DNA of 64,000 nt, from NCBI GenBank assembly GCA_041671645.1, contig JBAZBD010000001.1, positions 735,234 through 799,233 on the forward strand. The letters are read 5' to 3'. This document shows, in pieces, positions 1 through 64,000 of this stretch; within the stretch, counting starts at the first letter, position 1, and each line of letters opens with the position of its first letter. Made by a program: the position numbers and the translations under genes. A model generated the notes under the pieces. The model was not told the origin of the DNA and did not search any database. It saw only the letters and a list, made by a program, of their open reading frames with translations. Source of the stretch: Patescibacteria group bacterium (GTDB lineage: Bacteria; Patescibacteriota; UBA1384; XYA2-FULL-43-10; 1-14-0-10-43-13).

Positions 1-11
1 TTAAATAAAAA

Positions 12-44
12 AAGGAGCCCGTTGAGGCTCCATTTTTTATTTCT
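12..44. terminator. Bidirectional rho-independent terminator: GGAGCC cgttga GGCTCC hairpin flanked by A/T runs on both strands
   Basis: Perfect 6-bp stem with T-run downstream on the + strand and T-run on the - strand. It sits directly after the stop of the small minus-strand ORF at 37..183. Confidence 0.5.
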
Positions 45-183
45 GTACAGTTATCGAGGACATACAATCTCTGCAATACCAAACCTTTTGAGTTCGTTTG
101 ACGATATTTCTACCGTCAGCACCCTTCTCAACGCAAAGCTTTTCCTTCTCAACCAAATTTCCGCTGCATCGAGGACAAATCAT
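37..183 (-). CDS. Small zinc-ribbon protein, 48 aa (CPRC...18 aa...CRDC)
   Basis: Own translation of the minus strand: MICPRCSGNLVEKEKLCVEKGADGRNIVKRTQKVWYCRDCMSSITVQK. Two CxxC pairs; absent from the ORF track because it is under 60 aa. Confidence 0.35.
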   Translation of the reverse strand: MICPRCSGNLVEKEKLCVEKGADGRNIVKRTQKVWYCRDCMSSITVQK

Positions 184-270
184 TTGTTGTCTTTCTTTTA
201 GTGACTCTTTATTGTATACTTATTTCTCGCATTTAGCAAGTTTTGGGGCCTATTTTCAAGTTCATTTCCA

Positions 271-299
271 TTGACAAATAGCACAAAATAGCGTATTAT
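271..299 (+). promoter_or_regulatory. Sigma70-like promoter (TTGACA, 17-nt spacer, TATTAT) upstream of tmRNA
   Basis: Consensus -35 TTGACA at 271..276 and -10 TATTAT at 294..299 with 17-nt spacing. It lies ~60 nt upstream of the tmRNA 5' end, consistent with a processed precursor. Confidence 0.4.
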
Positions 300-360
300 T
301 GATCTTGACTTAGCTAGTCAATCCCGACATTAATTGAACATTGAGTATTTCAATCGACTC

Positions 361-745
361 GGGGGTGTATTAGCTTCGACAGCTGGATCTTTGAAAACAT
401 ATCGCAAGCAGGTAAGTCGGTCGCCTTAAAGCGCTGACAAATCCAAGTGCAAACTCACTTGTTAGCAAAGTAAAAGCTGCCTTCGGTAGCCTTAGCTTTG
501 CGCCAGCTTTAGCTTAATTGCTTTAGCCATACGTCCGAGGCTTTTCGACTTCGGGTCACGTGTGTAATATTCGAAATGCAGTTTTATCGGTTTTCAAGCG
601 ACTAAACGTAAGATTTACTTGAGATAGGACAAAAGTTTCTTGGTGACTTTCCAAGCTTAGTCCGAATAAATTGAAGGTCACTACGCTTGTAGAAAATATG
701 TTTCCAACCAGTTGGACGCCGGTGCGACTCCGACCACCTCCACCA
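361..745 (+). ncRNA. ssrA: tmRNA (SsrA, transfer-messenger RNA)
   Basis: 5' GGGGGUG... pairs with 3' ...CACCUCC-A-CCA to give a tRNA-like acceptor with a G3:U70 wobble (the Ala identity element). T-arm-like GGUGCGACUCCGACC precedes the 3' end. An internal tag reading frame ends ...F-A-P-A-L-A then TAA (stop at 515..517). Length ~385 nt is typical for tmRNA. Confidence 0.85.
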
Positions 746-2243
746 TAAGGGAATCTGAACCAGTTTCAGGTTCTTTTTTGTTTGTAATTAGCCTCAAAAT
801 AGGGCTAATTTGAGGGGTGCAAACTTTTTCAGAAAAATTTACAATAATTTCGCCAGGAAATGCTAGCTGTTTGCACTTTGTGCGCTTATCTCTATCAAGC
901 GACCTCCATTTGTTCAGTCCTCCATCTAAAAATTTCAATGAAAAATTCACAAATTCAACAAAGTCTTTGTCGATATCCTCGCTTTCAAAAAGCTCTCTCT
1001 CAAGAAATTTTATGTTCTTTTCAAAGTCATCTAGCACATCCTTAAAATACGGCTCTTTTTGAGGGTCGTCATTTGTAATCATTTTCATACCAATCTGTTT
1101 TTTGTCAGATATGAGCTGATCAAGCCGTTTTTTCATCTCGTCAATTTTGTCGAGCGTGATCTGCTCGTTTTCTTTCCAAACTTCGTTTAACGCTTCGATA
1201 AAGCCGTCTTCCATATCATTTTCAAGGCAAACCTCGCCTAGTTTAATATCAAGGTTAATATGAACAGTTGTGGCGTGGTATTGCTTACCACAACCTCTAC
1301 AGCGGTATTTTGGACTAGTCCAGCCTTTACCATTTCTATGGACAAATCCAACTAACTTTCCTCCGCACTCACAACGACCGATATTACCCAGGGGAAATTC
1401 TTTCCGATCATTTTTCCGCTCGAAAATTCGTTTTTTACCAGAAACAACAGCTTTCAACTCTTCGAATTCTTCAATCGAAATCATAGGTTTGTGTAACCCT
1501 TTGAGGCCGTGAAATTCTTGTGAATCCCATTTCTTAACAGTAATCAGCCCAGCATAATAATCTTCAGCAAGTATCTCCCTAAATCTGTCAATGCGGAGGA
1601 TCTTCCCTGTTGTTGTGCGATATCCATTGTTCGTCATATTAACAAGTGCTTCACTCACAGTTGATTGACCAGTAATTATTTCTCTCATTGCAGATTGCAA
1701 TAAAGGGAAGCGAATTGGATCTGGCTCAAATAGACCAGGTACTGTCGTCCTGCGATACCCCTGATGTATTGGGAAAGGGTAATATCCTGCTTTTACTCTC
1801 CCCTTGAGTCCACTCATAGTTTTCCCAATACGTTCGTCGTTGCTTGCCTCAGCTCGAAAAACTAAAAATAGCTTTTGTAATTTGCTCATCATATCATCAG
1901 TATTTAACTCTGGCTGAGAAGCATACCAAACTTTTACACCAAGTTGTTCGAATTCAGCTTCAAAATAGTAGAAATACTTAATATCTCTCATAAAGCGATC
2001 TACTTCATCAACGATTAGATACTTAACTCGCTTATTTTTCTTGCAAAAATCCATCATCTCAGCAAGATCCTTGCGATTTAAGTTTTTCCCTACCCTACTG
2101 GATTGGTCAAGCGACCATTTTCTTAGAATTGGTGCTTCCAATAATTCCGCAGTTTTTTCTACGTTTTCATCTTGTCTATCCAGACTATGATTAGTCATTC
2201 GCTGTTCTGGTGTAGACACTCTACATAATGCAATCGAATTCAT
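681..2243 (-). CDS. Large serine recombinase (resolvase/invertase N-terminal catalytic domain, recombinase domain, Zn-ribbon); C-terminus overlaps the tmRNA 3' end
   Basis: N-terminal ALCRVSTPEQ catalytic-serine motif; C-terminal CECGG...CRGCG zinc ribbon; 520 aa. The last ~21 codons are read from the antisense of the tmRNA 3' region. Confidence 0.85.
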   Translation of the reverse strand: MNSIALCRVSTPEQRMTNHSLDRQDENVEKTAELLEAPILRKWSLDQSSRVGKNLNRKDLAEMMDFCKKNKRVKYLIVDEVDRFMRDIKYFYYFEAEFEQLGVKVWYASQPELNTDDMMSKLQKLFLVFRAEASNDERIGKTMSGLKGRVKAGYYPFPIHQGYRRTTVPGLFEPDPIRFPLLQSAMREIITGQSTVSEALVNMTNNGYRTTTGKILRIDRFREILAEDYYAGLITVKKWDSQEFHGLKGLHKPMISIEEFEELKAVVSGKKRIFERKNDRKEFPLGNIGRCECGGKLVGFVHRNGKGWTSPKYRCRGCGKQYHATTVHINLDIKLGEVCLENDMEDGFIEALNEVWKENEQITLDKIDEMKKRLDQLISDKKQIGMKMITNDDPQKEPYFKDVLDDFEKNIKFLERELFESEDIDKDFVEFVNFSLKFLDGGLNKWRSLDRDKRTKCKQLAFPGEIIVNFSEKVCTPQISPILRLITNKKEPETGSDSLMVEVVGVAPASNWLETYFLQA

Positions 2244-2640
2244 AAAATCCTTTGTAAATTAACAAAAATGGCAGTCTCTTGGGTACTCCGCACGGTTACG
2301 GAAAGAGGCTGCCATTGCTGGCTCCAAAATTTTACCGTTTTAGTATGTACCCACTTAACATTCTAATACTTATTCATTCATCTTTTAACACCTCCTTCAC
2401 AATTTCTTTATTATTTTTATATAAACCATACAAAAATCTAGCCCAGTCCTTGAGATGTGCTTCTTTCTCGACTTTCGTCATTTCTAGATTTTTGTTTGTT
2501 AATGGTTTCATTTTGAATAAATAAGCCCCTTAGTAAGAGGCAACTTAATCTAAGAGGCTTATTAAAAGAAATTTTATTGCCTACAAAAATATCCTCTGAG
2601 AAGAGGATATAGCATTGTATGGGAGTGCAAAAATATAGTA

Positions 2641-3282
2641 TCAGTGTGGATCGGCGTGATCTTTTATCTCCAATGAGAGGGTAACGTTACCACTATTTGA
2701 AGAGATTTCATACTTATTTAAGGAGGTTCTTTTTCTAATTTCAGCAACAGTATCTTTGATCTTTCTCGTATTCTCTGCTTTGCACCCTGGTGCTTTGGCA
2801 TCTATAAGTCCCAATAATCTGAGAGCTCTGGCTCTTGTTATCTTTTTACTTTTCACCAACGCTCCGAAAAGTAGACTTGTATTTTTGCCTTCTGTGAGCC
2901 TGAATTTCTTACCTTTTATATTTCCCCTGCCTGTTACCGACGAGTACCAGCAATCAGCATCAGAAACAATGCTATTGTTCTGTTCAGTCTGACTAATACC
3001 GTTAAACATATCTAAGTATTCACTATAAAATTCCTGGTACACATAAATTACATAATTCCTGGAGCTACAATAATTAAACGGCTCCATTATCTCAATTATC
3101 TTTAGAGCACCACGTTCCTCAAGCCATTTTAGTACGATTTCAAGATCACTTATTGGAAATTCAGGATTTTCTTTTGAGAATTGTATATCAGAAATTATTA
3201 TCGTCTCTTTTTCCTCAAGAGTTCGACATTCATCTATATGATTCAGCACTATCCCAATTTTTTTATATGCAGCTATGCTCAT
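2641..3282 (-). CDS. Hypothetical protein (island cargo), possible C-terminal HTH
   Basis: 213 aa ORF, AT-rich, no recognisable catalytic motif. Basic C-terminal segment ITRARALRLLGLIDAKAPG. Confidence 0.5.
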   Translation of the reverse strand: MSIAAYKKIGIVLNHIDECRTLEEKETIIISDIQFSKENPEFPISDLEIVLKWLEERGALKIIEIMEPFNYCSSRNYVIYVYQEFYSEYLDMFNGISQTEQNNSIVSDADCWYSSVTGRGNIKGKKFRLTEGKNTSLLFGALVKSKKITRARALRLLGLIDAKAPGCKAENTRKIKDTVAEIRKRTSLNKYEISSNSGNVTLSLEIKDHADPH

Positions 3283-3564
3283 TTGTTGCCTCTTTTTTCT
3301 ATTTATTGAAAATATATCCTATTTGTGGCAATATTAAAATAAGTTGAAATTTATTTCAGCTTAATACAATCTATATGTGCCTAACCCCAAATAGTAATAT
3401 TTGGGTATGGTATTAAATCCTCTACTAAATGAAGACGGCTTTCCGTCCATACTTTTAGTAGAGGTCTATATTCGAAAGGATATAGGGTAAGTTCCGAAAG
3501 GGGCTGCCGTGGCGGAAGGCCATTTTTGTATTCAATTTTAGTTCTAAAATAATTAAGGAGGCAA

Positions 3565-3750
3565 ATGCCAAAAGAAGAAAAAGAGAAGAAACCTGTTTGG
3601 AAAAAGTGGTGGTTCTGGGTCATCGTCGTGATTGTTATTATATGTTTGATTCCCAAGGGCTCAATAGAGAAAGCTACGAACAGCCTTGATTCAACAAACG
3701 ATAAACTCAAGGGCACATCAGATCAGATTCAAACTGAGCTTAAGAAATAG
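3565..3750 (+). CDS. Small membrane protein (1 TM)
   Basis: Strong RBS AAGGAGG 7 nt upstream; hydrophobic core WWFWVIVVIVIICLI; 61 aa. Confidence 0.5.
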   Translation: MPKEEKEKKPVWKKWWFWVIVVIVIICLIPKGSIEKATNSLDSTNDKLKGTSDQIQTELKK

Positions 3751-3762
3751 AAAGGAAATCTT

Positions 3763-4425
3763 ATGGCTGTATTCTTTACGTTAATGCTATTCGTTTCAAT
3801 TGTTGTTCTAGTTCTTGGATTGATTAGTCCAAAAATAATCAATAAATTCATCAAAAATGAGAAGAAACACTTCGATCGCAAAAAGGTGGGGAAGGTTTTC
3901 GGCTTGATTACTATTGGATTCTTTATTTTGACTATGATTTCAATTATCGTTCCAGCCGCTAAAGAAGATGCTAAAAAGGAATCGATCAGCCAAGACAAAT
4001 CCGTTTCTGATAATCTTTGGATTGCCTTGGATAATGCGACCAACTCAAGGAATGGATATTCGGTCGATTATTACGCATTGAATAAAAGCGTGATGATTAA
4101 AAAAGAGCCTGACACTGCTTGGGACGACAATACTTTTGTTATGACTGCTTATCAAACATATGTTAAGTTTGGCAAAACAGCCTTCAGTATTGAAGGTGTA
4201 GACTCAGTTAGTTTTATCTGGTGGGCAAATATGATTGATAGCAAGGGGCAATCAGAAAAATCAAAAGGGATTCAGATTGAGATGACAAAAGAACAATTTT
4301 CTCAATTCAACTGGGATAATCTCGTTGGGAGAAACATATATGAACAGATGCAACCATATCAATGGATTCATACAGGAATATTAAATAAGTTGAACAAGGA
4401 TAAACTAATTTTGCTTACTGTGTAG
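3763..4425 (+). CDS. Membrane protein with two N-terminal TM helices and an extracytoplasmic domain
   Basis: 220 aa, RBS present, two hydrophobic helices then a soluble domain. Tightly follows the 3565 ORF. Confidence 0.6.
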   Translation: MAVFFTLMLFVSIVVLVLGLISPKIINKFIKNEKKHFDRKKVGKVFGLITIGFFILTMISIIVPAAKEDAKKESISQDKSVSDNLWIALDNATNSRNGYSVDYYALNKSVMIKKEPDTAWDDNTFVMTAYQTYVKFGKTAFSIEGVDSVSFIWWANMIDSKGQSEKSKGIQIEMTKEQFSQFNWDNLVGRNIYEQMQPYQWIHTGILNKLNKDKLILLTV

Positions 4426-4427
4426 TA

Positions 4428-4961
4428 CTATACTTTTAATATTTTCTTCTCGTTCATAATATTTTTCATACTTTCTTCTCGCTCGTACGCTTTAATAATC
4501 ACATCGAGCATTCTTTGTTGTTTTCTATAATATTCTAAAGGATTTTGATCAATCAATTCTTGCTCTTGCTGGTTTCTCATCCCTTGCTCTTTAATCTCGG
4601 CCTCTTTTCGTTCGATGATTCTCAACTTATCTTCTGGGTATGATTTCATATGAAGTTCGTGGAGTTTGCCGACAAGCGTGCCTATTGTGTATGCCGTTTT
4701 CGAATCCATCAAACCATTGGCATCTACTTGTCTGGTTCTGCTTATAGTGTCTTTTAAGAGCATCTCAAGGCCTTCTGAAGTTGATAGATCAATCGGATCG
4801 ACAACAACCTTAGCAACGCTCTTATTGGCTAACCCACCTATCTTCACGGCTCGGAGATGTTTTTTCTTACTGGCTGGATCGTGAGAAAAACAAAATTTGC
4901 TTCCGCTTACCGAGAAAGCCCCACACTGCTTACCGTCCGATTTTGTATATTGGCATTGCAT
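4428..4961 (-). CDS. Zinc-finger (C-x9-C...C-x2-H) plus coiled-coil protein, third gene of the AAA/S8 operon
   Basis: N-terminal CQYTKSDGKQCGAFSVSGSKFCFSHD; C-terminal charged coiled coil. Starts 28 nt downstream of the S8 gene stop on the same strand. Confidence 0.55.
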   Translation of the reverse strand: MQCQYTKSDGKQCGAFSVSGSKFCFSHDPASKKKHLRAVKIGGLANKSVAKVVVDPIDLSTSEGLEMLLKDTISRTRQVDANGLMDSKTAYTIGTLVGKLHELHMKSYPEDKLRIIERKEAEIKEQGMRNQQEQELIDQNPLEYYRKQQRMLDVIIKAYEREESMKNIMNEKKILKV

Positions 4962-4988
4962 AAATAATTAGAATGACTAGTCAAGTTA

Positions 4989-7358
4989 CTAAGCTTCCGC
5001 AGACACTACTTCAATCGGCAAAGAAATTTCAGTTGCAACCTCGAATTGGCCAGTCTGAATTATCGATTCCCTAATATTATTTGATCCCTCTTTGTCGATT
5101 ATGGTGAGCACAAAAGAATAGGGCTGTTTGATATTACCTGGACTACCTAAGTTTTGTTTTTCATATTCTGAATAAACATTCATACTAATGTTGATCTGGA
5201 GAAACGGAGTTTTAACCGCCATTTTTTGACCCTGGAAATGAATTACATTAAATTTCTGATTTTTATAATTCTCCCAATTCCATTGACCATTTTTGGGGTT
5301 GACGTTATCAGGCTTATTCCCTTCTTCCCCATTTTCATCGATTGTAGGCTCCATTATTCGCACCGAAGCACCTACTTCAATCATATTATAGTTTTTTGGG
5401 AAATTTTTATTTGTTGGAGGATTATAGACAAGTGTAAAAATAAATCCAATATTTTTACCAACAAGATTCTGAGGCAATTCAATATTTAGCTTATGCTTCT
5501 TGTTATCATTCTCCAAAATATCACAATACATAAAGGTTACCTTGTTTTCGTCGTCATCCTGAATCGGAATTGACCAGTCTGGTATTCCAAAACCATATGC
5601 CTTTTTAACTGAATCGCTTGTTATCCGTGTTTGTTCTCTTAACGAAGTAGAGTGTATTAATAAAGATTTAACAAGATTAACACGATTCTTCCTTATATCT
5701 AGAACATTGGGAATATTGGAATTAATTATATAGTCATATAGAAGAGCGGATTGTCTTGCAATAAGTGGAGCACTAAAGCTAGTACCAATATCTTTAGACA
5801 GGCCATTCATATCTATTCCTTCAACACCAAAGGAATTGCTCGATGCGGTCAAAAAAGGTCTCTGGTATGAGCCTGAGGGATCTATTTTAATATTTCCACC
5901 GCTTTCTACTAATTCTGGCTTTTTGATACCTTCTGCATATCCGCTTTTTCCGTATCCGCCCCTTCGTGTAAATGGCGATGGGAGGCCTTTTCCACAATAA
6001 CAATCAGCTGACGCATCAGCAGCAATCGATCCAACAGTCAGTACATTCAATGCATCTCCAGGCGAGGCAACAATAGCAGAAAGATTACAATCATCAAAAA
6101 TTTCTTCATATTTATTGCCAGGATAACAAGTATTATTTCCAGCACTACAGACAATAAGAATATCTTTTTCTCTTGCAATTTCATCCACCTTCGCAGTCAA
6201 ATCACTTACATCATCTTCTTCTATGCTTTTATTTTCATTAATTGATAGATTATATACAAAGACATCCGAGTGTCGATTTGCGACATTCTCAATTGCTTTT
6301 GTTATCTTAGTAGCATCTTTGTAATTTGAGTTAGGGCCAAAAAGAATCTGAGAATCGATTATTTTAGATATGGGAATCAGTCTCCTGTTGGCAGATATTT
6401 GCCCAGTGATATTATCGCCGAATAGAAGTCTACTTGCGACAAAAGTGCCGTGATTATTGTCTATGCCCTGATTGGCAAGCAGAGAATTATATTGAAGTGA
6501 TACAAATTTATCTATTAATGGATGCTTGATACCACTATCGATAACGGCAACAGTTTGCGATGTATCCACCTCGCCTAGTACAACTTCACTTAAATCAACA
6601 CCGCTAATACTCCTCTGCAGATTAAACTTTGGCGAGATTTTAATTTTATTGATAAAATTAAAACTTATTTCTGATAATAAGCTGTTTATTTCCGCTACAT
6701 ACAATTCAGCTCCATACAGCAGATTATAAACGAAAAAGTCTTCATCGAGCATAAACACTTTTCCAGAACCCAACCGCTGAGATAATTTTTGATATATTTC
6801 ATTATATTCTGGCCTTAGCCTATCTTGAGTTATTTCAATAATACAGTCTATTTTTTCGTTAAATACATTATCACAAAGTTCACGAATAGCCCTGTCCATT
6901 CTTATATCATTGCTGGTATTAACATCTTGGATACTTGAAATCGCATATACCTCTCTGGAGAATTTAACTCTTTTTCTCGAGCCTCCCTCCTTTGCAATTT
7001 CAAAAGAACACGAATCCATAACTTCTCGTAATTTTTTGAAATCACTTTTCTTACCAGCTAATTTATAAGTAAATTCATCTCTTGATGCCACAACATCCAA
7101 ATTTGATTCTTTCCATAGTTCGCTTGGCCTATTTGACTTAGACCTAACCTCATCAATCAATTTTATTTCTGCATAAACTTTGTCGTCTTCTGCTAGCGGC
7201 AAATCCACAATACTTTGAGCTGAATTTTTCAGGTCTCTAATGCGTATCCGATAATCAGCAACATTATCGAAGCCACACCAAAATTTTTCCCAGTAAGCTC
7301 CGAAACCCGTTTTTTGCTCTTTATCAACTTTTTTCTTTGGAATTAAAATATTGCTCAT
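4989..7358 (-). CDS. S8 family subtilisin-like serine peptidase (IetS-like)
   Basis: Catalytic triad motifs in order: VAVIDSGI (Asp), HGTFVAS (His), GTSFSAPLIA (Ser). 789 aa with a long N-terminal extension. Start overlaps the stop of the upstream AAA gene by 4 nt. Confidence 0.85.
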   Translation of the reverse strand: MSNILIPKKKVDKEQKTGFGAYWEKFWCGFDNVADYRIRIRDLKNSAQSIVDLPLAEDDKVYAEIKLIDEVRSKSNRPSELWKESNLDVVASRDEFTYKLAGKKSDFKKLREVMDSCSFEIAKEGGSRKRVKFSREVYAISSIQDVNTSNDIRMDRAIRELCDNVFNEKIDCIIEITQDRLRPEYNEIYQKLSQRLGSGKVFMLDEDFFVYNLLYGAELYVAEINSLLSEISFNFINKIKISPKFNLQRSISGVDLSEVVLGEVDTSQTVAVIDSGIKHPLIDKFVSLQYNSLLANQGIDNNHGTFVASRLLFGDNITGQISANRRLIPISKIIDSQILFGPNSNYKDATKITKAIENVANRHSDVFVYNLSINENKSIEEDDVSDLTAKVDEIAREKDILIVCSAGNNTCYPGNKYEEIFDDCNLSAIVASPGDALNVLTVGSIAADASADCYCGKGLPSPFTRRGGYGKSGYAEGIKKPELVESGGNIKIDPSGSYQRPFLTASSNSFGVEGIDMNGLSKDIGTSFSAPLIARQSALLYDYIINSNIPNVLDIRKNRVNLVKSLLIHSTSLREQTRITSDSVKKAYGFGIPDWSIPIQDDDENKVTFMYCDILENDNKKHKLNIELPQNLVGKNIGFIFTLVYNPPTNKNFPKNYNMIEVGASVRIMEPTIDENGEEGNKPDNVNPKNGQWNWENYKNQKFNVIHFQGQKMAVKTPFLQINISMNVYSEYEKQNLGSPGNIKQPYSFVLTIIDKEGSNNIRESIIQTGQFEVATEISLPIEVVSAEA

Positions 7359-8446
7359 TTTATATTATCCCTTAGTGTTGTATACGGCATCGATGTTATG
7401 TCAGATATTTCTTTAATGGAATACCCCTTGTCTTTTAGTAATTGACATACCTTATAAGATTGTTTTTTTTCGATTAAAGGCTTACTGGAAAAATCCAAAA
7501 TATTTTTCAATGCAAAAGTATTATCAATAATCTCAATCTTTTCCAAAATTGCTCTTTTTTTCATATGTATAACTATGTCCGAGATTGCCGATCCACTCAG
7601 CCCTTCTGTGAGATCTGCTAAGAGCTCAAAATCTAACTTATGTCTGAACTTATCAATAAATAGCTTTATTAATTGTTTCCTGGCTGGCTTGGAGGGCACT
7701 CCCAAACTGATTCTCAAAGGAAATCTTCTCCAAATGGCCGTATCCAGAAGTCCCTCGTGGTTTGTCGCTCCAATTATTATTGAATTTTGCGGAAAAGAAT
7801 CAATGTTTTGTAACAAAACTGTTACTATCCTCTTCAACTCTCCGAGCTCTTTCTCATCAGCTCTGTCTTTTGCAATAGTATCTATCTCATCAAGAAAAAT
7901 CAGAACTTCTTGTTTCTTTGCGATATCAAAAATATCTTTTATGTTTTTACCAGTTTTGCCTAGATAAGAAGAAATTAATTCATCTAATCTAACAAGGACT
8001 AATGGTAAATTTAATTTATTTGCTAAACCATATGCCAGCTTTGTTTTTCCTGTACCAGGAGGACCATAAATTAACAATTTATTAGTTGGACTTATACCAA
8101 AATCGCTTAATTTTATCCTATTTTCCCACTCTATTAGAAAATTCTTGATTTTTTTCTGATTCTCGATATCAAGTACAACCTCCTCTAGAAGAATCTTCGA
8201 TTCAATATATTCAACTAACGATTCGTTTTTTGATGAATATATCTGGTGATCGTTTTTTACCGATTGAAAAGAATACGCTTTTTTATCAGGGATTTTGGAA
8301 AGTAAATTTCTAAGCCGTCTGGAAACAATATTCTGACCCATTTTCTTTCTTTTCTCAATTTCTCCCTCAAGTATAGAAATGATTTTTTTATTATCGCTCT
8401 GAATAAAAGCACTGGCGATATCTTCAATAATTTCGACGCTTGACAT
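7355..8446 (-). CDS. AAA+ ATPase (classic-clade AAA, IetA-like)
   Basis: Walker A GPPGTGKT; Walker B IFLDEID. A Vps4/spastin-like segment SSYLGKTGKNIKDIF. 363 aa; translationally coupled to the S8 peptidase. Confidence 0.85.
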   Translation of the reverse strand: MSSVEIIEDIASAFIQSDNKKIISILEGEIEKRKKMGQNIVSRRLRNLLSKIPDKKAYSFQSVKNDHQIYSSKNESLVEYIESKILLEEVVLDIENQKKIKNFLIEWENRIKLSDFGISPTNKLLIYGPPGTGKTKLAYGLANKLNLPLVLVRLDELISSYLGKTGKNIKDIFDIAKKQEVLIFLDEIDTIAKDRADEKELGELKRIVTVLLQNIDSFPQNSIIIGATNHEGLLDTAIWRRFPLRISLGVPSKPARKQLIKLFIDKFRHKLDFELLADLTEGLSGSAISDIVIHMKKRAILEKIEIIDNTFALKNILDFSSKPLIEKKQSYKVCQLLKDKGYSIKEISDITSMPYTTLRDNIK

Positions 8447-8579
8447 ATTCGTACCCTCCTCCGTTATTTTTACCTCAATTACATTGTAAATTTATTAGTA
8501 CGAAAAATCAACCGATGAACAATTCCGTATTTTATTCTTGGTAAGCAAAAATAATATCCATCACAAATATTCAATGATC

Positions 8580-9536
8580 TTATGGATTAGGAGTTCTTTC
8601 GATTATTTCATCTAGCAACATATATGTATAAATTATTATTTTTTGAGCAACTTCCTTTGTAATTGAGTGTTTATCTCCTTTTGCTTCCAGTCTTGTAACC
8701 GAATCAATCAACTCACATACATATTCGGACGTATCACGTGCTACAGAGTCCTCTATTTTTTTCCCTTTCATAAACTCTTTAATCCTCAGCCTATAGTGTT
8801 CAGTATCAAGCTTAATCACCTTACCATCTCTTGTTGTTGTCGTTTCGTTAGAGGGAGGATAAATAATATCAGCAATTCTTATAATTATTCTTCTGCAACC
8901 ACTTGCGACATTCGACCAGTCTGGTTGATTATCAGAATTGGCAGATTTGTAAGCCGTGACTAATTCTTGCAAAATTTCTGGCACTTTGTTCTTCATCTCT
9001 TTCTCGACAATGTCTCTAATCTCAGAAAAGATGTCTGAAGCAGCCTCACTAAAACTTAACGCATTATATACATCCGCTATAAAACAATATAGCCGTCCTC
9101 TAATACGAGACAGAATTGACTGACTTGTCCTAATAGATTCAGAAATTGTATTTCTTTCAAATGCATTACTATGTGGCACATAAGTTGAATACTGGCTTGA
9201 TGACTGAAATGATATATTTGGGTCATTGGCTACGCTTAATCTAATTTTCAGAGTATCTATGGTGTTCTCAAGTACCTCAACGTGATCTAGTCTATAGATA
9301 ATTTCTTTACCAACCGTCCAGTATCTACCATTTGCTACTATATTGTCCTTGTCACCAGCAACATATTGGTTAAGAGTCCCAGTAATCTCTTTTTCGATCC
9401 AAATTTGATTCTTCGTGTCGTTCACAAGCCGAGCCAACAGAGCACCTTTTTGCAAAAGTATGCTAAGTTTACTACCACCAAAGGTTTCCAAAATCTCAGT
9501 AGCCAAAGTTAGTGCTTTTTTGTGATGGTCTTTCAT
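8580..9536 (-). CDS. Hypothetical protein (island cargo; possible abortive-infection-type protein)
   Basis: 318 aa, no recognisable motif. Located in the AT-rich island upstream of the AAA/S8 operon with its own upstream region. Confidence 0.55.
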   Translation of the reverse strand: MKDHHKKALTLATEILETFGGSKLSILLQKGALLARLVNDTKNQIWIEKEITGTLNQYVAGDKDNIVANGRYWTVGKEIIYRLDHVEVLENTIDTLKIRLSVANDPNISFQSSSQYSTYVPHSNAFERNTISESIRTSQSILSRIRGRLYCFIADVYNALSFSEAASDIFSEIRDIVEKEMKNKVPEILQELVTAYKSANSDNQPDWSNVASGCRRIIIRIADIIYPPSNETTTTRDGKVIKLDTEHYRLRIKEFMKGKKIEDSVARDTSEYVCELIDSVTRLEAKGDKHSITKEVAQKIIIYTYMLLDEIIERTPNP

Positions 9537-9834
9537 AATTTTAAGAATAAACCCTGATGTTCATTATTACAAGTTATTATTAAGTGCTAATACTGTCTGG
9601 GATCTACTGAACTTAAAGCAAGTTTATATTTCCCATATTCAGAATGAAGAACTTCTCGCCATCGCCTCGATTCTTCAATGATAAAATGCAAATTTTTACG
9701 CACCAGTACCACCAAAAAATGATCAGATTTATTTTGGTCTTTTTTTGTTGCATAACATCTTCAGGCATTACTCAGTTTGCTCATTTATAATCATCTTAGG
9801 GTCGATAAGATAATAATAAATAAGAAGGAGAATT

Positions 9835-10299
9835 ATGAAGAACAAGAAGATTTTACTTTCCGTGACCGCGCTGACACTGGCCGTAGCTGGTGCAGTCTGG
9901 TACGGCGGGAACAAGGTACTAGCGGCAAACGGTGTTGGACATGACGCAATGGTCTCGACATTATCAGAGAAACTTGGTGTGCCAGAAGACAAAGTTACCG
10001 CGGCATTCGATTCGATCGAAACACAGCGACAGGCAGACAGAGTAGCAGAGCGAAAAAACCAGCTCGATAAAGCTGTCTCGGCCGGCGTGATTACACAGGA
10101 GCAGGAAGATAAGCTGGTAGCGAAGCACGCGGAGCTTCAAGCAGACAGAGAAAAGGAACGCACGGAGCTTGAGCAATGGTACAAGGATAACGGTATTGAT
10201 CAGAGCAAGCTGTCTGAATATACCGGACGCGGAGGAATAGGTATGGGGCAAGGTATGGGTAGAGGAATGGGCGGCCAAGGGCATATGGGCGGAATCTAA
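9835..10299 (+). CDS. Secreted protein with signal peptide and Gly/Met-rich C-terminus
   Basis: RBS AAGGAG; N-terminal MKNKKILLSVTALTLAVAGAVW signal-like sequence; GC ~50%. Confidence 0.6.
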   Translation: MKNKKILLSVTALTLAVAGAVWYGGNKVLAANGVGHDAMVSTLSEKLGVPEDKVTAAFDSIETQRQADRVAERKNQLDKAVSAGVITQEQEDKLVAKHAELQADREKERTELEQWYKDNGIDQSKLSEYTGRGGIGMGQGMGRGMGGQGHMGGI

Positions 10300-10310
10300 T
10301 AAGTAATATG

Positions 10311-10336
10311 AAACACCTCACATATGTGAGGTGTTT
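10311..10336. terminator. Perfect 26-nt palindrome (AAACACCTCACATATGTGAGGTGTTT), likely a terminator hairpin
   Basis: Perfect inverted repeat immediately after the 9835..10299 stop. No strong T-run follows. Confidence 0.3.
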
Positions 10337-10421
10337 CTGTATTCCGTCGCCAAATTTTTAAATTCTTGACATATGTGGTAGATTGCTCCTAAGCACTCTA
10401 CGCACACTGGGAGGCAAAAAT

Positions 10422-10829
10422 ATGAACGCACAAGAACTGCTTGACAAGGGATACTGGTATGAAGGCGAATATGCCTATCTCTCTACTCCAGAATGGCGCA
10501 AATGGGAAAAGTTGATCGAATGCATCAAGAAAGACAGCGATAAGACTGTCTGGAATCTGATCAAACTTGCCGAGAGCTGTGTCCGCCCATTCACAGCCGC
10601 TTCTCAGCGCTTAGACGAAATAATCGAGGCTTCGCCGAAGTACCAGGATTCTTTTGCAAACGACCCGCTTGACAGCGCTTTCTTCGAAAGAGTTCGCGAC
10701 TACGCTCAGATGCTGAGAGACGAGGACGATCTGACTGCCGACAACGAGTACGTCATCCACGAGCTCATCCTCGAGGTTGGGCCAGGCGAACCGGGCCGAT
10801 GCGCCCTGTACTACAAGTTAAATCGCTGA
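10422..10829 (+). CDS. Hypothetical protein
   Basis: RBS GGGAGG before ATG at 10422 (the ORF track starts at 10383). Followed by a hairpin plus T-run terminator at ~10838..10875. Confidence 0.55.
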   Translation: MNAQELLDKGYWYEGEYAYLSTPEWRKWEKLIECIKKDSDKTVWNLIKLAESCVRPFTAASQRLDEIIEASPKYQDSFANDPLDSAFFERVRDYAQMLRDEDDLTADNEYVIHELILEVGPGEPGRCALYYKLNR

Positions 10830-10973
10830 GTTTTCTCTTCTCTCCCGACACGCTTCGGGAGAGAATTTTATTTTTGCTGCAGGATGACGACCTATTCCAG
10901 ATTTTTTCTTGACAAAGTGACAAAAAAGTTGTATACATTGGACAGATAACGCCAAGCCGTAGGAGGTAGAAAT

Positions 10974-11729
10974 GTGGTATCGTCGCTGCTCTTAATAGCG
11001 ATGTACCTCATCGCTGTATTCCTAATCTTGATTATCTTGGTCGCGCTTATCATGATTACGATTCGTAATTCTGAAATATCTGCGGTTAGAAAAGAAAATG
11101 GAGACATCGCGGGACTTTTGAGCCAATTAAATGTCAAATCCGCAATAGTCGTCATCGCCCATCCTGATGACGAAACTCTTGGGGCTTTCAGTCTCATGGC
11201 CTCAATGGTTTCGCAAGGGATCAGAGTTCAAGTAGTCTTGGCCTCGGACGGTAATCGTCGGGGTCTGGGGAATCTTCGAATCGAGGAGTTTCTCAGCGCC
11301 ATGGCCAAATTGGAGATCAGCTATGACAATTTATTTTTCCTGGGTTACTCAGACGGTAAATTGTTTGACTCTGCAGAGAGGATTGAAGCAGATCTGCTGA
11401 AAATCATGACTGAGCGCGATCCTGACCTGATCGTTTCCCATTATATTGGTGATCAGCATCCCGATCATCATTGTGTGGCAACAATCATGCAAAGCATCGG
11501 TCTGGATCGAGACAATCTGGTTCTCAGCTTTCCAATTTATGCTGATATGTTCAAGCGTCTCACAAAAGACGATGGCTGGTATCACTGCGATAGCCAAGCC
11601 AAACGGCCAAAGAGATTCGCCCTGACATCTTATCTCTCACAGATGATGAATCCCATCTTGTCACCACTGTTCTTGCGAGCGTGGTACTGTAGCGAGATCT
11701 TTCATATGACCAAAAACACTACCACTTGA
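10974..11729 (+). CDS. PIG-L/LmbE family N-acetylglucosaminyl deacetylase with N-terminal TM helix
   Basis: Family motifs VIAHPDDE and HPDH. GTG start with AGGAGG RBS 8 nt upstream. Confidence 0.7.
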   Translation: MVSSLLLIAMYLIAVFLILIILVALIMITIRNSEISAVRKENGDIAGLLSQLNVKSAIVVIAHPDDETLGAFSLMASMVSQGIRVQVVLASDGNRRGLGNLRIEEFLSAMAKLEISYDNLFFLGYSDGKLFDSAERIEADLLKIMTERDPDLIVSHYIGDQHPDHHCVATIMQSIGLDRDNLVLSFPIYADMFKRLTKDDGWYHCDSQAKRPKRFALTSYLSQMMNPILSPLFLRAWYCSEIFHMTKNTTT

Positions 11730-11858
11730 TAACTCGAGTGGTATTTTATTTGATCGTGAATCTAGGTTGACGCAGAACGAGAAATTGAGTATAGTTTTTT
11801 CAGCATTTTGTAGCTAGGCACAACGCCAGAATATGCTACTTCTGCGAAGGGGGTTGTC

Positions 11859-12539
11859 ATGAGTATGACAATGGTTTTGTGCTCAATCTTGGGGGCACTG
11901 GTTGGTTTATCAATGATCTTCCCAATCTATCTCTGCCGAGCCAATTCTGGCTCGGGACGATACTCAGGGAAACATGTGTTTTTCACCGTTTTGGTGATAA
12001 TGGTGGGGGTGGCATTTGACGTAGCCAGTGCCACCGCTTTGATTTTGTGGCACAGCTTCCTGCTCTTTATAGTGCTGGGTGCAATGTCGCTGATAATTAT
12101 CAATTGCACATCGATGATGGTCAGGGTGCCACCGATAAATATCAAATCGGAAAAGATTATTGGTTGGTACCGCCAAGGATTGGAACCATGGAAATTTTCC
12201 AAAGAGTGGAAAATAGAAGAACTGAGAGTAGGATTTCTGGTCTTTGCCAACTTCGTTGGCGGCAGGATATCCCACAAAGAAGTGACAAACCAGTCCAAAC
12301 GGCTTGGCTGTGAAATTGTCTACGAGGCAACTGGAACAGGATTGCCACGCGAGTTTAAGACTGCTTTCGAGTTTTGGTCACCAAAGATCGAAGGTGATAT
12401 TCATTCGACCCCAACGAGCGCTTCAGTCGAGGAAATGCTGAAAGGGTGTAAATTGGATACCCACTCCCCATATCTCAGAATTGAGATTAGAAATCCGTGG
12501 AGGAAAGAGCTTCACCGGCCCTCAGCTCTGAAAAAGTAA
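11859..12539 (+). CDS. Hypothetical integral membrane protein
   Basis: 226 aa with three hydrophobic helices, RBS GAAGGGGG. Terminator hairpin at 12553..12590. Confidence 0.55.
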   Translation: MSMTMVLCSILGALVGLSMIFPIYLCRANSGSGRYSGKHVFFTVLVIMVGVAFDVASATALILWHSFLLFIVLGAMSLIIINCTSMMVRVPPINIKSEKIIGWYRQGLEPWKFSKEWKIEELRVGFLVFANFVGGRISHKEVTNQSKRLGCEIVYEATGTGLPREFKTAFEFWSPKIEGDIHSTPTSASVEEMLKGCKLDTHSPYLRIEIRNPWRKELHRPSALKK

Positions 12540-12552
12540 TTCTATCTACCTT

Positions 12553-12590
12553 CGCTTCATCCCATCGCGGTGTGAAGCGATTTTTATTTT
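12553..12590 (+). terminator. Rho-independent terminator
   Basis: CGCTTCA...TGAAGCG hairpin followed by TTTTTATTTT. Confidence 0.55.
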
Positions 12591-12664
12591 GCTAGACAGA
12601 GAGAGCATATTCTGGTATTAGTAAGACCATACTTGAATGATACAGGTCGAAAAGGAGGCCAATC

Positions 12665-13075
12665 ATGGTACACAAAGTCGTATACCTCTCTGACTACAAG
12701 AGAGCAAAAATGGACGACAAACAGATTGAAGGGTGGGTCTATGTCTTTTTCCAGGCCGCAGGCGTTAAGCCAGAAGACATTGAAATAATCCCGTATCACG
12801 TCGCACTTGGAAGCGCATCAGAGAAGACCCTGGGCGACGCTCTCACACAGGCAAGAGATGAAGAATTCGACGCAGTAGTTGTATCCGAATCTGTCGGACG
12901 CGTACATTGGTCGACAGCAATTTACTTTGGGATGTGCCACGATATTCCAATGTTGCTGAAACGAGAAGGCACCGAGACCCTTCACCTTACTCAGGTCGTT
13001 TTCGGCCCGACAATTTGCGAACGCATTCGCGCCGCACAAAAGAGCAACGAAAAATGCGAGCAAGTGCCCGTTTAA
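12665..13075 (+). CDS. Hypothetical protein
   Basis: Strong RBS AAAGGAGG; 136 aa. Terminator CCCCCGAC...GGGGG plus T-run at 13085..13118. Confidence 0.55.
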   Translation: MVHKVVYLSDYKRAKMDDKQIEGWVYVFFQAAGVKPEDIEIIPYHVALGSASEKTLGDALTQARDEEFDAVVVSESVGRVHWSTAIYFGMCHDIPMLLKREGTETLHLTQVVFGPTICERIRAAQKSNEKCEQVPV

Positions 13076-13084
13076 CACCAAAAC

Positions 13085-13118
13085 CCGCCCCCGACCCAGT
13101 CGGGGGCTTTTTATTTTC
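13085..13118 (+). terminator. Rho-independent terminator
   Basis: GC-rich hairpin CCCCCGACCCAGTCGGGGG followed by a T-run. Confidence 0.6.
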
Positions 13119-13165
13119 TTCTGTATTTAAAATTCCCCGCCGGCGCAAAGCTGACGGGGACTGAT

Positions 13166-14638
13166 TTATTTGTGATTTTTTCCATTTCCTCCGATCAGGA
13201 AGAAATCGCAGGCATACTTACTCTTGAGATTTGGATCAATATTCTTGCAATATTCATTCATGAGATTGATCCATTTTCCGACTATATCAAACTCTTGCTC
13301 GAACTTGTCCTTAAGTTTAGTTACAAGAGTTCCTTGCGGTCCCGCCCCTGCCTTATTGGCATAAAGGGCAATTGTCGCAACATTGTGATTGAAAGTTTCC
13401 TCAAAGCTCCGTCGCAAGCAAGCATACATTTCAACAAGTTGGCTGATCTGAAGATTTCCGTTTAGCGAGACCTGGTGGCTCGCTTGGATACACTGGGCTT
13501 TATTGCGCTGAGCGGCCATTGCTTTGGTACGAAAATCAAGCAACTCTTTTCGATATGGATCCTGGATCCTGTCATCCATCTTGGGGTGATCTGGGCTGTT
13601 ATTGTCATACGCAGCCTCAGTCCAAAGTCGCAAGAGGTATTCGTCGACTTCTACGCCGTTAACGAAGACTTTTTGACCATCAGTCAATGGGACCAAAAGC
13701 TGAGTATTCTGAACTGGAGTAGGGCTTGTTTGCCCGTTATTTTTCAGAGCCTTCTCTCGCCTCTCAATCTCCTTTTCTCGTGTGGTCAATTGATCTTCTC
13801 GCGTGTTTAACGCTCGCTCCCTGTTATCAAGGGCAGTTTCGCGTTTATCCAGTGCAGCCTCCCTATCTGCCTGGTCATCACTCGTGTCTTGCATCGAATC
13901 TGAGAATGCGCTCTCAATTTGTTGCAATTCGCTATCAGACGGCAACAAATCTTTCTTCTGCACAAGCAGTGGGTTCGTGATAAGCGCGGCTAACATGTTC
14001 ACAAGTCCCGGAGCGAAATCATCAAGCGCCCTTAGCAACGCTGCCTCGATTGCCTCCGGTGTGACTTGCTGACCACCCGTCCTTGATTGAAACTCTTGTA
14101 GTGCTTCGACCATTACTGCTTTCATCGCCGCTGACATTGAGTCAAACGGTTTTGGCGGCAGGGTCTCCACCTCCACAGCTTCAGCGTTTTCGACAACCTT
14201 TGTCTCAGGCACCACTTCTTGATCTACCCGATCCTCCTTCTTCGGCTCAGCCTTTGGTGTGGGCCTTGCTTCAGCTTTTTTTGGAGGCTTGGCCTCTTTC
14301 TCGGGCTTTGCCTTCGCTTTCTTCGGCTCTCTCGGCGCCCGTGTCTTTTCCACGGGTGGCGGTGGTATTTCTTTGGGTTTTTCTACCGGTATGACCCCAA
14401 GCAAATCATGAATGGCCCTGATGATATCAACTGGACATTCTGATTTTTCGAGATCGTTGTCGGCGGTGATCAGAGATTCAAGATGTAGTTCCAAGAATCT
14501 CTTGTTGCGGCCAGTCTTCTCTGCCAGTCCGATCGCGGCAATGAAATCAGGTATAGTCCTATCTCCCGTCGCCACTTTGATCCTTCGGACCAATTGCCCA
14601 AGCTCAATTGAGCTATTCAGGCCATCTTGTTCTGCCAT
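13166..14638 (-). CDS. Hypothetical protein with Pro/Lys-rich low-complexity linker and long coiled coil
   Basis: Start placed at MAEQDGL (RBS GAGG), since the longer ORF would overlap the divergent plsX. PPPPVEKTRAPREPKKAKAKPEKEAKPPKK linker; REAALDKRETALDNRERALNTREDQL coiled coil. Confidence 0.6.
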   Translation of the reverse strand: MAEQDGLNSSIELGQLVRRIKVATGDRTIPDFIAAIGLAEKTGRNKRFLELHLESLITADNDLEKSECPVDIIRAIHDLLGVIPVEKPKEIPPPPVEKTRAPREPKKAKAKPEKEAKPPKKAEARPTPKAEPKKEDRVDQEVVPETKVVENAEAVEVETLPPKPFDSMSAAMKAVMVEALQEFQSRTGGQQVTPEAIEAALLRALDDFAPGLVNMLAALITNPLLVQKKDLLPSDSELQQIESAFSDSMQDTSDDQADREAALDKRETALDNRERALNTREDQLTTREKEIERREKALKNNGQTSPTPVQNTQLLVPLTDGQKVFVNGVEVDEYLLRLWTEAAYDNNSPDHPKMDDRIQDPYRKELLDFRTKAMAAQRNKAQCIQASHQVSLNGNLQISQLVEMYACLRRSFEETFNHNVATIALYANKAGAGPQGTLVTKLKDKFEQEFDIVGKWINLMNEYCKNIDPNLKSKYACDFFLIGGNGKNHK

Positions 14639-14834
14639 GTCAATGTACCTCGTAAACAGATTTCTCCCATGAGGAAGAGTTATGAAGATACTATCAGGGC
14701 GAGAGTGATATGAGAATATGCTGAGGGGCGATGCATTTGTCCGCATCAAACTTGGGCTTTTTTATTTACAAACCGTCATTTTTGTTGTATTATCACGAAA
14801 TCTTACTGCATACCGCATACGGGAGGAAATAGAA

Positions 14835-15863
14835 ATGAACGGTAGAGTAATTCATACCATTGGGATAGACGCAATGGGGGGTGATCATGCTCCTCGCGTT
14901 CCCGTCTTGGCCACGGTCAAGGCAATGTACCAACTGCCGGATTTTAATTTTTTAATCTTTGGTGATGCGACTGAAATCAAGAAACATCTCCACGGAAATG
15001 ATTACCGGCGAATCGAAATTGTCCATTGCAAAGATGCGATCGGGATGGACGAATCAGTCAAGCTGTCGACCTTCAAGCGAGAAGACTCCTCGCTTTCAGT
15101 CATGCTCAACTTGCTGAAAACGGGCGGGCTTGGCGGAGTATTAAGCGGCGGGAACACTGCCGTCTACGGCGCTATGGCCAAAAGTATCCTTGAGACAATT
15201 GAAGGGTTCGAGCGCGCTGCCCTGGCAGCAGTCCTACCTGGGAACAAAATCATGTTGGACGTCGGTGGAAACGTCGACTCCACGCCAGCAACATTATTGC
15301 CTTGGGCAATTGGCGGCGCGGCATTCGCTCAGAAGGTTCAGGGTAAGGACCATCCGGTAGTCGCGCTACTCTCGATTGGAAGTGGACTGAAGAAAGGCAA
15401 CAAGCTGGTCAAAGAGACCTATCCGCTTCTCCAGGAAGCCGCTGCAAAAGGACTTTTCCGCCTTAGCGATAGCCACATTGAGCCAGACAAACTACTGGTC
15501 GACCGAGAGGTCGACGTCATCTTGACAGATGGCTTTAGCGGAAATATCGCCCTAAAGGCTATCGAAGGAGCCTCATCGGCTATCAAGGAAATCGGTCGCC
15601 GACACTGGTATTTAGCGCCAATATTTCTTGCTCTAAAGTTGGCTATGAGACCATTGAGCTATGAAAAGTTTAACGGTGCTCCGTTCATTGGATTGCGTCA
15701 TGGTGTTGTCGTCAAGAGCCATGGTCGCGCCGGTGTCGAAGCTTATATCAACGCAATCCGGGTCGTAGCACGAGCAATCGAGTCAAACCTGACCGAGATC
15801 ATCCGATACGGGGTATGCCCCGAATCAGTTCTAAAACCCAAAAATCAGCAGTCTGCTCTCTAG
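14835..15863 (+). CDS. plsX: Phosphate acyltransferase PlsX
   Basis: Signature GIDAMGGDHAP near the N-terminus. RBS GGAGG before ATG at 14835 (the ORF track's longer start lacks an RBS). Confidence 0.8.
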   Translation: MNGRVIHTIGIDAMGGDHAPRVPVLATVKAMYQLPDFNFLIFGDATEIKKHLHGNDYRRIEIVHCKDAIGMDESVKLSTFKREDSSLSVMLNLLKTGGLGGVLSGGNTAVYGAMAKSILETIEGFERAALAAVLPGNKIMLDVGGNVDSTPATLLPWAIGGAAFAQKVQGKDHPVVALLSIGSGLKKGNKLVKETYPLLQEAAAKGLFRLSDSHIEPDKLLVDREVDVILTDGFSGNIALKAIEGASSAIKEIGRRHWYLAPIFLALKLAMRPLSYEKFNGAPFIGLRHGVVVKSHGRAGVEAYINAIRVVARAIESNLTEIIRYGVCPESVLKPKNQQSAL

Positions 15864-16017
15864 GCAGGCTGTTTTTATATTTGATATCCACAGCCCCCAT
15901 TGTGCCAAAGGCTGTTATACTACAAATAATAGAAGGCTAATAAGTACTTTGACATGTACTGCTAGACAAACGGATAGCAATTTTTGGTGGTAAAAAATCT
16001 ACAAGGGGGGGAATCCG

Positions 16018-16956
16018 ATGAGTAATTTACCAACTCAGAACCTTGCCCCTGATAATATTTCAGAGGCATACAGAACTCGTTTTTTCCGAGCTTTTTGCCC
16101 GGACCTCGGCAGCCCGACGGGTTGCTGCGGCAGAGATCACTGCAAGTTCGTCTTGGCGGTGGCAAACAAAGACCTCGCAACCATGGAAAACTTGATGGCA
16201 TGGGACGGGAGCGAGTATTGCCACAGCCAAAGTCAGGGCATGGGGAGGACACGACTTCATTTGGCGGCCCTTCATGGCCGAAGTGAAGCAGTGGAAAATC
16301 TCCTGCTCGAAGGCAAGGACATTAACTGCCGGGATGACTATGGCAACACACCATTTGCCCTGGCAATGATCGAGCATCAACATGGAGCGGCCGACCTGCT
16401 GGTCCGTCTTGGCGCCGATATCAACTGCGCCAACAAGCTTGGCAGAACGATTCTGCACGAGGCCGCATGGCATAATTGGCGTGACTCCACTGACATTATG
16501 CTCTGCTGGGGGCAGGATCGCCTCCTCCAGGTCAATTACTTCGACCAGAACTTTCAATTACCAGTCGATGACGCTCTGTCGATGGGCAACTACGACCTTG
16601 CGACATTGCTGGTAAAGTTTGGAGCGATCACCGCCATCCATAGCAAAGCACAAATGCTTGGCGAATGGGTTGGCGACAGCGCCTTCCACTACGTGTGGCG
16701 GAATTCTCCCCTCAAAGGCGTTCTTGCGCGGCGCGACCTTGACCTTTTCAAGGCTCTGGTCACACCCGACTCCGTCTTTCGACACCATTTGGTGTACGAG
16801 GCGAATCTGATCATCAGACATGCTCATGAGATTTTCCAGGACGCGCACTCTAACTTTGTCCTGGCGATCGCGGATCACTTCCGAAGCCTGATTCGGCAAT
16901 CTGCCGAAGAAAGCGTAGGCGTGAATGAACTGCTTGCACAATTAGAATGTGCTTAG
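16018..16956 (+). CDS. Ankyrin-repeat protein
   Basis: Repeated ...G.TPLH.AA..G......LL..GAD.N... units, for example TRLHLAALHGRSEAVENLLLEGKDINCRDDYGNTPFALAM and GADINCANKLGRTILHEAAWHN. RBS AAGGGGGGG. Terminator at 16965..16997. Confidence 0.75.
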   Translation: MSNLPTQNLAPDNISEAYRTRFFRAFCPDLGSPTGCCGRDHCKFVLAVANKDLATMENLMAWDGSEYCHSQSQGMGRTRLHLAALHGRSEAVENLLLEGKDINCRDDYGNTPFALAMIEHQHGAADLLVRLGADINCANKLGRTILHEAAWHNWRDSTDIMLCWGQDRLLQVNYFDQNFQLPVDDALSMGNYDLATLLVKFGAITAIHSKAQMLGEWVGDSAFHYVWRNSPLKGVLARRDLDLFKALVTPDSVFRHHLVYEANLIIRHAHEIFQDAHSNFVLAIADHFRSLIRQSAEESVGVNELLAQLECA

Positions 16957-16964
16957 ACATACTC

Positions 16965-16997
16965 TGGCTCGAGTCGACTCCGACTCGAGCCTTTTTA
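16965..16997 (+). terminator. Rho-independent terminator
   Basis: GGCTCGAGTCG...CGACTCGAGCC hairpin plus TTTTTAT. Confidence 0.6.
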
Positions 16998-17110
16998 TGT
17001 TGACAGAGAGAAGAAAAGTAGTTATAATGCGCCCAATGTCCAAGATCAAAATGAGCTACCAAATATAGTCATTTTGAACTTGGCAAAAAAATGAGGAGGG
17101 ATAGAATCCC

Positions 17111-18271
17111 ATGGCACACAAACCAACTTTCCGGATCCTCGTCGGAGGATGGCACCTGATGGAGCAAACAATGGGCTTCGGCAATCCGACCAAGGGCGGA
17201 GCGAAAACAATGGACGAGGCATTACGCCAAGTCGCGGATCTGAATGAAGAGCTGTACGACGAGCACGGTTTCGAGCTTAGTGTCTCGGCCCATTTCTGGC
17301 ACGAAATCATGGTATCGCCAAGAGCAGAGAAACTGCGCGATACCTTGCAGTTCAACAATTCGCGCGCCTTATTCCTTGATGAATGGATGTTAGGGATCGA
17401 TGAAGGGATCTACCCCAAGATCGGTCGCATCATCCCGCCGGGCTTCGGCTTACCTTGGAGCGACGACGGCGCTCTGATCAATCCTGACCCAGTCGTGCGC
17501 CAAATTCACCACGACGTGATGGTTCACGCGTTTAAAGAGTCAGCTCATGTACGCGAGTCAGGTCACGGTCTGGGCAACGTCATTTATTGGACCGGGCCGG
17601 ATGGCATTCGCTGGCAAAGGCTGGTCAACGGCGTTGATTCAACCCTGAGTTATGAAGACAACCCCAACCTCGAAGAGTGGAGAATGATAGTTGAAGGCCT
17701 AACCAACGCAGTCGGTGAAGCTCGCGGCCTGGGCTACACCAACGAAAAACTTCTGATTGAAGCAAAGGAAGGTGGAGACCCTTGTTACCTTGACCCGTTT
17801 ACCGACGTATCCCTCCAGATCCTGGCGATTAGCCAAATCAACGAAGGCGTCGGTGCCAAAGTAGCAGAGTGGCAGGGAGAATTCTGCCACACCCGTGGCG
17901 GTGGTACAACCTTTGCCAATGGGATGACCCAAGCGATCGGCGGTGGCGTATTTGGTGGGCGCATTCATCTGAATTCTGGCCCCATAGCTAATCAGCGGTT
18001 TAGCACTATGCTGGCTAAGGGAACACCACTTTCCAAATTCCAGCAGTATGTCGATCCAGACTATTTGCCCGGCCAGGGTGTAGAAGAATGGCTGGACGAT
18101 CAGCAAAAGTCTATCCAAATTGGCGCAGAATGGTCAGCCCAAACCGGGCAACCGTTCGAAATCGAATTCGACGCTCGCTTCTCCAGATACCCTGACATGA
18201 TGGGCGAACTGCGCAAATCAACGCTATGGACTCTACATGAGTTGCAGAAACACGGCGCCTTACCGGCCTAA
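17111..18271 (+). CDS. Xylose-isomerase-like TIM-barrel protein (divergent sugar isomerase family)
   Basis: 386 aa. Block-wise resemblance to class I xylose isomerase: N-terminal FRILVGGWH versus FTFGLWTVGW, IEAKEGGDP versus IEPKPNEP, IHLNSGP versus HIDLNGQ. The canonical metal/catalytic motifs are substituted. Confidence 0.5.
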   Translation: MAHKPTFRILVGGWHLMEQTMGFGNPTKGGAKTMDEALRQVADLNEELYDEHGFELSVSAHFWHEIMVSPRAEKLRDTLQFNNSRALFLDEWMLGIDEGIYPKIGRIIPPGFGLPWSDDGALINPDPVVRQIHHDVMVHAFKESAHVRESGHGLGNVIYWTGPDGIRWQRLVNGVDSTLSYEDNPNLEEWRMIVEGLTNAVGEARGLGYTNEKLLIEAKEGGDPCYLDPFTDVSLQILAISQINEGVGAKVAEWQGEFCHTRGGGTTFANGMTQAIGGGVFGGRIHLNSGPIANQRFSTMLAKGTPLSKFQQYVDPDYLPGQGVEEWLDDQQKSIQIGAEWSAQTGQPFEIEFDARFSRYPDMMGELRKSTLWTLHELQKHGALPA

Positions 18272-18287
18272 CCTTCTCTTGCTTACA

Positions 18288-18322
18288 CTCCCCCGATGGA
18301 TTCCATCGGGGGATTTTTATTT
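18288..18322 (+). terminator. Rho-independent terminator
   Basis: CCCCCGATGGATTCCATCGGGGG hairpin followed by a T-run. Confidence 0.6.
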
Positions 18323-18473
18323 CTCCCTCTTGATTTTTTGTGAAAGTAGTGATATAATAACTACATATTAAGATTGTTCTATAGATTTCCGAAGTAGTAA
18401 TAAATTCGATGTTCTATACGGCAATACGAATTTATTAATGGGTACCCTTTGGGTCCCACACAGAAGGAAATCA

Positions 18474-19712
18474 ATGCAAACGCAAAAAAGGCGCCAATCC
18501 GCCTCTTATTACTTTATGCCTGCAAAAGCACAGGGCAACAGATTCTCTCACGGTTCGAGAGGAAATTTTCGTGGTTCTCAGGGACCTCGCAAGCGTAGCT
18601 TTAGCGAGTCAATCGACGTATCGAAATTCGTTAAAAAAGCCTCTCCAAAAGTTGAGACTGTTTACGAATCAGAACGTACTTTCGCTGACTTCGGCTTCTG
18701 CCCAGAAGTTTACAAGAATTTGGCTTACAAGAAATACACCAAGCCAACTCCGATTCAGGATCAAGCTATCCCATATGTCAAAGAGGGACGAGACATTATC
18801 GGCTTGGCCAATACAGGAACAGGCAAAACTGCTGCTTTCCTCTTGCCTTTGATCGAAAAAGTTTATAAGGACAGAGATCAGAAGGTAATTGTGATCGCTC
18901 CTACTCGCGAGCTCGCTCTACAGATCGAAGTTGAACTTCGTGACTTTTCATGGAATATGAAAATCTTCTCCGCTACCTGTGTTGGTGGTATGCCAATCTT
19001 CAAGCAAATTCAAAATCTGCGCCGCAATCCTGCCTTCGTAATCGGTACTCCTGGTAGATTGAAAGATCTAGCTGAGAAGGGATATATCGATTTCACCAAA
19101 TTCAACAATGTTGTTTTGGACGAGGTTGACCGAATGCTGGACATGGGTTTTGTTGATGAAATCAGAGAAATTTTGAACAAAATCCCAGCCGAAAGACAGA
19201 CTCTCTTCTTCTCAGCTACTATGCCTCCAAAAATCAAAGAATTGACAAGCAAATTCCTGACTGATCCGATCACGGTCGAGGTCAAATCAGGCGAAACTGC
19301 CGACAACGTCGAGCAGGATATCATCCGCGTCAGAAGCAAAGATTCCAAATTTGTTCAGCTGACAGACCTTCTCAAGACTCCAGATTTCAAAAAAGTCTTG
19401 ATCTTCGCTGAGACCAAATCTGAAGTTGATAAATTGGCTACCAATTTGAAACATGAAGGTTTCAGAGCCGATTGTATCCATGGCGACAAGAGACAGCGCG
19501 AACGCGCACGATCCCTGACCCAGTTCAAGACCAACGATGTCAAAATCTTGGTTGCGACCGACGTCGCCGCTCGTGGACTTGATATCAAGGATATCACTCA
19601 CGTCATCAATTACACTGTTCCTCAGACCTACACTGACTATATTCACCGAATCGGCCGTACCGGCCGCGGTAACAGTATGGGTATGGCACTCACTTTCGTA
19701 CCTGGCTACTAA
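18474..19712 (+). CDS. DEAD-box ATP-dependent RNA helicase (DEVD variant) with Arg-rich N-terminus
   Basis: Q-motif TPIQ; motif I ANTGTGKT; motif II DEVD; motif III SAT; motif VI HRIGRTGR. RBS AGGAAA before ATG at 18474. Confidence 0.85.
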   Translation: MQTQKRRQSASYYFMPAKAQGNRFSHGSRGNFRGSQGPRKRSFSESIDVSKFVKKASPKVETVYESERTFADFGFCPEVYKNLAYKKYTKPTPIQDQAIPYVKEGRDIIGLANTGTGKTAAFLLPLIEKVYKDRDQKVIVIAPTRELALQIEVELRDFSWNMKIFSATCVGGMPIFKQIQNLRRNPAFVIGTPGRLKDLAEKGYIDFTKFNNVVLDEVDRMLDMGFVDEIREILNKIPAERQTLFFSATMPPKIKELTSKFLTDPITVEVKSGETADNVEQDIIRVRSKDSKFVQLTDLLKTPDFKKVLIFAETKSEVDKLATNLKHEGFRADCIHGDKRQRERARSLTQFKTNDVKILVATDVAARGLDIKDITHVINYTVPQTYTDYIHRIGRTGRGNSMGMALTFVPGY

Positions 19713-19720
19713 GAGACATG

Positions 19721-19752
19721 AAAAACGTCCCGATTTATATCGGGGCGTTTTT
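19721..19752 (+). terminator. Rho-independent terminator
   Basis: AAACGTCCCGAT...ATCGGGGCGTTT hairpin plus a T-run. Confidence 0.6.
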
Positions 19753-19773
19753 TGGTATACAGGCCTTTCATAA

Positions 19774-20355
19774 ATGCACAAAATCAATTATGATCTGAGT
19801 ATGATTTTTTATATAATTTTATTGGTCTTACTTTCCTTAGTCCTATTCCTGACCATGTTTTGGCAAATTTCTCTACTTTGGGCCGCAATCACAGGCGTGC
19901 CAATTGTCTATTCCTGGAAAGGAGCAGTTCTGGACTCCCTCAAATTGGCTGGTTTGAAATCTGGCGAGACGATTATCGACCTGGGCTCTGGTGACTGCCA
20001 AACATTGATCTTGGCGGCCAAGAAATTCGGTGCAAAGGGTATCGGCGTTGACCGTTCAATCTGGTGTTACCTCAAAGCTAAGTTGAATGTCTGGATGGCT
20101 GGGGAGTCAAAGAATATCCGCATTATCAGAGGCGATTTCAAAGATGTGGAAAAGGAGCTCAAAGCCGCCGACGTGGTATATGTTTATCTTCTAGATCAAG
20201 TCTTGGCACAAATTGAGAAGTGGCTCTTTGACTCAATCGGAGAGAAGACTCGCGTCGTCTCGCTTTCTTTCCTGTTCAAAGTCAGAAAACCTGTCGCCGA
20301 AGCAAACACTCGCAATCTCTATCAGGATACAAAAGCTCGACTTTATAGAAAATAA
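19774..20355 (+). CDS. Class I SAM-dependent methyltransferase with N-terminal TM helix
   Basis: Motif I IIDLGSGDCQ; acidic motif II DVVYVYL. Confidence 0.65.
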   Translation: MHKINYDLSMIFYIILLVLLSLVLFLTMFWQISLLWAAITGVPIVYSWKGAVLDSLKLAGLKSGETIIDLGSGDCQTLILAAKKFGAKGIGVDRSIWCYLKAKLNVWMAGESKNIRIIRGDFKDVEKELKAADVVYVYLLDQVLAQIEKWLFDSIGEKTRVVSLSFLFKVRKPVAEANTRNLYQDTKARLYRK

Positions 20356-20367
20356 CAAGAGGATCTT

Positions 20368-21087
20368 ATGGCCCTAATCGTAAGTCTCGCTACAATTATC
20401 AGCACTTTTCTGGGCGGTCTTTTCGCGATTAGATTCAAAGACAAATTGCATTTGATCCTCGGTTTTTCGGCCGGCTCCGTGATTGGTGTCGCCTTTTTTG
20501 ACCTGCTTCCGGAATCACTGGCTCTGGCCAGCGGCACATATAGCATTAACACCACCATGCTCCTGATTGCCTTCGGATTTGTATTTTATATGCTCCTAGA
20601 CAGAGCCTTTTCACTTCATGGCCATAGCCACGGTGAGCACTGCGAGAATCCAGATCATAGCGGAAAATTGGGTGCCTCAGCTTTGATCTTCCATAGCTTC
20701 CTGGACGGTCTTGTCATTGGCCTCGCTTTCAAAGTCTCCCCTGCAGTCGGCTGGATTGTAGCGGCCGCTGTCCTGGCCCATAGCTTCTCTGACGGAATCA
20801 ACACGGTCAGTATGATTTTGAAGGAGAAGGGCAGCAAGAAACAAGCACTCAAATGGCTGATTTTGGACGCTTTGGCTCCTGCTCTCGGTGTGTTAACCGC
20901 CCTTCTACTCAACGTGAGCGAAACCACACTTGGACTGATCCTGGCCGTATTCACAGGCTTCTTCTTCTACATCGGCGCCAGCGATCTGATCCCAGAAAGT
21001 CATCACCATCATCCCACATTTTGGACCACTTTCATGACCATACTCGGTATGGCCGTACTATACTTTGCAATCCGCCTCGCGCTCTGA
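20368..21087 (+). CDS. ZIP family metal (zinc) transporter
   Basis: Paired HSFLDGL and AHSFSDGI motifs in TM helices; His-rich loop HGHSHGEH; 239 aa with ~8 TM. Confidence 0.75.
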   Translation: MALIVSLATIISTFLGGLFAIRFKDKLHLILGFSAGSVIGVAFFDLLPESLALASGTYSINTTMLLIAFGFVFYMLLDRAFSLHGHSHGEHCENPDHSGKLGASALIFHSFLDGLVIGLAFKVSPAVGWIVAAAVLAHSFSDGINTVSMILKEKGSKKQALKWLILDALAPALGVLTALLLNVSETTLGLILAVFTGFFFYIGASDLIPESHHHHPTFWTTFMTILGMAVLYFAIRLAL

Positions 21088-21139
21088 CAATAAAAAACCG
21101 CATCGAATAGCTCAATGCGGTCGGTTTTGACTGTATAAT

Positions 21140-21937
21140 TTACAGTTTATTTTGGTGTCCGATCAGGGTGCCGACTTCTTCTCCTCGGGCAAACCGAAGA
21201 ATTGTGTTGTCGTCTGGCCCGGCGATGACAGTGAGGAACCCTTCGTTGGCTGCATTCACAGCTTGGAGAATCTTCTTGTTCATGCCGCCTTTGCCAGTAG
21301 TCTGACAATCTGCCAAGAGATTAAATGGGATGTCGTCACGGTCAATCTCGAGGTATTGGATCGCGTAAGGATCAGTCACTGGATTGCCAGTAAATACAGC
21401 ACCAGATTTTGTGATCAAGATCAGAGCCGAGGGCCTGATGATACGGCCAAGGAGCACTGCCAAATGATCGTTTTCGCTAACGCCAAGATTCATCGCCTTG
21501 ATCTCCTCGTCGGAGACGATATCGTTCTCGTTGATGATCGGCACGATGTTTCGAGCGAAACACTCCTCGATGTTGGTCAGAATCGTGCCATCTTCGGCTG
21601 TCAAATTGGCATAAGTGAGCCAAAATGGTGCGATCTCGTGGCCAAAGTTGGAAAACGCCGATCCCCAGAAATTGAGCAGATGCCTAGTCCCAATGCCAGA
21701 CAAAATCTTCTCTGGAATCGGAGCGGCATCTTGACCGATATCGGTCATGCGCTCTTTGCCTGCCTGAATCGCTCCCGAAGAAACGATAGCGACCTTGATG
21801 CCCTGAAGCATCAGAACAGCGACTTGTCGAGCGATATTAGCAAAAATTTCTGCTGATAATCGGCTCATTTCTCCCATCAAACTTTCGCGCCCAAATTTGA
21901 GCAACAGTATTTCTCCAGACTGCATTACTCGTCTCAT
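21140..21937 (-). CDS. proB: Glutamate 5-kinase (ProB, lacking the PUA domain)
   Basis: Block alignment to E. coli ProB: KFGRESL, VAIVSSGAIQAGKE, NIVPIINENDIVSDEEIK, LILITKSGAVFTGNP, TGKGGMNKKILQA. Start at MRRVMQ with RBS GAGGGGG. Confidence 0.75.
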   Translation of the reverse strand: MRRVMQSGEILLLKFGRESLMGEMSRLSAEIFANIARQVAVLMLQGIKVAIVSSGAIQAGKERMTDIGQDAAPIPEKILSGIGTRHLLNFWGSAFSNFGHEIAPFWLTYANLTAEDGTILTNIEECFARNIVPIINENDIVSDEEIKAMNLGVSENDHLAVLLGRIIRPSALILITKSGAVFTGNPVTDPYAIQYLEIDRDDIPFNLLADCQTTGKGGMNKKILQAVNAANEGFLTVIAGPDDNTILRFARGEEVGTLIGHQNKL

Positions 21938-21947
21938 TGTGTGCCCC

Positions 21948-21995
21948 CTCAACAGAAAAATGGTCTTGCCAAGCAAGACCATCCAATTTACCACG
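21948..21995 (-). promoter_or_regulatory. Leader hairpin (10-bp perfect stem ATGGTCTTGC/GCAAGACCAT) plus U-tract immediately upstream of the proB RBS; copy 1 of a repeated 47-nt element
   Basis: Near-identical 47-nt sequence at 23119..23166 upstream of the neighbouring gene. Confidence 0.5.
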
Positions 21996-22030
21996 AAATA
22001 CACTTTTTGGCAATAAAACGCCCCGCTTAA

Positions 22031-23107
22031 TTAAGCAGGGCAGGTAGCCTCCAAATTGACATATTGCGACATTTGTCGCATCCAGGGTGGCAGCTCACCA
22101 ATCAAACAGTGAATGCCAGCCTGGTTTAGGACTGGGTAATAACGGATCGGTGCCGATGTAGTCCAAATCTGGTCTTCACCAATAATTCCAGCGACGATCT
22201 CGGCTACCTCGTCCTCTCCGCTTGTCATCAATACTCGGCCTGATGATGGAGATTGATAAAAACAAAGAGATGCAGGGATATTGAGTGGCGAGGTAGGAAC
22301 GTGAATCTGTATCTCATTCTCGCCGCAAATTCTCCGATAAATTTCCAGGGTTTCTTTGTTCGTCATGAAACCAGAAATATTACGTATCCAGGCCTGTATC
22401 TTCGGATCGATTATAAGATGTGAACCGCCTGACCTGTCAGTAATCAGACCCATAAATAGATCGAGGTGATTGCCGAAATTGGCTGCCTTCGAGCGGACCT
22501 GTAGCGTTACTGGGGTGGGTAGAGCCACTGGTCTGATCCCAGAAACTCTGATGGAGCGACAGTCAGGTCTGACTATTTGATAAAATCCGTCTTTTTGCTT
22601 CGGATTTCTCTCCTCTGCGACGTTCTCCGGATAAATAGCCTTACCGCCCCCGATCGATGTCCGGCCTCCTTCGCCAAGATGGCTGACCATCACTTTGATC
22701 TTCTCGGTAGCCAATTTGTCGAAATTGTAAGGTTTGTTGTAACACACGAGTGTGTTACCGTCAGGCAGACAGACTGCCAAATCCCGCGGATACAAGAGCT
22801 TCACTTGGTTTATCTCGGGGAAATCAACGAATTCAAATCCGGCCTGTTCAAACCGACCGAGCATATCAGCCCAGTCCGGTTTGACATAAGCACGGATGAT
22901 ACTGAAATCTTCCCCCATCCGCATCAATGTCGCCGCAATCGTGCAGTATTCGAAATAGATAATCTCTCGTGCGCGTTCGATGTCTCCATCGATCTGCTCC
23001 AAAATCTTAAGACTGATTCCGAATTGTCCCCCAGGGTATTCGTAGTTTGTCCGAATCCGAGCGCCAAAGCTTGGCAAGCCAAGATATATGTCTGGTATGT
23101 ACTTCAT
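22031..23107 (-). CDS. Amidinotransferase/arginine-deiminase superfamily-like enzyme (tentative)
   Basis: 358 aa from MKYIPD (RBS GAGGAGG). C-terminal AGIHCLIG resembles the G-G-x-H-C catalytic-Cys motif of that superfamily. Upstream of proB and shares the leader element. Confidence 0.4.
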   Translation of the reverse strand: MKYIPDIYLGLPSFGARIRTNYEYPGGQFGISLKILEQIDGDIERAREIIYFEYCTIAATLMRMGEDFSIIRAYVKPDWADMLGRFEQAGFEFVDFPEINQVKLLYPRDLAVCLPDGNTLVCYNKPYNFDKLATEKIKVMVSHLGEGGRTSIGGGKAIYPENVAEERNPKQKDGFYQIVRPDCRSIRVSGIRPVALPTPVTLQVRSKAANFGNHLDLFMGLITDRSGGSHLIIDPKIQAWIRNISGFMTNKETLEIYRRICGENEIQIHVPTSPLNIPASLCFYQSPSSGRVLMTSGEDEVAEIVAGIIGEDQIWTTSAPIRYYPVLNQAGIHCLIGELPPWMRQMSQYVNLEATCPA

Positions 23108-23118
23108 TGCGTTTGCCT

Positions 23119-23166
23119 CCTCAACAGAAAAATGGTCTAGCAGTGCAAGACCATCCAATTTACCAG
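23119..23166 (-). promoter_or_regulatory. Copy 2 of the 47-nt hairpin/U-tract leader element (stem ATGGTCTAGC/GCAAGACCAT, one mismatch), between tRNA-Arg and the 22031..23107 gene
   Basis: 45 of 47 nt identical to 21948..21995. Also positioned as a terminator for the upstream tRNA-Arg(CCG). Confidence 0.5.
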
Positions 23167-23195
23167 TAATCTGAGCTGAAGTCAATCAATATCGT

Positions 23196-23271
23196 TGGTA
23201 CCCGCGAAGGGAATTGAACCCCCGACCTCTCGGACCGGAACCGAGCGCTCTATCCACTGAGCTACGCGGGC
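23196..23271 (-). tRNA. tRNA-Arg (anticodon CCG)
   Basis: Cloverleaf from the minus strand: GCCCGCG/CGCGGGT acceptor, D-arm GCTCAGTGGATAGAGC, anticodon loop TTCCGGT, T-arm GGGGGTTCAATTCCCTT, encoded CCA. Confidence 0.85.
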
Positions 23272-23282
23272 AAATTATAATG

Positions 23283-23332
23283 ATCCACTGTCAGCCAGAG
23301 GCTGATCGGCCTTTGGCCGAAGCTACGCGGGC
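23283..23332 (-). pseudogene. Partial tRNA-Arg 5' copy (positions 1-12 and 13-20) split by a 30-nt double-hairpin insert, 11 nt upstream of the intact tRNA-Arg(CCG)
   Basis: Minus strand reads GCCCGCGTAGCT[TCGGCCAAAGGCCGATCAGCCTCTGGCTGA]CAGTGGAT. The flanks are identical to tRNA positions 1-20. Confidence 0.5.
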
Positions 23333-23393
23333 ATACCAAAACAAGACACCATCCATTTATACTTTAGAACTTGATAACTTTCAACTAATAGCG

Positions 23394-23846
23394 CTATTCT
23401 TCAGCAGCACGGTAGTCTTTGCGGAAGATTAGCTGCATGAACTCGATAATAATTCCGATTGCAGTACCAAGAGAAGAGGCGCCTAGAACTATTTTGGCCA
23501 GTCTGTCCCAATTGAAGCTCGAGTACATAGAAAAATCGAAAGGAAATACGAAAAAGAGAGACAGGAGGGCCAGGAAACCAAAAGTGTTCATGATCAGGCG
23601 CACGAAGCCATGGAACCATTTGGGATCGTGCAGGATCAGGAGTAGATAGCCAACGATCGCGGCAAGATACGACAGAGTCAGCATCCATTGGACTGAATTA
23701 AAATCTGAGGTCAGAAAAGGCACATGCCAGGCGAGCAAATTGCTCACGACCCAAATCATTATGGTGTTGGCTACAATAAGACTAGCATAGCCAGCCTTGC
23801 GAGCATGATTATATTTCGAACTATCTTTGGCAGTTTTCTTGGCCAT
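23394..23846 (-). CDS. Hypothetical membrane protein (4 TM)
   Basis: RBS AGGAGGG; 150 aa; hydrophobic helices. Confidence 0.6.
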   Translation of the reverse strand: MAKKTAKDSSKYNHARKAGYASLIVANTIMIWVVSNLLAWHVPFLTSDFNSVQWMLTLSYLAAIVGYLLLILHDPKWFHGFVRLIMNTFGFLALLSLFFVFPFDFSMYSSFNWDRLAKIVLGASSLGTAIGIIIEFMQLIFRKDYRAAEE

Positions 23847-23990
23847 TCCCCTCCTTGTGTTATTGATAATATTTTAACCCAAAACGGAATAAATAAAAAG
23901 TTGCTGTTGACAGAAAACTACTTCGAGTCTAGATTATACCTATTGCCAATTATTCAATTGTGCATATTTATTTGTAAGAAGGATAATTAT

Positions 23991-24650
23991 ATGAGAGATA
24001 AGATTATTTTCGTGTTGATAGGGGCTGTTTTGATCTCGGGGCTTAGCTATGCGTTGATTAAAGGTCGGGTGAAATTGCCTACATCAAGTGTCGCATCCGA
24101 AAAAGCGGAAATATTGAAAGTAAAAGCAGACGATCATGTTCGCGGTAGTTTGGACGCGCCAATCACCATTGTCGAATATTCTGACTTCCAGTGCCCATAT
24201 TGTGTCAAATACGCCTTTACTCTCCAGGAAATCATGGTCGCTTATCCAGGCAAGATCAAATGGGTATTTCGTCACTATCCTCTGCCGTTTCACCAAGCAG
24301 CCAAGGGCGCTGGTATTTCGGCTGAAGCGGCCGGAAATCAGGGGAAATTCTGGGAGTACGCCGACATATTGTTTGAGAAATCACAGGCCGATGGCACGGG
24401 GCTGGCAAACGATGATTTCGTCCAATACGCACTACAACTCGGGATGGACGTAAATCAATTTAGTAGTGACGCCGCTGACCCGAAATATGAGCAAAAGATC
24501 AACAGCAACACTGCTGACGGAGATAAGCTCAAAATTACCGGCACTCCGGCCAGCTTCATGATCGACAGCAAGGGCAATATTCAGGATTTGACGGGCAATG
24601 TTCCCTACGATCAATTGAAACTAAAGATTGACGCGATACTAAATAAATAG
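23991..24650 (+). CDS. DsbA-like thiol:disulfide oxidoreductase (thioredoxin fold, CPYC)
   Basis: YSDFQCPYC active site with an N-terminal TM anchor. Paralog of 43172..43903, which has the same motif. Start at MRDKII (the ORF track's longer start lacks an RBS). Confidence 0.7.
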   Translation: MRDKIIFVLIGAVLISGLSYALIKGRVKLPTSSVASEKAEILKVKADDHVRGSLDAPITIVEYSDFQCPYCVKYAFTLQEIMVAYPGKIKWVFRHYPLPFHQAAKGAGISAEAAGNQGKFWEYADILFEKSQADGTGLANDDFVQYALQLGMDVNQFSSDAADPKYEQKINSNTADGDKLKITGTPASFMIDSKGNIQDLTGNVPYDQLKLKIDAILNK

Positions 24651-24661
24651 ATCGAATACGA

Positions 24662-24691
24662 AAAACAGCCAGTCATCTGGCTGTTTTTTTG
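24662..24691 (+). terminator. Rho-independent terminator
   Basis: CAGCCAGTCATCTGGCTG hairpin plus T7. Confidence 0.6.
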
Positions 24692-24769
24692 ATAAAAGTT
24701 ATGGACATAGCAAACATATTTTGCTAAGGTCAAGCCAGCCGAAAGGCAAATCTGTTTGAAAAGGAGGAA

Positions 24770-25198
24770 ATGATGAAATATTTCCTTTTACAAGGTGTCT
24801 TCTTCCAAGACGTGGCACGGCTTGGTGTCTCTCTGCGTTCCGGAGAAGCGAAAGCTGTTGTCAAAACCCAACAAGAGTATACGCTTTTCTCTGGCATCAT
24901 CCAGATTAATGACGATGCCGAAGAGACAACAGGCGAGCCTTGTGGCGCGATAATGGATGTGTACGGAGTAGCAGACATATCGCATCTCACTTTGACAGCG
25001 TCGACGTTCGTCTTCGGTAAACAGTATCGCGGTCGCCTCGACATGATTCGATACCACTTCAGTAAGGTGGGCAACGAATGGATCGGCTCATACAAGGGTG
25101 ACAGAGTCGGCACTGGTACTGCTCGATGTCATCTCACAGAAGTGAAGGAGGAATTCTTCACGCCACCACTCATTCCAAACCCAAGGCTAACAAAATGA
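24770..25198 (+). CDS. Hypothetical protein
   Basis: Strong RBS AAAGGAGG; 142 aa. Confidence 0.5.
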   Translation: MMKYFLLQGVFFQDVARLGVSLRSGEAKAVVKTQQEYTLFSGIIQINDDAEETTGEPCGAIMDVYGVADISHLTLTASTFVFGKQYRGRLDMIRYHFSKVGNEWIGSYKGDRVGTGTARCHLTEVKEEFFTPPLIPNPRLTK

Positions 25199-25202
25199 TT
25201 GT

Positions 25203-25790
25203 TCAGCCTTTTTTATTTGCAAACATTTTCCCGTGGCCAGGGATGATGAAATCGGCGAGATCTAATATTTTCTGACGATTCTTTTTGAGTAATTCTATAT
25301 CTTTGGCGTAGGGGTCAGGATGATTGGCCAGACTTTCACGGTCAATTTTCTGCCCCTCCCCATCTACCCACCAAAATAAGTCTCCGGCTACGGCGTAAGT
25401 TTTTCCTTCGACCTTGACAATAAATGAACGAGAATCTCCGCTGTGGCCAGGAGTTTTGATAATTTCTAGATCCAGCCCCAGGACTTGACCATCATAATAG
25501 GTCTGGCGATCGTTGTCATATAATTCTGTGGGCGTAACGATTTTGGCGTTTTCGAAAATCCCCGAAAGTAGTATGTGATCAGTATGATTGTGAGTTTGCA
25601 GGACAAAATCTATGTCCCCTGTTTTCAGATTATTTTCCGCCAAAGAGCTAATTAGTCTAGCACGATTGCAACCGGGATCAACTACAATATTTTTGTTGTC
25701 TAATTTAATCAAGGTAGTTGTAGAACTGGCGATCCAGCCACCTTCAATTTCATGGTCATAACCGTCAATTAATACTTTCACTTCTGTCAT
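25203..25790 (-). CDS. MBL-fold metallo-hydrolase
   Basis: HxHxDH motif (LQTHNHTDHI) and downstream His/Asp ligands; 195 aa. Confidence 0.75.
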   Translation of the reverse strand: MTEVKVLIDGYDHEIEGGWIASSTTTLIKLDNKNIVVDPGCNRARLISSLAENNLKTGDIDFVLQTHNHTDHILLSGIFENAKIVTPTELYDNDRQTYYDGQVLGLDLEIIKTPGHSGDSRSFIVKVEGKTYAVAGDLFWWVDGEGQKIDRESLANHPDPYAKDIELLKKNRQKILDLADFIIPGHGKMFANKKG

Positions 25791-25872
25791 ATCATTCCTT
25801 CTTTATTTGCTTTGGGAGCGGGTTTGTAGTATAAAAATACTAACAATATATCTTGTACATTGGGGGAAAATC

Positions 25873-26061
25873 ATGAAACAGTGCATATGTTGCAAGTGCT
25901 ACTTGGATGCCAAAGACAAGTTTTGTTATTCATGCAAAACGAGGCAACCGCAAGCAGACAATTTCCCTATGAGCGGCCATCATGCCACAAGTAGACCCGT
26001 TGACCCAAATCGTGGGACTCAAGCGAAACGTTCCAAGTTTAAGCAAAGAATTATCTGGTGA
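25873..26061 (+). CDS. Small double zinc-ribbon protein
   Basis: MKQCICCKCYLDAKDKFCYSCK; internal ATG with RBS GGGGGAAA. Confidence 0.35.
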   Translation: MKQCICCKCYLDAKDKFCYSCKTRQPQADNFPMSGHHATSRPVDPNRGTQAKRSKFKQRIIW

Positions 26062-26080
26062 TCACAATGGTGGTCACTTT

Positions 26081-26551
26081 TTATTTCTTGGCGTCTTTGG
26101 CTTTTTCGAACTTGAACCAGCCTAGCGCGAGAGCAAAAAGCATACCGACCGTCACGATGATAAAGCGGAATTTGACATCCTCGGTCATCATACCTCGGAT
26201 AATACCATAGATCAAAGTGAAGAGACTGCCCAACAAGATTCCGTTGGAAAAGACAATTATTTTATCGACTATTAGTAGACTGATGATCATGAGCAGTATA
26301 CTGGCCGACAGCGCGACGATAGAAACATTTCTGCTGTGCTTGGCCGCTCTCTCATTGTAGGCCTTTTGGATCTGGTCGAACTCCTTTTGAGCTTCGATTG
26401 TCGCTGGCGCAGTTCCCGTCTTGTCCACCGAATACTGCAGAGCCGCAGGCGTTTCGGGCGCTTTCTCCCCTGGATAGAAAACTTCGATTCCTAGACCGAT
26501 AAATAGAGCAACGATCGCCCCCAACAGGATTGAATACAAAACCTTAATCAT
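26081..26551 (-). CDS. Hypothetical membrane protein (tandem paralog A)
   Basis: 156 aa; same TM/soluble-domain architecture and N-terminus (M-x-K-x-LYSI-LGA) as the adjacent 26569..27030 gene. Confidence 0.55.
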   Translation of the reverse strand: MIKVLYSILLGAIVALFIGLGIEVFYPGEKAPETPAALQYSVDKTGTAPATIEAQKEFDQIQKAYNERAAKHSRNVSIVALSASILLMIISLLIVDKIIVFSNGILLGSLFTLIYGIIRGMMTEDVKFRFIIVTVGMLFALALGWFKFEKAKDAKK

Positions 26552-26568
26552 ATTTCTCCTTTGTTATA

Positions 26569-27030
26569 TTATTTGGTCTCTAATTTCACAAATTTGATTA
26601 GGCCGATGATCTTAACGATTACCAAGCTTATAAGCGCAGCAAAGAAATTGAATTTTGAGGCAATTATGTAGGGGCTTGGAATGAATGTAAGATAGAGAAG
26701 AAAAACGCTTCCCACAGCCGCACCATTGTACAGTGGGGCAAATTTCGGAGAAGTGAAGAATATGCCGACCGCAATCAGAATCAAGCTGGCGAATAGTGCT
26801 AGGGCTAGGGAGACTTGAGCGTGGGTGTCGGAGGACTTGTTGTAATCAACGACCTTGATATCATATTCTGTCTGAGCCGATTGCTGAGCTGCTGTCAGAT
26901 CCTCCGATACGGCTTGGAGTTCTGTAGGATACTCTGGATAACTCGCGGCTGGATAGAACGTTTGAATCGCAAAATTAATAGTGATCGCGAGCAACGCCCC
27001 CAAAAAGATCGAGTAGAGTGCCTTGACCAT
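26569..27030 (-). CDS. Hypothetical membrane protein (tandem paralog B)
   Basis: 153 aa; paralogous to 26081..26551. Confidence 0.55.
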   Translation of the reverse strand: MVKALYSIFLGALLAITINFAIQTFYPAASYPEYPTELQAVSEDLTAAQQSAQTEYDIKVVDYNKSSDTHAQVSLALALFASLILIAVGIFFTSPKFAPLYNGAAVGSVFLLYLTFIPSPYIIASKFNFFAALISLVIVKIIGLIKFVKLETK

Positions 27031-27054
27031 AGAAACTCCTTCTTTATTATTCTC

Positions 27055-27612
27055 TTAGATTATATTCCGCAAGGCTTCCTCAAGCAAGTTTAGAGCTTTT
27101 TCGTAATACGGAGCGGCAAGCTCTTTTGCCTTCTTTGAGGAGATTCTCTCGTACATCCATCGGAATTTGTCTCGCATTTCCGAGCCTGGAACTTCGCCGA
27201 GGTGGCCGACGTGTCTAGGCGCATTTACTTCTAGATAGCTTAAAGAGTCTGCGTCTTTGAGCAGATTTTGATCGTCCGTCCCCCCAATTTCATGTTTTGA
27301 GATTATTTCTTTGACAGAATCAGCCAAACTGCTATCAGCAAACTCATGTATGATAAAATCATACATTATGGCCGCGCTTTTTTCTTGATGCTCGGTTAGC
27401 TGTTCTGGCTTTTCATACATTAATCTCATTCGATCGCCCTTGTCTTTTTTGAATGCTCGCTCGACATCATGGCCATAGGCGGCAATTTGCAGAGCCAAGC
27501 TAGCATCGGGCTTTAGCACGAACAACCAATGCAAAGTCTGAACATAATGTGCCTTCTTGCCCCCAAACGAGTCGTTAACGAATTTGACAGTCTTTTGTAG
27601 TGTGTCTTCCAT
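27055..27612 (-). CDS. HD-domain phosphohydrolase
   Basis: H...HD metal-binding motif (AAYGHDVERA); 185 aa. Confidence 0.7.
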   Translation of the reverse strand: MEDTLQKTVKFVNDSFGGKKAHYVQTLHWLFVLKPDASLALQIAAYGHDVERAFKKDKGDRMRLMYEKPEQLTEHQEKSAAIMYDFIIHEFADSSLADSVKEIISKHEIGGTDDQNLLKDADSLSYLEVNAPRHVGHLGEVPGSEMRDKFRWMYERISSKKAKELAAPYYEKALNLLEEALRNII

Positions 27613-27620
27613 ACATGTAT

Positions 27621-28535
27621 CTAATTATTTAATAAATATGTGCCCAAGAATATAATGCCGATCGCTACAATTTTCTGCACCAAATTTCTCTTCGAGAGTG
27701 TTTCGTGAGCAAGTTTGGGAGTGAGGAGCGTTAAAATTACGCCGAAAAGCAAAACGAAGAATGGCTGGAGACCGTTGCTCACCACTGATACAACTGCAAG
27801 TGGCATAAGTAGCATGGCGAAAGTAAATATAAGTCCAGCGGCGACGTTGATAATTTCGTTGAAGAAAGTAATACTGAGAATGAAGGATTTGCTCTGACTG
27901 ATTATCTCGATGAAAACTTTCTTCCAGCTTGGGTTGAGGGAAAATACGACGAGACCGGCGATGAAAAGACCCAAGAAGTCCCAAAATTGCGTGTTCCAAT
28001 AGTTGCTCTCTACAGCCACATATTTGAAAGCCAGACCGTTCACCGCGGTGACAGCCGTGCAAAGAAGCATGGGTAGGATAACATGCATCTTGAACTTGAA
28101 TTTGTTGCCGACCGATTCAATGGTCAAGATCAGTGACCCTGCTATGACCAGTATGCAAGCAAATATTTGTCCACTGGTCAGATATTCATTTAGGAAAAAC
28201 ATCCCCAAAAAGTAGCGAAAAATTGGAATCAGCTGGAAAAGCGGGACGACAACCGAAGGGCTATCTTTCTTGAGAGCCAGCAGGTAAAGATACCCACTCA
28301 GGAAACTGGCCGCCCCAGAGACAAGCATGATCAAAGCTGACTTGGGGTCCGTAGAGATGGAGCCAAAACGAAAAAGCAAAACGTAAAGAGAAACTAATAT
28401 TCCAAAAAATGAGGTAAATAACATAAAAGGACCGCCGTCGCGGTTCTTGAAAAACTTGCCCAGAATATATTTGTCGATATGATTCGAAAGCGCCCAGAGG
28501 GCTGGTGGAATAATAGAAAATATTAGCCAATTCAT
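27621..28535 (-). CDS. EamA/DMT-superfamily transporter (10 TM)
   Basis: Duplicated 5-TM EamA-like halves; PALWALSNHIDKY near the N-terminus. Start placed at MNWLIF. Confidence 0.6.
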   Translation of the reverse strand: MNWLIFSIIPPALWALSNHIDKYILGKFFKNRDGGPFMLFTSFFGILVSLYVLLFRFGSISTDPKSALIMLVSGAASFLSGYLYLLALKKDSPSVVVPLFQLIPIFRYFLGMFFLNEYLTSGQIFACILVIAGSLILTIESVGNKFKFKMHVILPMLLCTAVTAVNGLAFKYVAVESNYWNTQFWDFLGLFIAGLVVFSLNPSWKKVFIEIISQSKSFILSITFFNEIINVAAGLIFTFAMLLMPLAVVSVVSNGLQPFFVLLFGVILTLLTPKLAHETLSKRNLVQKIVAIGIIFLGTYLLNN

Positions 28536-28663
28536 AGACAAATTATACGCTGAATGGGCTTCGTTTTCAATTAAAATACTCTCGCGGATATCGAAGGGAG
28601 CCAAATTGTGATATAAACCCTGCTTGACTTCATCTCGCTTTCGTTATCTGCTAAAATGGATCT

Positions 28664-29461
28664 ATGAACAAGTATTTCAAATACTTTTTGACCTCGATGA
28701 AGGTCAACACCGCCTATACTGGCAATTATTTTCTGCTGGTCACTTTCGACCTGGTCTACTTTTTTGTATTTTTCTCACTTTGGACCTCTGTGTATAAGTC
28801 TGGAAATATCGTCGAGATCTCCGGCTATACACTGTCGGGAATTATTTCATACTATTTCATATCAGAGATTATATTTAAGTTCGCCGATGTGATGAGCTCG
28901 ATATATCTGAACTGGCAAATTTGGTCGGGTTACCTTACAAACGATCTGATCAAGCCATGGAATGTTTTGTCGATCAGTTACATTGATGCTTTTAGCGAAA
29001 AGATCATTAATTTAATCGTCTCACTCCCTGCCACTGTCGTCATGTTCCTTATCGCCAGAGAATTTATTATCTTACCGACAGGCATTAATACTCTCTATCT
29101 CGTAGTCACCATTGCCCTGGGCTTTGTGATGAATTGCGCTTTCAATCTTTGCATCCACGTCCTCTGTCTCAAATTTGGCGATCAAGAATCAAATATCGAG
29201 CTAGCAAACTTTCTGGCCATGTTCTTGGCTGGCGCGTTCTTCCCACTGGCCTTCCTCCCAGTGAAAATTGAGTTTATATTTTCACTCTTGCCGTTCAAAT
29301 ATATCTTCTACGTCCCAGCCAATATTTTTCTTAACAAAATGAACCTTCATGACATTATCATCGCTTGGGCCATGATAATTATGTGGACCCTTGTTTTCAT
29401 CTTGACTTACAAAGTAATTTACAGAAAAACTATAAAATATTACTCAGGAACCGGACGATGA
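28664..29461 (+). CDS. ABC-2 type transporter permease
   Basis: 6-TM membrane protein in an operon with a second permease and the ABC ATPase at 30289. Confidence 0.6.
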   Translation: MNKYFKYFLTSMKVNTAYTGNYFLLVTFDLVYFFVFFSLWTSVYKSGNIVEISGYTLSGIISYYFISEIIFKFADVMSSIYLNWQIWSGYLTNDLIKPWNVLSISYIDAFSEKIINLIVSLPATVVMFLIAREFIILPTGINTLYLVVTIALGFVMNCAFNLCIHVLCLKFGDQESNIELANFLAMFLAGAFFPLAFLPVKIEFIFSLLPFKYIFYVPANIFLNKMNLHDIIIAWAMIIMWTLVFILTYKVIYRKTIKYYSGTGR

Positions 29462-30246
29462 GAAAATTCTGGAGAATAAATCTTATTATTTGGCGAAACG
29501 CCTTGATCCGAGATTCGAAGATCTCTGGCTTTATTTTGTCGAGCATTATTTTCCAAGTTTTGGATATCGTGAACTCGGTAGTGTTTATCCTTCTAATCTT
29601 CATGCACACCAAGACTTTGGGCGGATGGGATATATACCAAGTTCTCTTCCTCTATGCCTTCTCGCAAACAATCAGTATCATACACGGGGCGTGGACCAAG
29701 GGCGGCCTCAACTCGCTCGCAAACGAGCTAATCCGGCTTGGCGACTATGATTTTTACCGGACAAAACCATTTGATGCGATGACACTGGTCTCGATCAGCA
29801 AACCGAGAGCCTATGCCTTGATCAAACTATTGTTTAATTTTTCGATCCTGATCTTCGCCCTGGTTCACTGTGGACCATTGCCGCTAATCAATTATTTTTG
29901 GTTTTTGATTTTATTCATACTTTCCTTCTTCCTTTACTACGCCATCAAAATTGTCACCGTCGTTCCGTCGTTTTGGGTGATCAAGAGTTGGGGGCTGACC
30001 GATTTGATGGATAAGCTCTCCAATCTGATGCGCTATCCCGCTAGTGTCTATCCCTGGCTTCTCAATTTCCTGCTCTCGACCGTTTTTCCAATTTTGGCCA
30101 TTACATATTTGCCGGTTAAGACTCTGCTATTCGAGCCAAAGTTAAGCCAGATCGCCTATATGTTTGCGCTTACAGCGATATTCATGCTGATCGCCAGACT
30201 TATCTGGCGCCTGGGAGAAAAACGCTATGGCAGCGCATCCAGTTAG
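29458..30246 (+). CDS. ABC-2 type transporter permease (second subunit)
   Basis: Start ATG overlaps the upstream stop (ATGA); multi-TM. Confidence 0.6.
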   Translation: MRKFWRINLIIWRNALIRDSKISGFILSSIIFQVLDIVNSVVFILLIFMHTKTLGGWDIYQVLFLYAFSQTISIIHGAWTKGGLNSLANELIRLGDYDFYRTKPFDAMTLVSISKPRAYALIKLLFNFSILIFALVHCGPLPLINYFWFLILFILSFFLYYAIKIVTVVPSFWVIKSWGLTDLMDKLSNLMRYPASVYPWLLNFLLSTVFPILAITYLPVKTLLFEPKLSQIAYMFALTAIFMLIARLIWRLGEKRYGSASS

Positions 30247-30288
30247 TTTAAAGTAAAAAGTTAAAAGTATAAAGTTAATAAGGAATAT

Positions 30289-31242
30289 ATGAACATTATT
30301 TCAGCAAAAGGAATTACAAAAAATTTCAGCAAGTCAAAGTTTGACTGGCGACATTTGAAAATTAACAAAGAAGACCATATCGCCGTCAGTGGTCTCGATC
30401 TTGAAATTGAAGAGGGCGAGTTCGTCGGTTTTTTGGGGCCCAACGGCGCCGGCAAAACAACTTTTCTGAAGATCCTATCGGGGATTGTGCACCCGACAAA
30501 AGGTGAAGCCAAAGTATTGGGATTTGTCCCCTGGGCCAGAGATTATAAATATCTCCGCCAGATCGCCATCGTGATGGGCCAGAAAAATCAACTTTGGTGG
30601 GATATCCCAGCGATTGATTCCTACCAAATGCTTCAGGCCGTCTACGACATTCCAAATGATATTTATAAGAAAAATCTGGATGAGATGGTAACGGCGCTGG
30701 ACATGAAGGAGCTTTTGACCAAACGGCTTCGAGAGATGTCGCTCGGAGAGAGAATGAAGTGCGAGTTAGTCGCCTGCTTCTTGCATAATCCGAAAGTGAT
30801 ATTTCTGGACGAACCGACGATTGGGCTGGATGTTGTCTCATCGCAGACAATTCGCGCTTTTTTGAAAAAAATTAATCGCGAGAAAAAGTGCACGCTCATC
30901 CTGACCAGCCACTACATGGGTGATATCGAAGAGCTTTGCGAAAGAGTCGTCATAATTAATAAAGGGCAAAAGGTCTACGACGGTAATCTCAATAAGCTGA
31001 AAGAACAGTACGCGCCAGAAAAAATCATCGAGATTTATCTCGAAACAATAGAGGAAAAGAAAAAATTCGCGCATCTAGACACCGCCAAGAAGAAGCTTGA
31101 TGGCCACAAGGGAATTATAAGAGTTAAGAAAACTGAGCTAGGGCAGATAGTCAAAGAAGTATATAGCACTTTTGACGCCGAAAATATTTCAATCAGCGAC
31201 CCTGATATGGAAGAAATAGTACGAAAAATATTTAAACAATAA
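30289..31242 (+). CDS. ABC transporter ATP-binding protein
   Basis: Walker A GPNGAGKTT; signature-like LSLGERMK; Walker B IFLDEPT; H-loop TSH. Confidence 0.85.
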   Translation: MNIISAKGITKNFSKSKFDWRHLKINKEDHIAVSGLDLEIEEGEFVGFLGPNGAGKTTFLKILSGIVHPTKGEAKVLGFVPWARDYKYLRQIAIVMGQKNQLWWDIPAIDSYQMLQAVYDIPNDIYKKNLDEMVTALDMKELLTKRLREMSLGERMKCELVACFLHNPKVIFLDEPTIGLDVVSSQTIRAFLKKINREKKCTLILTSHYMGDIEELCERVVIINKGQKVYDGNLNKLKEQYAPEKIIEIYLETIEEKKKFAHLDTAKKKLDGHKGIIRVKKTELGQIVKEVYSTFDAENISISDPDMEEIVRKIFKQ

Positions 31243-31266
31243 GCGTTAGGCTGATAAAATATTCGC

Positions 31267-31650
31267 TTATTTGGCTTTATCCAATATCGATTTGATTTTG
31301 TTGACAACGTCCAGCGGCAAGGCTTCCGATTTGGCGATGTAATCAGCCGCGCCGAGGCTTATGCCCTGTCGTTTCTTCTGCTCATCTGATAGTGCGGAGA
31401 GAACAATAACGGGGATACCGGCCGTTTCCGGATTAGCTTTGATCTGCTTCAATACATCAAAACCGTTGATCTTGGGCATCATCACATCCAGCAACACTAT
31501 ACTTGGTTTCGAAGACTTAACCTGTGATAGAGCCTCCTCGCCGTCCTTTGCCTCGACAACAATAGCGCCCTCGGCCTTGATCCGAGCGACATACATTTCG
31601 AGCAACATTGGGTCATCGTCAACGATCAGAACAACATATCCTTCTAGCAT
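31267..31650 (-). CDS. Single-domain response regulator (CheY-like receiver)
   Basis: DDD acidic pocket (IVDDD), phospho-acceptor Asp in LLDVMMP, conserved Lys; 127 aa. Confidence 0.8.
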   Translation of the reverse strand: MLEGYVVLIVDDDPMLLEMYVARIKAEGAIVVEAKDGEEALSQVKSSKPSIVLLDVMMPKINGFDVLKQIKANPETAGIPVIVLSALSDEQKKRQGISLGAADYIAKSEALPLDVVNKIKSILDKAK

Positions 31651-31664
31651 ATAAACCTCTCGAT

Positions 31665-33293
31665 TTAATATTCCATTTCTTCTTTTTTGTTGTTCACAAA
31701 TTTGAGCCAGGAATTTAGAAGTTTGATAATAGTCTTGAGCGGAGCTTCGATAATAAAGTCGAGGAACAGGATAGCCGGGTTGAAAGCGGCGAATCGGTCT
31801 GAAATATGTCTGCCTATCTTGATAAACGGCAGGAAAGCTAGCTCGACTATTGTAGTAATCGCGTCATCTCGGGATCGTTTCATTGCCAATTCTAGAGCAA
31901 TATTTCTGATTCTAAATGAGAAAAATGAAACAACAGAGACGAAGAAGAAGAAAAAGAAGATGCTGACAATGTTGAACTTGAGCCAAAGAAGCAACCAGAT
32001 CGCCATCGCGAGGATAGTCAATGTGAGCAATGTATAGATAGCGTTAAAAACAATGAACGACGTTGGCTTCCGGGTCGAGACGAGAGGGACTGGTTTTTCC
32101 AAAATTTTGTCCCCGGAGATAATCTCATTTGCAGTTTTGGCAATCAGAATTTGATTTTTGGCCGGTGGTGTCTTGATGAAGGTGCCAGCCAGGAGCATCA
32201 GGATCGGCGGTAGTGATACATTGATAATGAGGGAGGTATAATCGACGTGCCCAGCAAAAAACTTGTCGAAAGGCACCTCTACGAAGAAAGCGAGGGAAAT
32301 CTTGGTAATAAAAATGAAGATCAAGGCGCGAATAGTACCGCGCATGACCTTCTCTCGTCCCTTTTTGACCAAAATGTCATATTCATGCATCATCGCATCA
32401 TGAAGAACAGAAGGCTTGTCTTTCATCCGCTGAAGGTCAAAGTTCTTAGTCGAAAGCACACTCTTGAGCAAGATAAAAGGTGGAATAAACCGTTTGGTGA
32501 AGCCCTGGTAGTTCTTGCGAAGTGGATGATTTAGAACACGTTCGATTTTGTTGTAGAATGGATCGAAGCTACGGCAAGACCCCTTCAGCTCCTCCAGGTC
32601 CATGTCATTCCAGTTCGGGTATACGTGTTCGAGTATCCAATATTCGGCCAAAGGATAATCAGGCTTGAAAAGCGAATTATAGATTACGATCTTGAGCTGA
32701 AGTTCGTTGTCGCTTTCTAGGACTTTGCTGTCAGTAAGATCAAGATTTTTCTTCAAAAAGTTATAGGTAAAATCTATCAGAAGATTTTTTTCTGGCTCGG
32801 GCCGGAAAATCTCATCTAGCGCACAGCCGAACCAATCGATGATTTTGCGCTGCAGATCTTGTTTCTTGAATCTGCCAGAACGTGCGACATGTAAAACTGT
32901 AAGATATCGTTCGATGACAGTCTTGATTGCGGCGACTTCAGAATCAACCAATTTTTCGGGATTGAGGTAATTTGCCCAGGCCAACTCACTGATCAAATCG
33001 CTAAATAGATTCTCTGCAGTAATACTGGGGGAAAGCGCGTATTTTCGGCGTAGTATTCGGGTGATAGCATTTTTGAATACCAAATGCTCTTCTTGGTATT
33101 CGACTGCAACACGGAGCTTCTCATAAACGAGGGCGGTACCGATTGTCTTGTCGTTGTCCCTCTCAAGATTCTTGGCTCCAGTAAAAAGACGGCGATACTC
33201 CTCGAGGAGATTTTCGGTATCTTTTGCTAGAAATTGTGGTTTTCTTTCGTCCATGCGGATACTATAGCCTAAACTGGCTTTCTTTTCAAACAT
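31665..33293 (-). CDS. Large hypothetical protein with C-terminal TM helices, co-operonic with the response regulator
   Basis: 542 aa; no H-box or HATPase motifs, so not a canonical histidine kinase. The poly-Phe tract is encoded by a (GAA)n-type run on the + strand. Confidence 0.55.
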   Translation of the reverse strand: MFEKKASLGYSIRMDERKPQFLAKDTENLLEEYRRLFTGAKNLERDNDKTIGTALVYEKLRVAVEYQEEHLVFKNAITRILRRKYALSPSITAENLFSDLISELAWANYLNPEKLVDSEVAAIKTVIERYLTVLHVARSGRFKKQDLQRKIIDWFGCALDEIFRPEPEKNLLIDFTYNFLKKNLDLTDSKVLESDNELQLKIVIYNSLFKPDYPLAEYWILEHVYPNWNDMDLEELKGSCRSFDPFYNKIERVLNHPLRKNYQGFTKRFIPPFILLKSVLSTKNFDLQRMKDKPSVLHDAMMHEYDILVKKGREKVMRGTIRALIFIFITKISLAFFVEVPFDKFFAGHVDYTSLIINVSLPPILMLLAGTFIKTPPAKNQILIAKTANEIISGDKILEKPVPLVSTRKPTSFIVFNAIYTLLTLTILAMAIWLLLWLKFNIVSIFFFFFFVSVVSFFSFRIRNIALELAMKRSRDDAITTIVELAFLPFIKIGRHISDRFAAFNPAILFLDFIIEAPLKTIIKLLNSWLKFVNNKKEEMEY

Positions 33294-33318
33294 GTGTTAA
33301 ATTGGTACATTAAATTAT

Positions 33319-34269
33319 ATGAAACATATACCAGTATTAAAAAATGAAATTGTCAGCGCTTTCGGCTATCTCTCGAAGAGAGCAGTCTTTGTCGATGGCA
33401 CGCTTGGGGCGGCGGGACATTCGATCGCGATAGCAATCGAATCAAAAGTCAAAAGTCAAAATTCGAAAGTCATTGGGATTGATAAGGATACGACAGCGCT
33501 TGAGATTGCGAAAGAGAATATTGATAAAGCTGGGCTCAGCGATAACTTTGTACTCGTTCACGATGATTTTAAGAATATCAAACAGATTCTGACCGACCAG
33601 GGAATTGAAAAAATTGATGGCGCTCTGCTAGATCTTGGAGTTTCGTCCATGCAACTCGACGAGAGAGCGCGTGGATTTTCTTTTAATGATTTGGATCAAA
33701 ATATCGATATGCGGATGGATCAGTCAGCGGGAAGATCTGCGGCTGAAATTCTAAATATTTATTCAGAAGAAACTCTGGCCAGGATATTGAAGGAGTACGG
33801 GGACGAGAGATACGCCAGAAATATCGCTCGAAATATTCTAGTATTCCGTAAGGACAACAAAATTAAAACTGTAAGAGATTTTGTCGAGATCATCAGCCAC
33901 TCTATCCCCCCAAAAGTCAAAGCTACTAGCAAGATTCACTTCGCCACCAGATCGTTCCAAGCGATTCGAATTGAGGTAAATGCCGAGCTCAGAGATTTGG
34001 ACAAAGCCATATCGAAATATGTTGAATTTTTAAATCCAGGTGGCAAGCTCGCGGTTATTTCTTTCCACTCCCTCGAAGACGAAATTGTCAAAAGAACATT
34101 TCGCAAGCTATCTGGGCTCTGTGAATGCCCACCAAAAATGCCCTGCATATGCGGACAAAACGAGATTATTGAGATACTAACCAGAAAACCCGTTACCGCT
34201 GCTGATCAAGAAATTACCGAAAACCCTCGGTCCCGAAGTGCCAAACTCAGGATCGCGAAGAAAATTTAG
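33319..34269 (+). CDS. rsmH: 16S rRNA (cytosine1402-N4)-methyltransferase RsmH (MraW)
   Basis: Signature DLGVSSMQLD and an N-terminal SAM-binding region; 316 aa. Confidence 0.85.
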   Translation: MKHIPVLKNEIVSAFGYLSKRAVFVDGTLGAAGHSIAIAIESKVKSQNSKVIGIDKDTTALEIAKENIDKAGLSDNFVLVHDDFKNIKQILTDQGIEKIDGALLDLGVSSMQLDERARGFSFNDLDQNIDMRMDQSAGRSAAEILNIYSEETLARILKEYGDERYARNIARNILVFRKDNKIKTVRDFVEIISHSIPPKVKATSKIHFATRSFQAIRIEVNAELRDLDKAISKYVEFLNPGGKLAVISFHSLEDEIVKRTFRKLSGLCECPPKMPCICGQNEIIEILTRKPVTAADQEITENPRSRSAKLRIAKKI

Positions 34270-34296
34270 ACTTAAAATTTGATTTTAATTGATAAT

Positions 34297-34767
34297 TTAG
34301 AACTGTTTTACTCTTCGCTCCGACTCACGCTCCTGCTCTCTTTTTTTCATTACCGCCCGTTTATCATACTCTTTCTTACCACGAGCCAAAGCAATTTCTA
34401 GCTTAGCCTTGCCGCGTTTAATATAGAGTCTGAGTGGAATCAGGGCAAAACCAGCCTGGACAACCTTGCCAGCTAATTTTTCGATTTCAGACTTGTTCAA
34501 AAGTAGTTTTTTTGTGCGCTGAGGCTCGACATTATCGAAATTAAAATTCCCGCCAAGCCAAAAGGCTTCGCCGTGCAATAATTTGAGATATGAACCGGTC
34601 AAATTCACTTTCCTGGCACGAATCGCCTTGATCTCCAGACCAGTTAAGATGATTCCTGCCTCGAACTTTTCGATCATTTCATAATCGAAAAAGGCTTTCT
34701 TGTTGAGAATATTTATTTTTTCGCTAGTCTCGGTCACTAGAGATCCCCCTGATCGAGTCCCACTCTT
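34297..34767 (-). CDS. smpB: SsrA-binding protein SmpB
   Basis: Alignment to SmpB: NKKAFFDYEMIEKFEAGIILTGLEIKAIRA...GEAFWLG...LLL.K.E. Confidence 0.8.
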   Translation of the reverse strand, partial: KSGTRSGGSLVTETSEKINILNKKAFFDYEMIEKFEAGIILTGLEIKAIRARKVNLTGSYLKLLHGEAFWLGGNFNFDNVEPQRTKKLLLNKSEIEKLAGKVVQAGFALIPLRLYIKRGKAKLEIALARGKKEYDKRAVMKKREQERESERRVKQF

Positions 34768-35734
34768 CATAAAGAACAAAGAGGATTCCCGAAACCGGTA
34801 CGGCGAGCAAAGCCCCCGTGATGCCGAGAAGTTTCCCGCCGATCAGAATCGCGACAATGATGATCGCAGGTGGCAGGCCAACTGCTTTTTGCATAATTTT
34901 GGGAACAATCAGATTGTTCTCGACTTGTTGAAGAATTATATAGAAAATTATTGTGAAAAGAGCAGACAACGGAGAAATCGTAAGTGCGACGAGCCCACCG
35001 ATGACTGCCGATAAAACTGGACCGATAATTGGCAAGAATTCTAGGACACCAGCGATGACCGCCAAGGTCAAAGCGTAAGGTATCCCAATCAATGATAGAA
35101 CAATATAGACGAAAGTACCGATAATAAGACCCAAGATCAATTGCCCCCGCATCCAATTACCAATTTTTTGAGACACCTTGTCGGTCAGTCCGACAACCAG
35201 CTCTCGCTTATTGGCAGGGATTAGGCGCCCAAAGTTGTTGCTGAAAAACTTCTCGTCAAGAAGGAAATATAAAGTGAGTACAATGATGGTAAAGAATGAG
35301 ACCACACCGCCGACCAGCGTTGTCGTGAAGCTGATGAAGCTTTGCCCAATATTGCCAAAGCCCTGAAGGAGAGATGACACTCCGTTTTCCAAAGATGGTA
35401 AATGTTCTCTCAAAAATCCAAGTTTCCCAGCGTAACTAGGTAGGTTGTCGATGAGCTGTACGCTCTGAGGAATTAGCGGCGGGAAAACAACATAGACAAA
35501 TGCGGAAATCACAGTCAGCATGATTAGCAACAGGGCTAACACGGAAGGGACCCGGCCGATCCTTTTGCTCCAAGACTTAATCACTGGTCGGAAGGCTGCG
35601 ACGAGAATCAGAACGATAAAGATGAGAACCAAAACATCTTTCAACAAGATCACAAGATAGGCCAACCCGATTACGAGGGCAAGCTTGAAAAATGTTGATA
35701 GCGAAATCTCGATTTTTAATCTTTCTGGTTTCAT
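34724..35734 (-). CDS. AI-2E family (UPF0118/PerM-like) transporter
   Basis: 8-TM architecture with the characteristic Gly-rich C-terminal helices (IIGPVLSAVIGG); 336 aa. Confidence 0.7.
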   Translation of the reverse strand: MKPERLKIEISLSTFFKLALVIGLAYLVILLKDVLVLIFIVLILVAAFRPVIKSWSKRIGRVPSVLALLLIMLTVISAFVYVVFPPLIPQSVQLIDNLPSYAGKLGFLREHLPSLENGVSSLLQGFGNIGQSFISFTTTLVGGVVSFFTIIVLTLYFLLDEKFFSNNFGRLIPANKRELVVGLTDKVSQKIGNWMRGQLILGLIIGTFVYIVLSLIGIPYALTLAVIAGVLEFLPIIGPVLSAVIGGLVALTISPLSALFTIIFYIILQQVENNLIVPKIMQKAVGLPPAIIIVAILIGGKLLGITGALLAVPVSGILFVLYEEWDSIRGISSDRD

Positions 35735-35746
35735 ATTTCCCTTATA

Positions 35747-36391
35747 TTAGTTTGACACTATTTTAGCATACTTGAATGTGAAATCGCGACTGCTTTTTGG
35801 CAATGTCATTGTTTCGAGTTCAATCACTGCGATGTCTTTGTTTTTCATGTTGAGCTGTTCCAATATCCCGCCACGTCGCTCGATGGCGGATTTGAGCAAC
35901 TGGCTATTACCCAAAACCGTCACATCGAAGCTCTGATCTGGGGAGAATTGATAAAGGTCGGAATACAAAGTCAGCCTAGTCCCGTTGACCGAAATAAGGC
36001 CGGACCCGATGTTCTTGATCGCGTTGACGAGATCAACTAATTCTGGGGTGGAGAGTTTGCCTTTGATATTTATCGAGACACCCTGGCCGGTAGCTGGCAG
36101 GGAGCCATTGAGCACCTCGAATTTATCTAGATCAGATTGGTACCTCTGCCTCAGCTCCAAATTTGATTGTGAAACATTCTTGTAGGCGTCCAAGTCCCCG
36201 GTCAGTCTCTTCACCTCTTGCCTTAGATCTGAATTTGATTTGTTCAGCTTGGTGACTTCAAGAGCCAAGACAGCACTGTTTTCTGGCTCGATCAAAAGCT
36301 TGGTCTTCCTGGTTGAAATAACTTGCGAGAAAATGATCGCTCCGAACAGGAAACAGACAAATGAAATTATATAAAAATCATACTTTTTCAT
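35747..36391 (-). CDS. DUF881-like membrane-anchored protein (paralog 1)
   Basis: N-terminal TM, coiled coil, then GQGVSINIKG...ISVNGTRL block similar to DUF881. Confidence 0.5.
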   Translation of the reverse strand: MKKYDFYIISFVCFLFGAIIFSQVISTRKTKLLIEPENSAVLALEVTKLNKSNSDLRQEVKRLTGDLDAYKNVSQSNLELRQRYQSDLDKFEVLNGSLPATGQGVSINIKGKLSTPELVDLVNAIKNIGSGLISVNGTRLTLYSDLYQFSPDQSFDVTVLGNSQLLKSAIERRGGILEQLNMKNKDIAVIELETMTLPKSSRDFTFKYAKIVSN

Positions 36392-37113
36392 ATATTCGAC
36401 CCCGCTGTGTTTACGGCATTTTCCGAAGAGCCAGTATAGATTGGAACTGTAATGTCATTGTTCATTACTGTTTCGAATACCAACTTCTTGTCCAGATGAC
36501 GATGATGTAAGTCGCTCAAGATATTTTGGTCGGAGAGTTTGCTGAACAAGATTTCCTCGGGACCGATCGCTTCGATGCGAAATGGCGTAGCTAGGCGAAC
36601 ATCATTGATTAGAATTGTATTGACGATGCAATCTATTGCAGTGTTCACGACTACCCGCTGGCCGTTGACCGATATCGCCTCTGCGCCGTTGGCCCACATC
36701 AGGTAGACGACATCTCTCAAATCGGCAGCGTGGACAATATTCTCTTCCGTCACGGTGCCGGATTTGCTGTCGTCAAGAGTGACTATGACTCCGGACCCGT
36801 TTAATTTTGTCACCCCAGCATTCGCCTTTTTCAGATTCAAATCAGCGATTTCCTGCCTACTAAGAACTTTCCCCTCGTTTACGGCTTGAAATTCAGCGAT
36901 CTGCTGGTGAAGGGCCTCAATCTCTTGTTTTAGTTCACTCTGTTCGCCAGAAAGGTCACCCTTTGTTTCCTTGAGGCTGGCGTACGGTGCTATTGGATTT
37001 GAAATAATTGTAGGTAAAGAACGAATTTGGGCAGAGATAAGTACGCCAAACCCTATGCTCAAAATAAGCAAAAGGGATTTTGTAACAATATTTTTGTGAT
37101 TGTTGGATTTCAT
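36388..37113 (-). CDS. DUF881-like membrane-anchored protein (paralog 2)
   Basis: GSGVIVTLDD...LMWANGAEAISVNGQRVV...PFRIEAIG blocks; 4-nt overlap with the downstream paralog. Confidence 0.55.
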   Translation of the reverse strand: MKSNNHKNIVTKSLLLILSIGFGVLISAQIRSLPTIISNPIAPYASLKETKGDLSGEQSELKQEIEALHQQIAEFQAVNEGKVLSRQEIADLNLKKANAGVTKLNGSGVIVTLDDSKSGTVTEENIVHAADLRDVVYLMWANGAEAISVNGQRVVVNTAIDCIVNTILINDVRLATPFRIEAIGPEEILFSKLSDQNILSDLHHRHLDKKLVFETVMNNDITVPIYTGSSENAVNTAGSNI

Positions 37114-37224
37114 CTTCTTGGAGCCAAATATTGGTACCCCTAATGCACTTTGCTTCGAACCTTTATTAGCATGGCTCGACCAACTTATGCGTGCTTACGA
37201 TAAAGAAAAGGACGCTGGATGAAT

Positions 37225-37452
37225 TTATGATAATTCTGAAACATCCAGTGTTTTTATTTTTAACAGTTTCATGATCTTCGCCAGAATATCAAGCGAAGGT
37301 TTCACCTCTCCCCTTTCGAGCCGCGCATAATAATTAACAGTAACGCCAACAACCTCTGCAACTTCTGCTTGTGTAAGATTAGCTGATTCCCTGGCCTTTC
37401 TAAACTTATTGCCAAGATCATTCAAGTTTTTATTACTGTTCAAGTTAGTCAT
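37225..37452 (-). CDS. XRE-family HTH transcriptional regulator
   Basis: LTQAEVAEVVGVTVNYYARLERGE helix-turn-helix; 75 aa. Confidence 0.75.
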   Translation of the reverse strand: MTNLNSNKNLNDLGNKFRKARESANLTQAEVAEVVGVTVNYYARLERGEVKPSLDILAKIMKLLKIKTLDVSELS

Positions 37453-37523
37453 TCTGAGAACAATATACCAAAAATTATTTGAAATAACCAGCTCAAAAAT
37501 TATTAGACAACAAATGGAGGATC

Positions 37524-38234
37524 ATGTTTAACCAAAAACAAGCGTTTAGAGAATATCTAAACAGAAGGCAGGACGCAATTGATTCTGAGAAATCACAAGA
37601 TTCGCAAACCAGCAAATTGTTCAATGACAAAAATTTTTATAGCGCATTTACCAAAGACATGCTCAATGCTAAAAAGGAAGTCATCATTTACAGCCCATTT
37701 GTTGCCAAATTCAGAATGGACGAACTGAAACAAACTGTAGAAAAGCTTAGAAAAAGGAATATCGAAATATTCATTTTCACACGACCGACTGACGAGTATG
37801 AGACCATTTTCCAGCCTCAGATTCAGTGTGCACTTAAGCGTTATGGGGAGTTGGGGGTCAGTATTTTTTATCTTGGAGGCTCAATTCATGAAAAAGTAGC
37901 GATAATTGATCGAGAAATTCTTTGGGAAGGAAGCTTGAATATCCTCTCTCAGAGAGCAAGCAAGGAGATGATGAGAAGAACATCCAGCAAGGATTCGGCG
38001 ATGCAGATAATGTTTTATCTGGGATTAAACAAAAAGTTAGCAGAGAGCTACAAGCTTAAATACGAAAGACTGTATCGAAGTTTAATAGACAATTCAGGGC
38101 AAAATTTCAGGCAGAAAATGTACATATTTCTGTTTGGATTTACAATTGCCTTAGTGTTTTGGTGGACTCTCGTTAACTTCAGGGAGATTAAATTATTCTC
38201 CCCCTGGAATTGGCTCGTAATGAGCTTCATTTGA
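37524..38234 (+). CDS. Phospholipase D-like (single HKD motif) protein with C-terminal TM helix
   Basis: HEKVAIID...GSLN matches the H-x-K-x4-D...GSxN motif; 236 aa. Divergent from the XRE regulator. Confidence 0.65.
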   Translation: MFNQKQAFREYLNRRQDAIDSEKSQDSQTSKLFNDKNFYSAFTKDMLNAKKEVIIYSPFVAKFRMDELKQTVEKLRKRNIEIFIFTRPTDEYETIFQPQIQCALKRYGELGVSIFYLGGSIHEKVAIIDREILWEGSLNILSQRASKEMMRRTSSKDSAMQIMFYLGLNKKLAESYKLKYERLYRSLIDNSGQNFRQKMYIFLFGFTIALVFWWTLVNFREIKLFSPWNWLVMSFI

Positions 38235-40211
38235 GTTGCGTCCTGAAACAAATAGATTCTTCGGTTTAAATCCGTAAAGCGCCAAACTGCTGAAGATCAC
38301 TATAATTGAAACTCCGACGTCGGCGAAGATGGCAAAAGCCAAGTTGCTCAACCCTGATAAGGCTAGGATTACAAACAGGAACTTAATTGCCAATGCCAGG
38401 CCGATATTAAATTTGATTGTTTGTCTCACTTTTTTGCCAAGCACTATTAAAAATGGAATCTTGCCAATATTATCATCCATGATTGCAATATCGGCGTTTT
38501 CTATCGCCATATCCGAGCCGACTGACCCAAGTGTGATGCCGACATTTGAAATAGCCAGAGAAGGAGCGTCATTGATGCCATCACCAACCATGGCAACACG
38601 AGAGTATTCCTTTTTCAAATTTTGGACTTGTGTAACTTTATTTTCAGGAAGAAGAGATGAATATACTTTACTAAGGCCAATATTGCTAGCAACATATCGG
38701 GCCGTACTTTCATTATCTCCAGTTAGCATAATAGGAGTAATACCCGCTTGTTTTAGGAAGGAGATTAGTGGCTTGCTCTCGTTCCTGATTGTATCCTCGA
38801 TAGCGATAACGCCCTCGATATGGGTTTTATTGGCTACAATAATTGTAGTCTTGCCTTCTTTTTCAAATTTATCAACTGCTTTTCTTGTCTGTTCGTCAAT
38901 CTTAATTTCATTCTCAACAAATGATAAATTGCCCAGGCAAGATGTTGTCTTGCAAATTGAACAATGGCCGATAATACCCTTGCCGGAAAGCGATTTGAAA
39001 TCAGTAGCTGGCAGCACAGTCACGCCCAGCTCTCGCGCTTTGTCCAGTATTCCTTTAGCCAATGGATGACCCGAATGAATCTCTAGTCCTGCAGCGCAAG
39101 CAAGAATCTCCTTCTCACTGTATCCATTGAATGTCACAATATCAGACACTCGAATTTCGCCAGTCGTCAAAGTTCTAGTCTTATCAAAGGCAATGGCTTT
39201 GATTTTACCGAGCTCCTCTAAATATTTTCCACCTTTAATAAGTATCCCCTGCCTGTTGGCGTTACCAAGAGCAGAGAACACAGCAATCGGAGTAGAGATA
39301 ACCAAGGCACAAGGGCAAGAGATAACAAGCAAACTCAAGGCCTGAATAAACCAAGTATTGAAAGGTAATCCTAGAAAAACCACCGGAATTATTACGATAA
39401 GAGATGCAATAACCATAACTGCCGGAGTATAATATTTTGCAAATCTCTCAATAAACTCCTGGGATTTTGACTTGTTCTTATTTGCACTTGCTGTCATCTC
39501 GATAATTTTGGCGATAGTTGAATCACCTGATTTTTTCATTACCTTTATTTCTAGCGAACCATCAATATTGACTGTGCCGGCATAAACCAGATCATTCATT
39601 CCTTTGGTTTCCGGGATAGGCTCGCCCGTAATGGTTGCTTCGTCGACCAGAGAACTGCCAGATACAATAACACCGTCAAGCGCAATAGTATCACCTGGTT
39701 TAACGATAATAATATCGCCAATATTAATATCCTCGATCGGAGTTTTATCTTCATCGCCCCTTTTTAAAACTGTTTTAGGAGTTTTTTGAATTAATTCCTC
39801 AAGAGCTTTTTTGCTTTTCTTGATTCCAATTTCTTCAAGAGTCTCAGCCAGGGCAAAGAGAACGACAATTGTGACCGCTTCTTCGAATTGTCCAAGATAG
39901 AGAGCGCCAAAAACTGCGATGGTCATCAATAGATTGATACTTGAGAATTTTAGCTTCAAAAGACTTTTGATGCCGCTGACGAAGACATCTCTACCAAAAA
40001 CAATTAGAAGAATGATAGAAATCGGCAGCTCGATAAACAAAGGTATTTTTACTGATAGTAAGGACAAGATCTCCATCGGCACTATGATGGCAATCGAAAT
40101 TAAAAGCAATACGAACTTTTTGTTTTTCCAGATAGAATTGATTTCTTGTGCCTCTTGTTTTCTTGAGCAACAGTCATCGTTGCAATAATTATCGTTTTTT
40201 TGTTTTTGCAT
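38193..40211 (-). CDS. Heavy-metal translocating P1B-type ATPase
   Basis: CPC in TM6 (SCPCALV); phosphorylation site FDKTRTLT; TGDN; GDGINDAP hinge; N-terminal Cys cluster CNDDCC. Confidence 0.85.
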   Translation of the reverse strand: MQKQKNDNYCNDDCCSRKQEAQEINSIWKNKKFVLLLISIAIIVPMEILSLLSVKIPLFIELPISIILLIVFGRDVFVSGIKSLLKLKFSSINLLMTIAVFGALYLGQFEEAVTIVVLFALAETLEEIGIKKSKKALEELIQKTPKTVLKRGDEDKTPIEDINIGDIIIVKPGDTIALDGVIVSGSSLVDEATITGEPIPETKGMNDLVYAGTVNIDGSLEIKVMKKSGDSTIAKIIEMTASANKNKSKSQEFIERFAKYYTPAVMVIASLIVIIPVVFLGLPFNTWFIQALSLLVISCPCALVISTPIAVFSALGNANRQGILIKGGKYLEELGKIKAIAFDKTRTLTTGEIRVSDIVTFNGYSEKEILACAAGLEIHSGHPLAKGILDKARELGVTVLPATDFKSLSGKGIIGHCSICKTTSCLGNLSFVENEIKIDEQTRKAVDKFEKEGKTTIIVANKTHIEGVIAIEDTIRNESKPLISFLKQAGITPIMLTGDNESTARYVASNIGLSKVYSSLLPENKVTQVQNLKKEYSRVAMVGDGINDAPSLAISNVGITLGSVGSDMAIENADIAIMDDNIGKIPFLIVLGKKVRQTIKFNIGLALAIKFLFVILALSGLSNLAFAIFADVGVSIIVIFSSLALYGFKPKNLFVSGRNSNEAHYEPIPGGE

Positions 40212-40221
40212 GCCTCACTCC

Positions 40222-40584
40222 TTATTTCTCAAGACAGTTGTGTTGGACAGCCTTGTCTATTTTAGTTTTTGGTTTTCTTTTAAGTAGTTTATTTAACTTA
40301 GCTTCATTTTCTTTCAATACACCCCTGTTTAGATGGTGAACACTAAAATATCCACGCTTATGCTCGCTTAAAACTCCAGCTTCCTTGAGTTTGCCAAGGT
40401 GATGGGAAACCAAATTTTGGGGGAGATTTAAAGCTTCGCTAATATCACAGACACATTTACAATCATGCGAAAGTAGCGTCAGAATCTTTAATCTGTTCGG
40501 ATCAGCGATAACTTTGAGAAACTTACTGATATTCTCAATCTGACTCAAATCTTCGGTATTTAAGTAATCCATTATTTTATCCAT
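40222..40584 (-). CDS. ArsR/SmtB family metalloregulator
   Basis: HTH with a metal-sensing Cys pair (CKCVCDISEAL) and LVSHHL; directly upstream of the P-type ATPase. Confidence 0.8.
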   Translation of the reverse strand: MDKIMDYLNTEDLSQIENISKFLKVIADPNRLKILTLLSHDCKCVCDISEALNLPQNLVSHHLGKLKEAGVLSEHKRGYFSVHHLNRGVLKENEAKLNKLLKRKPKTKIDKAVQHNCLEK

Positions 40585-40670
40585 ATCAATTTATATTGAT
40601 ATAAATATATCACAAAGAAAGAACTTGCGCAACAATATTATGAGTTTTTGGTTGGGATAGCTTGAATTAG

Positions 40671-40967
40671 TTAATCCCCAAAATCAAAGAGATCACCCAG
40701 AAATCCGCTTCTTTTCTTCTTCTTGTAGCTATCATGACCTTTGTAATATTCATTTTCTTTGCGGCGGTCTTCATGCTGATGGTCATATGATACTCTAGGA
40801 GTCTCGTTCTGCTGGATTCTATTAGATGAATCCTGACTTGATCTCTCTATGATCTTATCTAGCTCTCCTCGATCAAGCCATACTCCGCGGCACTGAGGAC
40901 AATAGTCAATTTCAATCCCCTGGCGATCGCTCATTACTAAATCTATGTTGCATAATGGACATTTCAT
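40671..40967 (-). CDS. Zinc-ribbon protein (CPLC...CPQCRGVWLDRGEL type)
   Basis: Two CxxC pairs and a GxWLDxGEL motif; charged His-rich tail. Confidence 0.55.
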   Translation of the reverse strand: MKCPLCNIDLVMSDRQGIEIDYCPQCRGVWLDRGELDKIIERSSQDSSNRIQQNETPRVSYDHQHEDRRKENEYYKGHDSYKKKKRSGFLGDLFDFGD

Positions 40968-41049
40968 TTTTTAATCCTTTTTAAGTTAATTAGATTGGTT
41001 GCGGTAATATTCTTTATTGTTCTACATTTCTATCCTTTCGACTCAACAT

Positions 41050-41970
41050 TTACTTGACCAACACACCTTTATAGACACGGTAAGGTTTTGGGCCAACCAA
41101 CGTTTTCCCGTTGATAAAAACTGTTGGAGTACCATAAAGATCAGCGTCGCTCATTTGCTCTTTTTGCTTTTCTAACTCTTTCTTCGTTGAATCGCTTGTT
41201 GCACACTCATTAATTGTTTGAGGATTCATCTGGTACTTGGTTGTAAGCTCGTTAAGATATTCAGGCTTGAGCAAATCTTCCTTTTTTGATGCAAACAACT
41301 TGTCATTCAAATCCCAAAATTTGTCAGGATAGTTTTTGCTCGCGCAGTAAGAAAAATTTGTCAAAGTATCATTTGGATCTTTGGTCGGGAAATGAATAAA
41401 GGTTAAACTGCTTTTTTCTTTCTCAACTAGCTTCTTTACGATAGGGTAAGATTTTCGACTATAGTCACAGTTGTAGCAGCCTATAAAAACGATGTTATTT
41501 TTACTCTCTATTTTCTTTGAAGGGAATGCCGTGAGATCAATCTTGCTTTGATCTATACTCTCTGCGGTGTGTTCCTTAGCACTACACGTTTTGTTTTCAG
41601 CGGAAATTTGGTTATTGCCTCCAGTAGGATCAAAGACACAAAATCCGCTTTTGTTTAGGCCATTGCAACTGCCGTATTTGTAATAATTATAGCCGCCCTT
41701 AACAACATAAAATGTGCTTGCTATCATTAACATGAATAAGACAAATGAGAACAGCTCAAAATAGCGGTTTAAAATTTTAGCCATGAACGCAGATTTTGTT
41801 AGCATTCCACCAACTAATTTGCCTTTAACTTTTTCTTTAAAGCCTGTGTTGCAAGGCCTAAAAGTAGCTTTTCTAAAAACACAATCTAGTGCCTCCCTTG
41901 CCAGCTGGCGGTGAGTTGCACTAAAAAGTCCGAGTATAGAAAATACGATTAATGCGATTATACATGCCAT
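41050..41970 (-). CDS. Membrane thiol-disulfide oxidoreductase: N-terminal polytopic domain (VKOR/DsbB-like, tentative) fused to a thioredoxin-fold CxxC domain
   Basis: N-terminal TM helices with loop Cys pairs. C-terminal IGCYNCDY CxxC plus thioredoxin-like ...YGTPTVFING. In an operon with SufS-like and DsbA-like genes. Confidence 0.45.
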   Translation of the reverse strand: MACIIALIVFSILGLFSATHRQLAREALDCVFRKATFRPCNTGFKEKVKGKLVGGMLTKSAFMAKILNRYFELFSFVLFMLMIASTFYVVKGGYNYYKYGSCNGLNKSGFCVFDPTGGNNQISAENKTCSAKEHTAESIDQSKIDLTAFPSKKIESKNNIVFIGCYNCDYSRKSYPIVKKLVEKEKSSLTFIHFPTKDPNDTLTNFSYCASKNYPDKFWDLNDKLFASKKEDLLKPEYLNELTTKYQMNPQTINECATSDSTKKELEKQKEQMSDADLYGTPTVFINGKTLVGPKPYRVYKGVLVK

Positions 41971-43175
41971 TACAAAATCCTTACTATATTTTTAATTTGT
42001 TTAATTAAGGTTTCGGCTTCTGCTAAGGTGTTATAGAAGTATGTTGAAATTCTAATCACGCCTTTGATTTCCTTGTCTGAGAACCACGGATGGACACACA
42101 GCTGACCTGAGCGAATAGCAATATTTCCAGAATTCTCTAATAGTTGAGCGATATAATGCGGATCAGCGCCCTCGATATAAAAGGAGATGATTCCGCTTCT
42201 TTTTTTTGGCTCGGCGGGTCCGATCAACCGTAGGTTTGGCAAATTTATTAAATTCTCTGTTATATATTTATTTAAGATAAGATTTTGCTTCTCGATGTTT
42301 TCCATTCCAATAGAATTTATATAATCAAGCGCCGCCCCAAACCCAAAAATTCCTGAGTAATTCTGTATGCCCGCTTCAAATCTCTGTGGCGACGGGAGAA
42401 GCTCATAATCCGTATAACTTGCGCTGTTTACCGTTCCACCTCCGATCACAGATGAGACAAAGTTTTCAATAATCTCTTTTTTAATATACAGAATACCTAT
42501 TCCTGTCGGCCCCAGCATTTTGTGAGCCGAAAATACTAGAAAATCTACACCTAGTTTTTTGACATCGATTCTTCGGTGGGTAGCTGCCTGTGTAGCGTCT
42601 AGTAATACCAGTGAATTATATTTATGAGCCAGTTCAACTATTTCTTTGACTGGATAGGTTACTCCATCCAGGTTCGAAGTATATACCAAGGAAACAAGTT
42701 TAATGTTTCCTTGGTTTTTTTCTAGTTGTGATTTATAGTCTCCCAAGTCAAATTCACCATTGCTAGCCGTTTTGGTGATCAGATGCTGAATTTTGCTATG
42801 TTTTGCTAATCTTACCCACGGCAGAAAATTGGAGTTGTGCTCTTTATCAGAGGTTAAGACGATATCGCCAGCTTTGAAGTTAAAAGAGTTAGCAACAAAA
42901 TTTATGCCCTCGGTCGCATTTTTTACAAATATCACCTCATTAGAATTATTTGCATTTATAAACTTCGCGGTCTTTTGTCTTACTTTTTCACACTTTTCGC
43001 CCACGACCTGACTCAGCTTGTAGCTGCCTCGATCGCAGAAAGGAAATTCCCTATAAAATTGTGAGACTGCCTCAATTACCGAGTTGGGCTTCAGAGTTGT
43101 GCAAGCATTATCAAAATAGATAAGCTTTGAATCTGACAGTATCGGAAAATCTTGGCGAGTCTTTTCTAGGTTCAT
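41970..43175 (-). CDS. Cysteine desulfurase (class V aminotransferase, SufS/NifS family)
   Basis: PLP-lysine motif FSAHKMLGPTGIG; catalytic Cys region GQLCVHP; 401 aa. Confidence 0.8.
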   Translation of the reverse strand: MNLEKTRQDFPILSDSKLIYFDNACTTLKPNSVIEAVSQFYREFPFCDRGSYKLSQVVGEKCEKVRQKTAKFINANNSNEVIFVKNATEGINFVANSFNFKAGDIVLTSDKEHNSNFLPWVRLAKHSKIQHLITKTASNGEFDLGDYKSQLEKNQGNIKLVSLVYTSNLDGVTYPVKEIVELAHKYNSLVLLDATQAATHRRIDVKKLGVDFLVFSAHKMLGPTGIGILYIKKEIIENFVSSVIGGGTVNSASYTDYELLPSPQRFEAGIQNYSGIFGFGAALDYINSIGMENIEKQNLILNKYITENLINLPNLRLIGPAEPKKRSGIISFYIEGADPHYIAQLLENSGNIAIRSGQLCVHPWFSDKEIKGVIRISTYFYNTLAEAETLIKQIKNIVRIL

Positions 43176-43903
43176 TTTACGTCCTCAAGCAGCGGATTTA
43201 TCTTTGCCTTCATTTGCTCTAGAGATAGAGCGCCTGCAAGCTTTTCAGTCTTTCCTTTGCTATCAATAATAAATGTGCCAGGAGTGCCTGTAACTCCGAC
43301 TTTTTCGCCAGATTCAAGATCAGATTTTACCTTATCCGCAAATTTACCGTCCTTTAGCGCCTTTTTGAATTTATCCATATCAAGGGACAATTCTTCAGCA
43401 TATCTGATTAAATCTTGTTCATTCAGCCCTGTTCCATCTGCCTGAGAATTTGCCGCTAGCTTATCGCTGTACTCCCAAAACTTGCTATGCTCGCCGGCTG
43501 CTTCCGTGGCTTCGGCTGCTTTTTGGGCGGTTTTATGAAAATCAAGTGGGAAATGGCGGTAAACCCAGCGAACTTTGCCCGGATAAAGATCAATAACTTG
43601 CTTCATTGTCTTATGAAATTTTACGCAATACGGGCATTGAAAATCTGAGTATTCTACGAGTGTAATCGGAGAATTTATTTCCCCATAGATCTGGTCTTTA
43701 TCAGTAATCGTAAGTTTTGGTCCGGTCTCATTAACTGATTGCAAAGAATCATTTTCTGCATTTTTAGCATTTGACGATCCATTCTTAGAGATTAAAACGA
43801 CTGCTCCTACAATGACAACAACGATAATTAACAAGAATATATAGATAGCATTATTATTTTTTGAATTCACAAAAGCTCCTTTGTTATTAAGTAATTTAAA
43901 CAA
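43172..43903 (-). CDS. DsbA-like thiol:disulfide oxidoreductase (CPYC), membrane-anchored
   Basis: EYSDFQCPYCVKF active site; paralog of 23991..24650. Confidence 0.7.
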   Translation of the reverse strand: MFKLLNNKGAFVNSKNNNAIYIFLLIIVVVIVGAVVLISKNGSSNAKNAENDSLQSVNETGPKLTITDKDQIYGEINSPITLVEYSDFQCPYCVKFHKTMKQVIDLYPGKVRWVYRHFPLDFHKTAQKAAEATEAAGEHSKFWEYSDKLAANSQADGTGLNEQDLIRYAEELSLDMDKFKKALKDGKFADKVKSDLESGEKVGVTGTPGTFIIDSKGKTEKLAGALSLEQMKAKINPLLEDVK

Positions 43904-43911
43904 ATAGAGAT

Positions 43912-44313
43912 TTAGAGGTAGAGTTTTGGCCTTAACCTGCCGTCAGAAAATGCTTGGAGCAAATAATCGAACAATTTTTGAAAGAAATATTTTCTTGTGT
44001 CTTTAATGTGACTTGGTTTAAGCGTAATGATTATATAAATGGCAGTTAACGGTGAGATTATTGACAGAAAAGATAGTGAGAAAATATCTTTAAAGCTAAC
44101 GTTCCTTAAATTAAATGCTTTTTCACTAAGGTGCTGGCTTAAACTTTCCCCGAGGCAAACTGACCGGCCGCATTGTTGGCTACCGTTATCAGTACAAAGT
44201 CCAGGCACACAATGACTAAGAGATAGAAACAAAAAAATGACCACAGCCAAAACGGCAAGCACCATTAGATATTTAGCAAAACTATCTTTAATAAGTGTGA
44301 TCAACATAACCAT
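43912..44313 (-). CDS. Cys-rich small membrane protein
   Basis: 133 aa, two TM segments; CVPGLC and CGRSVC pairs. Confidence 0.45.
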   Translation of the reverse strand: MVMLITLIKDSFAKYLMVLAVLAVVIFLFLSLSHCVPGLCTDNGSQQCGRSVCLGESLSQHLSEKAFNLRNVSFKDIFSLSFLSIISPLTAIYIIITLKPSHIKDTRKYFFQKLFDYLLQAFSDGRLRPKLYL

Positions 44314-44349
44314 ATTCTATTGTTTTTGGGAGTGCTTGGCAACCAGTAC

Positions 44350-44400
44350 AAAATAAAAAGCGGGCAGGAAGAGGATCTTGAGTGATCCTTCCTGCCCGCG
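44350..44400 (-). terminator. Strong rho-independent terminator (16-bp GC-rich stem) on the minus strand
   Basis: GCGGGCAGGAAGGATC actcaa GATCCTCTTCCTGCCCGC followed by TTTTTATTTT on the minus strand. Confidence 0.7.
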
Positions 44401-44410
44401 GACGAAGCGG

Positions 44411-44524
44411 TCATCTGGCCGCTTTGGGGCTGCAAACGGCTACCAGGAACGCCAGCGCTGGTATTGCCAAGTTGCAGCCGATGAGTGTGGCACTGAACGA
44501 GTTGAGCGTGATCCATTCAATCAT
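44411..44524 (-). CDS. Candidate small hydrophobic peptide, 37 aa (MIEWITLNSFSATLIGCNLAIPALAFLVAVCSPKAAR)
   Basis: Own translation. RBS AGGAAAGGGG 6 nt upstream of ATG. Locally GC-rich (~58%) in an AT-rich region. Immediately followed by the strong terminator. Confidence 0.35.
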   Translation of the reverse strand: MIEWITLNSFSATLIGCNLAIPALAFLVAVCSPKAAR

Positions 44525-44608
44525 CGCCTTGCCCCTTTCCTATAGCGTTAGCTTGATATTAGCACTAGTCGCAAGCAATTAAAAGCGTGAGTACGTTACA
44601 AATTAATT

Positions 44609-44782
44609 TTAGAACTGCTCGATCTTTAATTTTTCATACTCTGCACGAGAAAAAAGTTTACCACATTCTATGTTTCTACACTTGGCAAAAAGACCGGCAC
44701 CTTTACTCAGAGTTGGTGAACTCGAGATGATGCCGGTTTTCGTTACAAACTCGCCACATTTATCGCAAACTTTATATTTCAT
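44609..44782 (-). CDS. Small zinc-ribbon protein, 57 aa (CDKC...CRNIEC)
   Basis: Own translation: MKYKVCDKCGEFVTKTGIISSSPTLSKGAGLFAKCRNIECGKLFSRAEYEKLKIEQF. Confidence 0.35.
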   Translation of the reverse strand: MKYKVCDKCGEFVTKTGIISSSPTLSKGAGLFAKCRNIECGKLFSRAEYEKLKIEQF

Positions 44783-44858
44783 TATTATTTTTTAACAAAT
44801 TAATTCGATTGGCTTATAAAAAATCCCTCTACCAAGAATCCTTTGAGAGAAAAGAACT

Positions 44859-44938
44859 CTTGACAGAGGGATTCGAACCCTCAAGCCTTTCGGCAACTGT
44901 TTTCTAGACAGCAGCGTATACCGTTCCGCCATGCCACC
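44859..44938 (-). pseudogene. Class II tRNA-Ser-like gene (anticodon AGA by position) with a non-pairing 3' acceptor strand; possibly a disrupted tRNA or att-site remnant
   Basis: The minus strand gives a D-arm, an anticodon arm (GCTGT CTAGAAA ACAGT), a long variable arm (GCCGAAAGGC) and a perfect T-arm (GAGGG TTCGAAT CCCTC). The 3' strand TGTCAAG cannot pair with the 5' GGTGGCA, and there is no CCA. Confidence 0.45.
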
Positions 44939-44987
44939 ATTGCACTTAATTTTATATCAGATTAAGCCTAGATTCAAGGATAAAAAC

Positions 44988-47123
44988 TTATTTTTTCTTA
45001 AATAGCTTTTCAATCTCTGTAAAAATCTTTTCAAAATTATCCTCGGCCGTTTTTGAGTATTTAAAGCCATCCCAAACAAGCTTATCGTGAATGTACTGTG
45101 CGACTCCAACCTTATCAAATGATATTCCTGGTTTTTGGAATAACTCAGGGTTCTCTTTGGCTAGCGAAGATTCTATGTGTTTTATTAATTTAACTTTACC
45201 ATCAAAACCAGTTACGAAATTTTTTGCGAACTTTACAGTTGGATAGTTTTGACCATAATAAGCAATGACTTCATCAAGATACTCTGTTGGATCAAATAGC
45301 TCTTCGATGTCTTTTAAATCTGCATGACCGCTGATTGCGGACAGATCTTTCGTGAGCTCTTTCATATTTTGTAGACCATATTCGTCAAGAGTTTTTTTAA
45401 TCTGATCTGAATCGTTCTTTGAGTCAGGAATTGCAACACATTTTACATTATTCTTGGTTTTACGAGTTAGAAATAGGCAGTAAAGCGGAATATTATCTTT
45501 GCCATCAGCGGGCACAAAAGTTCTTGTTTCGTCAGCATAACTCTGCAACCATTTTAACCTAACACCACCTTTCTCTTGGAAATACCTAAGCCATCCAATT
45601 AGAAAGAAATAATCCGATATTCCTTCGATCACAATATGCTCCTTGCCCGTCAGAAGCTCTTCGCCAATAAATAAACCTAACGCCTGTCGAAGGGGAGAAA
45701 CTAGCTGCGAATCTCTCCAGAACCTCTGGTGAAGTGTACTCCCGTACACTTTCTGGCCTTTGACTTTTTCTATGTTTTCAACGACATACAATCTTTCTAA
45801 TCTTTGCCACTGCATCATCATTGGCTGATGAGTAGTGTAAATAATCTGTGAATTTTTCGTATTAACTTCAAAAAAGTTTTTAAGGTCAATTTGAGAGGAG
45901 GCGTGAAGGTTTTGTCCTGGCTCATCAAAAAGCCAAATTATCTTCTTGTTTTCCTTATTAGCGATAGCTAATTTGACGAAAAATTTAAGATACCATTTTT
46001 CACCTTCACTAAGGTTATTTAGCTCTATCTGTGCGCCCTGCTTGGTAAAAAAGAAAAAGCACAAATGGCTATCGTGTCTTTCAATGCGATATATTAGGTT
46101 GTGAGTCAGCCAATACTTATTTATTTCATCAGTGAGCGTCTCTGATGACTTATTTTGCAAACCAGTTAGTGCCCTCCCGATCTTAGAAGAAAAGTCCGTT
46201 GCGGAAACTCCTGATAGTTTTAGTAGATCAAAGAGAAAAGGGTGCTTAGTATCGTCTAACAAGTCTTTTATTGGTGCTGTTCCCTCGACCGCATAATCAA
46301 GATCAAGCAAGTTTATGGATAATGTTTTAAAGATTTCTTTAATCGCTAAGGAAATATCTCGGTTTATGACCTCACAGTAATCGCTATAAAGAATATCGAC
46401 TGAAGACTTTTCTATTTCATGATTTCCAATTAATACAATAAAGTTTTGTAGCTCGGTTCTTAAATTTGTATATGAATCTAAATCATCAGCTACAATGGCG
46501 AGTTTTATTTTGGCCTCAATATCGGACTTGGCTTGTTCTAGTTTTGAAATAATATCTTGAGTTGATTGTTCGGCTGTATTTATCTCAGGCGGCTGTTCTG
46601 CTGTAGGTGTTTGCGGATCAGCGATGGCCTTCTCTGGAACAACTATCATCAACTGCTTTATTTCTAGACCCAAATCCTTCGCAATTACTTTCAAATTTTT
46701 CACTCTCTCGTCCTTGTAATCAAGCGGTGTGATCTCCTGTGAAACCTCACCACCTTCACTTTTTTGAACGCTTAGCTCGAACCCTTTAACTCCCGTGAAA
46801 CCTTTTTCTTTGAGCTTATCCTCATCTTCTTTCTCGAGAGAAAACTCAGCACTTAGGTTAATAACTTTATTTTTTGTAATTTCAGAATCTTCGTTTAAGG
46901 AATCATCGACCAGGAATTTATTATTTTTTAAAGAATATAACGCATATAATATATTTGATTTACCGGAACCATTTTGTCCGATCAAGCAGTTAATCTTGTC
47001 GTCATGAAATACTTGATCGCCTATTTCTTTGATTGATTTAAAGTTTTTAACGGAGAACTTTTTTAATTTCATTTTTGTCCTTTTGTAGATAATGGTTTGA
47101 GCTAAATTGCTTGCTTTTAGCAT
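44988..47123 (-). CDS. OLD-family nuclease (N-terminal ABC-type ATPase plus C-terminal Toprim)
   Basis: P-loop GQNGSGKSN; ABC signature-like LSEGEKW; Walker B LFDEPGQNLH; Toprim IVIEGISD and a downstream acidic DSKNDSD; 711 aa. No UvrD-like partner adjacent. Confidence 0.7.
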   Translation of the reverse strand: MLKASNLAQTIIYKRTKMKLKKFSVKNFKSIKEIGDQVFHDDKINCLIGQNGSGKSNILYALYSLKNNKFLVDDSLNEDSEITKNKVINLSAEFSLEKEDEDKLKEKGFTGVKGFELSVQKSEGGEVSQEITPLDYKDERVKNLKVIAKDLGLEIKQLMIVVPEKAIADPQTPTAEQPPEINTAEQSTQDIISKLEQAKSDIEAKIKLAIVADDLDSYTNLRTELQNFIVLIGNHEIEKSSVDILYSDYCEVINRDISLAIKEIFKTLSINLLDLDYAVEGTAPIKDLLDDTKHPFLFDLLKLSGVSATDFSSKIGRALTGLQNKSSETLTDEINKYWLTHNLIYRIERHDSHLCFFFFTKQGAQIELNNLSEGEKWYLKFFVKLAIANKENKKIIWLFDEPGQNLHASSQIDLKNFFEVNTKNSQIIYTTHQPMMMQWQRLERLYVVENIEKVKGQKVYGSTLHQRFWRDSQLVSPLRQALGLFIGEELLTGKEHIVIEGISDYFFLIGWLRYFQEKGGVRLKWLQSYADETRTFVPADGKDNIPLYCLFLTRKTKNNVKCVAIPDSKNDSDQIKKTLDEYGLQNMKELTKDLSAISGHADLKDIEELFDPTEYLDEVIAYYGQNYPTVKFAKNFVTGFDGKVKLIKHIESSLAKENPELFQKPGISFDKVGVAQYIHDKLVWDGFKYSKTAEDNFEKIFTEIEKLFKKK

Positions 47124-47386
47124 ATCATTGTAGTCTTACCTGTCAACATACTGTAACTGTTATACTGAGGTAACTGTTTACTTGCTTCTACTTTTTGTGT
47201 TAAAACTGTCTCAATTGGTATCTGATTTTGTCCCATTCATTTGTCCCAGTCATCTGGGGCAAAAAATGAGGGCTTTTGAAGCTAAATCTGAAAATATTTT
47301 AGCACCTATCCTATACACATATAATGGTTAGGTAGGTTAGGGGAAAAGTGTAAATACTCATCTCAAAAATAATCAATCAAAAAAAC

Positions 47387-48187
47387 ATGACAATACAAAC
47401 AATAACAACTAAACAAGAAGAAATACTAACTCTCATATACAAATACAAATTCCTAAACAGAATCCAAATACAATCATTTCTAGAACATAAAGATCACAGA
47501 AGAATAAACAGCTGGCTTAAAGACCTAACAGAAAAAGAATGCATAAAAAGAATTTGGTCAAACGGCTATGTCGAAAGAACAAGACCTTCTATCTATTATC
47601 TAGCATCCAGTAGCCTTGCGTATTTATCAAAACGATATTTCATCACTCCCCGATATTTTCCGAAAATAGCAGAAGAAGCAGTGATTGGTCCATCGGAACA
47701 CTACATTCTTGATTCCCTTTTACTTGCTGATCTTAGTTTAGGTTTTCTAGATAAGAATAAGGAAGCGGCGAATACTTCAGTTATTACCAAAACCGAATTG
47801 GCTGAACCATATTCGGAGTATAGCTTTCTGGCAGAGGCCAAGATTAAGCCGGAACTTCTTTTTGCTACGAGAGCCAGTAGCAAAAGTATGACAAAGTATT
47901 ATCTATTAGAGGTTATTGAGAGATATGCTTCATTCATCTTGGTTCGAAACAAAATCAAAAGATACTTTGATCTGTATTATTCCAATGACTGGGAGGATAA
48001 CATAGAGGGTGAATTCCCAACAGTACTTTTTGTCTGTCATTCAATGTACTTACTAATTTATGCCAAGAGGTATGCCCGAAGGCTCAGAGCTGATGAATAT
48101 CCGGATGCTGATTTCACAATTCAGTTTGCGCTACTAGAAAACCTCAAATCAAATGAATCAGGCAGTGATATTTGGGAGAAAGCTTAG
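47387..48187 (+). CDS. Replication-relaxation family-like protein (winged-helix N-terminus), plasmid/ICE-type
   Basis: N-terminal ...TKQEEILTLIYKYKFLNRIQIQSFL... pattern typical of the Replic_Relax family; 266 aa. Confidence 0.45.
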   Translation: MTIQTITTKQEEILTLIYKYKFLNRIQIQSFLEHKDHRRINSWLKDLTEKECIKRIWSNGYVERTRPSIYYLASSSLAYLSKRYFITPRYFPKIAEEAVIGPSEHYILDSLLLADLSLGFLDKNKEAANTSVITKTELAEPYSEYSFLAEAKIKPELLFATRASSKSMTKYYLLEVIERYASFILVRNKIKRYFDLYYSNDWEDNIEGEFPTVLFVCHSMYLLIYAKRYARRLRADEYPDADFTIQFALLENLKSNESGSDIWEKA

Positions 48188-48342
48188 ACTGAAATAATAT
48201 CTAGTGTTATTAACGATCAAAGTATTCAAAGATAGCTCAACCTGTTAGCGCAGGTGTATTTATTTAAAATTACCTAATTATTAGACACCTATTTATCATC
48301 TCTAGGACTTGTTTATTGGTTGATAAAGTAGCCCTATATTCT

Positions 48343-48375
48343 CTTGACACTATCCATGTGTGTGATAGTATATAA
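48343..48375 (+). promoter_or_regulatory. Promoter (TTGACA-17-AGTATA/TATATA) overlapping a palindrome CTATCcatgtgtgtGATAG upstream of the 48408 ORF and recombinase
   Basis: Consensus -35, extended TGTG-n -10 region, and an inverted repeat that could act as an operator. Confidence 0.4.
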
Positions 48376-48407
48376 CTATACATTACAGAGATAGTTAGGA
48401 GGGTGAG

Positions 48408-48755
48408 ATGGTGCCATGTCAAACACAACTTTTTAATCCTATTGAGACAGTTTCGACTAGCAATAAAATTGCGGCTGAATTTGTATCCACTATCTTGGTT
48501 AATCCCTCGCGTGAAACAGTTGAAAAGCGTCCTCGCCAGAATATAACTCTTGACTCTATATTCCCTACCCACCAAGAGGAAGCCAAAATAACAAAGGCAA
48601 GACGTATTTTAGGAGAAGTCGGCAGTAATCTCTCAGATGAAGAACTGGAAATATACCTGACCAAATTTGAATTCTTACTTGACACTTGGTTGGATACTTT
48701 TGAAAAACAAACATTCAATGGGAAAACATTAGGCCAGTTATTAAGAGAGGGGTAA
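48408..48755 (+). CDS. Hypothetical protein immediately upstream of the recombinase (possible accessory/directionality factor)
   Basis: Strong RBS AGGAGGG; stop 2 nt before the recombinase start. Confidence 0.55.
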   Translation: MVPCQTQLFNPIETVSTSNKIAAEFVSTILVNPSRETVEKRPRQNITLDSIFPTHQEEAKITKARRILGEVGSNLSDEELEIYLTKFEFLLDTWLDTFEKQTFNGKTLGQLLREG

Positions 48756-48757
48756 AA

Positions 48758-50359
48758 ATGGATCAGTTTGGCTTTAAAGAAAAAGAAACAAAAAATGCAG
48801 TAATCTACTTGCGCGTCTCAACTGAGGAGCAGGTCGAAAACTATTCTCTGGATACACAAGAAGAAATTTGTTCAAAAGAGGCAAGCAAGCGAGGCCTCAC
48901 AATTTATCATACATTTCGAGAGGAAGGCCGATCAGCCAAGACCATCACCGGACGGCCCGTACTTATTGAAATGTTGGAATTTTGCCGTACACACAAGAAA
49001 GAGATCAATGCCATTATTATTTATCGGCTTGATCGAATCTCACGCCAAACGGCGGACTATTTAGCTATCCGAAAGAAGCTGGCCGAATGTGACATCAAAC
49101 TGATTTCTGCCACAGAACCGACCGGCAATAGTCCGACTGAAAAGTTCGTTGAAACAATGCTGGCTGGCTTTGCTCAAATGGATAATGATGTCAGAAGCGA
49201 GCGAACTAAAAACGGCATGAAGGCAAGATTCATGGCTGGCTTGCCCAGTGGTTATGCTCCGATCGGCTATACCAACCAAAACGGCTATGCAATTAAAGAT
49301 CATGAAACTTTCGAAACAATGAAAGAGGGCTGGGATCTGATGGCGACTGGCGATAAAAGCCTAAAGGAGATGGCCGTGATATTGAGCGCAAAAGGAATCT
49401 ATGGTGGTACCAGAAACGGCAGAAGGTGTATTCTTCGCCACCAACAACTTAGTCGAATCTTTAGAAACAAATTTTACACTGGCAAAATTGTTTCCAAAAA
49501 GTATGGCCATGAGATTCAGGGACAGCATCCCCCAATGGTTTCTGAGGAAAAATTCTACCGTGTTCAGGCAATTTTGGATGGCCGTAACACGAGAATTGCT
49601 TTACCATTAGCCAAGAGAAACCGTGATAATCCCAACTTCCCACTGAGAAGGATTATTAAATGCAAACATTGCGGTGGCTCGTTTACTGGAGCTAAAAGTC
49701 ACGGACATGGCGGAGAATACCATTACTATTTCTGTCAGAAACGCTGTGAAAAAGAAAACGTTTCAGATAAAAAAGCTGAGGCTGCGATGGAAAAAGAGTT
49801 AGGAAGGATTAATCTGAAAGAGAAAGCAGTTTCACTCTTCAACGCCTTTTTACGAAGGAAATATTATGAGCGGATTTCCACGCTACAACAAAGACGAAAA
49901 GAGGCAGATACAGAGCTTCAGAAGCTTTACACCTTCCGCCAAGCTCTGATCGAGAAAAATATCGCAGGGGTCTATTCTGACGAGGTATACAAAGAACAAA
50001 ACAAGCTTGTCGAGAAGAAGATCCAGGCAGCAGTGGCTGCCAAAGACGACGAAGTATTAGAGAAATATAATCTTGAAAAGATCACAGAGTTTGTCAAAGA
50101 TAAACTCGGAAACCTTGTTCAAACTTATTTGGATTCTGAACTTCAGGAGAAGCGTACGCTCTTAGGTTCGATATTCCCCTCTGGATTGGTCTGGGACAAA
50201 AATGACTATTCCAACCCACAAATTAGTGAGTTCTACAGCCAAATATTGGCTTTTGGCAACGATGGGTGCTCATTTGGTACCCGCGGCAGGAATCGGACCT
50301 GCGACCTAAACGTTAGGAGTGTTTCGCTCTATCCACTGAGCTACGCGGGCAAATTGTAG
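48758..50359 (+). CDS. Large serine recombinase; 3' coding region contains an antisense tRNA-Arg(CCU)
   Basis: IYLRVSTEEQ catalytic-Ser motif; recombinase domain; CKHCGG...C zinc ribbon; 533 aa. The last ~30 codons are translated from the complement of tRNA 50275..50350. Confidence 0.85.
   Translation: MDQFGFKEKETKNAVIYLRVSTEEQVENYSLDTQEEICSKEASKRGLTIYHTFREEGRSAKTITGRPVLIEMLEFCRTHKKEINAIIIYRLDRISRQTADYLAIRKKLAECDIKLISATEPTGNSPTEKFVETMLAGFAQMDNDVRSERTKNGMKARFMAGLPSGYAPIGYTNQNGYAIKDHETFETMKEGWDLMATGDKSLKEMAVILSAKGIYGGTRNGRRCILRHQQLSRIFRNKFYTGKIVSKKYGHEIQGQHPPMVSEEKFYRVQAILDGRNTRIALPLAKRNRDNPNFPLRRIIKCKHCGGSFTGAKSHGHGGEYHYYFCQKRCEKENVSDKKAEAAMEKELGRINLKEKAVSLFNAFLRRKYYERISTLQQRRKEADTELQKLYTFRQALIEKNIAGVYSDEVYKEQNKLVEKKIQAAVAAKDDEVLEKYNLEKITEFVKDKLGNLVQTYLDSELQEKRTLLGSIFPSGLVWDKNDYSNPQISEFYSQILAFGNDGCSFGTRGRNRTCDLNVRSVSLYPLSYAGKL
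50275..50350 (-). tRNA. tRNA-Arg (anticodon CCU), embedded antisense in the recombinase 3' end
   Basis: GCCCGCG acceptor, D-arm GCTCAGTGGATAGAGC, anticodon loop CTCCTAA, T-arm GCAGGTCCGATTCCTGC, CCA encoded. One A:C mismatch closes the anticodon stem. The 3' half is identical to tRNA-Arg(UCU) at 63901. Confidence 0.75.
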
Positions 50360-50410
50360 TTCTTCTTAGATATAAATTATCACAATTTTAATTAAATTTC
50401 GAGCTCTCAA

Positions 50411-50445
50411 ACTAAAAAAGTCCCTAGATGGGACTTTTTTAGTTT
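50411..50445. terminator. Bidirectional terminator (AAAAAAGTCCC taga TGGGACTTTTTT)
   Basis: Hairpin flanked by A-run and T-run; sits between the convergent recombinase (+) and hup (-). Confidence 0.6.
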
Positions 50446-50456
50446 GTTTTTGATTT

Positions 50457-50729
50457 TTATTTGATCTTGACTCGGAGATTCTTGCTTGGCTTGAAACGTG
50501 GCATCTTGGTGGCCTTGATTTGAATCTGGCGGCCGGTTCGTGGGTTTACACCAACTCTTGCCTTGCGTTTACCGATGTCGAAAGTTCCGAAACCTGTCAG
50601 AGTCACTTTGTTGCCACCAACCAGCTCCTTGGCAATTGCGTCAAGCATTGTCTGAATCCCTACTTCAGCCTCGCGGCGAGAAAGACCAGTCTTCCTGGCA
50701 ACTTCGTTGATTAGTTCATTTTTGTTCAT
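50457..50729 (-). CDS. hup: DNA-binding protein HU
   Basis: MNKNELI...GFGTF...R.GRNP.TG family signature; 90 aa. Confidence 0.85.
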   Translation of the reverse strand: MNKNELINEVARKTGLSRREAEVGIQTMLDAIAKELVGGNKVTLTGFGTFDIGKRKARVGVNPRTGRQIQIKATKMPRFKPSKNLRVKIK

Positions 50730-50756
50730 GCTTCCTTTCTCACCTCCTTATGATTG

Positions 50757-51551
50757 CTATTTAACTGTTTCGTAAATGCGTTCTATCGAAACTGCCTTTT
50801 TCGTCCTAGTATCGATTTCAACCAGACACGCATTAAAAATAGTAGTTCCTACGGCTACTTTATGCGATTGTGGAAGCGCTGTCAAGAATTGCTTGATAAT
50901 GATGCCCTTTTCGACACCCAGAACGGAATCTTTGGGTCCGCACATACCGAGATCAGAGAGAAATGCAGTCCCCTCTTCGAGAATGGTATCATCTGCGGTC
51001 TGAACATGAGTATGAGTGCCCATCACAGCTGAAACTTGGCCGTCGAGATAATGCGCAAGGGCGATTTTCTCGCTTGTCGCTTCAGCATGAATATCAATAA
51101 GAACAATTGAATCTTTATTTTCATCTGCAATTTCCTTTGCTACCTTGAACGGACTTTCGGACAATACTGGGATGAAAACCTGACCGAGCAGATTGATCAG
51201 AGTAACCTTGTGGCCGTTAACTTCAAAAGTTGCGAAGCCTTCGCCCGGACAATTTGAAGGATAATTTGCAGGTCGGAGAACCTTGATTGACTTGTCTTTG
51301 AGGTAAGGGATGATGTCGCGGTTGTCCCAGATATGATTGCCAGAAGTGAAATAGTCGACGCCGATTCGTAACATTTCGTCATACTTTTCCTTCGTCATGC
51401 CTTTGCCAGAAGAGAGATTCTCGCCGTTTGCGACAACAAAATCAATCTTCTTCTCTTTCTTCAGCGAAGGAAGTAATTTGGCAACGACTTGTCGACCGGG
51501 TTTCCCGACGATATCGCCGATGAATAAAATTTTTATAGTTTCTTTTACCAT
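50757..51551 (-). CDS. ymdB: YmdB-family metallophosphoesterase (2',3'-cyclic-nucleotide phosphodiesterase-like)
   Basis: N-terminal ILFIGDIVGKPGR and GNH metal-ligand motifs; conserved adjacency downstream of rny. Confidence 0.75.
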   Translation of the reverse strand: MVKETIKILFIGDIVGKPGRQVVAKLLPSLKKEKKIDFVVANGENLSSGKGMTKEKYDEMLRIGVDYFTSGNHIWDNRDIIPYLKDKSIKVLRPANYPSNCPGEGFATFEVNGHKVTLINLLGQVFIPVLSESPFKVAKEIADENKDSIVLIDIHAEATSEKIALAHYLDGQVSAVMGTHTHVQTADDTILEEGTAFLSDLGMCGPKDSVLGVEKGIIIKQFLTALPQSHKVAVGTTIFNACLVEIDTRTKKAVSIERIYETVK

Positions 51552-51559
51552 TACTAAAA

Positions 51560-53080
51560 TTATTTAGCGAATTCGATTGCTCTAGTTTCACGGATAACTT
51601 GAATCTTGACCTGGCCAGGATATTGAACCTCTTCTTCTACTTTCTTGGCAATTTCTTTGGCCAATTTAGCCGCCAAGAGATCATCAACACTATCAGGTTT
51701 GACCAGAATTCTAACTTCTCGACCAGCCTGGATAGCATATGCCTTCTCGACGCCTTCGAAAGATGTAGCAACACGCTCTAGATCTTCCAAACGTTTCAAG
51801 TGGAATTGGAGGGACTCTCTACGAGCGCCAGGGCGAGCAGAAGAGATTGCATCGGCGATCTGAACGATAGCCGCCTCTGGAGTTTCCATCGGGACATCTT
51901 CGTGATGGGCTTCGACGGCGTGAATCAAATCTGCAGGCAATTTGAATTTGCGCATGATATCAGCAGAGATGACGGCATGTGAGCCAGGAACCTCATGATC
52001 TACGGCTTTGCCAAGATCGTGCAAAAGACCAGCCTTCTTGACCAAAGCAGTATTGGCACCGAGCTCTTCTGAAATTAAGCCAGAGAGACGAGAAACTTCG
52101 ATTGCATGTTGGAGTTGGTTTTGGCCAAATGAAGTTCGGAATTTGAGACGACCCAAGACTTTGATGATTTCTAGCGGTAAACCAGTAACACCAGTCTCAT
52201 AGGCCGCTTCTTCACCAGATTTCTTGATATCAGCCGCAACTTTGATTTTGGCTTTGTCGAAGACCTCCTCGATTCGGGTTGGGTGAATTCGACCATCAAC
52301 TACTAGCTCGGCCAATGTGACACGAGCGACTTCACGACGGACAGGATCAAAGGAAGAAATAACAACAGCGTCTGGAGTATCGTCAATAATCAGATCAACT
52401 CCAGTCACCTTCTCGAATGATTGAATATTTCTACCTTCACGTCCGATAATTCGGCCCTTCATCTCGTCGCTAGGAATCTGAACTGTCGAAACAGTTGTCT
52501 CAGCAGTAGTTTCGGCCGCAATTCTCTGCATAGCAGAGATGACAATTTCTTTGGCTTTTTCGTCTGCAGAATCTCGGACATATTCCTCGACTTCTTTCAT
52601 CTTCTTGACCAAGTCTTCCTTGCCCTCTTTCTCAACCAAATCCAGAAGAACTTTCTTGGCGTCCTCCTTGGTCATCTTGGCAATACGCTCAAGCGAATCT
52701 TCCTGTTTCTTGCGTAAATCACGCAATGTTTGCTTGATAGTCTCAATCTCTTCCTGTTTCTTCGATAAATCCTTGCGTGTCTTCTCGACTTCGTCAAAAC
52801 GGCCATCGATAGTTAACTCTCTACGGCGAAGATCACTCTCAGTCTTGTCCAGTGAACGACTCTTGTCTTCATACTCTTTCTTGGCCTGATCACGTTCTTT
52901 GAGCGCCTCGTCTTTGCCCTCGAGCAAAATTTCTTTTGCCTTCGTCTTCGCGTCCTCGATCATTTTATCAGCCTTGGCCTGAGCTGAAGAAACCTTACCT
53001 TTCGTAGTGTAGCGATAGCCATAATAACCACCGGCACCACCTGCCGCTAGCCCGAGTAGGCCAACAATTACCTCGATCAT
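51560..53080 (-). CDS. rny: Ribonuclease Y
   Basis: N-terminal TM, long coiled coil, KH domain, HD domain (LLHDLGKAVDHE...HH); 506 aa. Confidence 0.85.
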   Translation of the reverse strand: MIEVIVGLLGLAAGGAGGYYGYRYTTKGKVSSAQAKADKMIEDAKTKAKEILLEGKDEALKERDQAKKEYEDKSRSLDKTESDLRRRELTIDGRFDEVEKTRKDLSKKQEEIETIKQTLRDLRKKQEDSLERIAKMTKEDAKKVLLDLVEKEGKEDLVKKMKEVEEYVRDSADEKAKEIVISAMQRIAAETTAETTVSTVQIPSDEMKGRIIGREGRNIQSFEKVTGVDLIIDDTPDAVVISSFDPVRREVARVTLAELVVDGRIHPTRIEEVFDKAKIKVAADIKKSGEEAAYETGVTGLPLEIIKVLGRLKFRTSFGQNQLQHAIEVSRLSGLISEELGANTALVKKAGLLHDLGKAVDHEVPGSHAVISADIMRKFKLPADLIHAVEAHHEDVPMETPEAAIVQIADAISSARPGARRESLQFHLKRLEDLERVATSFEGVEKAYAIQAGREVRILVKPDSVDDLLAAKLAKEIAKKVEEEVQYPGQVKIQVIRETRAIEFAK

Positions 53081-53262
53081 AAAAACCTTTCAAATTCTCA
53101 ACATCAAATTAGGCCAGCTTGATCTGACTAGCCAGAGTAATAGTTCCTAGATTGATATATGAGAATATTTTTTTCATAAATTAATAAAATTACATGCTGA
53201 TTATAGCTTTTTCGTATAGAAAATGCAAATTGGTCTACATAATAATCAAGACCAGACTAGCC

Positions 53263-53293
53263 TTGCCATTTGGCATCAAATTTGATACTATAC
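53263..53293 (+). promoter_or_regulatory. Promoter (TTGCCA-17-TACTAT) for the tRNA-Lys/tRNA-Glu transcript
   Basis: Near-consensus -35/-10 with 17-nt spacing, ~15 nt upstream of the first tRNA-like sequence. Confidence 0.45.
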
Positions 53294-53307
53294 GAGGAGT
53301 TTCACAT

Positions 53308-53377
53308 GGGTTGTTAGACCCGAAGGGTGGACCCGAAGGGTAGCCCTTGGCTCCTTTGGCCCTCAATTGGTAGAGCA
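53308..53377 (+). pseudogene. Partial tRNA-Lys 5' copy (positions 1-10 and 11-26) split by a 44-nt insert containing tandem ACCCGAAGGGT hairpins
   Basis: GGGTTGTTAG[44 nt]CTCAATTGGTAGAGCA. The flanks are identical to positions 1-26 of the intact tRNA-Lys that starts 18 nt downstream. Confidence 0.55.
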
Positions 53378-53394
53378 TTAGAAAATATGGTAAT

Positions 53395-53470
53395 GGGTTG
53401 TTAGCTCAATTGGTAGAGCAGTGCCCTCTTAAGGCATTGGTTCTGGGTTCGAGTCCCAGGCGACCCACCA
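53395..53470 (+). tRNA. tRNA-Lys (anticodon CUU)
   Basis: Acceptor GGGTTGT/GCGACCC, D-arm GCTCAATTGGTAGAGC, anticodon loop CTCTTAA, T-arm CTGGGTTCGAGTCCCAG, CCA. Confidence 0.85.
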
Positions 53471-53471
53471 T

Positions 53472-53546
53472 GGCCCCATCGTCTAGTGGTTAGGACGTCA
53501 CGCTTTCAATGTGGTAAGAGGGGTTCGATTCCCCTTGGGGCTACCA
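53472..53546 (+). tRNA. tRNA-Glu (anticodon UUC)
   Basis: Acceptor GGCCCCA/TGGGGCT, D-arm GTCTAGTGGTTAGGAC, anticodon loop CTTTCAA, T-arm AGGGGTTCGATTCCCCT, CCA. Confidence 0.85.
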
Positions 53547-53552
53547 AGAAAA

Positions 53553-53582
53553 TAACTCAACTTCGGTTGAGCTATTTTTTTG
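53553..53582 (+). terminator. Rho-independent terminator after tRNA-Glu
   Basis: CTCAAC ttcg GTTGAG hairpin plus TATTTTTTT. Confidence 0.65.
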
Positions 53583-53602
53583 GTAAATTTCTTGGAATCG
53601 AA

Positions 53603-53653
53603 GATTCCCCTTGCCCTGCCGTCCGTAGCTTAAGCGAAGGATGGGGGCTACCA
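53603..53653 (+). pseudogene. Partial tRNA-Glu 3' copy (T-arm/acceptor) split by a 29-nt insert, followed by a second terminator (53657..53690)
   Basis: GATTCCCCTTG[29 nt]GGGGGCTACCA versus the genuine ...GATTCCCCTTGGGGCTACCA. Confidence 0.5.
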
Positions 53654-53747
53654 AAATAAAGACTTCATCTTCGGATGGAGTTTTTATTTTGAATAAAAAA
53701 TGCCAGCTTATGATTTTTGCAATCAATAAGCTGGCTTGAAATGTGAA

Positions 53748-55142
53748 CTAACCTTTACCAAGGCGATTTTCTGGCAAAACGAGGTTATTTTTTGTTAAGA
53801 AACCTGATTCTGATTCCAATCGCCGATATCCGATCTTAAATTCAGGAAATTTTTCTAACAAGATTTTTCTGTTTTTAAGATAGGCGTTGAAGAAGAATGA
53901 TTCCATCAGATACCGTCTGGCGGCGACAGAATCATATGGAACACTGAGAACAGGATGGACTGTGTCCCAATGTGCCAGATTGTGGTCAATTATCATTGAT
54001 CGTATTATGTCGTCCCTGCCACTTGCTGACTGATGGAAAGGTGTGAAATGTGAACACCTGAATCCTGTCGCCGAGCAAGATTTTATCCAATCCCCACATC
54101 GGCCAATATCATTAATGGTTTGGTCCGGGACATCGATGATCATCAATAATCGAGTTGCAATTCCGTTCTTGAGGCAAAGCTTGAAAATGGCATCGGGGTC
54201 TTCATCTTGATGCTGTTTTGCCATTACTTGGCGTTCTCTCTCGGTAGGGCTTTCGGTGCCGATGGACAGCATTCCCCAACCCGCCTCACGCATTGCTGGA
54301 ATCAGCTCATCTGAGTGATGCAAAGCAGGATTAAAAAGTCCGCCCATCACTACTTTGTTGTGTAGCCCTCGGTTGACCATCTCTGCACAAATTGCTAACA
54401 ACCATTCATGGTTTAGGTTGATATTCAAATCATCCCAATCGATAGATCGGTATCCCTGACCCGCCAAATATTCTACTTCGTCGACCACTTTGATCGGGTC
54501 TCGAAATACTACTCTACCTTGCCACGCTTCTCGTGACTCACAAAAAGAGCAATCAAAAGGACATCCTCGTGACCCAGAGATTGAAGTTGGGGCTTGATCA
54601 CCAATTTCAAGTGGCCATATATCGCGCATATGCAGAAAGGGCAACATTCCTTTGTCTCGAGATGGATATAGGACGCCCGTCCAAGCCATATCCCTGTCAG
54701 TGTGAACAATTCCTTTTGCTTGTTTGCCTCCCACGATTGCTCTTACAGCATTTTCTCCTTCTCCAATACATACCCAATCAAAATTGGGGATGAGATAACT
54801 GGGCATTGACGTTGCTCCACTGCCGCCAGCTATTAAACCGACGTTGGGATTTTTTGCCCGGATTGCCGATGCAATTTTGTTTGCCTCATCTAGTGTCCAA
54901 GTCATACAACTTACGCCAACAAAATTACAAGTTTTAGTTTTATCCAGGATCTCTTCCATAGCTAACGGCGCCAAGCCCAAATCGACAACCTCTACGTCGA
55001 AGCCACTATCCTGAAACGTCGTTGCGATATAAAGTAATCCCAAATTTGGTAATTGTGCATTGCCAAATAAGTTTTTGCGGCCCGAACCGCAACTAATCAA
55101 CATTACCTTCTTTTTTACTGACATAGAAATACCTCCCACCAA
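53748..55142 (-). CDS. B12-binding domain radical SAM protein (class B)
   Basis: N-terminal B12-binding Rossmann-like domain; CxxxCxxC cluster SRGCPFDCSFC; 464 aa. Confidence 0.8.
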   Translation of the reverse strand: MVGGISMSVKKKVMLISCGSGRKNLFGNAQLPNLGLLYIATTFQDSGFDVEVVDLGLAPLAMEEILDKTKTCNFVGVSCMTWTLDEANKIASAIRAKNPNVGLIAGGSGATSMPSYLIPNFDWVCIGEGENAVRAIVGGKQAKGIVHTDRDMAWTGVLYPSRDKGMLPFLHMRDIWPLEIGDQAPTSISGSRGCPFDCSFCESREAWQGRVVFRDPIKVVDEVEYLAGQGYRSIDWDDLNINLNHEWLLAICAEMVNRGLHNKVVMGGLFNPALHHSDELIPAMREAGWGMLSIGTESPTERERQVMAKQHQDEDPDAIFKLCLKNGIATRLLMIIDVPDQTINDIGRCGDWIKSCSATGFRCSHFTPFHQSASGRDDIIRSMIIDHNLAHWDTVHPVLSVPYDSVAARRYLMESFFFNAYLKNRKILLEKFPEFKIGYRRLESESGFLTKNNLVLPENRLGKG

Positions 55143-55299
55143 AATGTGAATGTGCTATTCCATAGCAAAAATTTTCCAATCCATGGAACACTTTATATTA
55201 ATACAATTATATTTTTATACAACTTTTTGGACAGATATTGACATATTATGCAAATTACTCTAGGGTAATTAGTTAATTGTTGTCTAAAAATAGGACAAA

Positions 55300-56013
55300 A
55301 TGGATAATTTACAAATCAACGGTTTGAGCCAAAAAGAGTTCGAGGCATACAAGAATTTGCTTAGTTTAAAAAGGTCAACCGTGCTTCAGTTGGCTAAAAT
55401 TTCCAATGATAAACGAACTAATCTTTATCGACTATTAGAAACACTGATCGGCAAAGGCTTGGTGAGCGAAATTTATGAAGGCAGTAAGCATTATTATATT
55501 GCCGAATCCCCAAGCAGATTAGTAAATTTCGTCGCTCAAGAGAAGAAAAAAATCGAGGAATTATTGCCAGAACTCGAGCAGATAGAGAAAGAAGCGATGG
55601 AGCGACCTAAAATTAAATATTTTGAGGGAAAAGAAGGTATAAAAAATCTCGAAGATGAGCTTTTAAAAGAACGGAAAGAAATATTGGCTTTTTCTTGGCC
55701 AGATAAATTGGTACAAAGCATTGAATCTCATGATTCCTTTGTCAAGAAAAGAATAAAGGCAAAAATACCCGCTAGGGTTATCTATCCCGATACAGGAGCT
55801 GCGCATAAAAGAAAAACGGGGTTTCGAGAAGTCCGATACTCAAAGAAGTTAAAACCGTTTGATTCGACTTTTATGATTTCTGGCAATAAAGTTGTGGCTT
55901 TTTCTCACAAGAGATGGATCACCGGCGTTTTGATCGAAAACAGAGAAATCGCTGAAGGACTTACTGCATTTTTCGATGCCTATTGGTCGGAGCTTAAAGA
56001 AACTAAAAAATAA
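55300..56013 (+). CDS. TrmB-family transcriptional regulator
   Basis: N-terminal wHTH (TVLQLAKISNDKRTNLYRLLETLIGKGLV) and a C-terminal TrmB-type domain; 237 aa. Confidence 0.7.
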   Translation: MDNLQINGLSQKEFEAYKNLLSLKRSTVLQLAKISNDKRTNLYRLLETLIGKGLVSEIYEGSKHYYIAESPSRLVNFVAQEKKKIEELLPELEQIEKEAMERPKIKYFEGKEGIKNLEDELLKERKEILAFSWPDKLVQSIESHDSFVKKRIKAKIPARVIYPDTGAAHKRKTGFREVRYSKKLKPFDSTFMISGNKVVAFSHKRWITGVLIENREIAEGLTAFFDAYWSELKETKK

Positions 56014-56059
56014 AATTTGCGACCTGGCAAAGATGCAGGCCGCAAGGCTGATTGAAAAC

Positions 56060-56413
56060 TTACTTTTTGTAATACTGATCGTAGTGAGGCTGAGGACCGA
56101 TACGGCGGCTCCAGAGTTGTCTCTGTCTTTCTGTCATGGAATAGTGGTACTCGTCACGAATCATTTCCTCAAGCTTTTTGGGCCGTTCCATCCAGTTTGA
56201 GACGCAAGTTTTTGCCGAAAGCAGCTCGCTACCACGGTCAGATAATTTAACGACACCGAGAGCATCAATTTCGCACCTATCCTTGAGTCTGACATGCTCG
56301 ATTGGCTCATGGAAGAGCATTGCTGTCAGTAATTGTCCAGGCGTATAACCTTCGTACGAGTCAAGACACATTTGTGCAAGAAGATTCACTTCGTGCAAAT
56401 TAATTTTTAACAT
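56060..56413 (-). CDS. Hypothetical protein
   Basis: 117 aa ORF with plausible spacing; no recognisable motif. Confidence 0.45.
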   Translation of the reverse strand: MLKINLHEVNLLAQMCLDSYEGYTPGQLLTAMLFHEPIEHVRLKDRCEIDALGVVKLSDRGSELLSAKTCVSNWMERPKKLEEMIRDEYHYSMTERQRQLWSRRIGPQPHYDQYYKK

Positions 56414-56629
56414 TTCAATCTCCTTCAGATTGGAATAGCTGATTCATTTATTACTCCAGGTTTAGTTTAATGTCAACCGCTCCGTCATCTTTTTGGTATG
56501 TAAAACGGGGCATTCTCCTTGACAAAATGGCCGAATCAGAGTATTAATTGGCTACATCGGGCGCACGTTGACAAATACATATTCAAGTTCAAATTTTGCG
56601 CATATTCGCACAAGAAGGAGGGAACTTCG

Positions 56630-57907
56630 ATGCGAAAATTATCCCTTTGGTTACTCGCTCTCGCACTGTCCATTATATTGGGCGGTTGCGGTGGCAATGG
56701 ACAATCGCTGGTGTCCCCAACTCCAGCAGACAACCGAGACTCCATAGTCTCAATCCCCAATGGAGAAATTGGTGGAAATCAATGGATCTCTGTGATCACA
56801 ATCACAGTGACCGGTCCTGAAATTGATGGGACAATCAGCCAGGACATGACTTACAACGCCGCCACCAGCAAATGGGACGGCCAGCTCCAAGTACCAAATG
56901 GCGTCAACAGACTGTTCAAAGTAGTTGCCAAAGATGCCAACGGAGCAACTCAATTCGCCGGTCAGAAACTGGCGGACGTGGCACCGGGAACTTCGGCGAC
57001 CAACAACATCTCAGTTGACCTATACTCTGGCGATGGCAAATCGCGGATATCGGTCAGGGTTTCCTTTGCCAATGTCTATCTTGGGCTTGGCAAACTATTT
57101 GCTTGCTGGGGGCCACACACTATAGAAGGCCAGGACCCCAATCATGACAGACCTACGGATAAGCAGATCTCGGATCAGGGTAATATCGTGACAAGACTTT
57201 GTTCAGGCACCAGAATCTACTCTTCCGACGAACGAATGGTTGCGGTCAATGTGAACGCAGGCATACCCTGCACCATTGGCATCAATCTTGGTCCGAACGA
57301 AGCCAACAATCAGACGGAGATCAATGCCGCGGCGGCAACCGTGGCAAAATATCCAGAAGTTAGCGCTATATACGTAGGCAACGAGATGTCGATGTCCAGT
57401 CTGCCGCCCAATGGGGCCGATCTGATCACGTACATCAATAGCACTCGTACGAAATGCCCAGGTGCTCAGATCGGAACCGCCGATACGTACGACTTCTGGT
57501 ACAATTCCGGCCAAGGCAGGCCAGAATTGGCAGCGGTATGCGATGTCATCGCGTATCACGACCATATTTATTGGGCCGGCCTTTCGGTCGACAATGCTAT
57601 GGTCGCGATCGCGGATCATTACCAAAAAATGAAGTCGTTATACCCGGGCAAACGAATTGTTCTCGCTGAAGTCGGTTTTCCAACCGCCGGAGGCACAAAA
57701 GGACAAGCAATCCCAGGTGAAATGGCTCAGCGTCTCTTCATCCAAGTGTTCGTCCCTTGGGCTCAGCTCAATGGAGTAGAATACTTTCTGTTCCAACTGT
57801 TTGACGAACCGTGGAAAACCGGCGAGCCGAACGGTGTAGGCACCCATTGGGGCTTATTCTATAACACTCTGGTAGCGAAGCCAGAGATAAACAAAATCTG
57901 GTTTTGA
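56630..57907 (+). CDS. Lipoprotein with a glycoside hydrolase family 17-like domain (tentative)
   Basis: Signal peptide plus lipobox LGGC; IYVGNE and LAEVGFPTAGG resemble the GH17 catalytic Glu motifs (GNE / ETGWPS). RBS AGGAGGG. Confidence 0.5.
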   Translation: MRKLSLWLLALALSIILGGCGGNGQSLVSPTPADNRDSIVSIPNGEIGGNQWISVITITVTGPEIDGTISQDMTYNAATSKWDGQLQVPNGVNRLFKVVAKDANGATQFAGQKLADVAPGTSATNNISVDLYSGDGKSRISVRVSFANVYLGLGKLFACWGPHTIEGQDPNHDRPTDKQISDQGNIVTRLCSGTRIYSSDERMVAVNVNAGIPCTIGINLGPNEANNQTEINAAAATVAKYPEVSAIYVGNEMSMSSLPPNGADLITYINSTRTKCPGAQIGTADTYDFWYNSGQGRPELAAVCDVIAYHDHIYWAGLSVDNAMVAIADHYQKMKSLYPGKRIVLAEVGFPTAGGTKGQAIPGEMAQRLFIQVFVPWAQLNGVEYFLFQLFDEPWKTGEPNGVGTHWGLFYNTLVAKPEINKIWF

Positions 57908-57921
57908 GGGAGGAAACTACC

Positions 57922-58719
57922 ATGAAAAAATATCTTGCCGGAATTATAACTGTAATAGTCGGCATACTCATGTTGGCCGGCTGTGGCGGTGGTGGCGAAA
58001 AACCGCCGGTCGCTAACGGCAACGTCCGTGTCATGATCGCTCTACCAGGTCATGTCGCAACCACAAGTCGCTCTATCTCCGAAATAAAGAAAGGAAGAGT
58101 AACTGTGGCGGGCGCTGGCATGACCACCCTGACCGCGGACGCGGCGGTCGATATCGCGAATAAATCTGTCACCGTGATGGTACCAGAAGTAAAACCAGGT
58201 AACGATCGAGAAGTCACCTTTGACGGTCTCGATGCAGCTGGGAATATCCTATACACCGGGAGCACAAAGGTCACGGTGACAACAGGTCAAACTGTCGACG
58301 CCAATATTACGGCCACACCGACCAACTCGACGGTCAATATTGACATCATCGTCCATGAAGGCACACCGACTCTTGTAGTCGATACACCCCCGGCATTCGG
58401 TAGCACAGCCGATTTGACTGGTAAAATCACTGGCGGAGTAAATCCCGCCAACTATGTCGTTGCGGTGTTCTCGCACGGCACTGACGGTAAATGGCGCAAT
58501 AAGCCAACCTATGCCAGCTATATGACCTATCCCGACAACCTCGGGGCCTGGTCAACGGACATAACTACCGGCGGAGACGACCAGAACGCACCGGAATTTC
58601 TGGTGTTCCTGGTGCCGGTAGAGACATACACAGACATTCCGAATTTCTACAGTAACTCGCTTGCCCCCACGGTCGCCAGTGCGGTAGACCAAGTGCAAAT
58701 ACCACGGCCGGCACAATAG
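57922..58719 (+). CDS. Hypothetical lipoprotein
   Basis: Signal peptide plus lipobox LAGC. RBS GAGGGAGG. Terminator at 58735..58768. Confidence 0.55.
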   Translation: MKKYLAGIITVIVGILMLAGCGGGGEKPPVANGNVRVMIALPGHVATTSRSISEIKKGRVTVAGAGMTTLTADAAVDIANKSVTVMVPEVKPGNDREVTFDGLDAAGNILYTGSTKVTVTTGQTVDANITATPTNSTVNIDIIVHEGTPTLVVDTPPAFGSTADLTGKITGGVNPANYVVAVFSHGTDGKWRNKPTYASYMTYPDNLGAWSTDITTGGDDQNAPEFLVFLVPVETYTDIPNFYSNSLAPTVASAVDQVQIPRPAQ

Positions 58720-58734
58720 CTGGCCAAGACTACT

Positions 58735-58768
58735 TTCCCCCCGATATTATTTCGGGGGGATTTTTATT
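58735..58768 (+). terminator. Rho-independent terminator
   Basis: CCCCCCGATATTATTTCGGGGGG hairpin plus a T-run. Confidence 0.6.
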
Positions 58769-58827
58769 TACAAAAATTATTTAATTAGTTATTATATAAG
58801 TATCTTAACTAAATTCACAGAAAATTT

Positions 58828-59289
58828 ATGTTTAACCGCAAAAAAACAATTGAAGAGATTCTGGAGACCTTTCATCTGATCAAACGCAAAAGTATGAACA
58901 TGGTCAATTTTGCCAAAACCGCCGACTTGAATATCATGGGCTCGCAGTGGCTCGTCCTCCACCTAGTGCAAAAAAACGACGGCATCGGGGTCAAGGAAAT
59001 CGCCGAAGAAATGCACATCTCTAGCCCGGCCGCGACTCAGCTTGTCGACGCTCTTGTGACTCGCGGTTTTCTAATTCGTGAAACTTCCCCTACAGACCGT
59101 AGGGCGATAAAATTAAAATTATCCGCCCAGATGAGAGATAAGTTTGCAGATATGAAAAAAGCTGGGATGGCGCATGCTGGCACACTGTTTGAATCGCTAG
59201 ATGACGACGAATTAGCAACCTTTATGTCCCTCTGCAAAAAACTAGTAAGCGATAAAATAGACATAAATATAGAAAGTGAGAACAAATAA
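58828..59289 (+). CDS. MarR-family transcriptional regulator
   Basis: wHTH segment VKEIAEEMHISSPAATQLVDALVTRGFLIRETSPTDRRAIKLKLS; 153 aa. Confidence 0.75.
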   Translation: MFNRKKTIEEILETFHLIKRKSMNMVNFAKTADLNIMGSQWLVLHLVQKNDGIGVKEIAEEMHISSPAATQLVDALVTRGFLIRETSPTDRRAIKLKLSAQMRDKFADMKKAGMAHAGTLFESLDDDELATFMSLCKKLVSDKIDINIESENK

Positions 59290-61089
59290 ATGTTAAAAAT
59301 ATTAAAATACTTAAAACCTTATACCTGGTCGCTGATTTTGTTGGTGATTTTAATTTACGTTCAGGTCCAAACAAATCTGAAGCTACCAGATTATATGGCC
59401 CAGATTATCAACAAGGGCATTGTGGTCGAAAATAATTCTCTGATCTGGAGCACAGGAACAAAAATGCTCCTAGTTTCTCTCCTGGGTGGCGCCTGTATGA
59501 TTGTCGTAAGTTATATTGCCTCTCGCGTCGCCTCCGGATTTTCTGCCAATTTGCGACAACGATTGTTTACCAAAGTCGAAAGTTTCTCACTTGTCGAATT
59601 TAACAAATTTTCGACTGCGTCCTTGATGACAAGAACTACCAACGATATAACTCAAATTCAGACGGTACTCATCATGGTCTTACGGATGGTCCTGATGGCA
59701 CCGATCATGGGAATCGGCGCGATTATCAAAGCTTACCAGATGGCGCCATCGATGACTTGGATTATCGCGCTGGCCGTCGGTGTTTTAACGCTATTGATTG
59801 GCACCCTCTTCGTCATTGCCCTGCCTAAATTCAAAATCTTGCAAAAAATGGTTGATAAAGTGAATTTGGTAATGCGAGAGATCCTAACAGGTCTCAGGGT
59901 TATTAGAGCCTTCAATACCGAAAAAATCGAGGAAAATAAATTTGATAAAGCCAACCAAGATTTGACTGGCTTGAATCTTTTCGTGAATCGATTGATGGTG
60001 ATCATGCAACCGATGTTGATGTTGATAATGAATTTCGCCGCACTATTGACGATCTGGGTTGGTGCTCATTTGATAAATTCTGGCAGTTTGGCGATCGGAG
60101 ATATGATGGCCTTCATGCAATATTCGATGCAAGTCATAATGGCTTTCCTCTTCCTGACAATGGTCTTCATCATGGTGCCACGAGCAGCCGTATCAGCAGA
60201 ACGTATCGCTGAAGTTTTGGATACTGAGGTGCTGATCAAAGATCCAGAAAATCCAACGAAATTGCCAGCCGTCGGGCAAGGATTGATCGAATTCAAAGAC
60301 GTGTATTTTGGCTATCCAGGAGCCGATATTCCAGCCCTAGAGGGCATCAGTTTCAAGGCCAAGCCAGGCGAGATTACCGCTTTTGTCGGATCCACTGGTA
60401 GCGGCAAATCAACGCTAATCAATCTAATCCCCCGCTTTTATGATGTCACGAACGGACAAATTCTGGTGGATGGCGTCGACGTTCGTGAAATCAAGCTGGA
60501 ATCTCTCTGGAGCAAAATCGGCTATGTCCCGCAAAAAGGCACACTCTTTTCCGGCACGGTCGAGAGCAATATTAAGTATGGCGCGCCTGATGCAGATGAA
60601 AATGAAGTCAAAAAAGCGGCCAAGATAGCTCAGGCAACTGAATTTATCGACACTCTTCCCGAAAAATTGGCCTCGGCTATCTCCCAAGGCGGCACCAATG
60701 TTTCGGGCGGCCAGAAACAACGACTTTCGATTGCTCGAGCCCTAGTGCGCAAGCCGGAGATCTATATCTTTGACGATTCTTTCTCGGCCCTAGACTTCAA
60801 AACTGATGCCGCTCTCCGAAATGCTCTCATGACTGAAACCAAGAAGAAAACTGTATTGATCGTAGCCCAGCGAATTTCAACCGTTATTAACGCTGACCAT
60901 ATCGTGGTCCTAGACGAGGGCAAAGTTGTCGGACAAGGTCGTCATCACGATTTGATGAAAGACTGCCCCGTCTATAGCGAAATAGCGCTCTCCCAGCTTT
61001 CTGAATCTGAGCTAGACCGAAGCGATAATTCATCTGGGAAAAAGGATGTTAAAACACCCCTTAAATTATCCAGAAAGGAGGCGTTATGA
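59290..61089 (+). CDS. ABC exporter, fused permease/ATPase (heterodimer subunit A)
   Basis: 6-TM domain; Walker A GSTGSGKST; signature VSGGQKQRLSIARAL; Walker B IYIFDDSFSALD. Confidence 0.85.
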   Translation: MLKILKYLKPYTWSLILLVILIYVQVQTNLKLPDYMAQIINKGIVVENNSLIWSTGTKMLLVSLLGGACMIVVSYIASRVASGFSANLRQRLFTKVESFSLVEFNKFSTASLMTRTTNDITQIQTVLIMVLRMVLMAPIMGIGAIIKAYQMAPSMTWIIALAVGVLTLLIGTLFVIALPKFKILQKMVDKVNLVMREILTGLRVIRAFNTEKIEENKFDKANQDLTGLNLFVNRLMVIMQPMLMLIMNFAALLTIWVGAHLINSGSLAIGDMMAFMQYSMQVIMAFLFLTMVFIMVPRAAVSAERIAEVLDTEVLIKDPENPTKLPAVGQGLIEFKDVYFGYPGADIPALEGISFKAKPGEITAFVGSTGSGKSTLINLIPRFYDVTNGQILVDGVDVREIKLESLWSKIGYVPQKGTLFSGTVESNIKYGAPDADENEVKKAAKIAQATEFIDTLPEKLASAISQGGTNVSGGQKQRLSIARALVRKPEIYIFDDSFSALDFKTDAALRNALMTETKKKTVLIVAQRISTVINADHIVVLDEGKVVGQGRHHDLMKDCPVYSEIALSQLSESELDRSDNSSGKKDVKTPLKLSRKEAL

Positions 61090-63113
61090 GCGAACAAAAT
61101 AACCAACAAACTCCTCCGAAAGGTCCTATGCCAGGCGGACGCAACGCCATGGGCGGACCAGGCATGATGGGCGGCGCTACCGAAAAAGCCAAAAACTTCA
61201 AAAAAACGATGGCCAATTTGATTAAATATCTAAAGCCATTTTGGATCTCGATAATTATCGTGTTCGTGTTTGCAATTGCCAGTACACTTTTCGCGGTTTT
61301 CTCGCCCAAAATACTCGGAGGCGTGACCAACACAATTGTCGACGGATTTATCAACCGCACTGTTTACGATCAAGTCGTAACGCAATTGCCAAAAGGGATG
61401 ACAATTCCCACTGGAACCTCTGGCGCAGAAATACTCAAGAAAATGCCGCCACAGCAGTTAGCCCAAATCCCCGCAGACAGGCTGGACAAGATACGCGCCC
61501 TTGACCTCTCAAGCCGCCCTGGCATAGATTTTCACAAGATAATGACAACAGCTATTCTATTGATCATTCTATATGTCCTCTCCGCCTTCTTCAGTTACCT
61601 CCAGGGTTGGATCATGACCAATATTTCCCAAAAGATTACCTACAATTTCAGACGTGATATTTCGATGAAAGTCGGAAGAATGCCTCTGCGATATTTTGAC
61701 ACCAAAACCCACGGAGAAACGCTATCCCGAGTGACCAATGATGTCGATACCGTTGGTATGACACTCAATCAGTCGCTCACTCAGATTATCACCTCCGTCA
61801 CTATGATCATCGGTTTCTTGGTCATGATGTTTACGATTAGTTGGCAGATGACCCTGGTAGCGTTGATAATCCTGCCTATCTCGATGGGAATAATTGGCAT
61901 AATTGTTGGCCGCTCTCAGAAATTTTTCAAAAACCAACAGGTTTCTCTGGGCCAGCTCAACGGCCATATCGAAGAAATGTATGGCGGCCATAACGTGATG
62001 AAGGTCTTCAATGGTGAAGCTCGCTCAATTGCCAAATTCAATCAAATCAACGACCGACTCTATAACAGTTCATGGAAATCTCAGTTCCTCTCTGGCTTAA
62101 TGTGGCCCATTATGGGCTTCATCGGCAACGTCGGATATGTCGGCGTAGCAGTAGTCGGTGGCGTCTTGGCTATTCGCGGAAGAGTCAATATTGGCGACAT
62201 CCAGGCTTTCATACAATATATGAATCAATTCAATCAACCGATTTTACAAACAGCCAATGTCGCTAGTGTGATGCAATCAACAGCGGCGGCGGCCGAACGT
62301 GTTTTTGAATTTTTAGATGAAGAAGAGGAAACAGCCGAAGCGCCAGAGCCAATTGTTCTGGAGAAAGTCTCCGGGAACGTCACGTTTGATAATGTTGTCT
62401 TTGGCTACGAGCCAGATAAAACTATTATCAAAAAATTCAACGCCGAAATTCACACTGGGCAGAGGGTCGCGATCGTCGGGCCGACGGGGGCTGGTAAAAC
62501 CACAATGGTAAACCTGCTAATGAGATTTTATGATGTAAACAGTGGCGCAATCAAAATAGATGGCGTCGATATCCGCGAAATGAGACGAGCCGACCTGCGC
62601 AAAATGTTTGGCATGGTTCTCCAAGACACCTGGCTATTTAACGGGACTATTCGCGACAATATCGCTTATGGGAAAATAGGCGCGACTGAAGCAGAGATCA
62701 CCAAAGCGGCCAAGGACGCGCATGTTGATCACTTCGTCCACTCTCTCCCCCACGGCTACGATGCGGAATTGAATGAGGAAGCTGACAATGTTTCGGAGGG
62801 AGAAAAACAGTTGCTAACGATTGCCCGCGCCATGCTGGCCAACCCGCCGATGCTGATTTTGGACGAGGCTACAAGTTCAGTTGATACTCGAACTGAGGTA
62901 TTGATTCAAAAAGCGATGGACAATTTGATGAAGGGGAAAACCAGTTTCGTCATCGCCCACCGGCTTTCGACGATTCGCGACGCAGATTTGATCCTGGTCA
63001 TGAAGGACGGGAATATCATCGAACAGGGCAAACATGTTGAACTGCTGAAAGCAAACGGTTTCTACGCCGAGCTTTACAACAGTCAGTTCACCGCACCAGT
63101 CGTCAATATTTAG
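61086..63113 (+). CDS. ABC exporter, fused permease/ATPase (heterodimer subunit B)
   Basis: Walker A GPTGAGKTT; a degenerate signature VSEGEKQLLTIARAM, typical of the non-canonical site in heterodimeric exporters; Walker B LILDEATS. 4-nt overlap with subunit A. Confidence 0.85.
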   Translation: MSEQNNQQTPPKGPMPGGRNAMGGPGMMGGATEKAKNFKKTMANLIKYLKPFWISIIIVFVFAIASTLFAVFSPKILGGVTNTIVDGFINRTVYDQVVTQLPKGMTIPTGTSGAEILKKMPPQQLAQIPADRLDKIRALDLSSRPGIDFHKIMTTAILLIILYVLSAFFSYLQGWIMTNISQKITYNFRRDISMKVGRMPLRYFDTKTHGETLSRVTNDVDTVGMTLNQSLTQIITSVTMIIGFLVMMFTISWQMTLVALIILPISMGIIGIIVGRSQKFFKNQQVSLGQLNGHIEEMYGGHNVMKVFNGEARSIAKFNQINDRLYNSSWKSQFLSGLMWPIMGFIGNVGYVGVAVVGGVLAIRGRVNIGDIQAFIQYMNQFNQPILQTANVASVMQSTAAAAERVFEFLDEEEETAEAPEPIVLEKVSGNVTFDNVVFGYEPDKTIIKKFNAEIHTGQRVAIVGPTGAGKTTMVNLLMRFYDVNSGAIKIDGVDIREMRRADLRKMFGMVLQDTWLFNGTIRDNIAYGKIGATEAEITKAAKDAHVDHFVHSLPHGYDAELNEEADNVSEGEKQLLTIARAMLANPPMLILDEATSSVDTRTEVLIQKAMDNLMKGKTSFVIAHRLSTIRDADLILVMKDGNIIEQGKHVELLKANGFYAELYNSQFTAPVVNI

Positions 63114-63179
63114 CCCAGGGGGCTATCTATTCTCTGAAGAAGAGAGTATAGTAAAAGTGTTAGATAATTTAGGAGATAG

Positions 63180-63497
63180 ATGGAAAGCGAAAAGAACAAA
63201 CTGTTCGTCGGCAACCTTTCTTTCGACATCGACCAAGAACAACTTGCGTCTTTGTTTGCAGAGATTGACGGTGTCGAAGTAGTAGAGGCGACTATTATCA
63301 TGGATCGTGAGACCAACAGACCTCGTGGTTTTGGTTTCGTTAAGGTTGCAACTGATGAAATGGCCGAGAAAGCAGTAGCTGCTCTCGACGGTAAAGAAGT
63401 TGCTGGCCGCAAGATTGTCGTCAATATTGCCAAGCCACGTGAAGAGAGACCAAGAACTGGTGGCCAGGGTGGTTACTCTAGAGATCGCAGATACTAA
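63180..63497 (+). CDS. RRM-domain RNA-binding protein with Gly/Arg-rich tail
   Basis: RNP-2 LFVGNL and RNP-1 RGFGFVKV; 105 aa. Terminator at 63536..63566. Confidence 0.8.
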   Translation: MESEKNKLFVGNLSFDIDQEQLASLFAEIDGVEVVEATIIMDRETNRPRGFGFVKVATDEMAEKAVAALDGKEVAGRKIVVNIAKPREERPRTGGQGGYSRDRRY

Positions 63498-63535
63498 TAA
63501 CCAAACTTATAGTTTAGTTAAATAGTCCTACTAAA

Positions 63536-63566
63536 ATAAGGCTGCCGAAAGGCAGTCTTATTTTTA
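63536..63566 (+). terminator. Rho-independent terminator
   Basis: CTGCC gaaa GGCAG hairpin plus TCTTATTTTTAT. Confidence 0.6.
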
Positions 63567-63611
63567 TGGTTTACTATAGGCCCAATTTGTGATAGAATCG
63601 TGTAAGATTTG

Positions 63612-63686
63612 CGGGTATCGTATAGCGGCTATTATGCGACCCTTCCAAGGTTGAGATGCGGGTTCGACTCCCGCTACCCGCTCCAA
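63612..63686 (+). tRNA. tRNA-Gly (anticodon UCC)
   Basis: Near-identical in frame to E. coli tRNA-Gly(UCC): anticodon loop CTTCCAA, T-arm GCGGGTTCGACTCCCGC, CCA. Confidence 0.85.
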
Positions 63687-63694
63687 AATATATG

Positions 63695-63770
63695 GCGGCT
63701 ATAGTGAAGTGGTTATCACGGCAGTTTGTGGCACTGCAGTCATGGGTTCAATTCCCGTTAGCCGCCCCAG
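63695..63770 (+). tRNA. tRNA-His (anticodon GUG) with encoded G-1
   Basis: Extra 5' G pairing with discriminator C73; anticodon arm GCAGT TTGTGGC ACTGC; CCA encoded. Confidence 0.8.
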
Positions 63771-63824
63771 AATTTGGAAAACAAGGGTTAGAAAATAATT
63801 TTTCTAATTCTGTTTCTCAATTTT

Positions 63825-63900
63825 GCGCCCTTAGCTCAGTGGATAGAGCGCTCGACTTCGGATCGAGAGGCCGGGGGTCCGAATCCCTCAGGGCGTACCA
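63825..63900 (+). tRNA. tRNA-Arg (anticodon UCG)
   Basis: Acceptor GCGCCCT/AGGGCGT, D-arm GCTCAGTGGATAGAGC, anticodon loop CTTCGGA, CCA. Confidence 0.8.
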
Positions 63901-63976
63901 GCCCGCGTAGCTCAGTGGATAGAGCAACTCCCTTCTAAGGAGAAGGTCGCAGGTCCGATTCCTGCCGCGGGTACCA
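63901..63976 (+). tRNA. tRNA-Arg (anticodon UCU)
   Basis: Acceptor GCCCGCG/CGCGGGT, anticodon loop CTTCTAA, T-arm GCAGGTCCGATTCCTGC, CCA. Abuts the previous tRNA with no spacer. Confidence 0.8.
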
Positions 63977-64000
63977 TAAAAAAATAAATTCAGCCGTAAG

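Follow-up and report, generated by a model that had tools for sequence, protein, structure and literature searches.

Split tRNA copies interrupted by hairpins beside working tRNA genes of a Patescibacteria genome: possible relics of in-place gene replacement

Introduction

How do fragments of a tRNA gene, broken apart by small hairpins, come to lie directly beside an intact copy of the same gene? The question is raised by a 64,000-nt stretch of a Patescibacteria (CPR) metagenome-assembled genome (MAG), hereafter the window, in which three tRNA genes are accompanied by such fragments. The original prediction, made from the sequence of the window, saw in them a recurrent architecture. Here we describe the three loci, follow the architecture into related genomes, and ask which of the two copies is the newer, how the hairpins behave and what kind of event could have left this arrangement behind.

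Results

Three split tRNA copies in the window

ARAGORN and Rfam identify nine tRNA genes and a tmRNA in the window, and a match to LOOT RNA is also present. Beside three of the tRNA genes (Arg(CCG), Lys and Glu) the split structures are found base for base as originally described. On the strand of tRNA-Arg(CCG) the order is native leader, first relic block, two hairpins, second relic block, spacer and tRNA, with the following features:

23356-23384, minus strand: native promoter of tRNA-Arg(CCG), upstream of the relic (TTGAAA at 23384-23379, a 17-nt spacer, TATAAA at 23361-23356)
23321-23333, minus strand: Arg relic block 1, T plus tRNA positions 1-12 (GCCCGCGTAGCT), a 13/13 exact repeat of 23260-23272
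23291-23320, minus strand: Arg insert of 30 nt at tRNA position 12/13, two tandem 15-nt hairpins with perfect 6-bp stems
23283-23290, minus strand: Arg relic block 2, tRNA positions 13-20 (CAGTGGAT), an exact repeat of 23252-23259
23272-23282, minus strand: AT-rich 11-nt spacer, cattataattt, from the Arg relic to the working tRNA
23196-23271, minus strand: working tRNA-Arg(CCG) (ARAGORN; Rfam, 64.5 bits)
23162-23192, minus strand: Arg trailer segment complementary to leader 23277-23306 (RNAfold helices)

The two hairpins of the Arg insert, TCGGCC-AAA-GGCCGA (TCGGCCAAAGGCCGA) and TCAGCC-TCT-GGCTGA (TCAGCCTCTGGCTGA), resemble each other. The Lys and Glu copies flank a two-gene unit on the plus strand:

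53263-53291, plus strand: promoter-like site of the Lys-Glu unit, TTGCCA-17-TACTAT, upstream of the Lys relic
53306-53317, plus strand: Lys relic block 1, AT plus tRNA positions 1-10, a 12/12 exact repeat of 53393-53404
53318-53361, plus strand: Lys insert of 44 nt at position 10/11
53362-53377, plus strand: Lys relic block 2, tRNA positions 11-26, 16/16 exact
53378-53394, plus strand: AT-rich 17-nt Lys spacer, the final 2 nt of which are part of the repeat
53395-53546, plus strand: working tRNA-Lys(CTT) (53395-53470) and tRNA-Glu(TTC) (53472-53546), 1 nt apart (ARAGORN, Rfam)
53542-53585, plus strand: first terminator after tRNA-Glu
53594-53644, plus strand: conserved Glu trailer element, 88-90% identical to that of the related locus L009
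53603-53613, plus strand: Glu relic block 1, linear positions 56-66
53644-53653, plus strand: Glu relic block 2, linear positions 66-75 (GGGGCTACCA)
53652-53691, plus strand: second terminator, after the Glu copy and of a design like the first

The Lys copy had been given as blocks 1-10 and 11-26 around a 44-nt insert, 18 nt ahead of the gene; blocks and insert stand, but the spacer measures 17 nt. Its insert contains tandem ACCC-GAA-GGGT hairpins (53318-53328 and 53331-53341), GCC-CTT-GGC and then GGCTCCTTTGGCC, and includes a tandem 13-nt duplication. It does share a GGCCAAAGG core with the Arg insert, in the opposite orientation, as had been noticed. The Glu trailer is made up of a hairpin GGAATC-GAA-GATTCC, a relic block, a linker and a second hairpin, CCGTCC-GTA-GC-TTAA-GC-GAA-GGATGG; the first of these hairpins is formed by an inverted T-loop copy (GGAATCGAA, 53594-53602) together with a direct T-loop copy. 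Between the two Glu relic blocks lie 29-30 nt, and the second block is missing from the L009 copy of the trailer.

Copy and gene are separated by 11 (Arg), 17 (Lys) and 56 nt (Glu), plus the inserts. ARAGORN and Rfam recognise none of the copies as a tRNA, in keeping with the original view that they are not functional tRNAs. The repeats reach upstream of tRNA position +1, by 1 nt for Arg and by 2 nt for Lys, and the copied unit was therefore DNA or a precursor and not the mature tRNA. Since the native promoters lie upstream of the relics, the 5' relics are probably part of the transcribed leader, judging by the promoter motifs. A TATAAT in the Arg spacer was considered as a promoter and rejected, as it ends 2 nt before +1 and lacks a -35 element, so that it cannot serve the tRNA.

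Chance similarity, which the original prediction had named as one alternative, does not account for these copies. A split collinear pair of at least 8 + 8 nt occurs at 3 of the 18 real tRNA flanks of the window, while only 11 of 2000 shuffled sets, each consisting of all 18 flanks shuffled, contained at least one such pair; homologous architecture is moreover found in unrelated MAGs from other studies. An assembly artefact might be suspected because the Logan contigs of SRR18595301 end inside the 25-nt 5' segment common to three tRNA-Arg genes. Those contigs, however, come from an independent assembly and carry the Arg module (L084) and the Glu trailer (L092) in identical sequence. We regard the chance of either explanation as negligible, and conclude that split partial tRNA copies are a real, recurrent feature of these genomes.

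Recurrence in related genomes

The closest relatives of the window are labelled Candidatus Berkelbacteria. By RNase Y the nearest relatives are 63-86% identical and belong to MAGs labelled Candidatus Berkelbacteria, Patescibacteria or Saccharibacteria, and the protein encoded beside tRNA-Arg has a handful of homologues only, all in uncultured 'bacterium' MAGs. An origin in Lactobacillales, to which the LOOT RNA match seemed to point, was dismissed, as RNase Y and the proteins encoded nearby assign the window to Berkelbacteria-like Patescibacteria. Two leads were set aside: the distant homologues of a 150-aa neighbour are not syntenic with the tRNA, and the relative of a radical-SAM neighbour is not syntenic either. 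At 4-fold degenerate RNase Y sites, identity between the window and its relatives is 26-39% (30% for L009) and thus saturated, which means that non-coding similarity between these genomes is either constrained or recent.

Our survey took in 49 tRNA genes, in the window and 13 related loci (about 16 loci of the lineage overall, with 64 kb of the source genome). Exact partial copies of at least 11 nt within 300 nt of these 49 tRNAs number 13 on the same strand versus 1 antisense, compared with 1 same-strand and 1 antisense match for 19 tRNAs in 68 unrelated loci. Their polarity is strict, with 5' relics always upstream, 3' relics always downstream and all of them on the tRNA strand. The recurrent architecture is thus borne out, and it reaches relatives and other tRNAs. 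A scan for tRNA fragments near tRNA genes, of the kind that had been proposed for the whole genome, finds recurrence beyond the window; no copies of the insert hairpins occur away from tRNAs in the 64-kb window and ~120 kb of relatives.

The relics take several forms. Upstream of tRNA-Lys in L007, for example, stand two tandem units of ~106 nt, each comprising positions 1-26, a 17-nt hairpin that replaces the anticodon arm, positions 42-52 and a spacer. In L010, tRNA-Gly is preceded by positions 1-24, a 39-nt hairpin insert, positions 25-35 and a 28-nt spacer, and positions 58-75 of tRNA-Lys are copied 112 nt downstream of that gene, amid GC-rich hairpins. L008 holds a copy of Glu positions 31-75 with a 16-nt palindrome in its T-loop, as well as a copy of Arg-CCT positions 57-77, and the native Arg-CCT terminator stands after this 3' relic, not after the working gene. 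In L013 a Glu 3'-end copy is found downstream of an inverted T-arm copy; inverted T-loop copies lie beside direct ones in the window, L013 and L008. The sequence before tRNA-Arg(CCT) in L011 runs GCCCCTGTAGCT, two hairpins, CAGTGGATA, agatattt, the last of these in the place of the window's Arg spacer, which in L086 is taken by actattcaatttatt. The split points of the Arg relic, 12/13 and 20/21, are identical in the window (Arg-CCG), L086 (Arg-CCG) and L011 (Arg-CCT). Comparison with relatives, also proposed at the outset, reveals modules in several of them (for instance at Arg-CCG in L086 and at Arg-CCT in L011), although the distribution is patchy and modules are missing at the same genes in L002, L085, L015 and L009.

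Nested copies and the identity of the newcomer

In the Arg-CCG ortholog of L002, with its promoter TTGAAT-17-TATAAA, the same leader runs straight into the intact tRNA, so that the window differs from it by a 61-nt indel. The old 5' part in the window is continuous with this native leader (orthologous to that of L002) and is followed by the spacer and the working gene; the same continuity is seen when L086 is set against L085 and L011 against L009.

L086 and L008 demonstrate that a working tRNA can lie nested within the broken remains of its own predecessor. The L086 locus reads native leader, GCCCGCGTAGCT, two hairpins, CAGTGGATC and spacer, then a complete tRNA-Arg(CCG), 18 nt, positions 22-76 of the old tRNA and a terminator. 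Its working tRNA-Arg(CCG) differs from the old copy in the acceptor stem (GCCCCCA/TGGGGGT), the anticodon stem and the T-stem alike, and the old 3' strand, CGCGGGT, matches the old 5' strand. At the Lys locus of L008, a new tRNA-Lys comes after old positions 1-17, and beyond it lie what is left of the old 3' part, in degraded form, and next a GIY-YIG gene; the new tRNA is bounded by a perfect 9-bp inverted repeat, CCCCGCACT/AGTGCGGGG. In the window, no old 3' part was found after tRNA-Arg(CCG) or tRNA-Lys, and no complementary tRNA halves were found elsewhere.

Allele comparisons point the same way as the leaders. Five relics that differ from their working copies (L086 Arg, L010 Gly, and Glu, Arg-CCT and Lys of L008) have the clade-typical allele, and the working copies have an unusual allele with a compensated pairing partner, which identifies the working copy as the newcomer. 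For example, the L086 Arg relic has the allele of the window and L002; the L010 Gly relic has the L013 allele and scores higher against tRNA-Gly of L013 and of the window than against tRNA-Gly of its own genome. The case of L011 is ambiguous, as both of its alleles are found in the clade. An unconstrained relic would be expected to drift faster than a working gene; the reverse is seen, and we therefore take the working copies to be replacements, the source of which could be other lineages or paralogous tRNA genes. Within the window, three tRNA-Arg genes with GCCCGCG acceptors have identical 5' ends of 25-26 nt and two have an identical 33-nt 3' end, which makes exchange among them plausible. 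Relics and working copies of the window are identical in sequence, and the events there must accordingly have been recent or local.

A hairpin component tied to tRNA flanks

Perfect GC-rich triloop hairpins reach a density of 1.09 per kb in DNA no more than 150 nt from a tRNA, versus 0.12 per kb elsewhere, a ~9-fold enrichment. TCT or AGA loops account for 5 of the 11 near-tRNA hairpins and for none of the 21 elsewhere. The Arg inserts at 12/13 in the window and L011 each have one AAA-loop and one TCT-loop hairpin, in swapped order, with compensatory differences in the stems and the loops kept; L086 has two different hairpins at the same 12/13 position. The two Arg hairpins are alike within each genome. 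In the Glu trailer every difference between the window and L009 falls in loops or linker, and in general the stems of near-tRNA hairpins are kept across species with saturated silent sites.

A covariance model built from the window and L009 copies of the trailer retrieved a related, antisense hairpin directly next to the CCA end of tRNA-Lys in L008 (E = 1e-4), as well as weaker copies in L009, and related hairpins recur near other tRNAs in other genomes. At the window inserts we found no terminal repeats or flanking target duplications and identified no transposase nearby. Rfam gave no matches for the inserts or for an element of L010 and L013 described below, and viral contigs gave none to the Arg module or to the second-hairpin motif of the Glu trailer. 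In all, the hairpins give the impression of a distinct component, conserved or self-maintaining, found in either orientation and tied to tRNA flanks.

Predicted folding of the Arg precursor

RNAfold predicts an Arg precursor in which the cloverleaf is enclosed by an interrupted helix of ~25 bp. The helix would pair the second hairpin, the 13-20 block and the spacer with the trailer, and the acceptor-strand copy would not be involved. With z = -4.3, leader-trailer complementarity at Arg-CCG is the strongest among 53 tRNAs tested. For the decoys of the original prediction, which might pair with the mature tRNA halves, this is the one feature at the RNA level that speaks in favour. The trailer segment overlaps a promoter-like site of the next gene (TTGACT-17-TAAATT, 23185-23157; promoter scan). 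As a general tRNA rule leader-trailer pairing was rejected because only a few of the 53 tRNAs stand out, and we therefore treat it as a lead and not as an explanation.

Discussion

Proposed in-place replacement of tRNA genes

The reading that we favour, at a probability of about one half, is that each split copy is a displaced relic of an older form of the tRNA gene beside it, left behind when that gene was rebuilt at its own locus. It starts from the polarity, nesting, recurrence and allele pattern of the relics and from the enrichment and conservation of the hairpins, and from these we infer the break, the donor and the joining chemistry. In the window and its Berkelbacteria-labelled relatives, a tRNA gene would repeatedly have been broken in or beside a loop; the break in Arg is in the D-loop (20/21), that in Lys falls where the D-arm ends (26/27), and Glu is broken in the T-loop. 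Incoming DNA would then have restored the gene where it stood, providing a fresh 5' or 3' part or an entire tRNA. The old 5' piece would remain on the native promoter, be transcribed in the leader and presumably be removed by RNase P, and the old 3' piece would remain between the newcomer's terminator and the native one. The most likely route to such a join begins with homologous pairing on one side, through the conserved body of the tRNA, and is completed by illegitimate joining on the other; alternatively, as for L086 and L008, insertion may have taken place at both ends of the newcomer. The donor might be the sister chromosome, a paralogous tRNA-Arg gene or another cell. The GC-rich triloop hairpins would be a second component, locally duplicated in either orientation, that occupies the relics and may arise by fold-back synthesis or as a small palindromic element. 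The adjacent inverted and direct T-loop copies agree with fold-back events at the break. The relics themselves would have no function.

Several observations weigh against in-place replacement. In the window relic and working copy are the same, so that purely local duplication may have been enough there, and replacement alone gives no reason why almost every relic holds a hairpin insert. No donor DNA, nuclease or recombinase was identified at the three window loci, and the strong conservation of some hairpins, taken up below, counts against it as well. A stronger version is doubtful though conceivable: an active tRNA-targeting replacement system in Berkelbacteria-like Patescibacteria, with cuts at fixed points of the D- or T-arm, incoming tRNA cassettes that often have altered acceptor stems, and hairpin elements travelling along. 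Free-standing GIY-YIG nucleases or selection for changed tRNA alleles could drive such a system which, if real, would be a previously undescribed selfish or defensive 'tRNA-in-tRNA' replacement.

Other explanations of the split copies

The hairpins invite a functional reading. The modules could be working parts of the tRNA precursor, namely processing stalks, insulators between folding units or extra terminators, with the tRNA-like pieces incidental or serving as pairing aids. The Glu trailer and the Arg double hairpin (window versus L011) are conserved far beyond what neutrality allows, with the changes confined to loops and linker in the former and compensated in the stems of the latter, so that the hairpins, at any rate, may have a function. 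The enrichment near tRNAs and the outstanding leader-trailer score of Arg-CCG fit as well, as do the T-run that gives the second hairpin of the L009 trailer a terminator-like appearance and the perfect inverted repeats that flank working tRNA-Lys genes, of 11 bp in L007 and of 9 bp in L008. Yet the modules are patchy at orthologous genes and leader-trailer complementarity is not general; the hairpin types occur in both orientations, which gives different RNA loops (AAA versus UUU, UCU versus AGA), and a leader containing an exact copy of the acceptor's 5' strand should impede folding. Perfect palindromes can, in addition, be kept by self-correction at the DNA level. We think it unlikely, on this balance, that precursor function explains the modules.

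Classical att-site duplication, by integrative elements that carried a replacement tRNA segment and were later almost wholly deleted, is a distinctly unlikely origin, although displaced tRNA fragments marking island ends are well known (PMC4383910, PMC9897764). Relic boundaries lie in or next to loops (T-loop 56-60 in four 3' relics, anticodon loop 31 and 35, D-loop 20), and the working gene has its own terminator with the native one left after the relic. L010 and L013, moreover, share a homologous element of ~75 nt between the tRNA and a copy of its own 3' end. The window also holds two low-GC islands with large serine recombinase genes; these genes overlap the tmRNA 3' end and the whole of tRNA-Arg(CCT) and are not at the three relic loci, and no displaced tmRNA or Arg-CCT 3' end was found at the far ends of the islands. 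As an att site would have it, each window copy is a same-strand direct repeat of a tRNA segment, the other copy of which is in an intact gene. The repeat is not continuous, however, being split by inserts of 29-44 nt in all three cases, and no ORF or integrase or recombinase gene lies between the copies at these loci. Among ~12 cases overall, the gap from relic to gene is only 10-120 nt, again with no integrase gene between, and the original statement that these are not simple att duplications is upheld. To our knowledge, 5' relics with D-loop boundaries do not correspond to any described integrase sublocation. The complete divergent tRNA between both old halves in L086 and L008 is something that a single crossover cannot yield; when worked by hand, a single-crossover integrase acting at 12/13 or 20/21 could place neither the hairpins between the blocks nor the L086 nesting.

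An attack on tRNA D- and T-arms by a mini palindromic mobile element or a homing endonuclease, with the hairpins as the element or its footprints and the partial copies as by-products of repair, would account for the insertion point 12/13 being identical in three genomes and two different Arg genes, for the same hairpin types in both orientations with local tandem copies, and for the inverted T-loop copies beside direct ones that fold-back repair at a break is expected to leave. Small GIY-YIG-only genes (Pfam PF01541, E about 3e-12; 72-85 aa, catalytic domain only) are in fact found inside the tRNA clusters of L008 and L013, one of them beside a nested relic. We nevertheless hold this to be improbable: dispersed hairpin copies, terminal repeats, target duplications and matches in viral contigs were all absent from the material searched, and the window has no GIY-YIG homologue. 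This is the mini-mobile element of the original prediction; the view of the copies as a scar left by a tiny element in a gene still in use is contradicted by the polarity, by the nesting in L086 and L008 and by the clade-typical alleles of the relics. Each of these three readings accounts for part of the data.

Implications

In-place replacement, if correct, would mean that tRNA genes in streamlined, mostly uncultured bacteria are turned over by replacement and not only by point substitution, that the footprints of replacement can be read directly in DNA, and that they can be used to trace gene transfer and recombination, two processes that are difficult to follow in this phylum. It would also carry a warning for annotation, in that leaders and trailers of Patescibacteria tRNAs hold tRNA fragments and conserved hairpins. 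Should the hairpins prove functional, they would constitute a novel type of RNA signal beside tRNAs, in bacteria whose RNase complement is reduced. Our results suggest that tRNA genes are often replaced in Patescibacteria and that these bacteria have an uncharacterised hairpin component.

Comparison with known systems

Interrupted tRNA genes are known from this phylum, as group I introns at 35/36 of Patescibacteria tRNAs (bioRxiv 10.1101/2025.07.03.662931; PMC13011429), and from archaea, as split and permuted tRNAs (PMC3978253). The likeness is that tRNA genes of the phylum are targets of insertion and that structured inserts interrupt tRNA sequence here too. Unlike introns, the present inserts measure 16-47 nt, have no ribozyme (no Rfam match) and lie at 10-13, at 24/25 or in the T-arm, not at 35/36. 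An intact tRNA stands 11-17 nt downstream, the interrupted copy is incomplete and no Rfam intron was matched; with an incomplete copy and an intact gene adjacent, no splicing is needed. Split or permuted genes are likewise not at issue, as complete canonical genes are present in the window.

In phage T4, the free-standing GIY-YIG homing endonuclease SegB sits in a tRNA cluster and can drive inheritance of the tRNA region (PMC2330249). The small GIY-YIG genes between tRNA genes of L008 and L013 recall this arrangement, particularly the one adjoining the nested tRNA-Lys relic; the proteins consist of the catalytic domain only, however, the window has none, and SegB homing leaves no nested relics. 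Small palindromic repeats, such as bacterial REP/BIME, Rickettsia palindromic elements and mitochondrial hairpin-forming elements (PMC2800124), share with the inserts their short GC-rich hairpins in an AT-richer genome, their tandem or inverted local copies in either orientation and their position inside RNA genes. They differ in that our units, of 13-35 nt, showed no dispersed family away from tRNAs in the 64-kb window and ~120 kb of relatives, and no associated transposase was seen. A non-exhaustive literature search returned no description of hairpin-interrupted relics within ~100 nt of a working gene, nor of tRNA-in-tRNA nesting in bacteria.

A further comparison is with plastid pseudo-tRNAs, in which homology-facilitated illegitimate recombination leaves partial tRNA duplications at the end-points of rearrangements (PMC4122936, PMC1940014). 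The likeness would lie in the tRNA body as homologous anchor, the illegitimate other end and the partial duplicates by intact genes; the plastid cases show neither hairpin inserts nor splits that recur at the same points. The displaced tRNA and tmRNA fragments that border genomic islands and prophages (Islander, PMC4383910; van der Gulik et al., PMC9897764) differ in that their copies are continuous and separated by 3-90 kb with an integrase between them, whereas ours lie 10-120 nt apart, are interrupted by hairpins, include many 5' relics between promoter and gene and comprise two whole-tRNA nestings. What they have in common with our copies is a same-strand partial copy beside a regenerated gene, boundaries near loops and a regenerated part that may differ from the original. 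The relics belong to the known phenomenon of tRNA gene fragments and are not a new kind of gene.

tRNA-Arg genes of the window

A direct repeat of ~17 nt, TAAAT(T)GGATGGT(G)TCTTG, brackets the tRNA-Arg(CCG) unit as a whole (23342-23359 and 23146-23162). Both copies contain a -10-like hexamer, which in one copy is part of the tRNA promoter and in the other is part of the promoter of the next gene. In two related loci, L085 and L086, the unit lies at the same locus in inverted orientation relative to the window, and the unit itself may be a movable or invertible cassette. Three tRNA-Arg isoacceptor genes of the window have end sequences in common:

23196-23271, minus strand, tRNA-Arg(CCG)
50275-50350, minus strand, tRNA-Arg(CCT)
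63901-63976, tRNA-Arg(TCT)

Their 5' ends (25-26 nt) are identical in all three, as is a 33-nt 3' end between CCT and TCT, and these identical ends suggest gene conversion among the isoacceptors. A G1-U72 wobble tops the acceptor stem in 3/3.

Separately, a 15-nt exact match to positions 22-36 of tRNA-Arg(CCT), GAGCGAAACACTCCT, was observed at 21553-21567 (plus strand; BLAST E = 0.005 within the window). It falls within coding sequence, at a distance of 1.6 kb from tRNA-Arg(CCG).

Serine recombinases and low-GC regions

Two large serine recombinase genes of the window overlap RNA genes, and each adjoins a low-GC region:

361-745, plus strand, tmRNA
681-2243, minus strand, large serine recombinase gene
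3378-3505, LOOT RNA
8580-9536, AbiTii-like gene
44857-44939, odd, low-scoring tRNA-Ser(AGA) (Rfam, 37 bits)
44988-47123, AAA/SMC-type ATPase gene
47387-48187, replication-relaxation-like gene
48758-50359, plus strand, large serine recombinase gene, the second of the two (533 aa)

The 3' end of the tmRNA shares bases with the C-terminal codons of the first recombinase gene, and beyond this overlap the sequence falls to 35% GC (~745-10000), a stretch that holds the LOOT RNA and the AbiTii-like gene and looks like an integrated island; a displaced 3' tmRNA fragment was sought at its far end and none was found. The second recombinase gene entirely covers tRNA-Arg(CCT) in antisense, and the low-GC region beside it (~40000-50350) carries the tRNA-Ser(AGA), ATPase and replication-relaxation-like genes.

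tRNA neighbourhoods in related loci

A conserved two-hairpin element of ~75 nt occurs in two related loci:

L010, 1086-1166, minus strand, beside tRNA-Lys
L013, 3176-3262, plus strand, beside tRNA-Glu

In both it separates the tRNA from a duplicate of the 3' end of that same tRNA, with the pattern GGGGTCGGGAAA...TTTCCCG...AGGAAGATA.TAG.AAACCGT.GGTTTCTA.AAGC (nhmmer E = 8e-6) and stems that differ by compensatory changes. The element had no match in Rfam and no copy in the window.

At the contig start of L004 (1-107), the 5' half of tRNA-Lys is joined to the 3' two-thirds of tRNA-Glu, a fusion called as a 77-nt tRNA-Glu by ARAGORN, which is either an assembly chimera at the contig end or a real deletion. 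The tRNA-Lys of L007 is exactly bracketed by perfect 11-bp complementarity, TTTTCCAGGTT / AACCTGGAAAA (2738-2748 and 2829-2839, minus strand); the two arms would form a leader-trailer stem or else constitute a terminal inverted repeat.

Small GIY-YIG genes (Pfam PF01541, E ~3e-12), encoding the catalytic domain alone, are also found among relatives' tRNAs:

L008, 3312-3569, plus strand, 85 aa
L013, 2577-2795, plus strand, 72 aa

Both are interposed between tRNA genes whose counterparts in the window are adjacent or nearly so.

What the first reader, a model, noticed from the sequence alone, without database searches (positions are those of the whole stretch)
44859..50359. Second integrative element: tRNA-Ser-like gene with broken acceptor stem at one end, tRNA-Arg(CCU) swallowed by a serine recombinase gene at the other, OLD-family nuclease as cargo
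Seen in sequence:
- One end is a class II tRNA-like sequence with intact D, anticodon, variable and T arms, but its 3' acceptor strand TGTCAAG cannot pair with the 5' GGTGGCA and it lacks CCA.
- Cargo is an OLD-type ABC-ATPase plus Toprim nuclease (711 aa) and a replication-relaxation-like protein. A promoter/palindrome and a small ORF sit upstream of the recombinase.
- The other end is a large serine recombinase whose final ~95 nt contain a complete antisense tRNA-Arg(CCU).
Established knowledge: OLD-family nucleases (P2 Old; Gabija GajA) are antiphage effectors; class 1 OLD proteins act without a helicase partner.
Inference: this is a defense-carrying integrative/mobilisable element, and the integration event destroyed or replaced the 3' end of a tRNA-Ser.
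Basis: partly seen in the sequence, partly recalled or inferred. Interest (0 to 1): 0.6.

Follow-up and report, generated by a model that had tools for sequence, protein, structure and literature searches.

The report
Serine-recombinase island split at tRNA-Arg end
A 13.1-kb mobile island sits at the 3' end of tRNA-Arg(CCU); its serine recombinase gene carries its own attachment site, so insertion fuses the gene to the antisense tRNA, and the "broken tRNA-Ser" is a conserved tRNA-like gene inside the island, not an island end.

Summary
The sequence features are real, but the element borders and the tRNA-Ser story are wrong.

**Borders.** Four related Patescibacteria genomes have RNase Y–YmdB–HU–tRNA-Arg(CCU) directly followed by the homolog of window gene 36388-37113. 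The insert is therefore ~37,140–50,282 (13.1 kb, GC 0.38 vs 0.43–0.45), not 44,859–50,359.

**Recombinase.** A 9-nt core (TTGGTACCC) occurs at both junctions. Circularising the insert restores a 535-aa recombinase with a conserved C-terminal helix. A metagenome contig (L081) shows this unintegrated form.

**Family pattern.** In 66 of 73 related loci the recombinase ORF runs into an antisense tRNA in one fixed register. One locus targets tmRNA. The tRNA T-loop motif lies 5 bp nearer the core than its copy in the element arm. That is the known attB/attP geometry of large serine integrases.

**The "tRNA-Ser".** It lies inside the island. It has a Leu-type body and anticodon AGA. Its "3' acceptor strand" is half of a 24-bp terminator. 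It is 83/84 identical in two other contigs (neighbouring gene: 118/174). Its function is unknown.

**Cargo.** The OLD-type ATPase–Toprim call is supported.

I found no description of tRNA-targeting serine integrases in the literature searched.

The parts
37131..37139 (+). attR core: TTGGTACCC, the remnant of the original tRNA-Arg 3' end (tRNA strand GGGTACCAA). Host DNA lies to its left.
   Evidence: The same 9 nt occur at 50274-50282. Empty sites in L001 and L002 end ...GGGGTACCA, followed ~50 nt later by the DUF881 gene.
37133..37222 (+). Displaced 3' end of the recombinase gene (P arm of attP). It encodes GTPNALCFEPLLAWLDQLMRAYDKEKDAG*.
   Evidence: Circularisation restores a 535-aa ORF. 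The tail is homologous to the C-terminus of P0003/L081 and to detached tails in about 20 loci.
37225..37452 (-). Xre-type HTH regulator; part of the element end module.
   Evidence: Pfam HTH_3, 60 bits. The same gene lies directly after the recombinase in L081 and next to the PLD gene in L092-L095.
37524..38234 (+). PLD-like (PLDc_2) protein; part of the element end module.
   Evidence: Pfam PLDc_2. PADLOC MkoC/DrmC-like. 56% identical to the ORF after the HTH gene in L081.
38193..44313 (-). Extra cargo block: P-type metal ATPase, ArsR, TFIIB-type Zn ribbon, two thioredoxin/DsbA-like proteins, cysteine desulfurase and a 133-aa ORF.
   Evidence: Pfam hits. In L092-L095 the 57-aa Zn-ribbon gene abuts the PLD-HTH module directly, so this block is an addition.
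44609..44782 (-). 57-aa Zn-ribbon ORF, a backbone gene of this element family.
   Evidence: 22 homolog clusters at 56-100% identity. In L092-L095 it lies directly beside the PLD-HTH module; in L089 seven called genes lie between them.
44822..44873 (-). 24-bp hairpin plus T-run (intrinsic terminator). It overlaps the T-stem 3' strand and the 'acceptor 3' strand' of the tRNA-like.
   Evidence: RNAfold MFE -53.6 kcal/mol, z -4.8. The terminator scan also finds it. The stem is kept in L085/L086.
44857..44939 (-). tRNA-like gene: Leu-type D and variable arms, anticodon AGA, only 5 acceptor pairs, no CCA.
   Evidence: It is 83/84 identical to L085/L086, against 118/174 for the adjacent coding sequence (Fisher p 2e-10).
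44949..44977 (-). Promoter-like site (TTGAAT-17-TAAAAT) just upstream of the tRNA-like.
   Evidence: The -35 TTGA is kept in L085/L086. This is a consensus match only.
44988..47072 (-). Stand-alone OLD-family ABC ATPase + Toprim protein (694 aa from M18; the ORF extends to 47123).
47387..48187 (+). Replic_Relax (PF13814) protein, a candidate relaxase or replication initiator.
   Evidence: Pfam 26.6 bits against a cutoff of 25.3. PHROG replication-initiation families. 84-87% identical in L002, L013 and L027.
48408..48755 (+). 115-aa ORF always directly upstream of the recombinase; a candidate accessory or directionality factor.
   Evidence: tblastn finds it in 78 of 80 loci. It has no hit in Pfam, NCBIfam, PADLOC or PHROGs.
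48758..50359 (+). Large serine recombinase, integrated (chimeric) form. The conserved part runs to codon 507 (...SFG); the last 26 codons are antisense tRNA-Arg.
50274..50282 (+). attL core: TTGGTACCC (antisense of tRNA-Arg positions 69-76 plus 1 nt).
50275..50350 (-). Intact tRNA-Arg(CCU), the integration target (attB side).
   Evidence: ARAGORN. Rfam 62.6 bits, full length. Orthologous to the unoccupied tRNA-Arg(CCU) of L001, L002, L010 and L026.

Best explanation
Window ~37,140-50,282 is one 13.1-kb integrative, probably mobilisable or plasmid-like, element. It belongs to a family that is widespread in Patescibacteria.

**How it integrates (shown unless marked).**
- Its large serine recombinase inserted it at the extreme 3' end of tRNA-Arg(CCU), around the discriminator and CCA.
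- The element's attachment site (attP) lies inside the 3' end of the recombinase gene itself.
- In the free, circular form the gene encodes a 535-aa protein that ends in a conserved amphipathic helix (...FExLLxWLxxLM...).
- Integration moves those last ~27 codons 13 kb away, to 37,133-37,222.
- The truncated gene is fused to the antisense strand of the tRNA and reads on to the first chance stop. Here that stop lies beyond the whole tRNA.
- Inferred: target recognition uses the DNA of the tRNA T-loop (TCGAAC) as the zinc-ribbon-domain motif. The same motif sits 5 bp further out in the element arm. This is the established way large serine integrases tell attB from attP.

**What it carries.**
- A stand-alone OLD-family ATPase-Toprim nuclease, inferred to be an antiphage effector.
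- A PLD-like protein with an HTH regulator.
- A block of metal-resistance and thiol-redox genes.

**The 'tRNA-Ser with a broken acceptor stem'.** It is neither an attachment site nor a damaged host gene. It is an interior unit of promoter, tRNA-like sequence and terminator, under strong sequence constraint. It lies between the OLD gene and a backbone Zn-ribbon gene. Its role is unknown.
For: **Borders and the split gene**
- Empty-site synteny in four genomes.
- Low GC is confined to the insert.
- A 9-nt common core lies at both junctions.
- Circularisation restores an ORF whose tail matches P0003.
- L081 has small ORF, recombinase with native tail, HTH(-) and PLD(+) in that order, with no tRNA.
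- Detached native tails lie 5.5-13.1 kb upstream of the recombinase in 12 reconstructed elements. W is invariant in 12/12 of them.

**Family pattern**
- 66 of 73 loci have an antisense tRNA under the recombinase 3' end, all in one register. The tRNAs cover 11 amino-acid identities.
- The read-through varies from 5.7 to 76 codons.
- One locus is in a tmRNA gene.
- TYSAAC lies at +20-25 in all 12 P arms, against +15-20 in the tRNA arms. This matches the 5-bp zinc-ribbon-motif shift described in PMC3783163.

**tRNA-like:**

**OLD call:**
Against: - No excised circle or empty site from this same organism was seen. The attP form is from a 73%-identical relative on a 3.2-kb contig.
- The exact crossover dinucleotide is not determined; GT (A73-C74) is only the intersection of the common cores.
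- The P' arm shows no clear mirror-image motif.
- The closest relative in the same tRNA site (L082, 84% identity) has no detectable detached tail on its contig.
- The Replic_Relax assignment is marginal.
- Mobility, recombinase activity and defence activity are all untested.
- The 38.2-44.3 kb block could be a separate, later insertion.
Confidence: 0.85

Rival explanations
1. First reader's model. A 5.5-kb element spans 44,859-50,359. One end is a tRNA-Ser whose 3' end was destroyed or replaced by integration. The other end is the recombinase over tRNA-Arg.
For: - The tRNA-like has mismatched outer acceptor pairs and no CCA.
- It lies 5.4 kb from the recombinase, within the size range of family elements.
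- DNA similarity between the window and L085/L086 starts exactly at the 5' end of the tRNA-like.
Against: - Empty sites place the host junction at 37.13 kb.
- The recombinase's own displaced tail is at 37,133-37,222 and nowhere else in the window.
- L081 joins the recombinase directly to the HTH-PLD module found at 37.2-38.2 kb.
- The family crossover is at the discriminator/CCA and leaves tRNAs intact.
- The tRNA-like body is Leu-type, not Ser-type.
- The 'broken' 3' strand is conserved as a terminator arm in L085/L086.
Confidence: 0.03
2. Composite or tandem island. The recombinase element proper is joined to an older or separately acquired block (38.2-44.3 kb metal/redox genes, or everything left of the tRNA-like). 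The 13.1 kb is then not one unit of transfer.
For: - In L092-L095 the Zn-ribbon gene abuts PLD-HTH, so the 6-kb metal/redox block is an addition.
- Cargo differs completely in L082 at the same site.
- The P-type ATPase has its closest match in an unrelated locus, L020.
Against: - There is only one recombinase of this family, one native tail and one pair of cores in the insert.
- The end module HTH-PLD-tail is the partner of this recombinase in L081.
- There is no second integrase, transposase or att remnant between 38 and 45 kb.
- GC is uniform, 0.36-0.39, across sub-blocks.

Cargo gain inside one element explains the data without a second mobile unit.
Confidence: 0.1
3. The tRNA-like is a decaying pseudo-tRNA with no function, picked up by chance from a tRNA-Leu/Ser gene of a former host.
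For: - Acceptor pairs 1:72 and 2:71 are broken and there is no CCA.
- The stable terminator competes with the T arm.
- Anticodon AGA is not a normal bacterial Ser anticodon (own knowledge).
- It is absent from other contexts of the Zn-ribbon gene and of the ATPase.
Against: - It shows 1 change in 84 nt against about 32% divergence in the adjacent coding sequence (Fisher p 2e-10).
- Its own promoter-like site and terminator are kept.
- Linkage to a diverged OLD-like ATPase (34% identity) is kept in L086.
Confidence: 0.25

Closest known systems
Phage-type large serine integrases (phiC31, Bxb1, A118/LI integrase; PMC3783163)
   Same: - Resolvase + recombinase + zinc-ribbon architecture with invariant Ser and four Cys.
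- Short common cores of 5-14 bp.
- A half-site motif 5 bp closer to the centre in attB than in attP.
- The integrase gene lies at the element end and faces outward.
   Different: - The target is the 3' end of tRNA or tmRNA genes, not a protein-coding gene. The mycobacterial Int-S sites reviewed in PMC8092301 all lie in ORFs.
- attP lies inside the integrase ORF.
- One family uses at least 11 tRNA identities.
- The hosts are Patescibacteria.
SSV1-type archaeal integrases, whose gene is partitioned on integration into a tRNA gene (own knowledge)
   Same: - attP lies inside the integrase gene.
- Integration into a tRNA gene splits the integrase gene between the two ends of the element.
   Different: - Those are tyrosine recombinases of archaeal viruses and plasmids, and the gene is cut well inside.
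- Here the enzyme is a bacterial serine recombinase.
- Only the last ~27 codons are displaced, and they are replaced by antisense-tRNA codons.
Streptococcal integrative and mobilizable elements with serine integrases (PMC5357655)
   Same: - Small elements with an outward-facing serine integrase at one end.
- A PF13814 (MobC-type) relaxase and no conjugation apparatus of their own.
- In one of them (IME_Spy2096_SNF2) the recombination site lies within the integrase gene.
   Different: - Those insert into and disrupt protein genes of ICEs, or rumA.
- They occur in Firmicutes.
- No tRNA targeting is reported.
Integration-dependent immunity of mycobacteriophages, where attP lies inside the repressor gene (mentioned in PMC8092301; details are own knowledge)
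   Same: Free and integrated forms of a gene encode proteins with different C-termini because attP lies inside the ORF.
   Different: - That system uses a tyrosine integrase.
- The split gene is the repressor.
- The functional consequence (loss of a degradation tag) has been demonstrated there. Here it is only inferred.
Class 1 OLD nucleases (P2 Old, Thermus OLD), Gabija GajA and PARIS AriA/AriB
   Same: - ABC ATPase head with invariant Walker A/B, signature and H-loop motifs, plus a C-terminal Toprim-like domain.
- No helicase partner next to it.
- Located on a mobile element.
   Different: - Only remote sequence similarity; the direct Pfam Toprim hit is sub-threshold.
- Activity and substrate are unknown.
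- It is followed by a conserved tRNA-like gene, which I did not find described for OLD systems.
tRNA-gene-targeting genomic islands with tyrosine integrases (own knowledge)
   Same: - Insertion at the 3' end of a tRNA gene that leaves the tRNA intact.
- The integrase gene lies next to the tRNA.
   Different: - The recombinase class differs.
- The common core is very short, instead of a repeat of tens of bp.
- The crossover is at the discriminator/CCA rather than in the anticodon or T loop.

Membership tests
Large serine recombinase (serine integrase) | N-terminal resolvase catalytic domain with a nucleophilic serine | tested here: met
   PF00239, 107 bits, residues 14-158. R19, V20 and S21 are invariant in 30 sequences.
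Large serine recombinase (serine integrase) | Recombinase domain followed by a zinc-ribbon domain with four Cys | tested here: met
   PF07508 47 bits and PF13408 32.5 bits. C302, C305, C326 and C330 are invariant.
Large serine recombinase (serine integrase) | Short att sites that share only a few bp around a 2-bp crossover, with the ZD motif 5 bp closer to the centre in attB than in attP | tested here: met
   Common cores of 5-14 nt in 12 elements. TYSAAC lies at +20-25 in P arms and at +15-20 in tRNA arms. The rule is from PMC3783163. Only one half-site of each att site was assessed, and the crossover dinucleotide is not mapped.
Large serine recombinase (serine integrase) | A separate recombination directionality factor for excision | not testable with these tools
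   The 115-aa ORF conserved directly upstream in 78 of 80 loci is a candidate. It matches no known family.
SSV1-type partitioned integrase | attP inside the integrase ORF, so that integration splits the gene | tested here: met
SSV1-type partitioned integrase | Tyrosine recombinase catalytic domain | tested here: not met
   The protein is a serine recombinase. It works alike in this one respect but is not a member.
Integrative and mobilizable element (IME) | Own integrase, and site-specific insertion with defined ends | tested here: met
Integrative and mobilizable element (IME) | Relaxase and oriT, without its own mating apparatus | tested here: inconclusive
   PF13814 scores 26.6 bits against a cutoff of 25.3. 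The PHROG hits are to replication-initiation families. No oriT was identified. No T4SS genes lie in the 13.1 kb.
OLD family nuclease, class 1 | N-terminal ABC ATPase with Walker A, signature, Walker B and H-loop motifs | tested here: met
   AAA_15 73.8 bits. G32-N40, S355/G357, D383/E384 and H415 are invariant in 28 homologs.
OLD family nuclease, class 1 | C-terminal Toprim domain with a conserved Glu and acidic residues | tested here: met
   The direct PF20469 hit reaches only E 0.096. hhalign to P0165 gives 99.7% probability across the C-terminal domain, and P0165 has PF20469 at 33.3 bits. E483 (VEG) and D550 are invariant. Foldseek top hits are 6p74 OLD and GajA over 634-780 columns.
OLD family nuclease, class 1 | No adjacent UvrD/GajB-type helicase | tested here: met
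   The neighbours are Replic_Relax (divergent) and the tRNA-like.
OLD family nuclease, class 1 | ATP-dependent nuclease activity and phage defence | not testable with these tools
Functional tRNA (for 44857-44939) | Cloverleaf with a 7-bp acceptor stem and a processable 3' end | tested here: not met
   Only 5 of 7 pairs form. Rfam aligns positions 3-68 only. The 3' strand lies inside a 24-bp terminator hairpin.
Functional tRNA (for 44857-44939) | Score above the Rfam tRNA gathering threshold, and sequence conservation | tested here: met
   37.1 bits against 29. 83/84 identical in L085/L086.

The most novel reading that the evidence does not exclude
The tRNA-like gene may be a dedicated, non-chargeable tRNA mimic that works with the adjacent OLD-family nuclease.

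**Background.** P2 Old is now known to cut tRNA anticodon stems at paired CNG motifs (positions 28-30 and 40-42) in tRNAs with A37 (PMC12445682).

**What fits.**
- The tRNA-like carries exactly C28-U29-G30 / C40-A41-G42 and A37. However, 12% of tRNAs in these loci do as well.
- It cannot form a full acceptor stem.
- It has its own promoter-like site.
- It is nearly invariant, while the neighbouring ATPase has diverged to 34% identity.

**Possible roles.**
- A decoy or RNA antitoxin that holds the nuclease in check until infection.
- A tRNA-shaped attenuator. Cloverleaf and terminator are mutually exclusive, so the fold would gate read-through into the Zn-ribbon gene.

**A second open reading.** The swap of the recombinase's C-terminal helix on integration may be a built-in directionality switch.
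Probability: 0.12. Interest if true: 0.8.

Novelty: new variant of a known kind. Interest (0 to 1): 0.6.

Why it matters
**The recombinase family**
- Large serine integrases are major genome-engineering tools. They are thought of as targeting protein-coding genes or intergenic sites.
- This family is large: more than 900 homolog clusters, and 123 confirmed hits in genomes of different species.
- It uses the universal tRNA 3' end and T-loop as its landing pad. Relatives have retargeted to at least 11 tRNA identities and to tmRNA.
- That offers a natural series for learning how serine-integrase specificity is reprogrammed.
- It also offers candidate broad-host-range integration sites.

**Annotation.** The family explains a recurrent artefact in Patescibacteria genomes: recombinase ORFs with junk C-termini that overlap tRNAs. 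It also gives a simple rule for delimiting their mobile islands.

**Regulation.** Splitting the integrase gene on integration suggests a regulatory logic so far known mainly from archaeal SSV-type elements and from mycobacteriophage immunity.

**The tRNA-like.** A conserved tRNA-like gene beside an OLD nuclease is a concrete lead, now that OLD proteins are known to be tRNA nucleases.

Tried and rejected
- **Repeat search over 35-52 kb.** It showed no att repeats. The real core is only 9 nt, below what that search can separate from chance.
- **Second copy of the tRNA-like T arm.** Only unrelated tRNAs matched.
- **Exact-sequence look-up of the chimeric recombinase.** Nothing on record.
- **Rfam at relaxed threshold.** No family other than tRNA matches the tRNA-like/terminator. 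The mir-2432 and Plastid-ycf2 hits are noise.
- **Tandem-element idea.** Rejected: there is one native tail and one family recombinase in the insert.
- **Functional coding overlap (the tRNA-encoded tail matters to the protein).** Rejected: the tails change with tRNA identity and end after 5.7-76 codons.
- **tRNA-like as an obligate partner of the ATPase.** Not supported: homologs at 62%, 41% and 39% identity (L083/L084, L087, L088) have no tRNA nearby.
- **tRNA-like as part of the Zn-ribbon backbone.** Not supported: it is absent in L089-L095.
- **Viral-contig scans for the tRNA-like.** No hits.
- **Detached tail in L082 (same site, 84% identical recombinase).** None found.
- **Literature searches for tRNA-targeting serine recombinases in Patescibacteria/CPR.** Nothing relevant. 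The library lacks most subscription journals.

Full report
**1. What is at the coordinates**

- ARAGORN finds nine tRNAs in the window. Two matter here: a "tRNA-Ser(AGA)" at 44857-44939(-) and tRNA-Arg(CCU) at 50275-50350(-).
- Rfam scores tRNA-Arg at 62.6 bits over the full length. It scores the Ser-like sequence at only 37.1 bits and aligns only model positions 3-68.
- In the Ser-like sequence, 5' GGTGGCA and 3' TGTCAAG pair at five inner positions. Positions 1:72 and 2:71 are G.G and G.A, and no CCA follows.
- ORF 48758-50359(+) is a large serine recombinase with Resolvase, Recombinase and Zn_ribbon_recom domains. Its last 85 nt are the reverse complement of the whole tRNA-Arg.
- ORF 44988-47123(-) has an ABC ATPase head. 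ORF 47387-48187(+) is a marginal Replic_Relax hit.

**2. The recombinase/tRNA overlap is a family property**

- The recombinase has more than 900 homologs at E<=1e-10, at 57-84% identity among the best 120. Those that carry a name are from Patescibacteria/CPR.
- Their C-termini stay conserved up to "...FG". After that they read like translated antisense tRNA (GIRT, GNRTP, LYPLSYG).
- I fetched 80 genomic loci. In 73 of them the ORF end is on the contig.
- In 66 of those 73, an antisense tRNA lies under the 3' end of the ORF.
- The register is always the same: the CCA end is read as xxT-GGN. Fifty-seven tRNAs have an encoded CCA and nine do not.
- The tRNAs are Arg, Glu, Met, Ala, Pro, Lys, Leu, Gly, Ser, Gln and Phe.
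- The ORF runs 5.7-76 codons into the tRNA, up to the first chance stop. It covers the whole tRNA in 24 cases, including the window.
- One further locus (L024) overlaps a tmRNA gene in the same way.

**3. True borders of the element**

- L001, L002, L010 and L026 carry the same host neighbourhood: RNase Y, YmdB, HU, tRNA-Arg(CCU).
- In these four, the tRNA is followed within ~50 nt by the homolog of window gene 36388-37113 (DUF881), and then by the homologs of 35747-36391 and 34724-35734.
- Everything between ~37.14 and 50.28 kb is therefore an insertion.
- The insert coincides with low GC: 0.382, against 0.434 and 0.453 in the flanks.
- On the tRNA strand, the far junction reads ...GCATTAG|GGGTACCAA|TATTTGG..., followed by the ATG of the host gene. 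GGGTACCAA is the 3' end of a tRNA-Arg.
- On the + strand, the same 9 nt (TTGGTACCC) occur at 37131-37139 and at 50274-50282.

**4. The recombinase gene is split by integration**

- Joining 50,282 to 37,140 gives a 535-aa ORF that ends ...SFGTPNALCFEPLLAWLDQLMRAYDKEKDAG*.
- This tail is homologous to the C-terminus of P0003 (LSFEHLMSWLNQLMCAFNQDDDG). P0003 is the only one of the 120 listed homologs without a tRNA-type tail.
- Its contig, L081, carries small ORF, recombinase, HTH(-) and the N-terminus of a PLD-like gene(+), and no tRNA.
- That is exactly the gene order produced by circularising the window insert. The HTH gene is at 37225-37452(-) and the PLD-like gene at 37524-38234(+), 56% identical to the L081 ORF.
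- Detached tails of the same kind lie on the recombinase strand, upstream of the recombinase, in about 20 other loci.
- For 12 elements I reconstructed attP and attB. Sizes are 5,470-13,143 bp and common cores are 5-14 nt.
- The intersection of these cores is GT, the antisense of A73-C74.
- The native tails share G[TAS]Lxx[LF]x[FY]EHLLxWLxxLMxAY, with W invariant in 12/12.
- This conservation extends beyond the ~25 bp expected for an att arm, so the helix is probably a real part of the protein in the free form (inference).

**5. Recognition geometry**

- In all 12 P arms the motif TYSAAC sits at +20 to +25 from the core.
- In the tRNA (B) arms the T-loop TCGAAC sits at +15 to +20.
- Rutherford et al. 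showed for LI integrase that the zinc-ribbon-domain motif of attB is shifted 5 bp toward the centre relative to attP (PMC3783163).
- The family thus appears to use the near-universal T-loop DNA as its ZD motif. This would explain how relatives have moved among many tRNAs and tmRNA (inference).
- The first 2-4 nt of each P arm copy the acceptor end of its own target.
- If the crossover is at GT, integration adds an encoded CCA to tRNAs that lacked one (L045, L051).

**6. The "tRNA-Ser-like" sequence**

- It lies 7.7 kb inside the element.
- Its D arm and variable arm are those of tRNA-Leu. It is 83% identical to the L017 tRNA-Leu(UAA). Only the anticodon arm resembles tRNA-Ser(UGA).
- The T-stem 3' strand and the supposed acceptor 3' strand form the 5' arm of a 24-bp hairpin followed by a T-run. 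MFE is -53.6 kcal/mol with z -4.8.
- Cloverleaf and terminator are therefore mutually exclusive.
- A promoter-like TTGAAT-17-TAAAAT lies just upstream.
- The single metagenome scan found two contigs (L085, L086) with the same sequence, the same anticodon AGA and the same mismatched end.
- Across the tRNA-like, 83 of 84 positions are identical. The adjacent Zn-ribbon coding sequence has 118 of 174 identical (Fisher p 2e-10).
- In L086 the upstream gene is again an ABC ATPase of this kind, but only 34% identical. The downstream gene is the same 57-aa Zn-ribbon ORF.
- The tRNA-like is absent next to closer and more distant ATPase homologs (L083/84, L087, L088).
- It is also absent next to Zn-ribbon homologs in other elements (L089-L095).
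- There the Zn-ribbon gene is coupled to varied defence cargo. In L092-L095 it directly abuts the PLD-HTH end module.

The tRNA-like is therefore a constrained RNA or DNA feature that travels with the OLD-type cassette. It is not an att remnant. Its function is unexplained.

**7. Cargo**

- The ATPase probably starts at M18. That gives 694 aa, the length of NCBI protein P0121, which is 100% identical over 98% of the 711-aa query and comes from a Patescibacteria MAG contig of 867,751 nt.
- Walker A, signature, Walker B and H-loop residues are invariant in 28 homologs, as are E483 (VEG) and D550.
- The AlphaFold model (pLDDT 84.6) matches Thermus OLD (6p74) and GajA best and over the full length. 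SMC/Rad50 heads match only the ATPase part.
- The direct Pfam Toprim hit is sub-threshold. Profile comparison to P0165, which has a significant OLD-like_TOPRIM domain, gives 99.7% probability through the C-terminal domain.
- No helicase gene is adjacent, so a class 1-like OLD assignment is supported.
- The rest of the cargo comprises a P-type metal ATPase, ArsR, two thioredoxin/DsbA-like proteins and a cysteine desulfurase. Relatives lack this block.

**8. Comparison with what is known**

- Serine-integrase IMEs with a PF13814 relaxase are known in streptococci. One of them has its att site inside the integrase gene (PMC5357655).
- The mycobacterial serine-integrase sites described in PMC8092301 all lie in ORFs, with 5-8 bp cores.
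- Partition of an integrase gene on insertion into a tRNA is the hallmark of archaeal SSV-type tyrosine integrases (own knowledge).
- Eight literature searches found no description of serine recombinases that target tRNA 3' ends, nor of this family in Patescibacteria. The library is incomplete.
- P2 Old has recently been shown to cut tRNA anticodon stems at paired CNG motifs in tRNAs with A37 (PMC12445682).
- The tRNA-like has C28UG30/C40AG42 and A37. So do 12% of tRNAs in these loci, so this is only a lead.

**9. Verdict**

- The locus is a 13.1-kb integrative element of a large, apparently undescribed tRNA-targeting serine-integrase family. Integration splits the integrase's own gene.
- I rate it a new variant of a known kind.
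- It carries one unexplained, strongly conserved tRNA-like gene beside an OLD-type nuclease.

Noticed in passing
window 681-2243 (-), within low-GC region 1-10,000: A second, distantly related large serine recombinase (26% identical over 478 aa) lies in another low-GC block (GC 0.33-0.39). ARAGORN finds no tRNA at its 3' end.
   Followed up: partly
L024 11518-11946 (-): A family member whose recombinase ORF (9992-11539) ends inside a tmRNA gene (Rfam 115 bits). The family therefore also uses the tRNA-like 3' end of tmRNA as a target.
   Followed up: partly
L045 and L051 junctions: The reconstructed empty sites lack an encoded CCA (tRNA strand ...ACTTT...ACAAT), while the occupied tRNAs end ...ACCA. 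Integration appears to supply an encoded CCA.
   Followed up: no
L002 + L027 (MAG JBAYVE01); L005 + L013 (CAZIYE01); L004 + L012 (JBAXQZ01): Single genomes carry two elements of this family. In two of the three pairs these sit in different tRNA genes: Glu and Pro in JBAYVE01, Met and Pro in JBAXQZ01. In CAZIYE01, L013 lies next to tRNA-Arg and L005 has no tRNA call. L002 and L027 have Replic_Relax genes 86-87% identical to the window's.
   Followed up: no
window 63825-63976 (+): The adjacent tRNA-Arg(TCG) and tRNA-Arg(TCT) at the window's right edge are occupied target sites in relatives (L001 and L010 in Arg-TCT; L013 next to Arg-TCG). Whatever follows Arg(TCT) lies beyond the window.
   Followed up: no
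L083 5813-7915 and neighbours: The 62%-identical homolog of the OLD-like ATPase sits inside an operon with an N6/N4 methyltransferase and a ResIII restriction-type enzyme. The same contig carries Replic_Relax and a TraG/TrwB-like coupling protein.
   Followed up: no
window 47026-47140 and 44600-44942 versus L085/L086: The window and L085/L086 are alignable at DNA level (73-79% identity) only at the promoter/N-terminus of the ATPase gene and from the tRNA-like onward. The ATPase body between them is only 34% identical in protein. This looks like cassette exchange between conserved flanks.
   Followed up: partly
window 44782-44822: Only ~40 nt separate the terminator T-run from the start of the 57-aa Zn-ribbon ORF. 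That leaves no room for a promoter. Its expression here would need read-through of the terminator that competes with the tRNA-like fold.
   Followed up: no
L013 11614-11623: In this locus the recombinase ORF stops 6 nt before the tRNA-Arg(TCG) instead of running into it. The element nevertheless has the usual core and a detached native tail (3149-3217).
   Followed up: no
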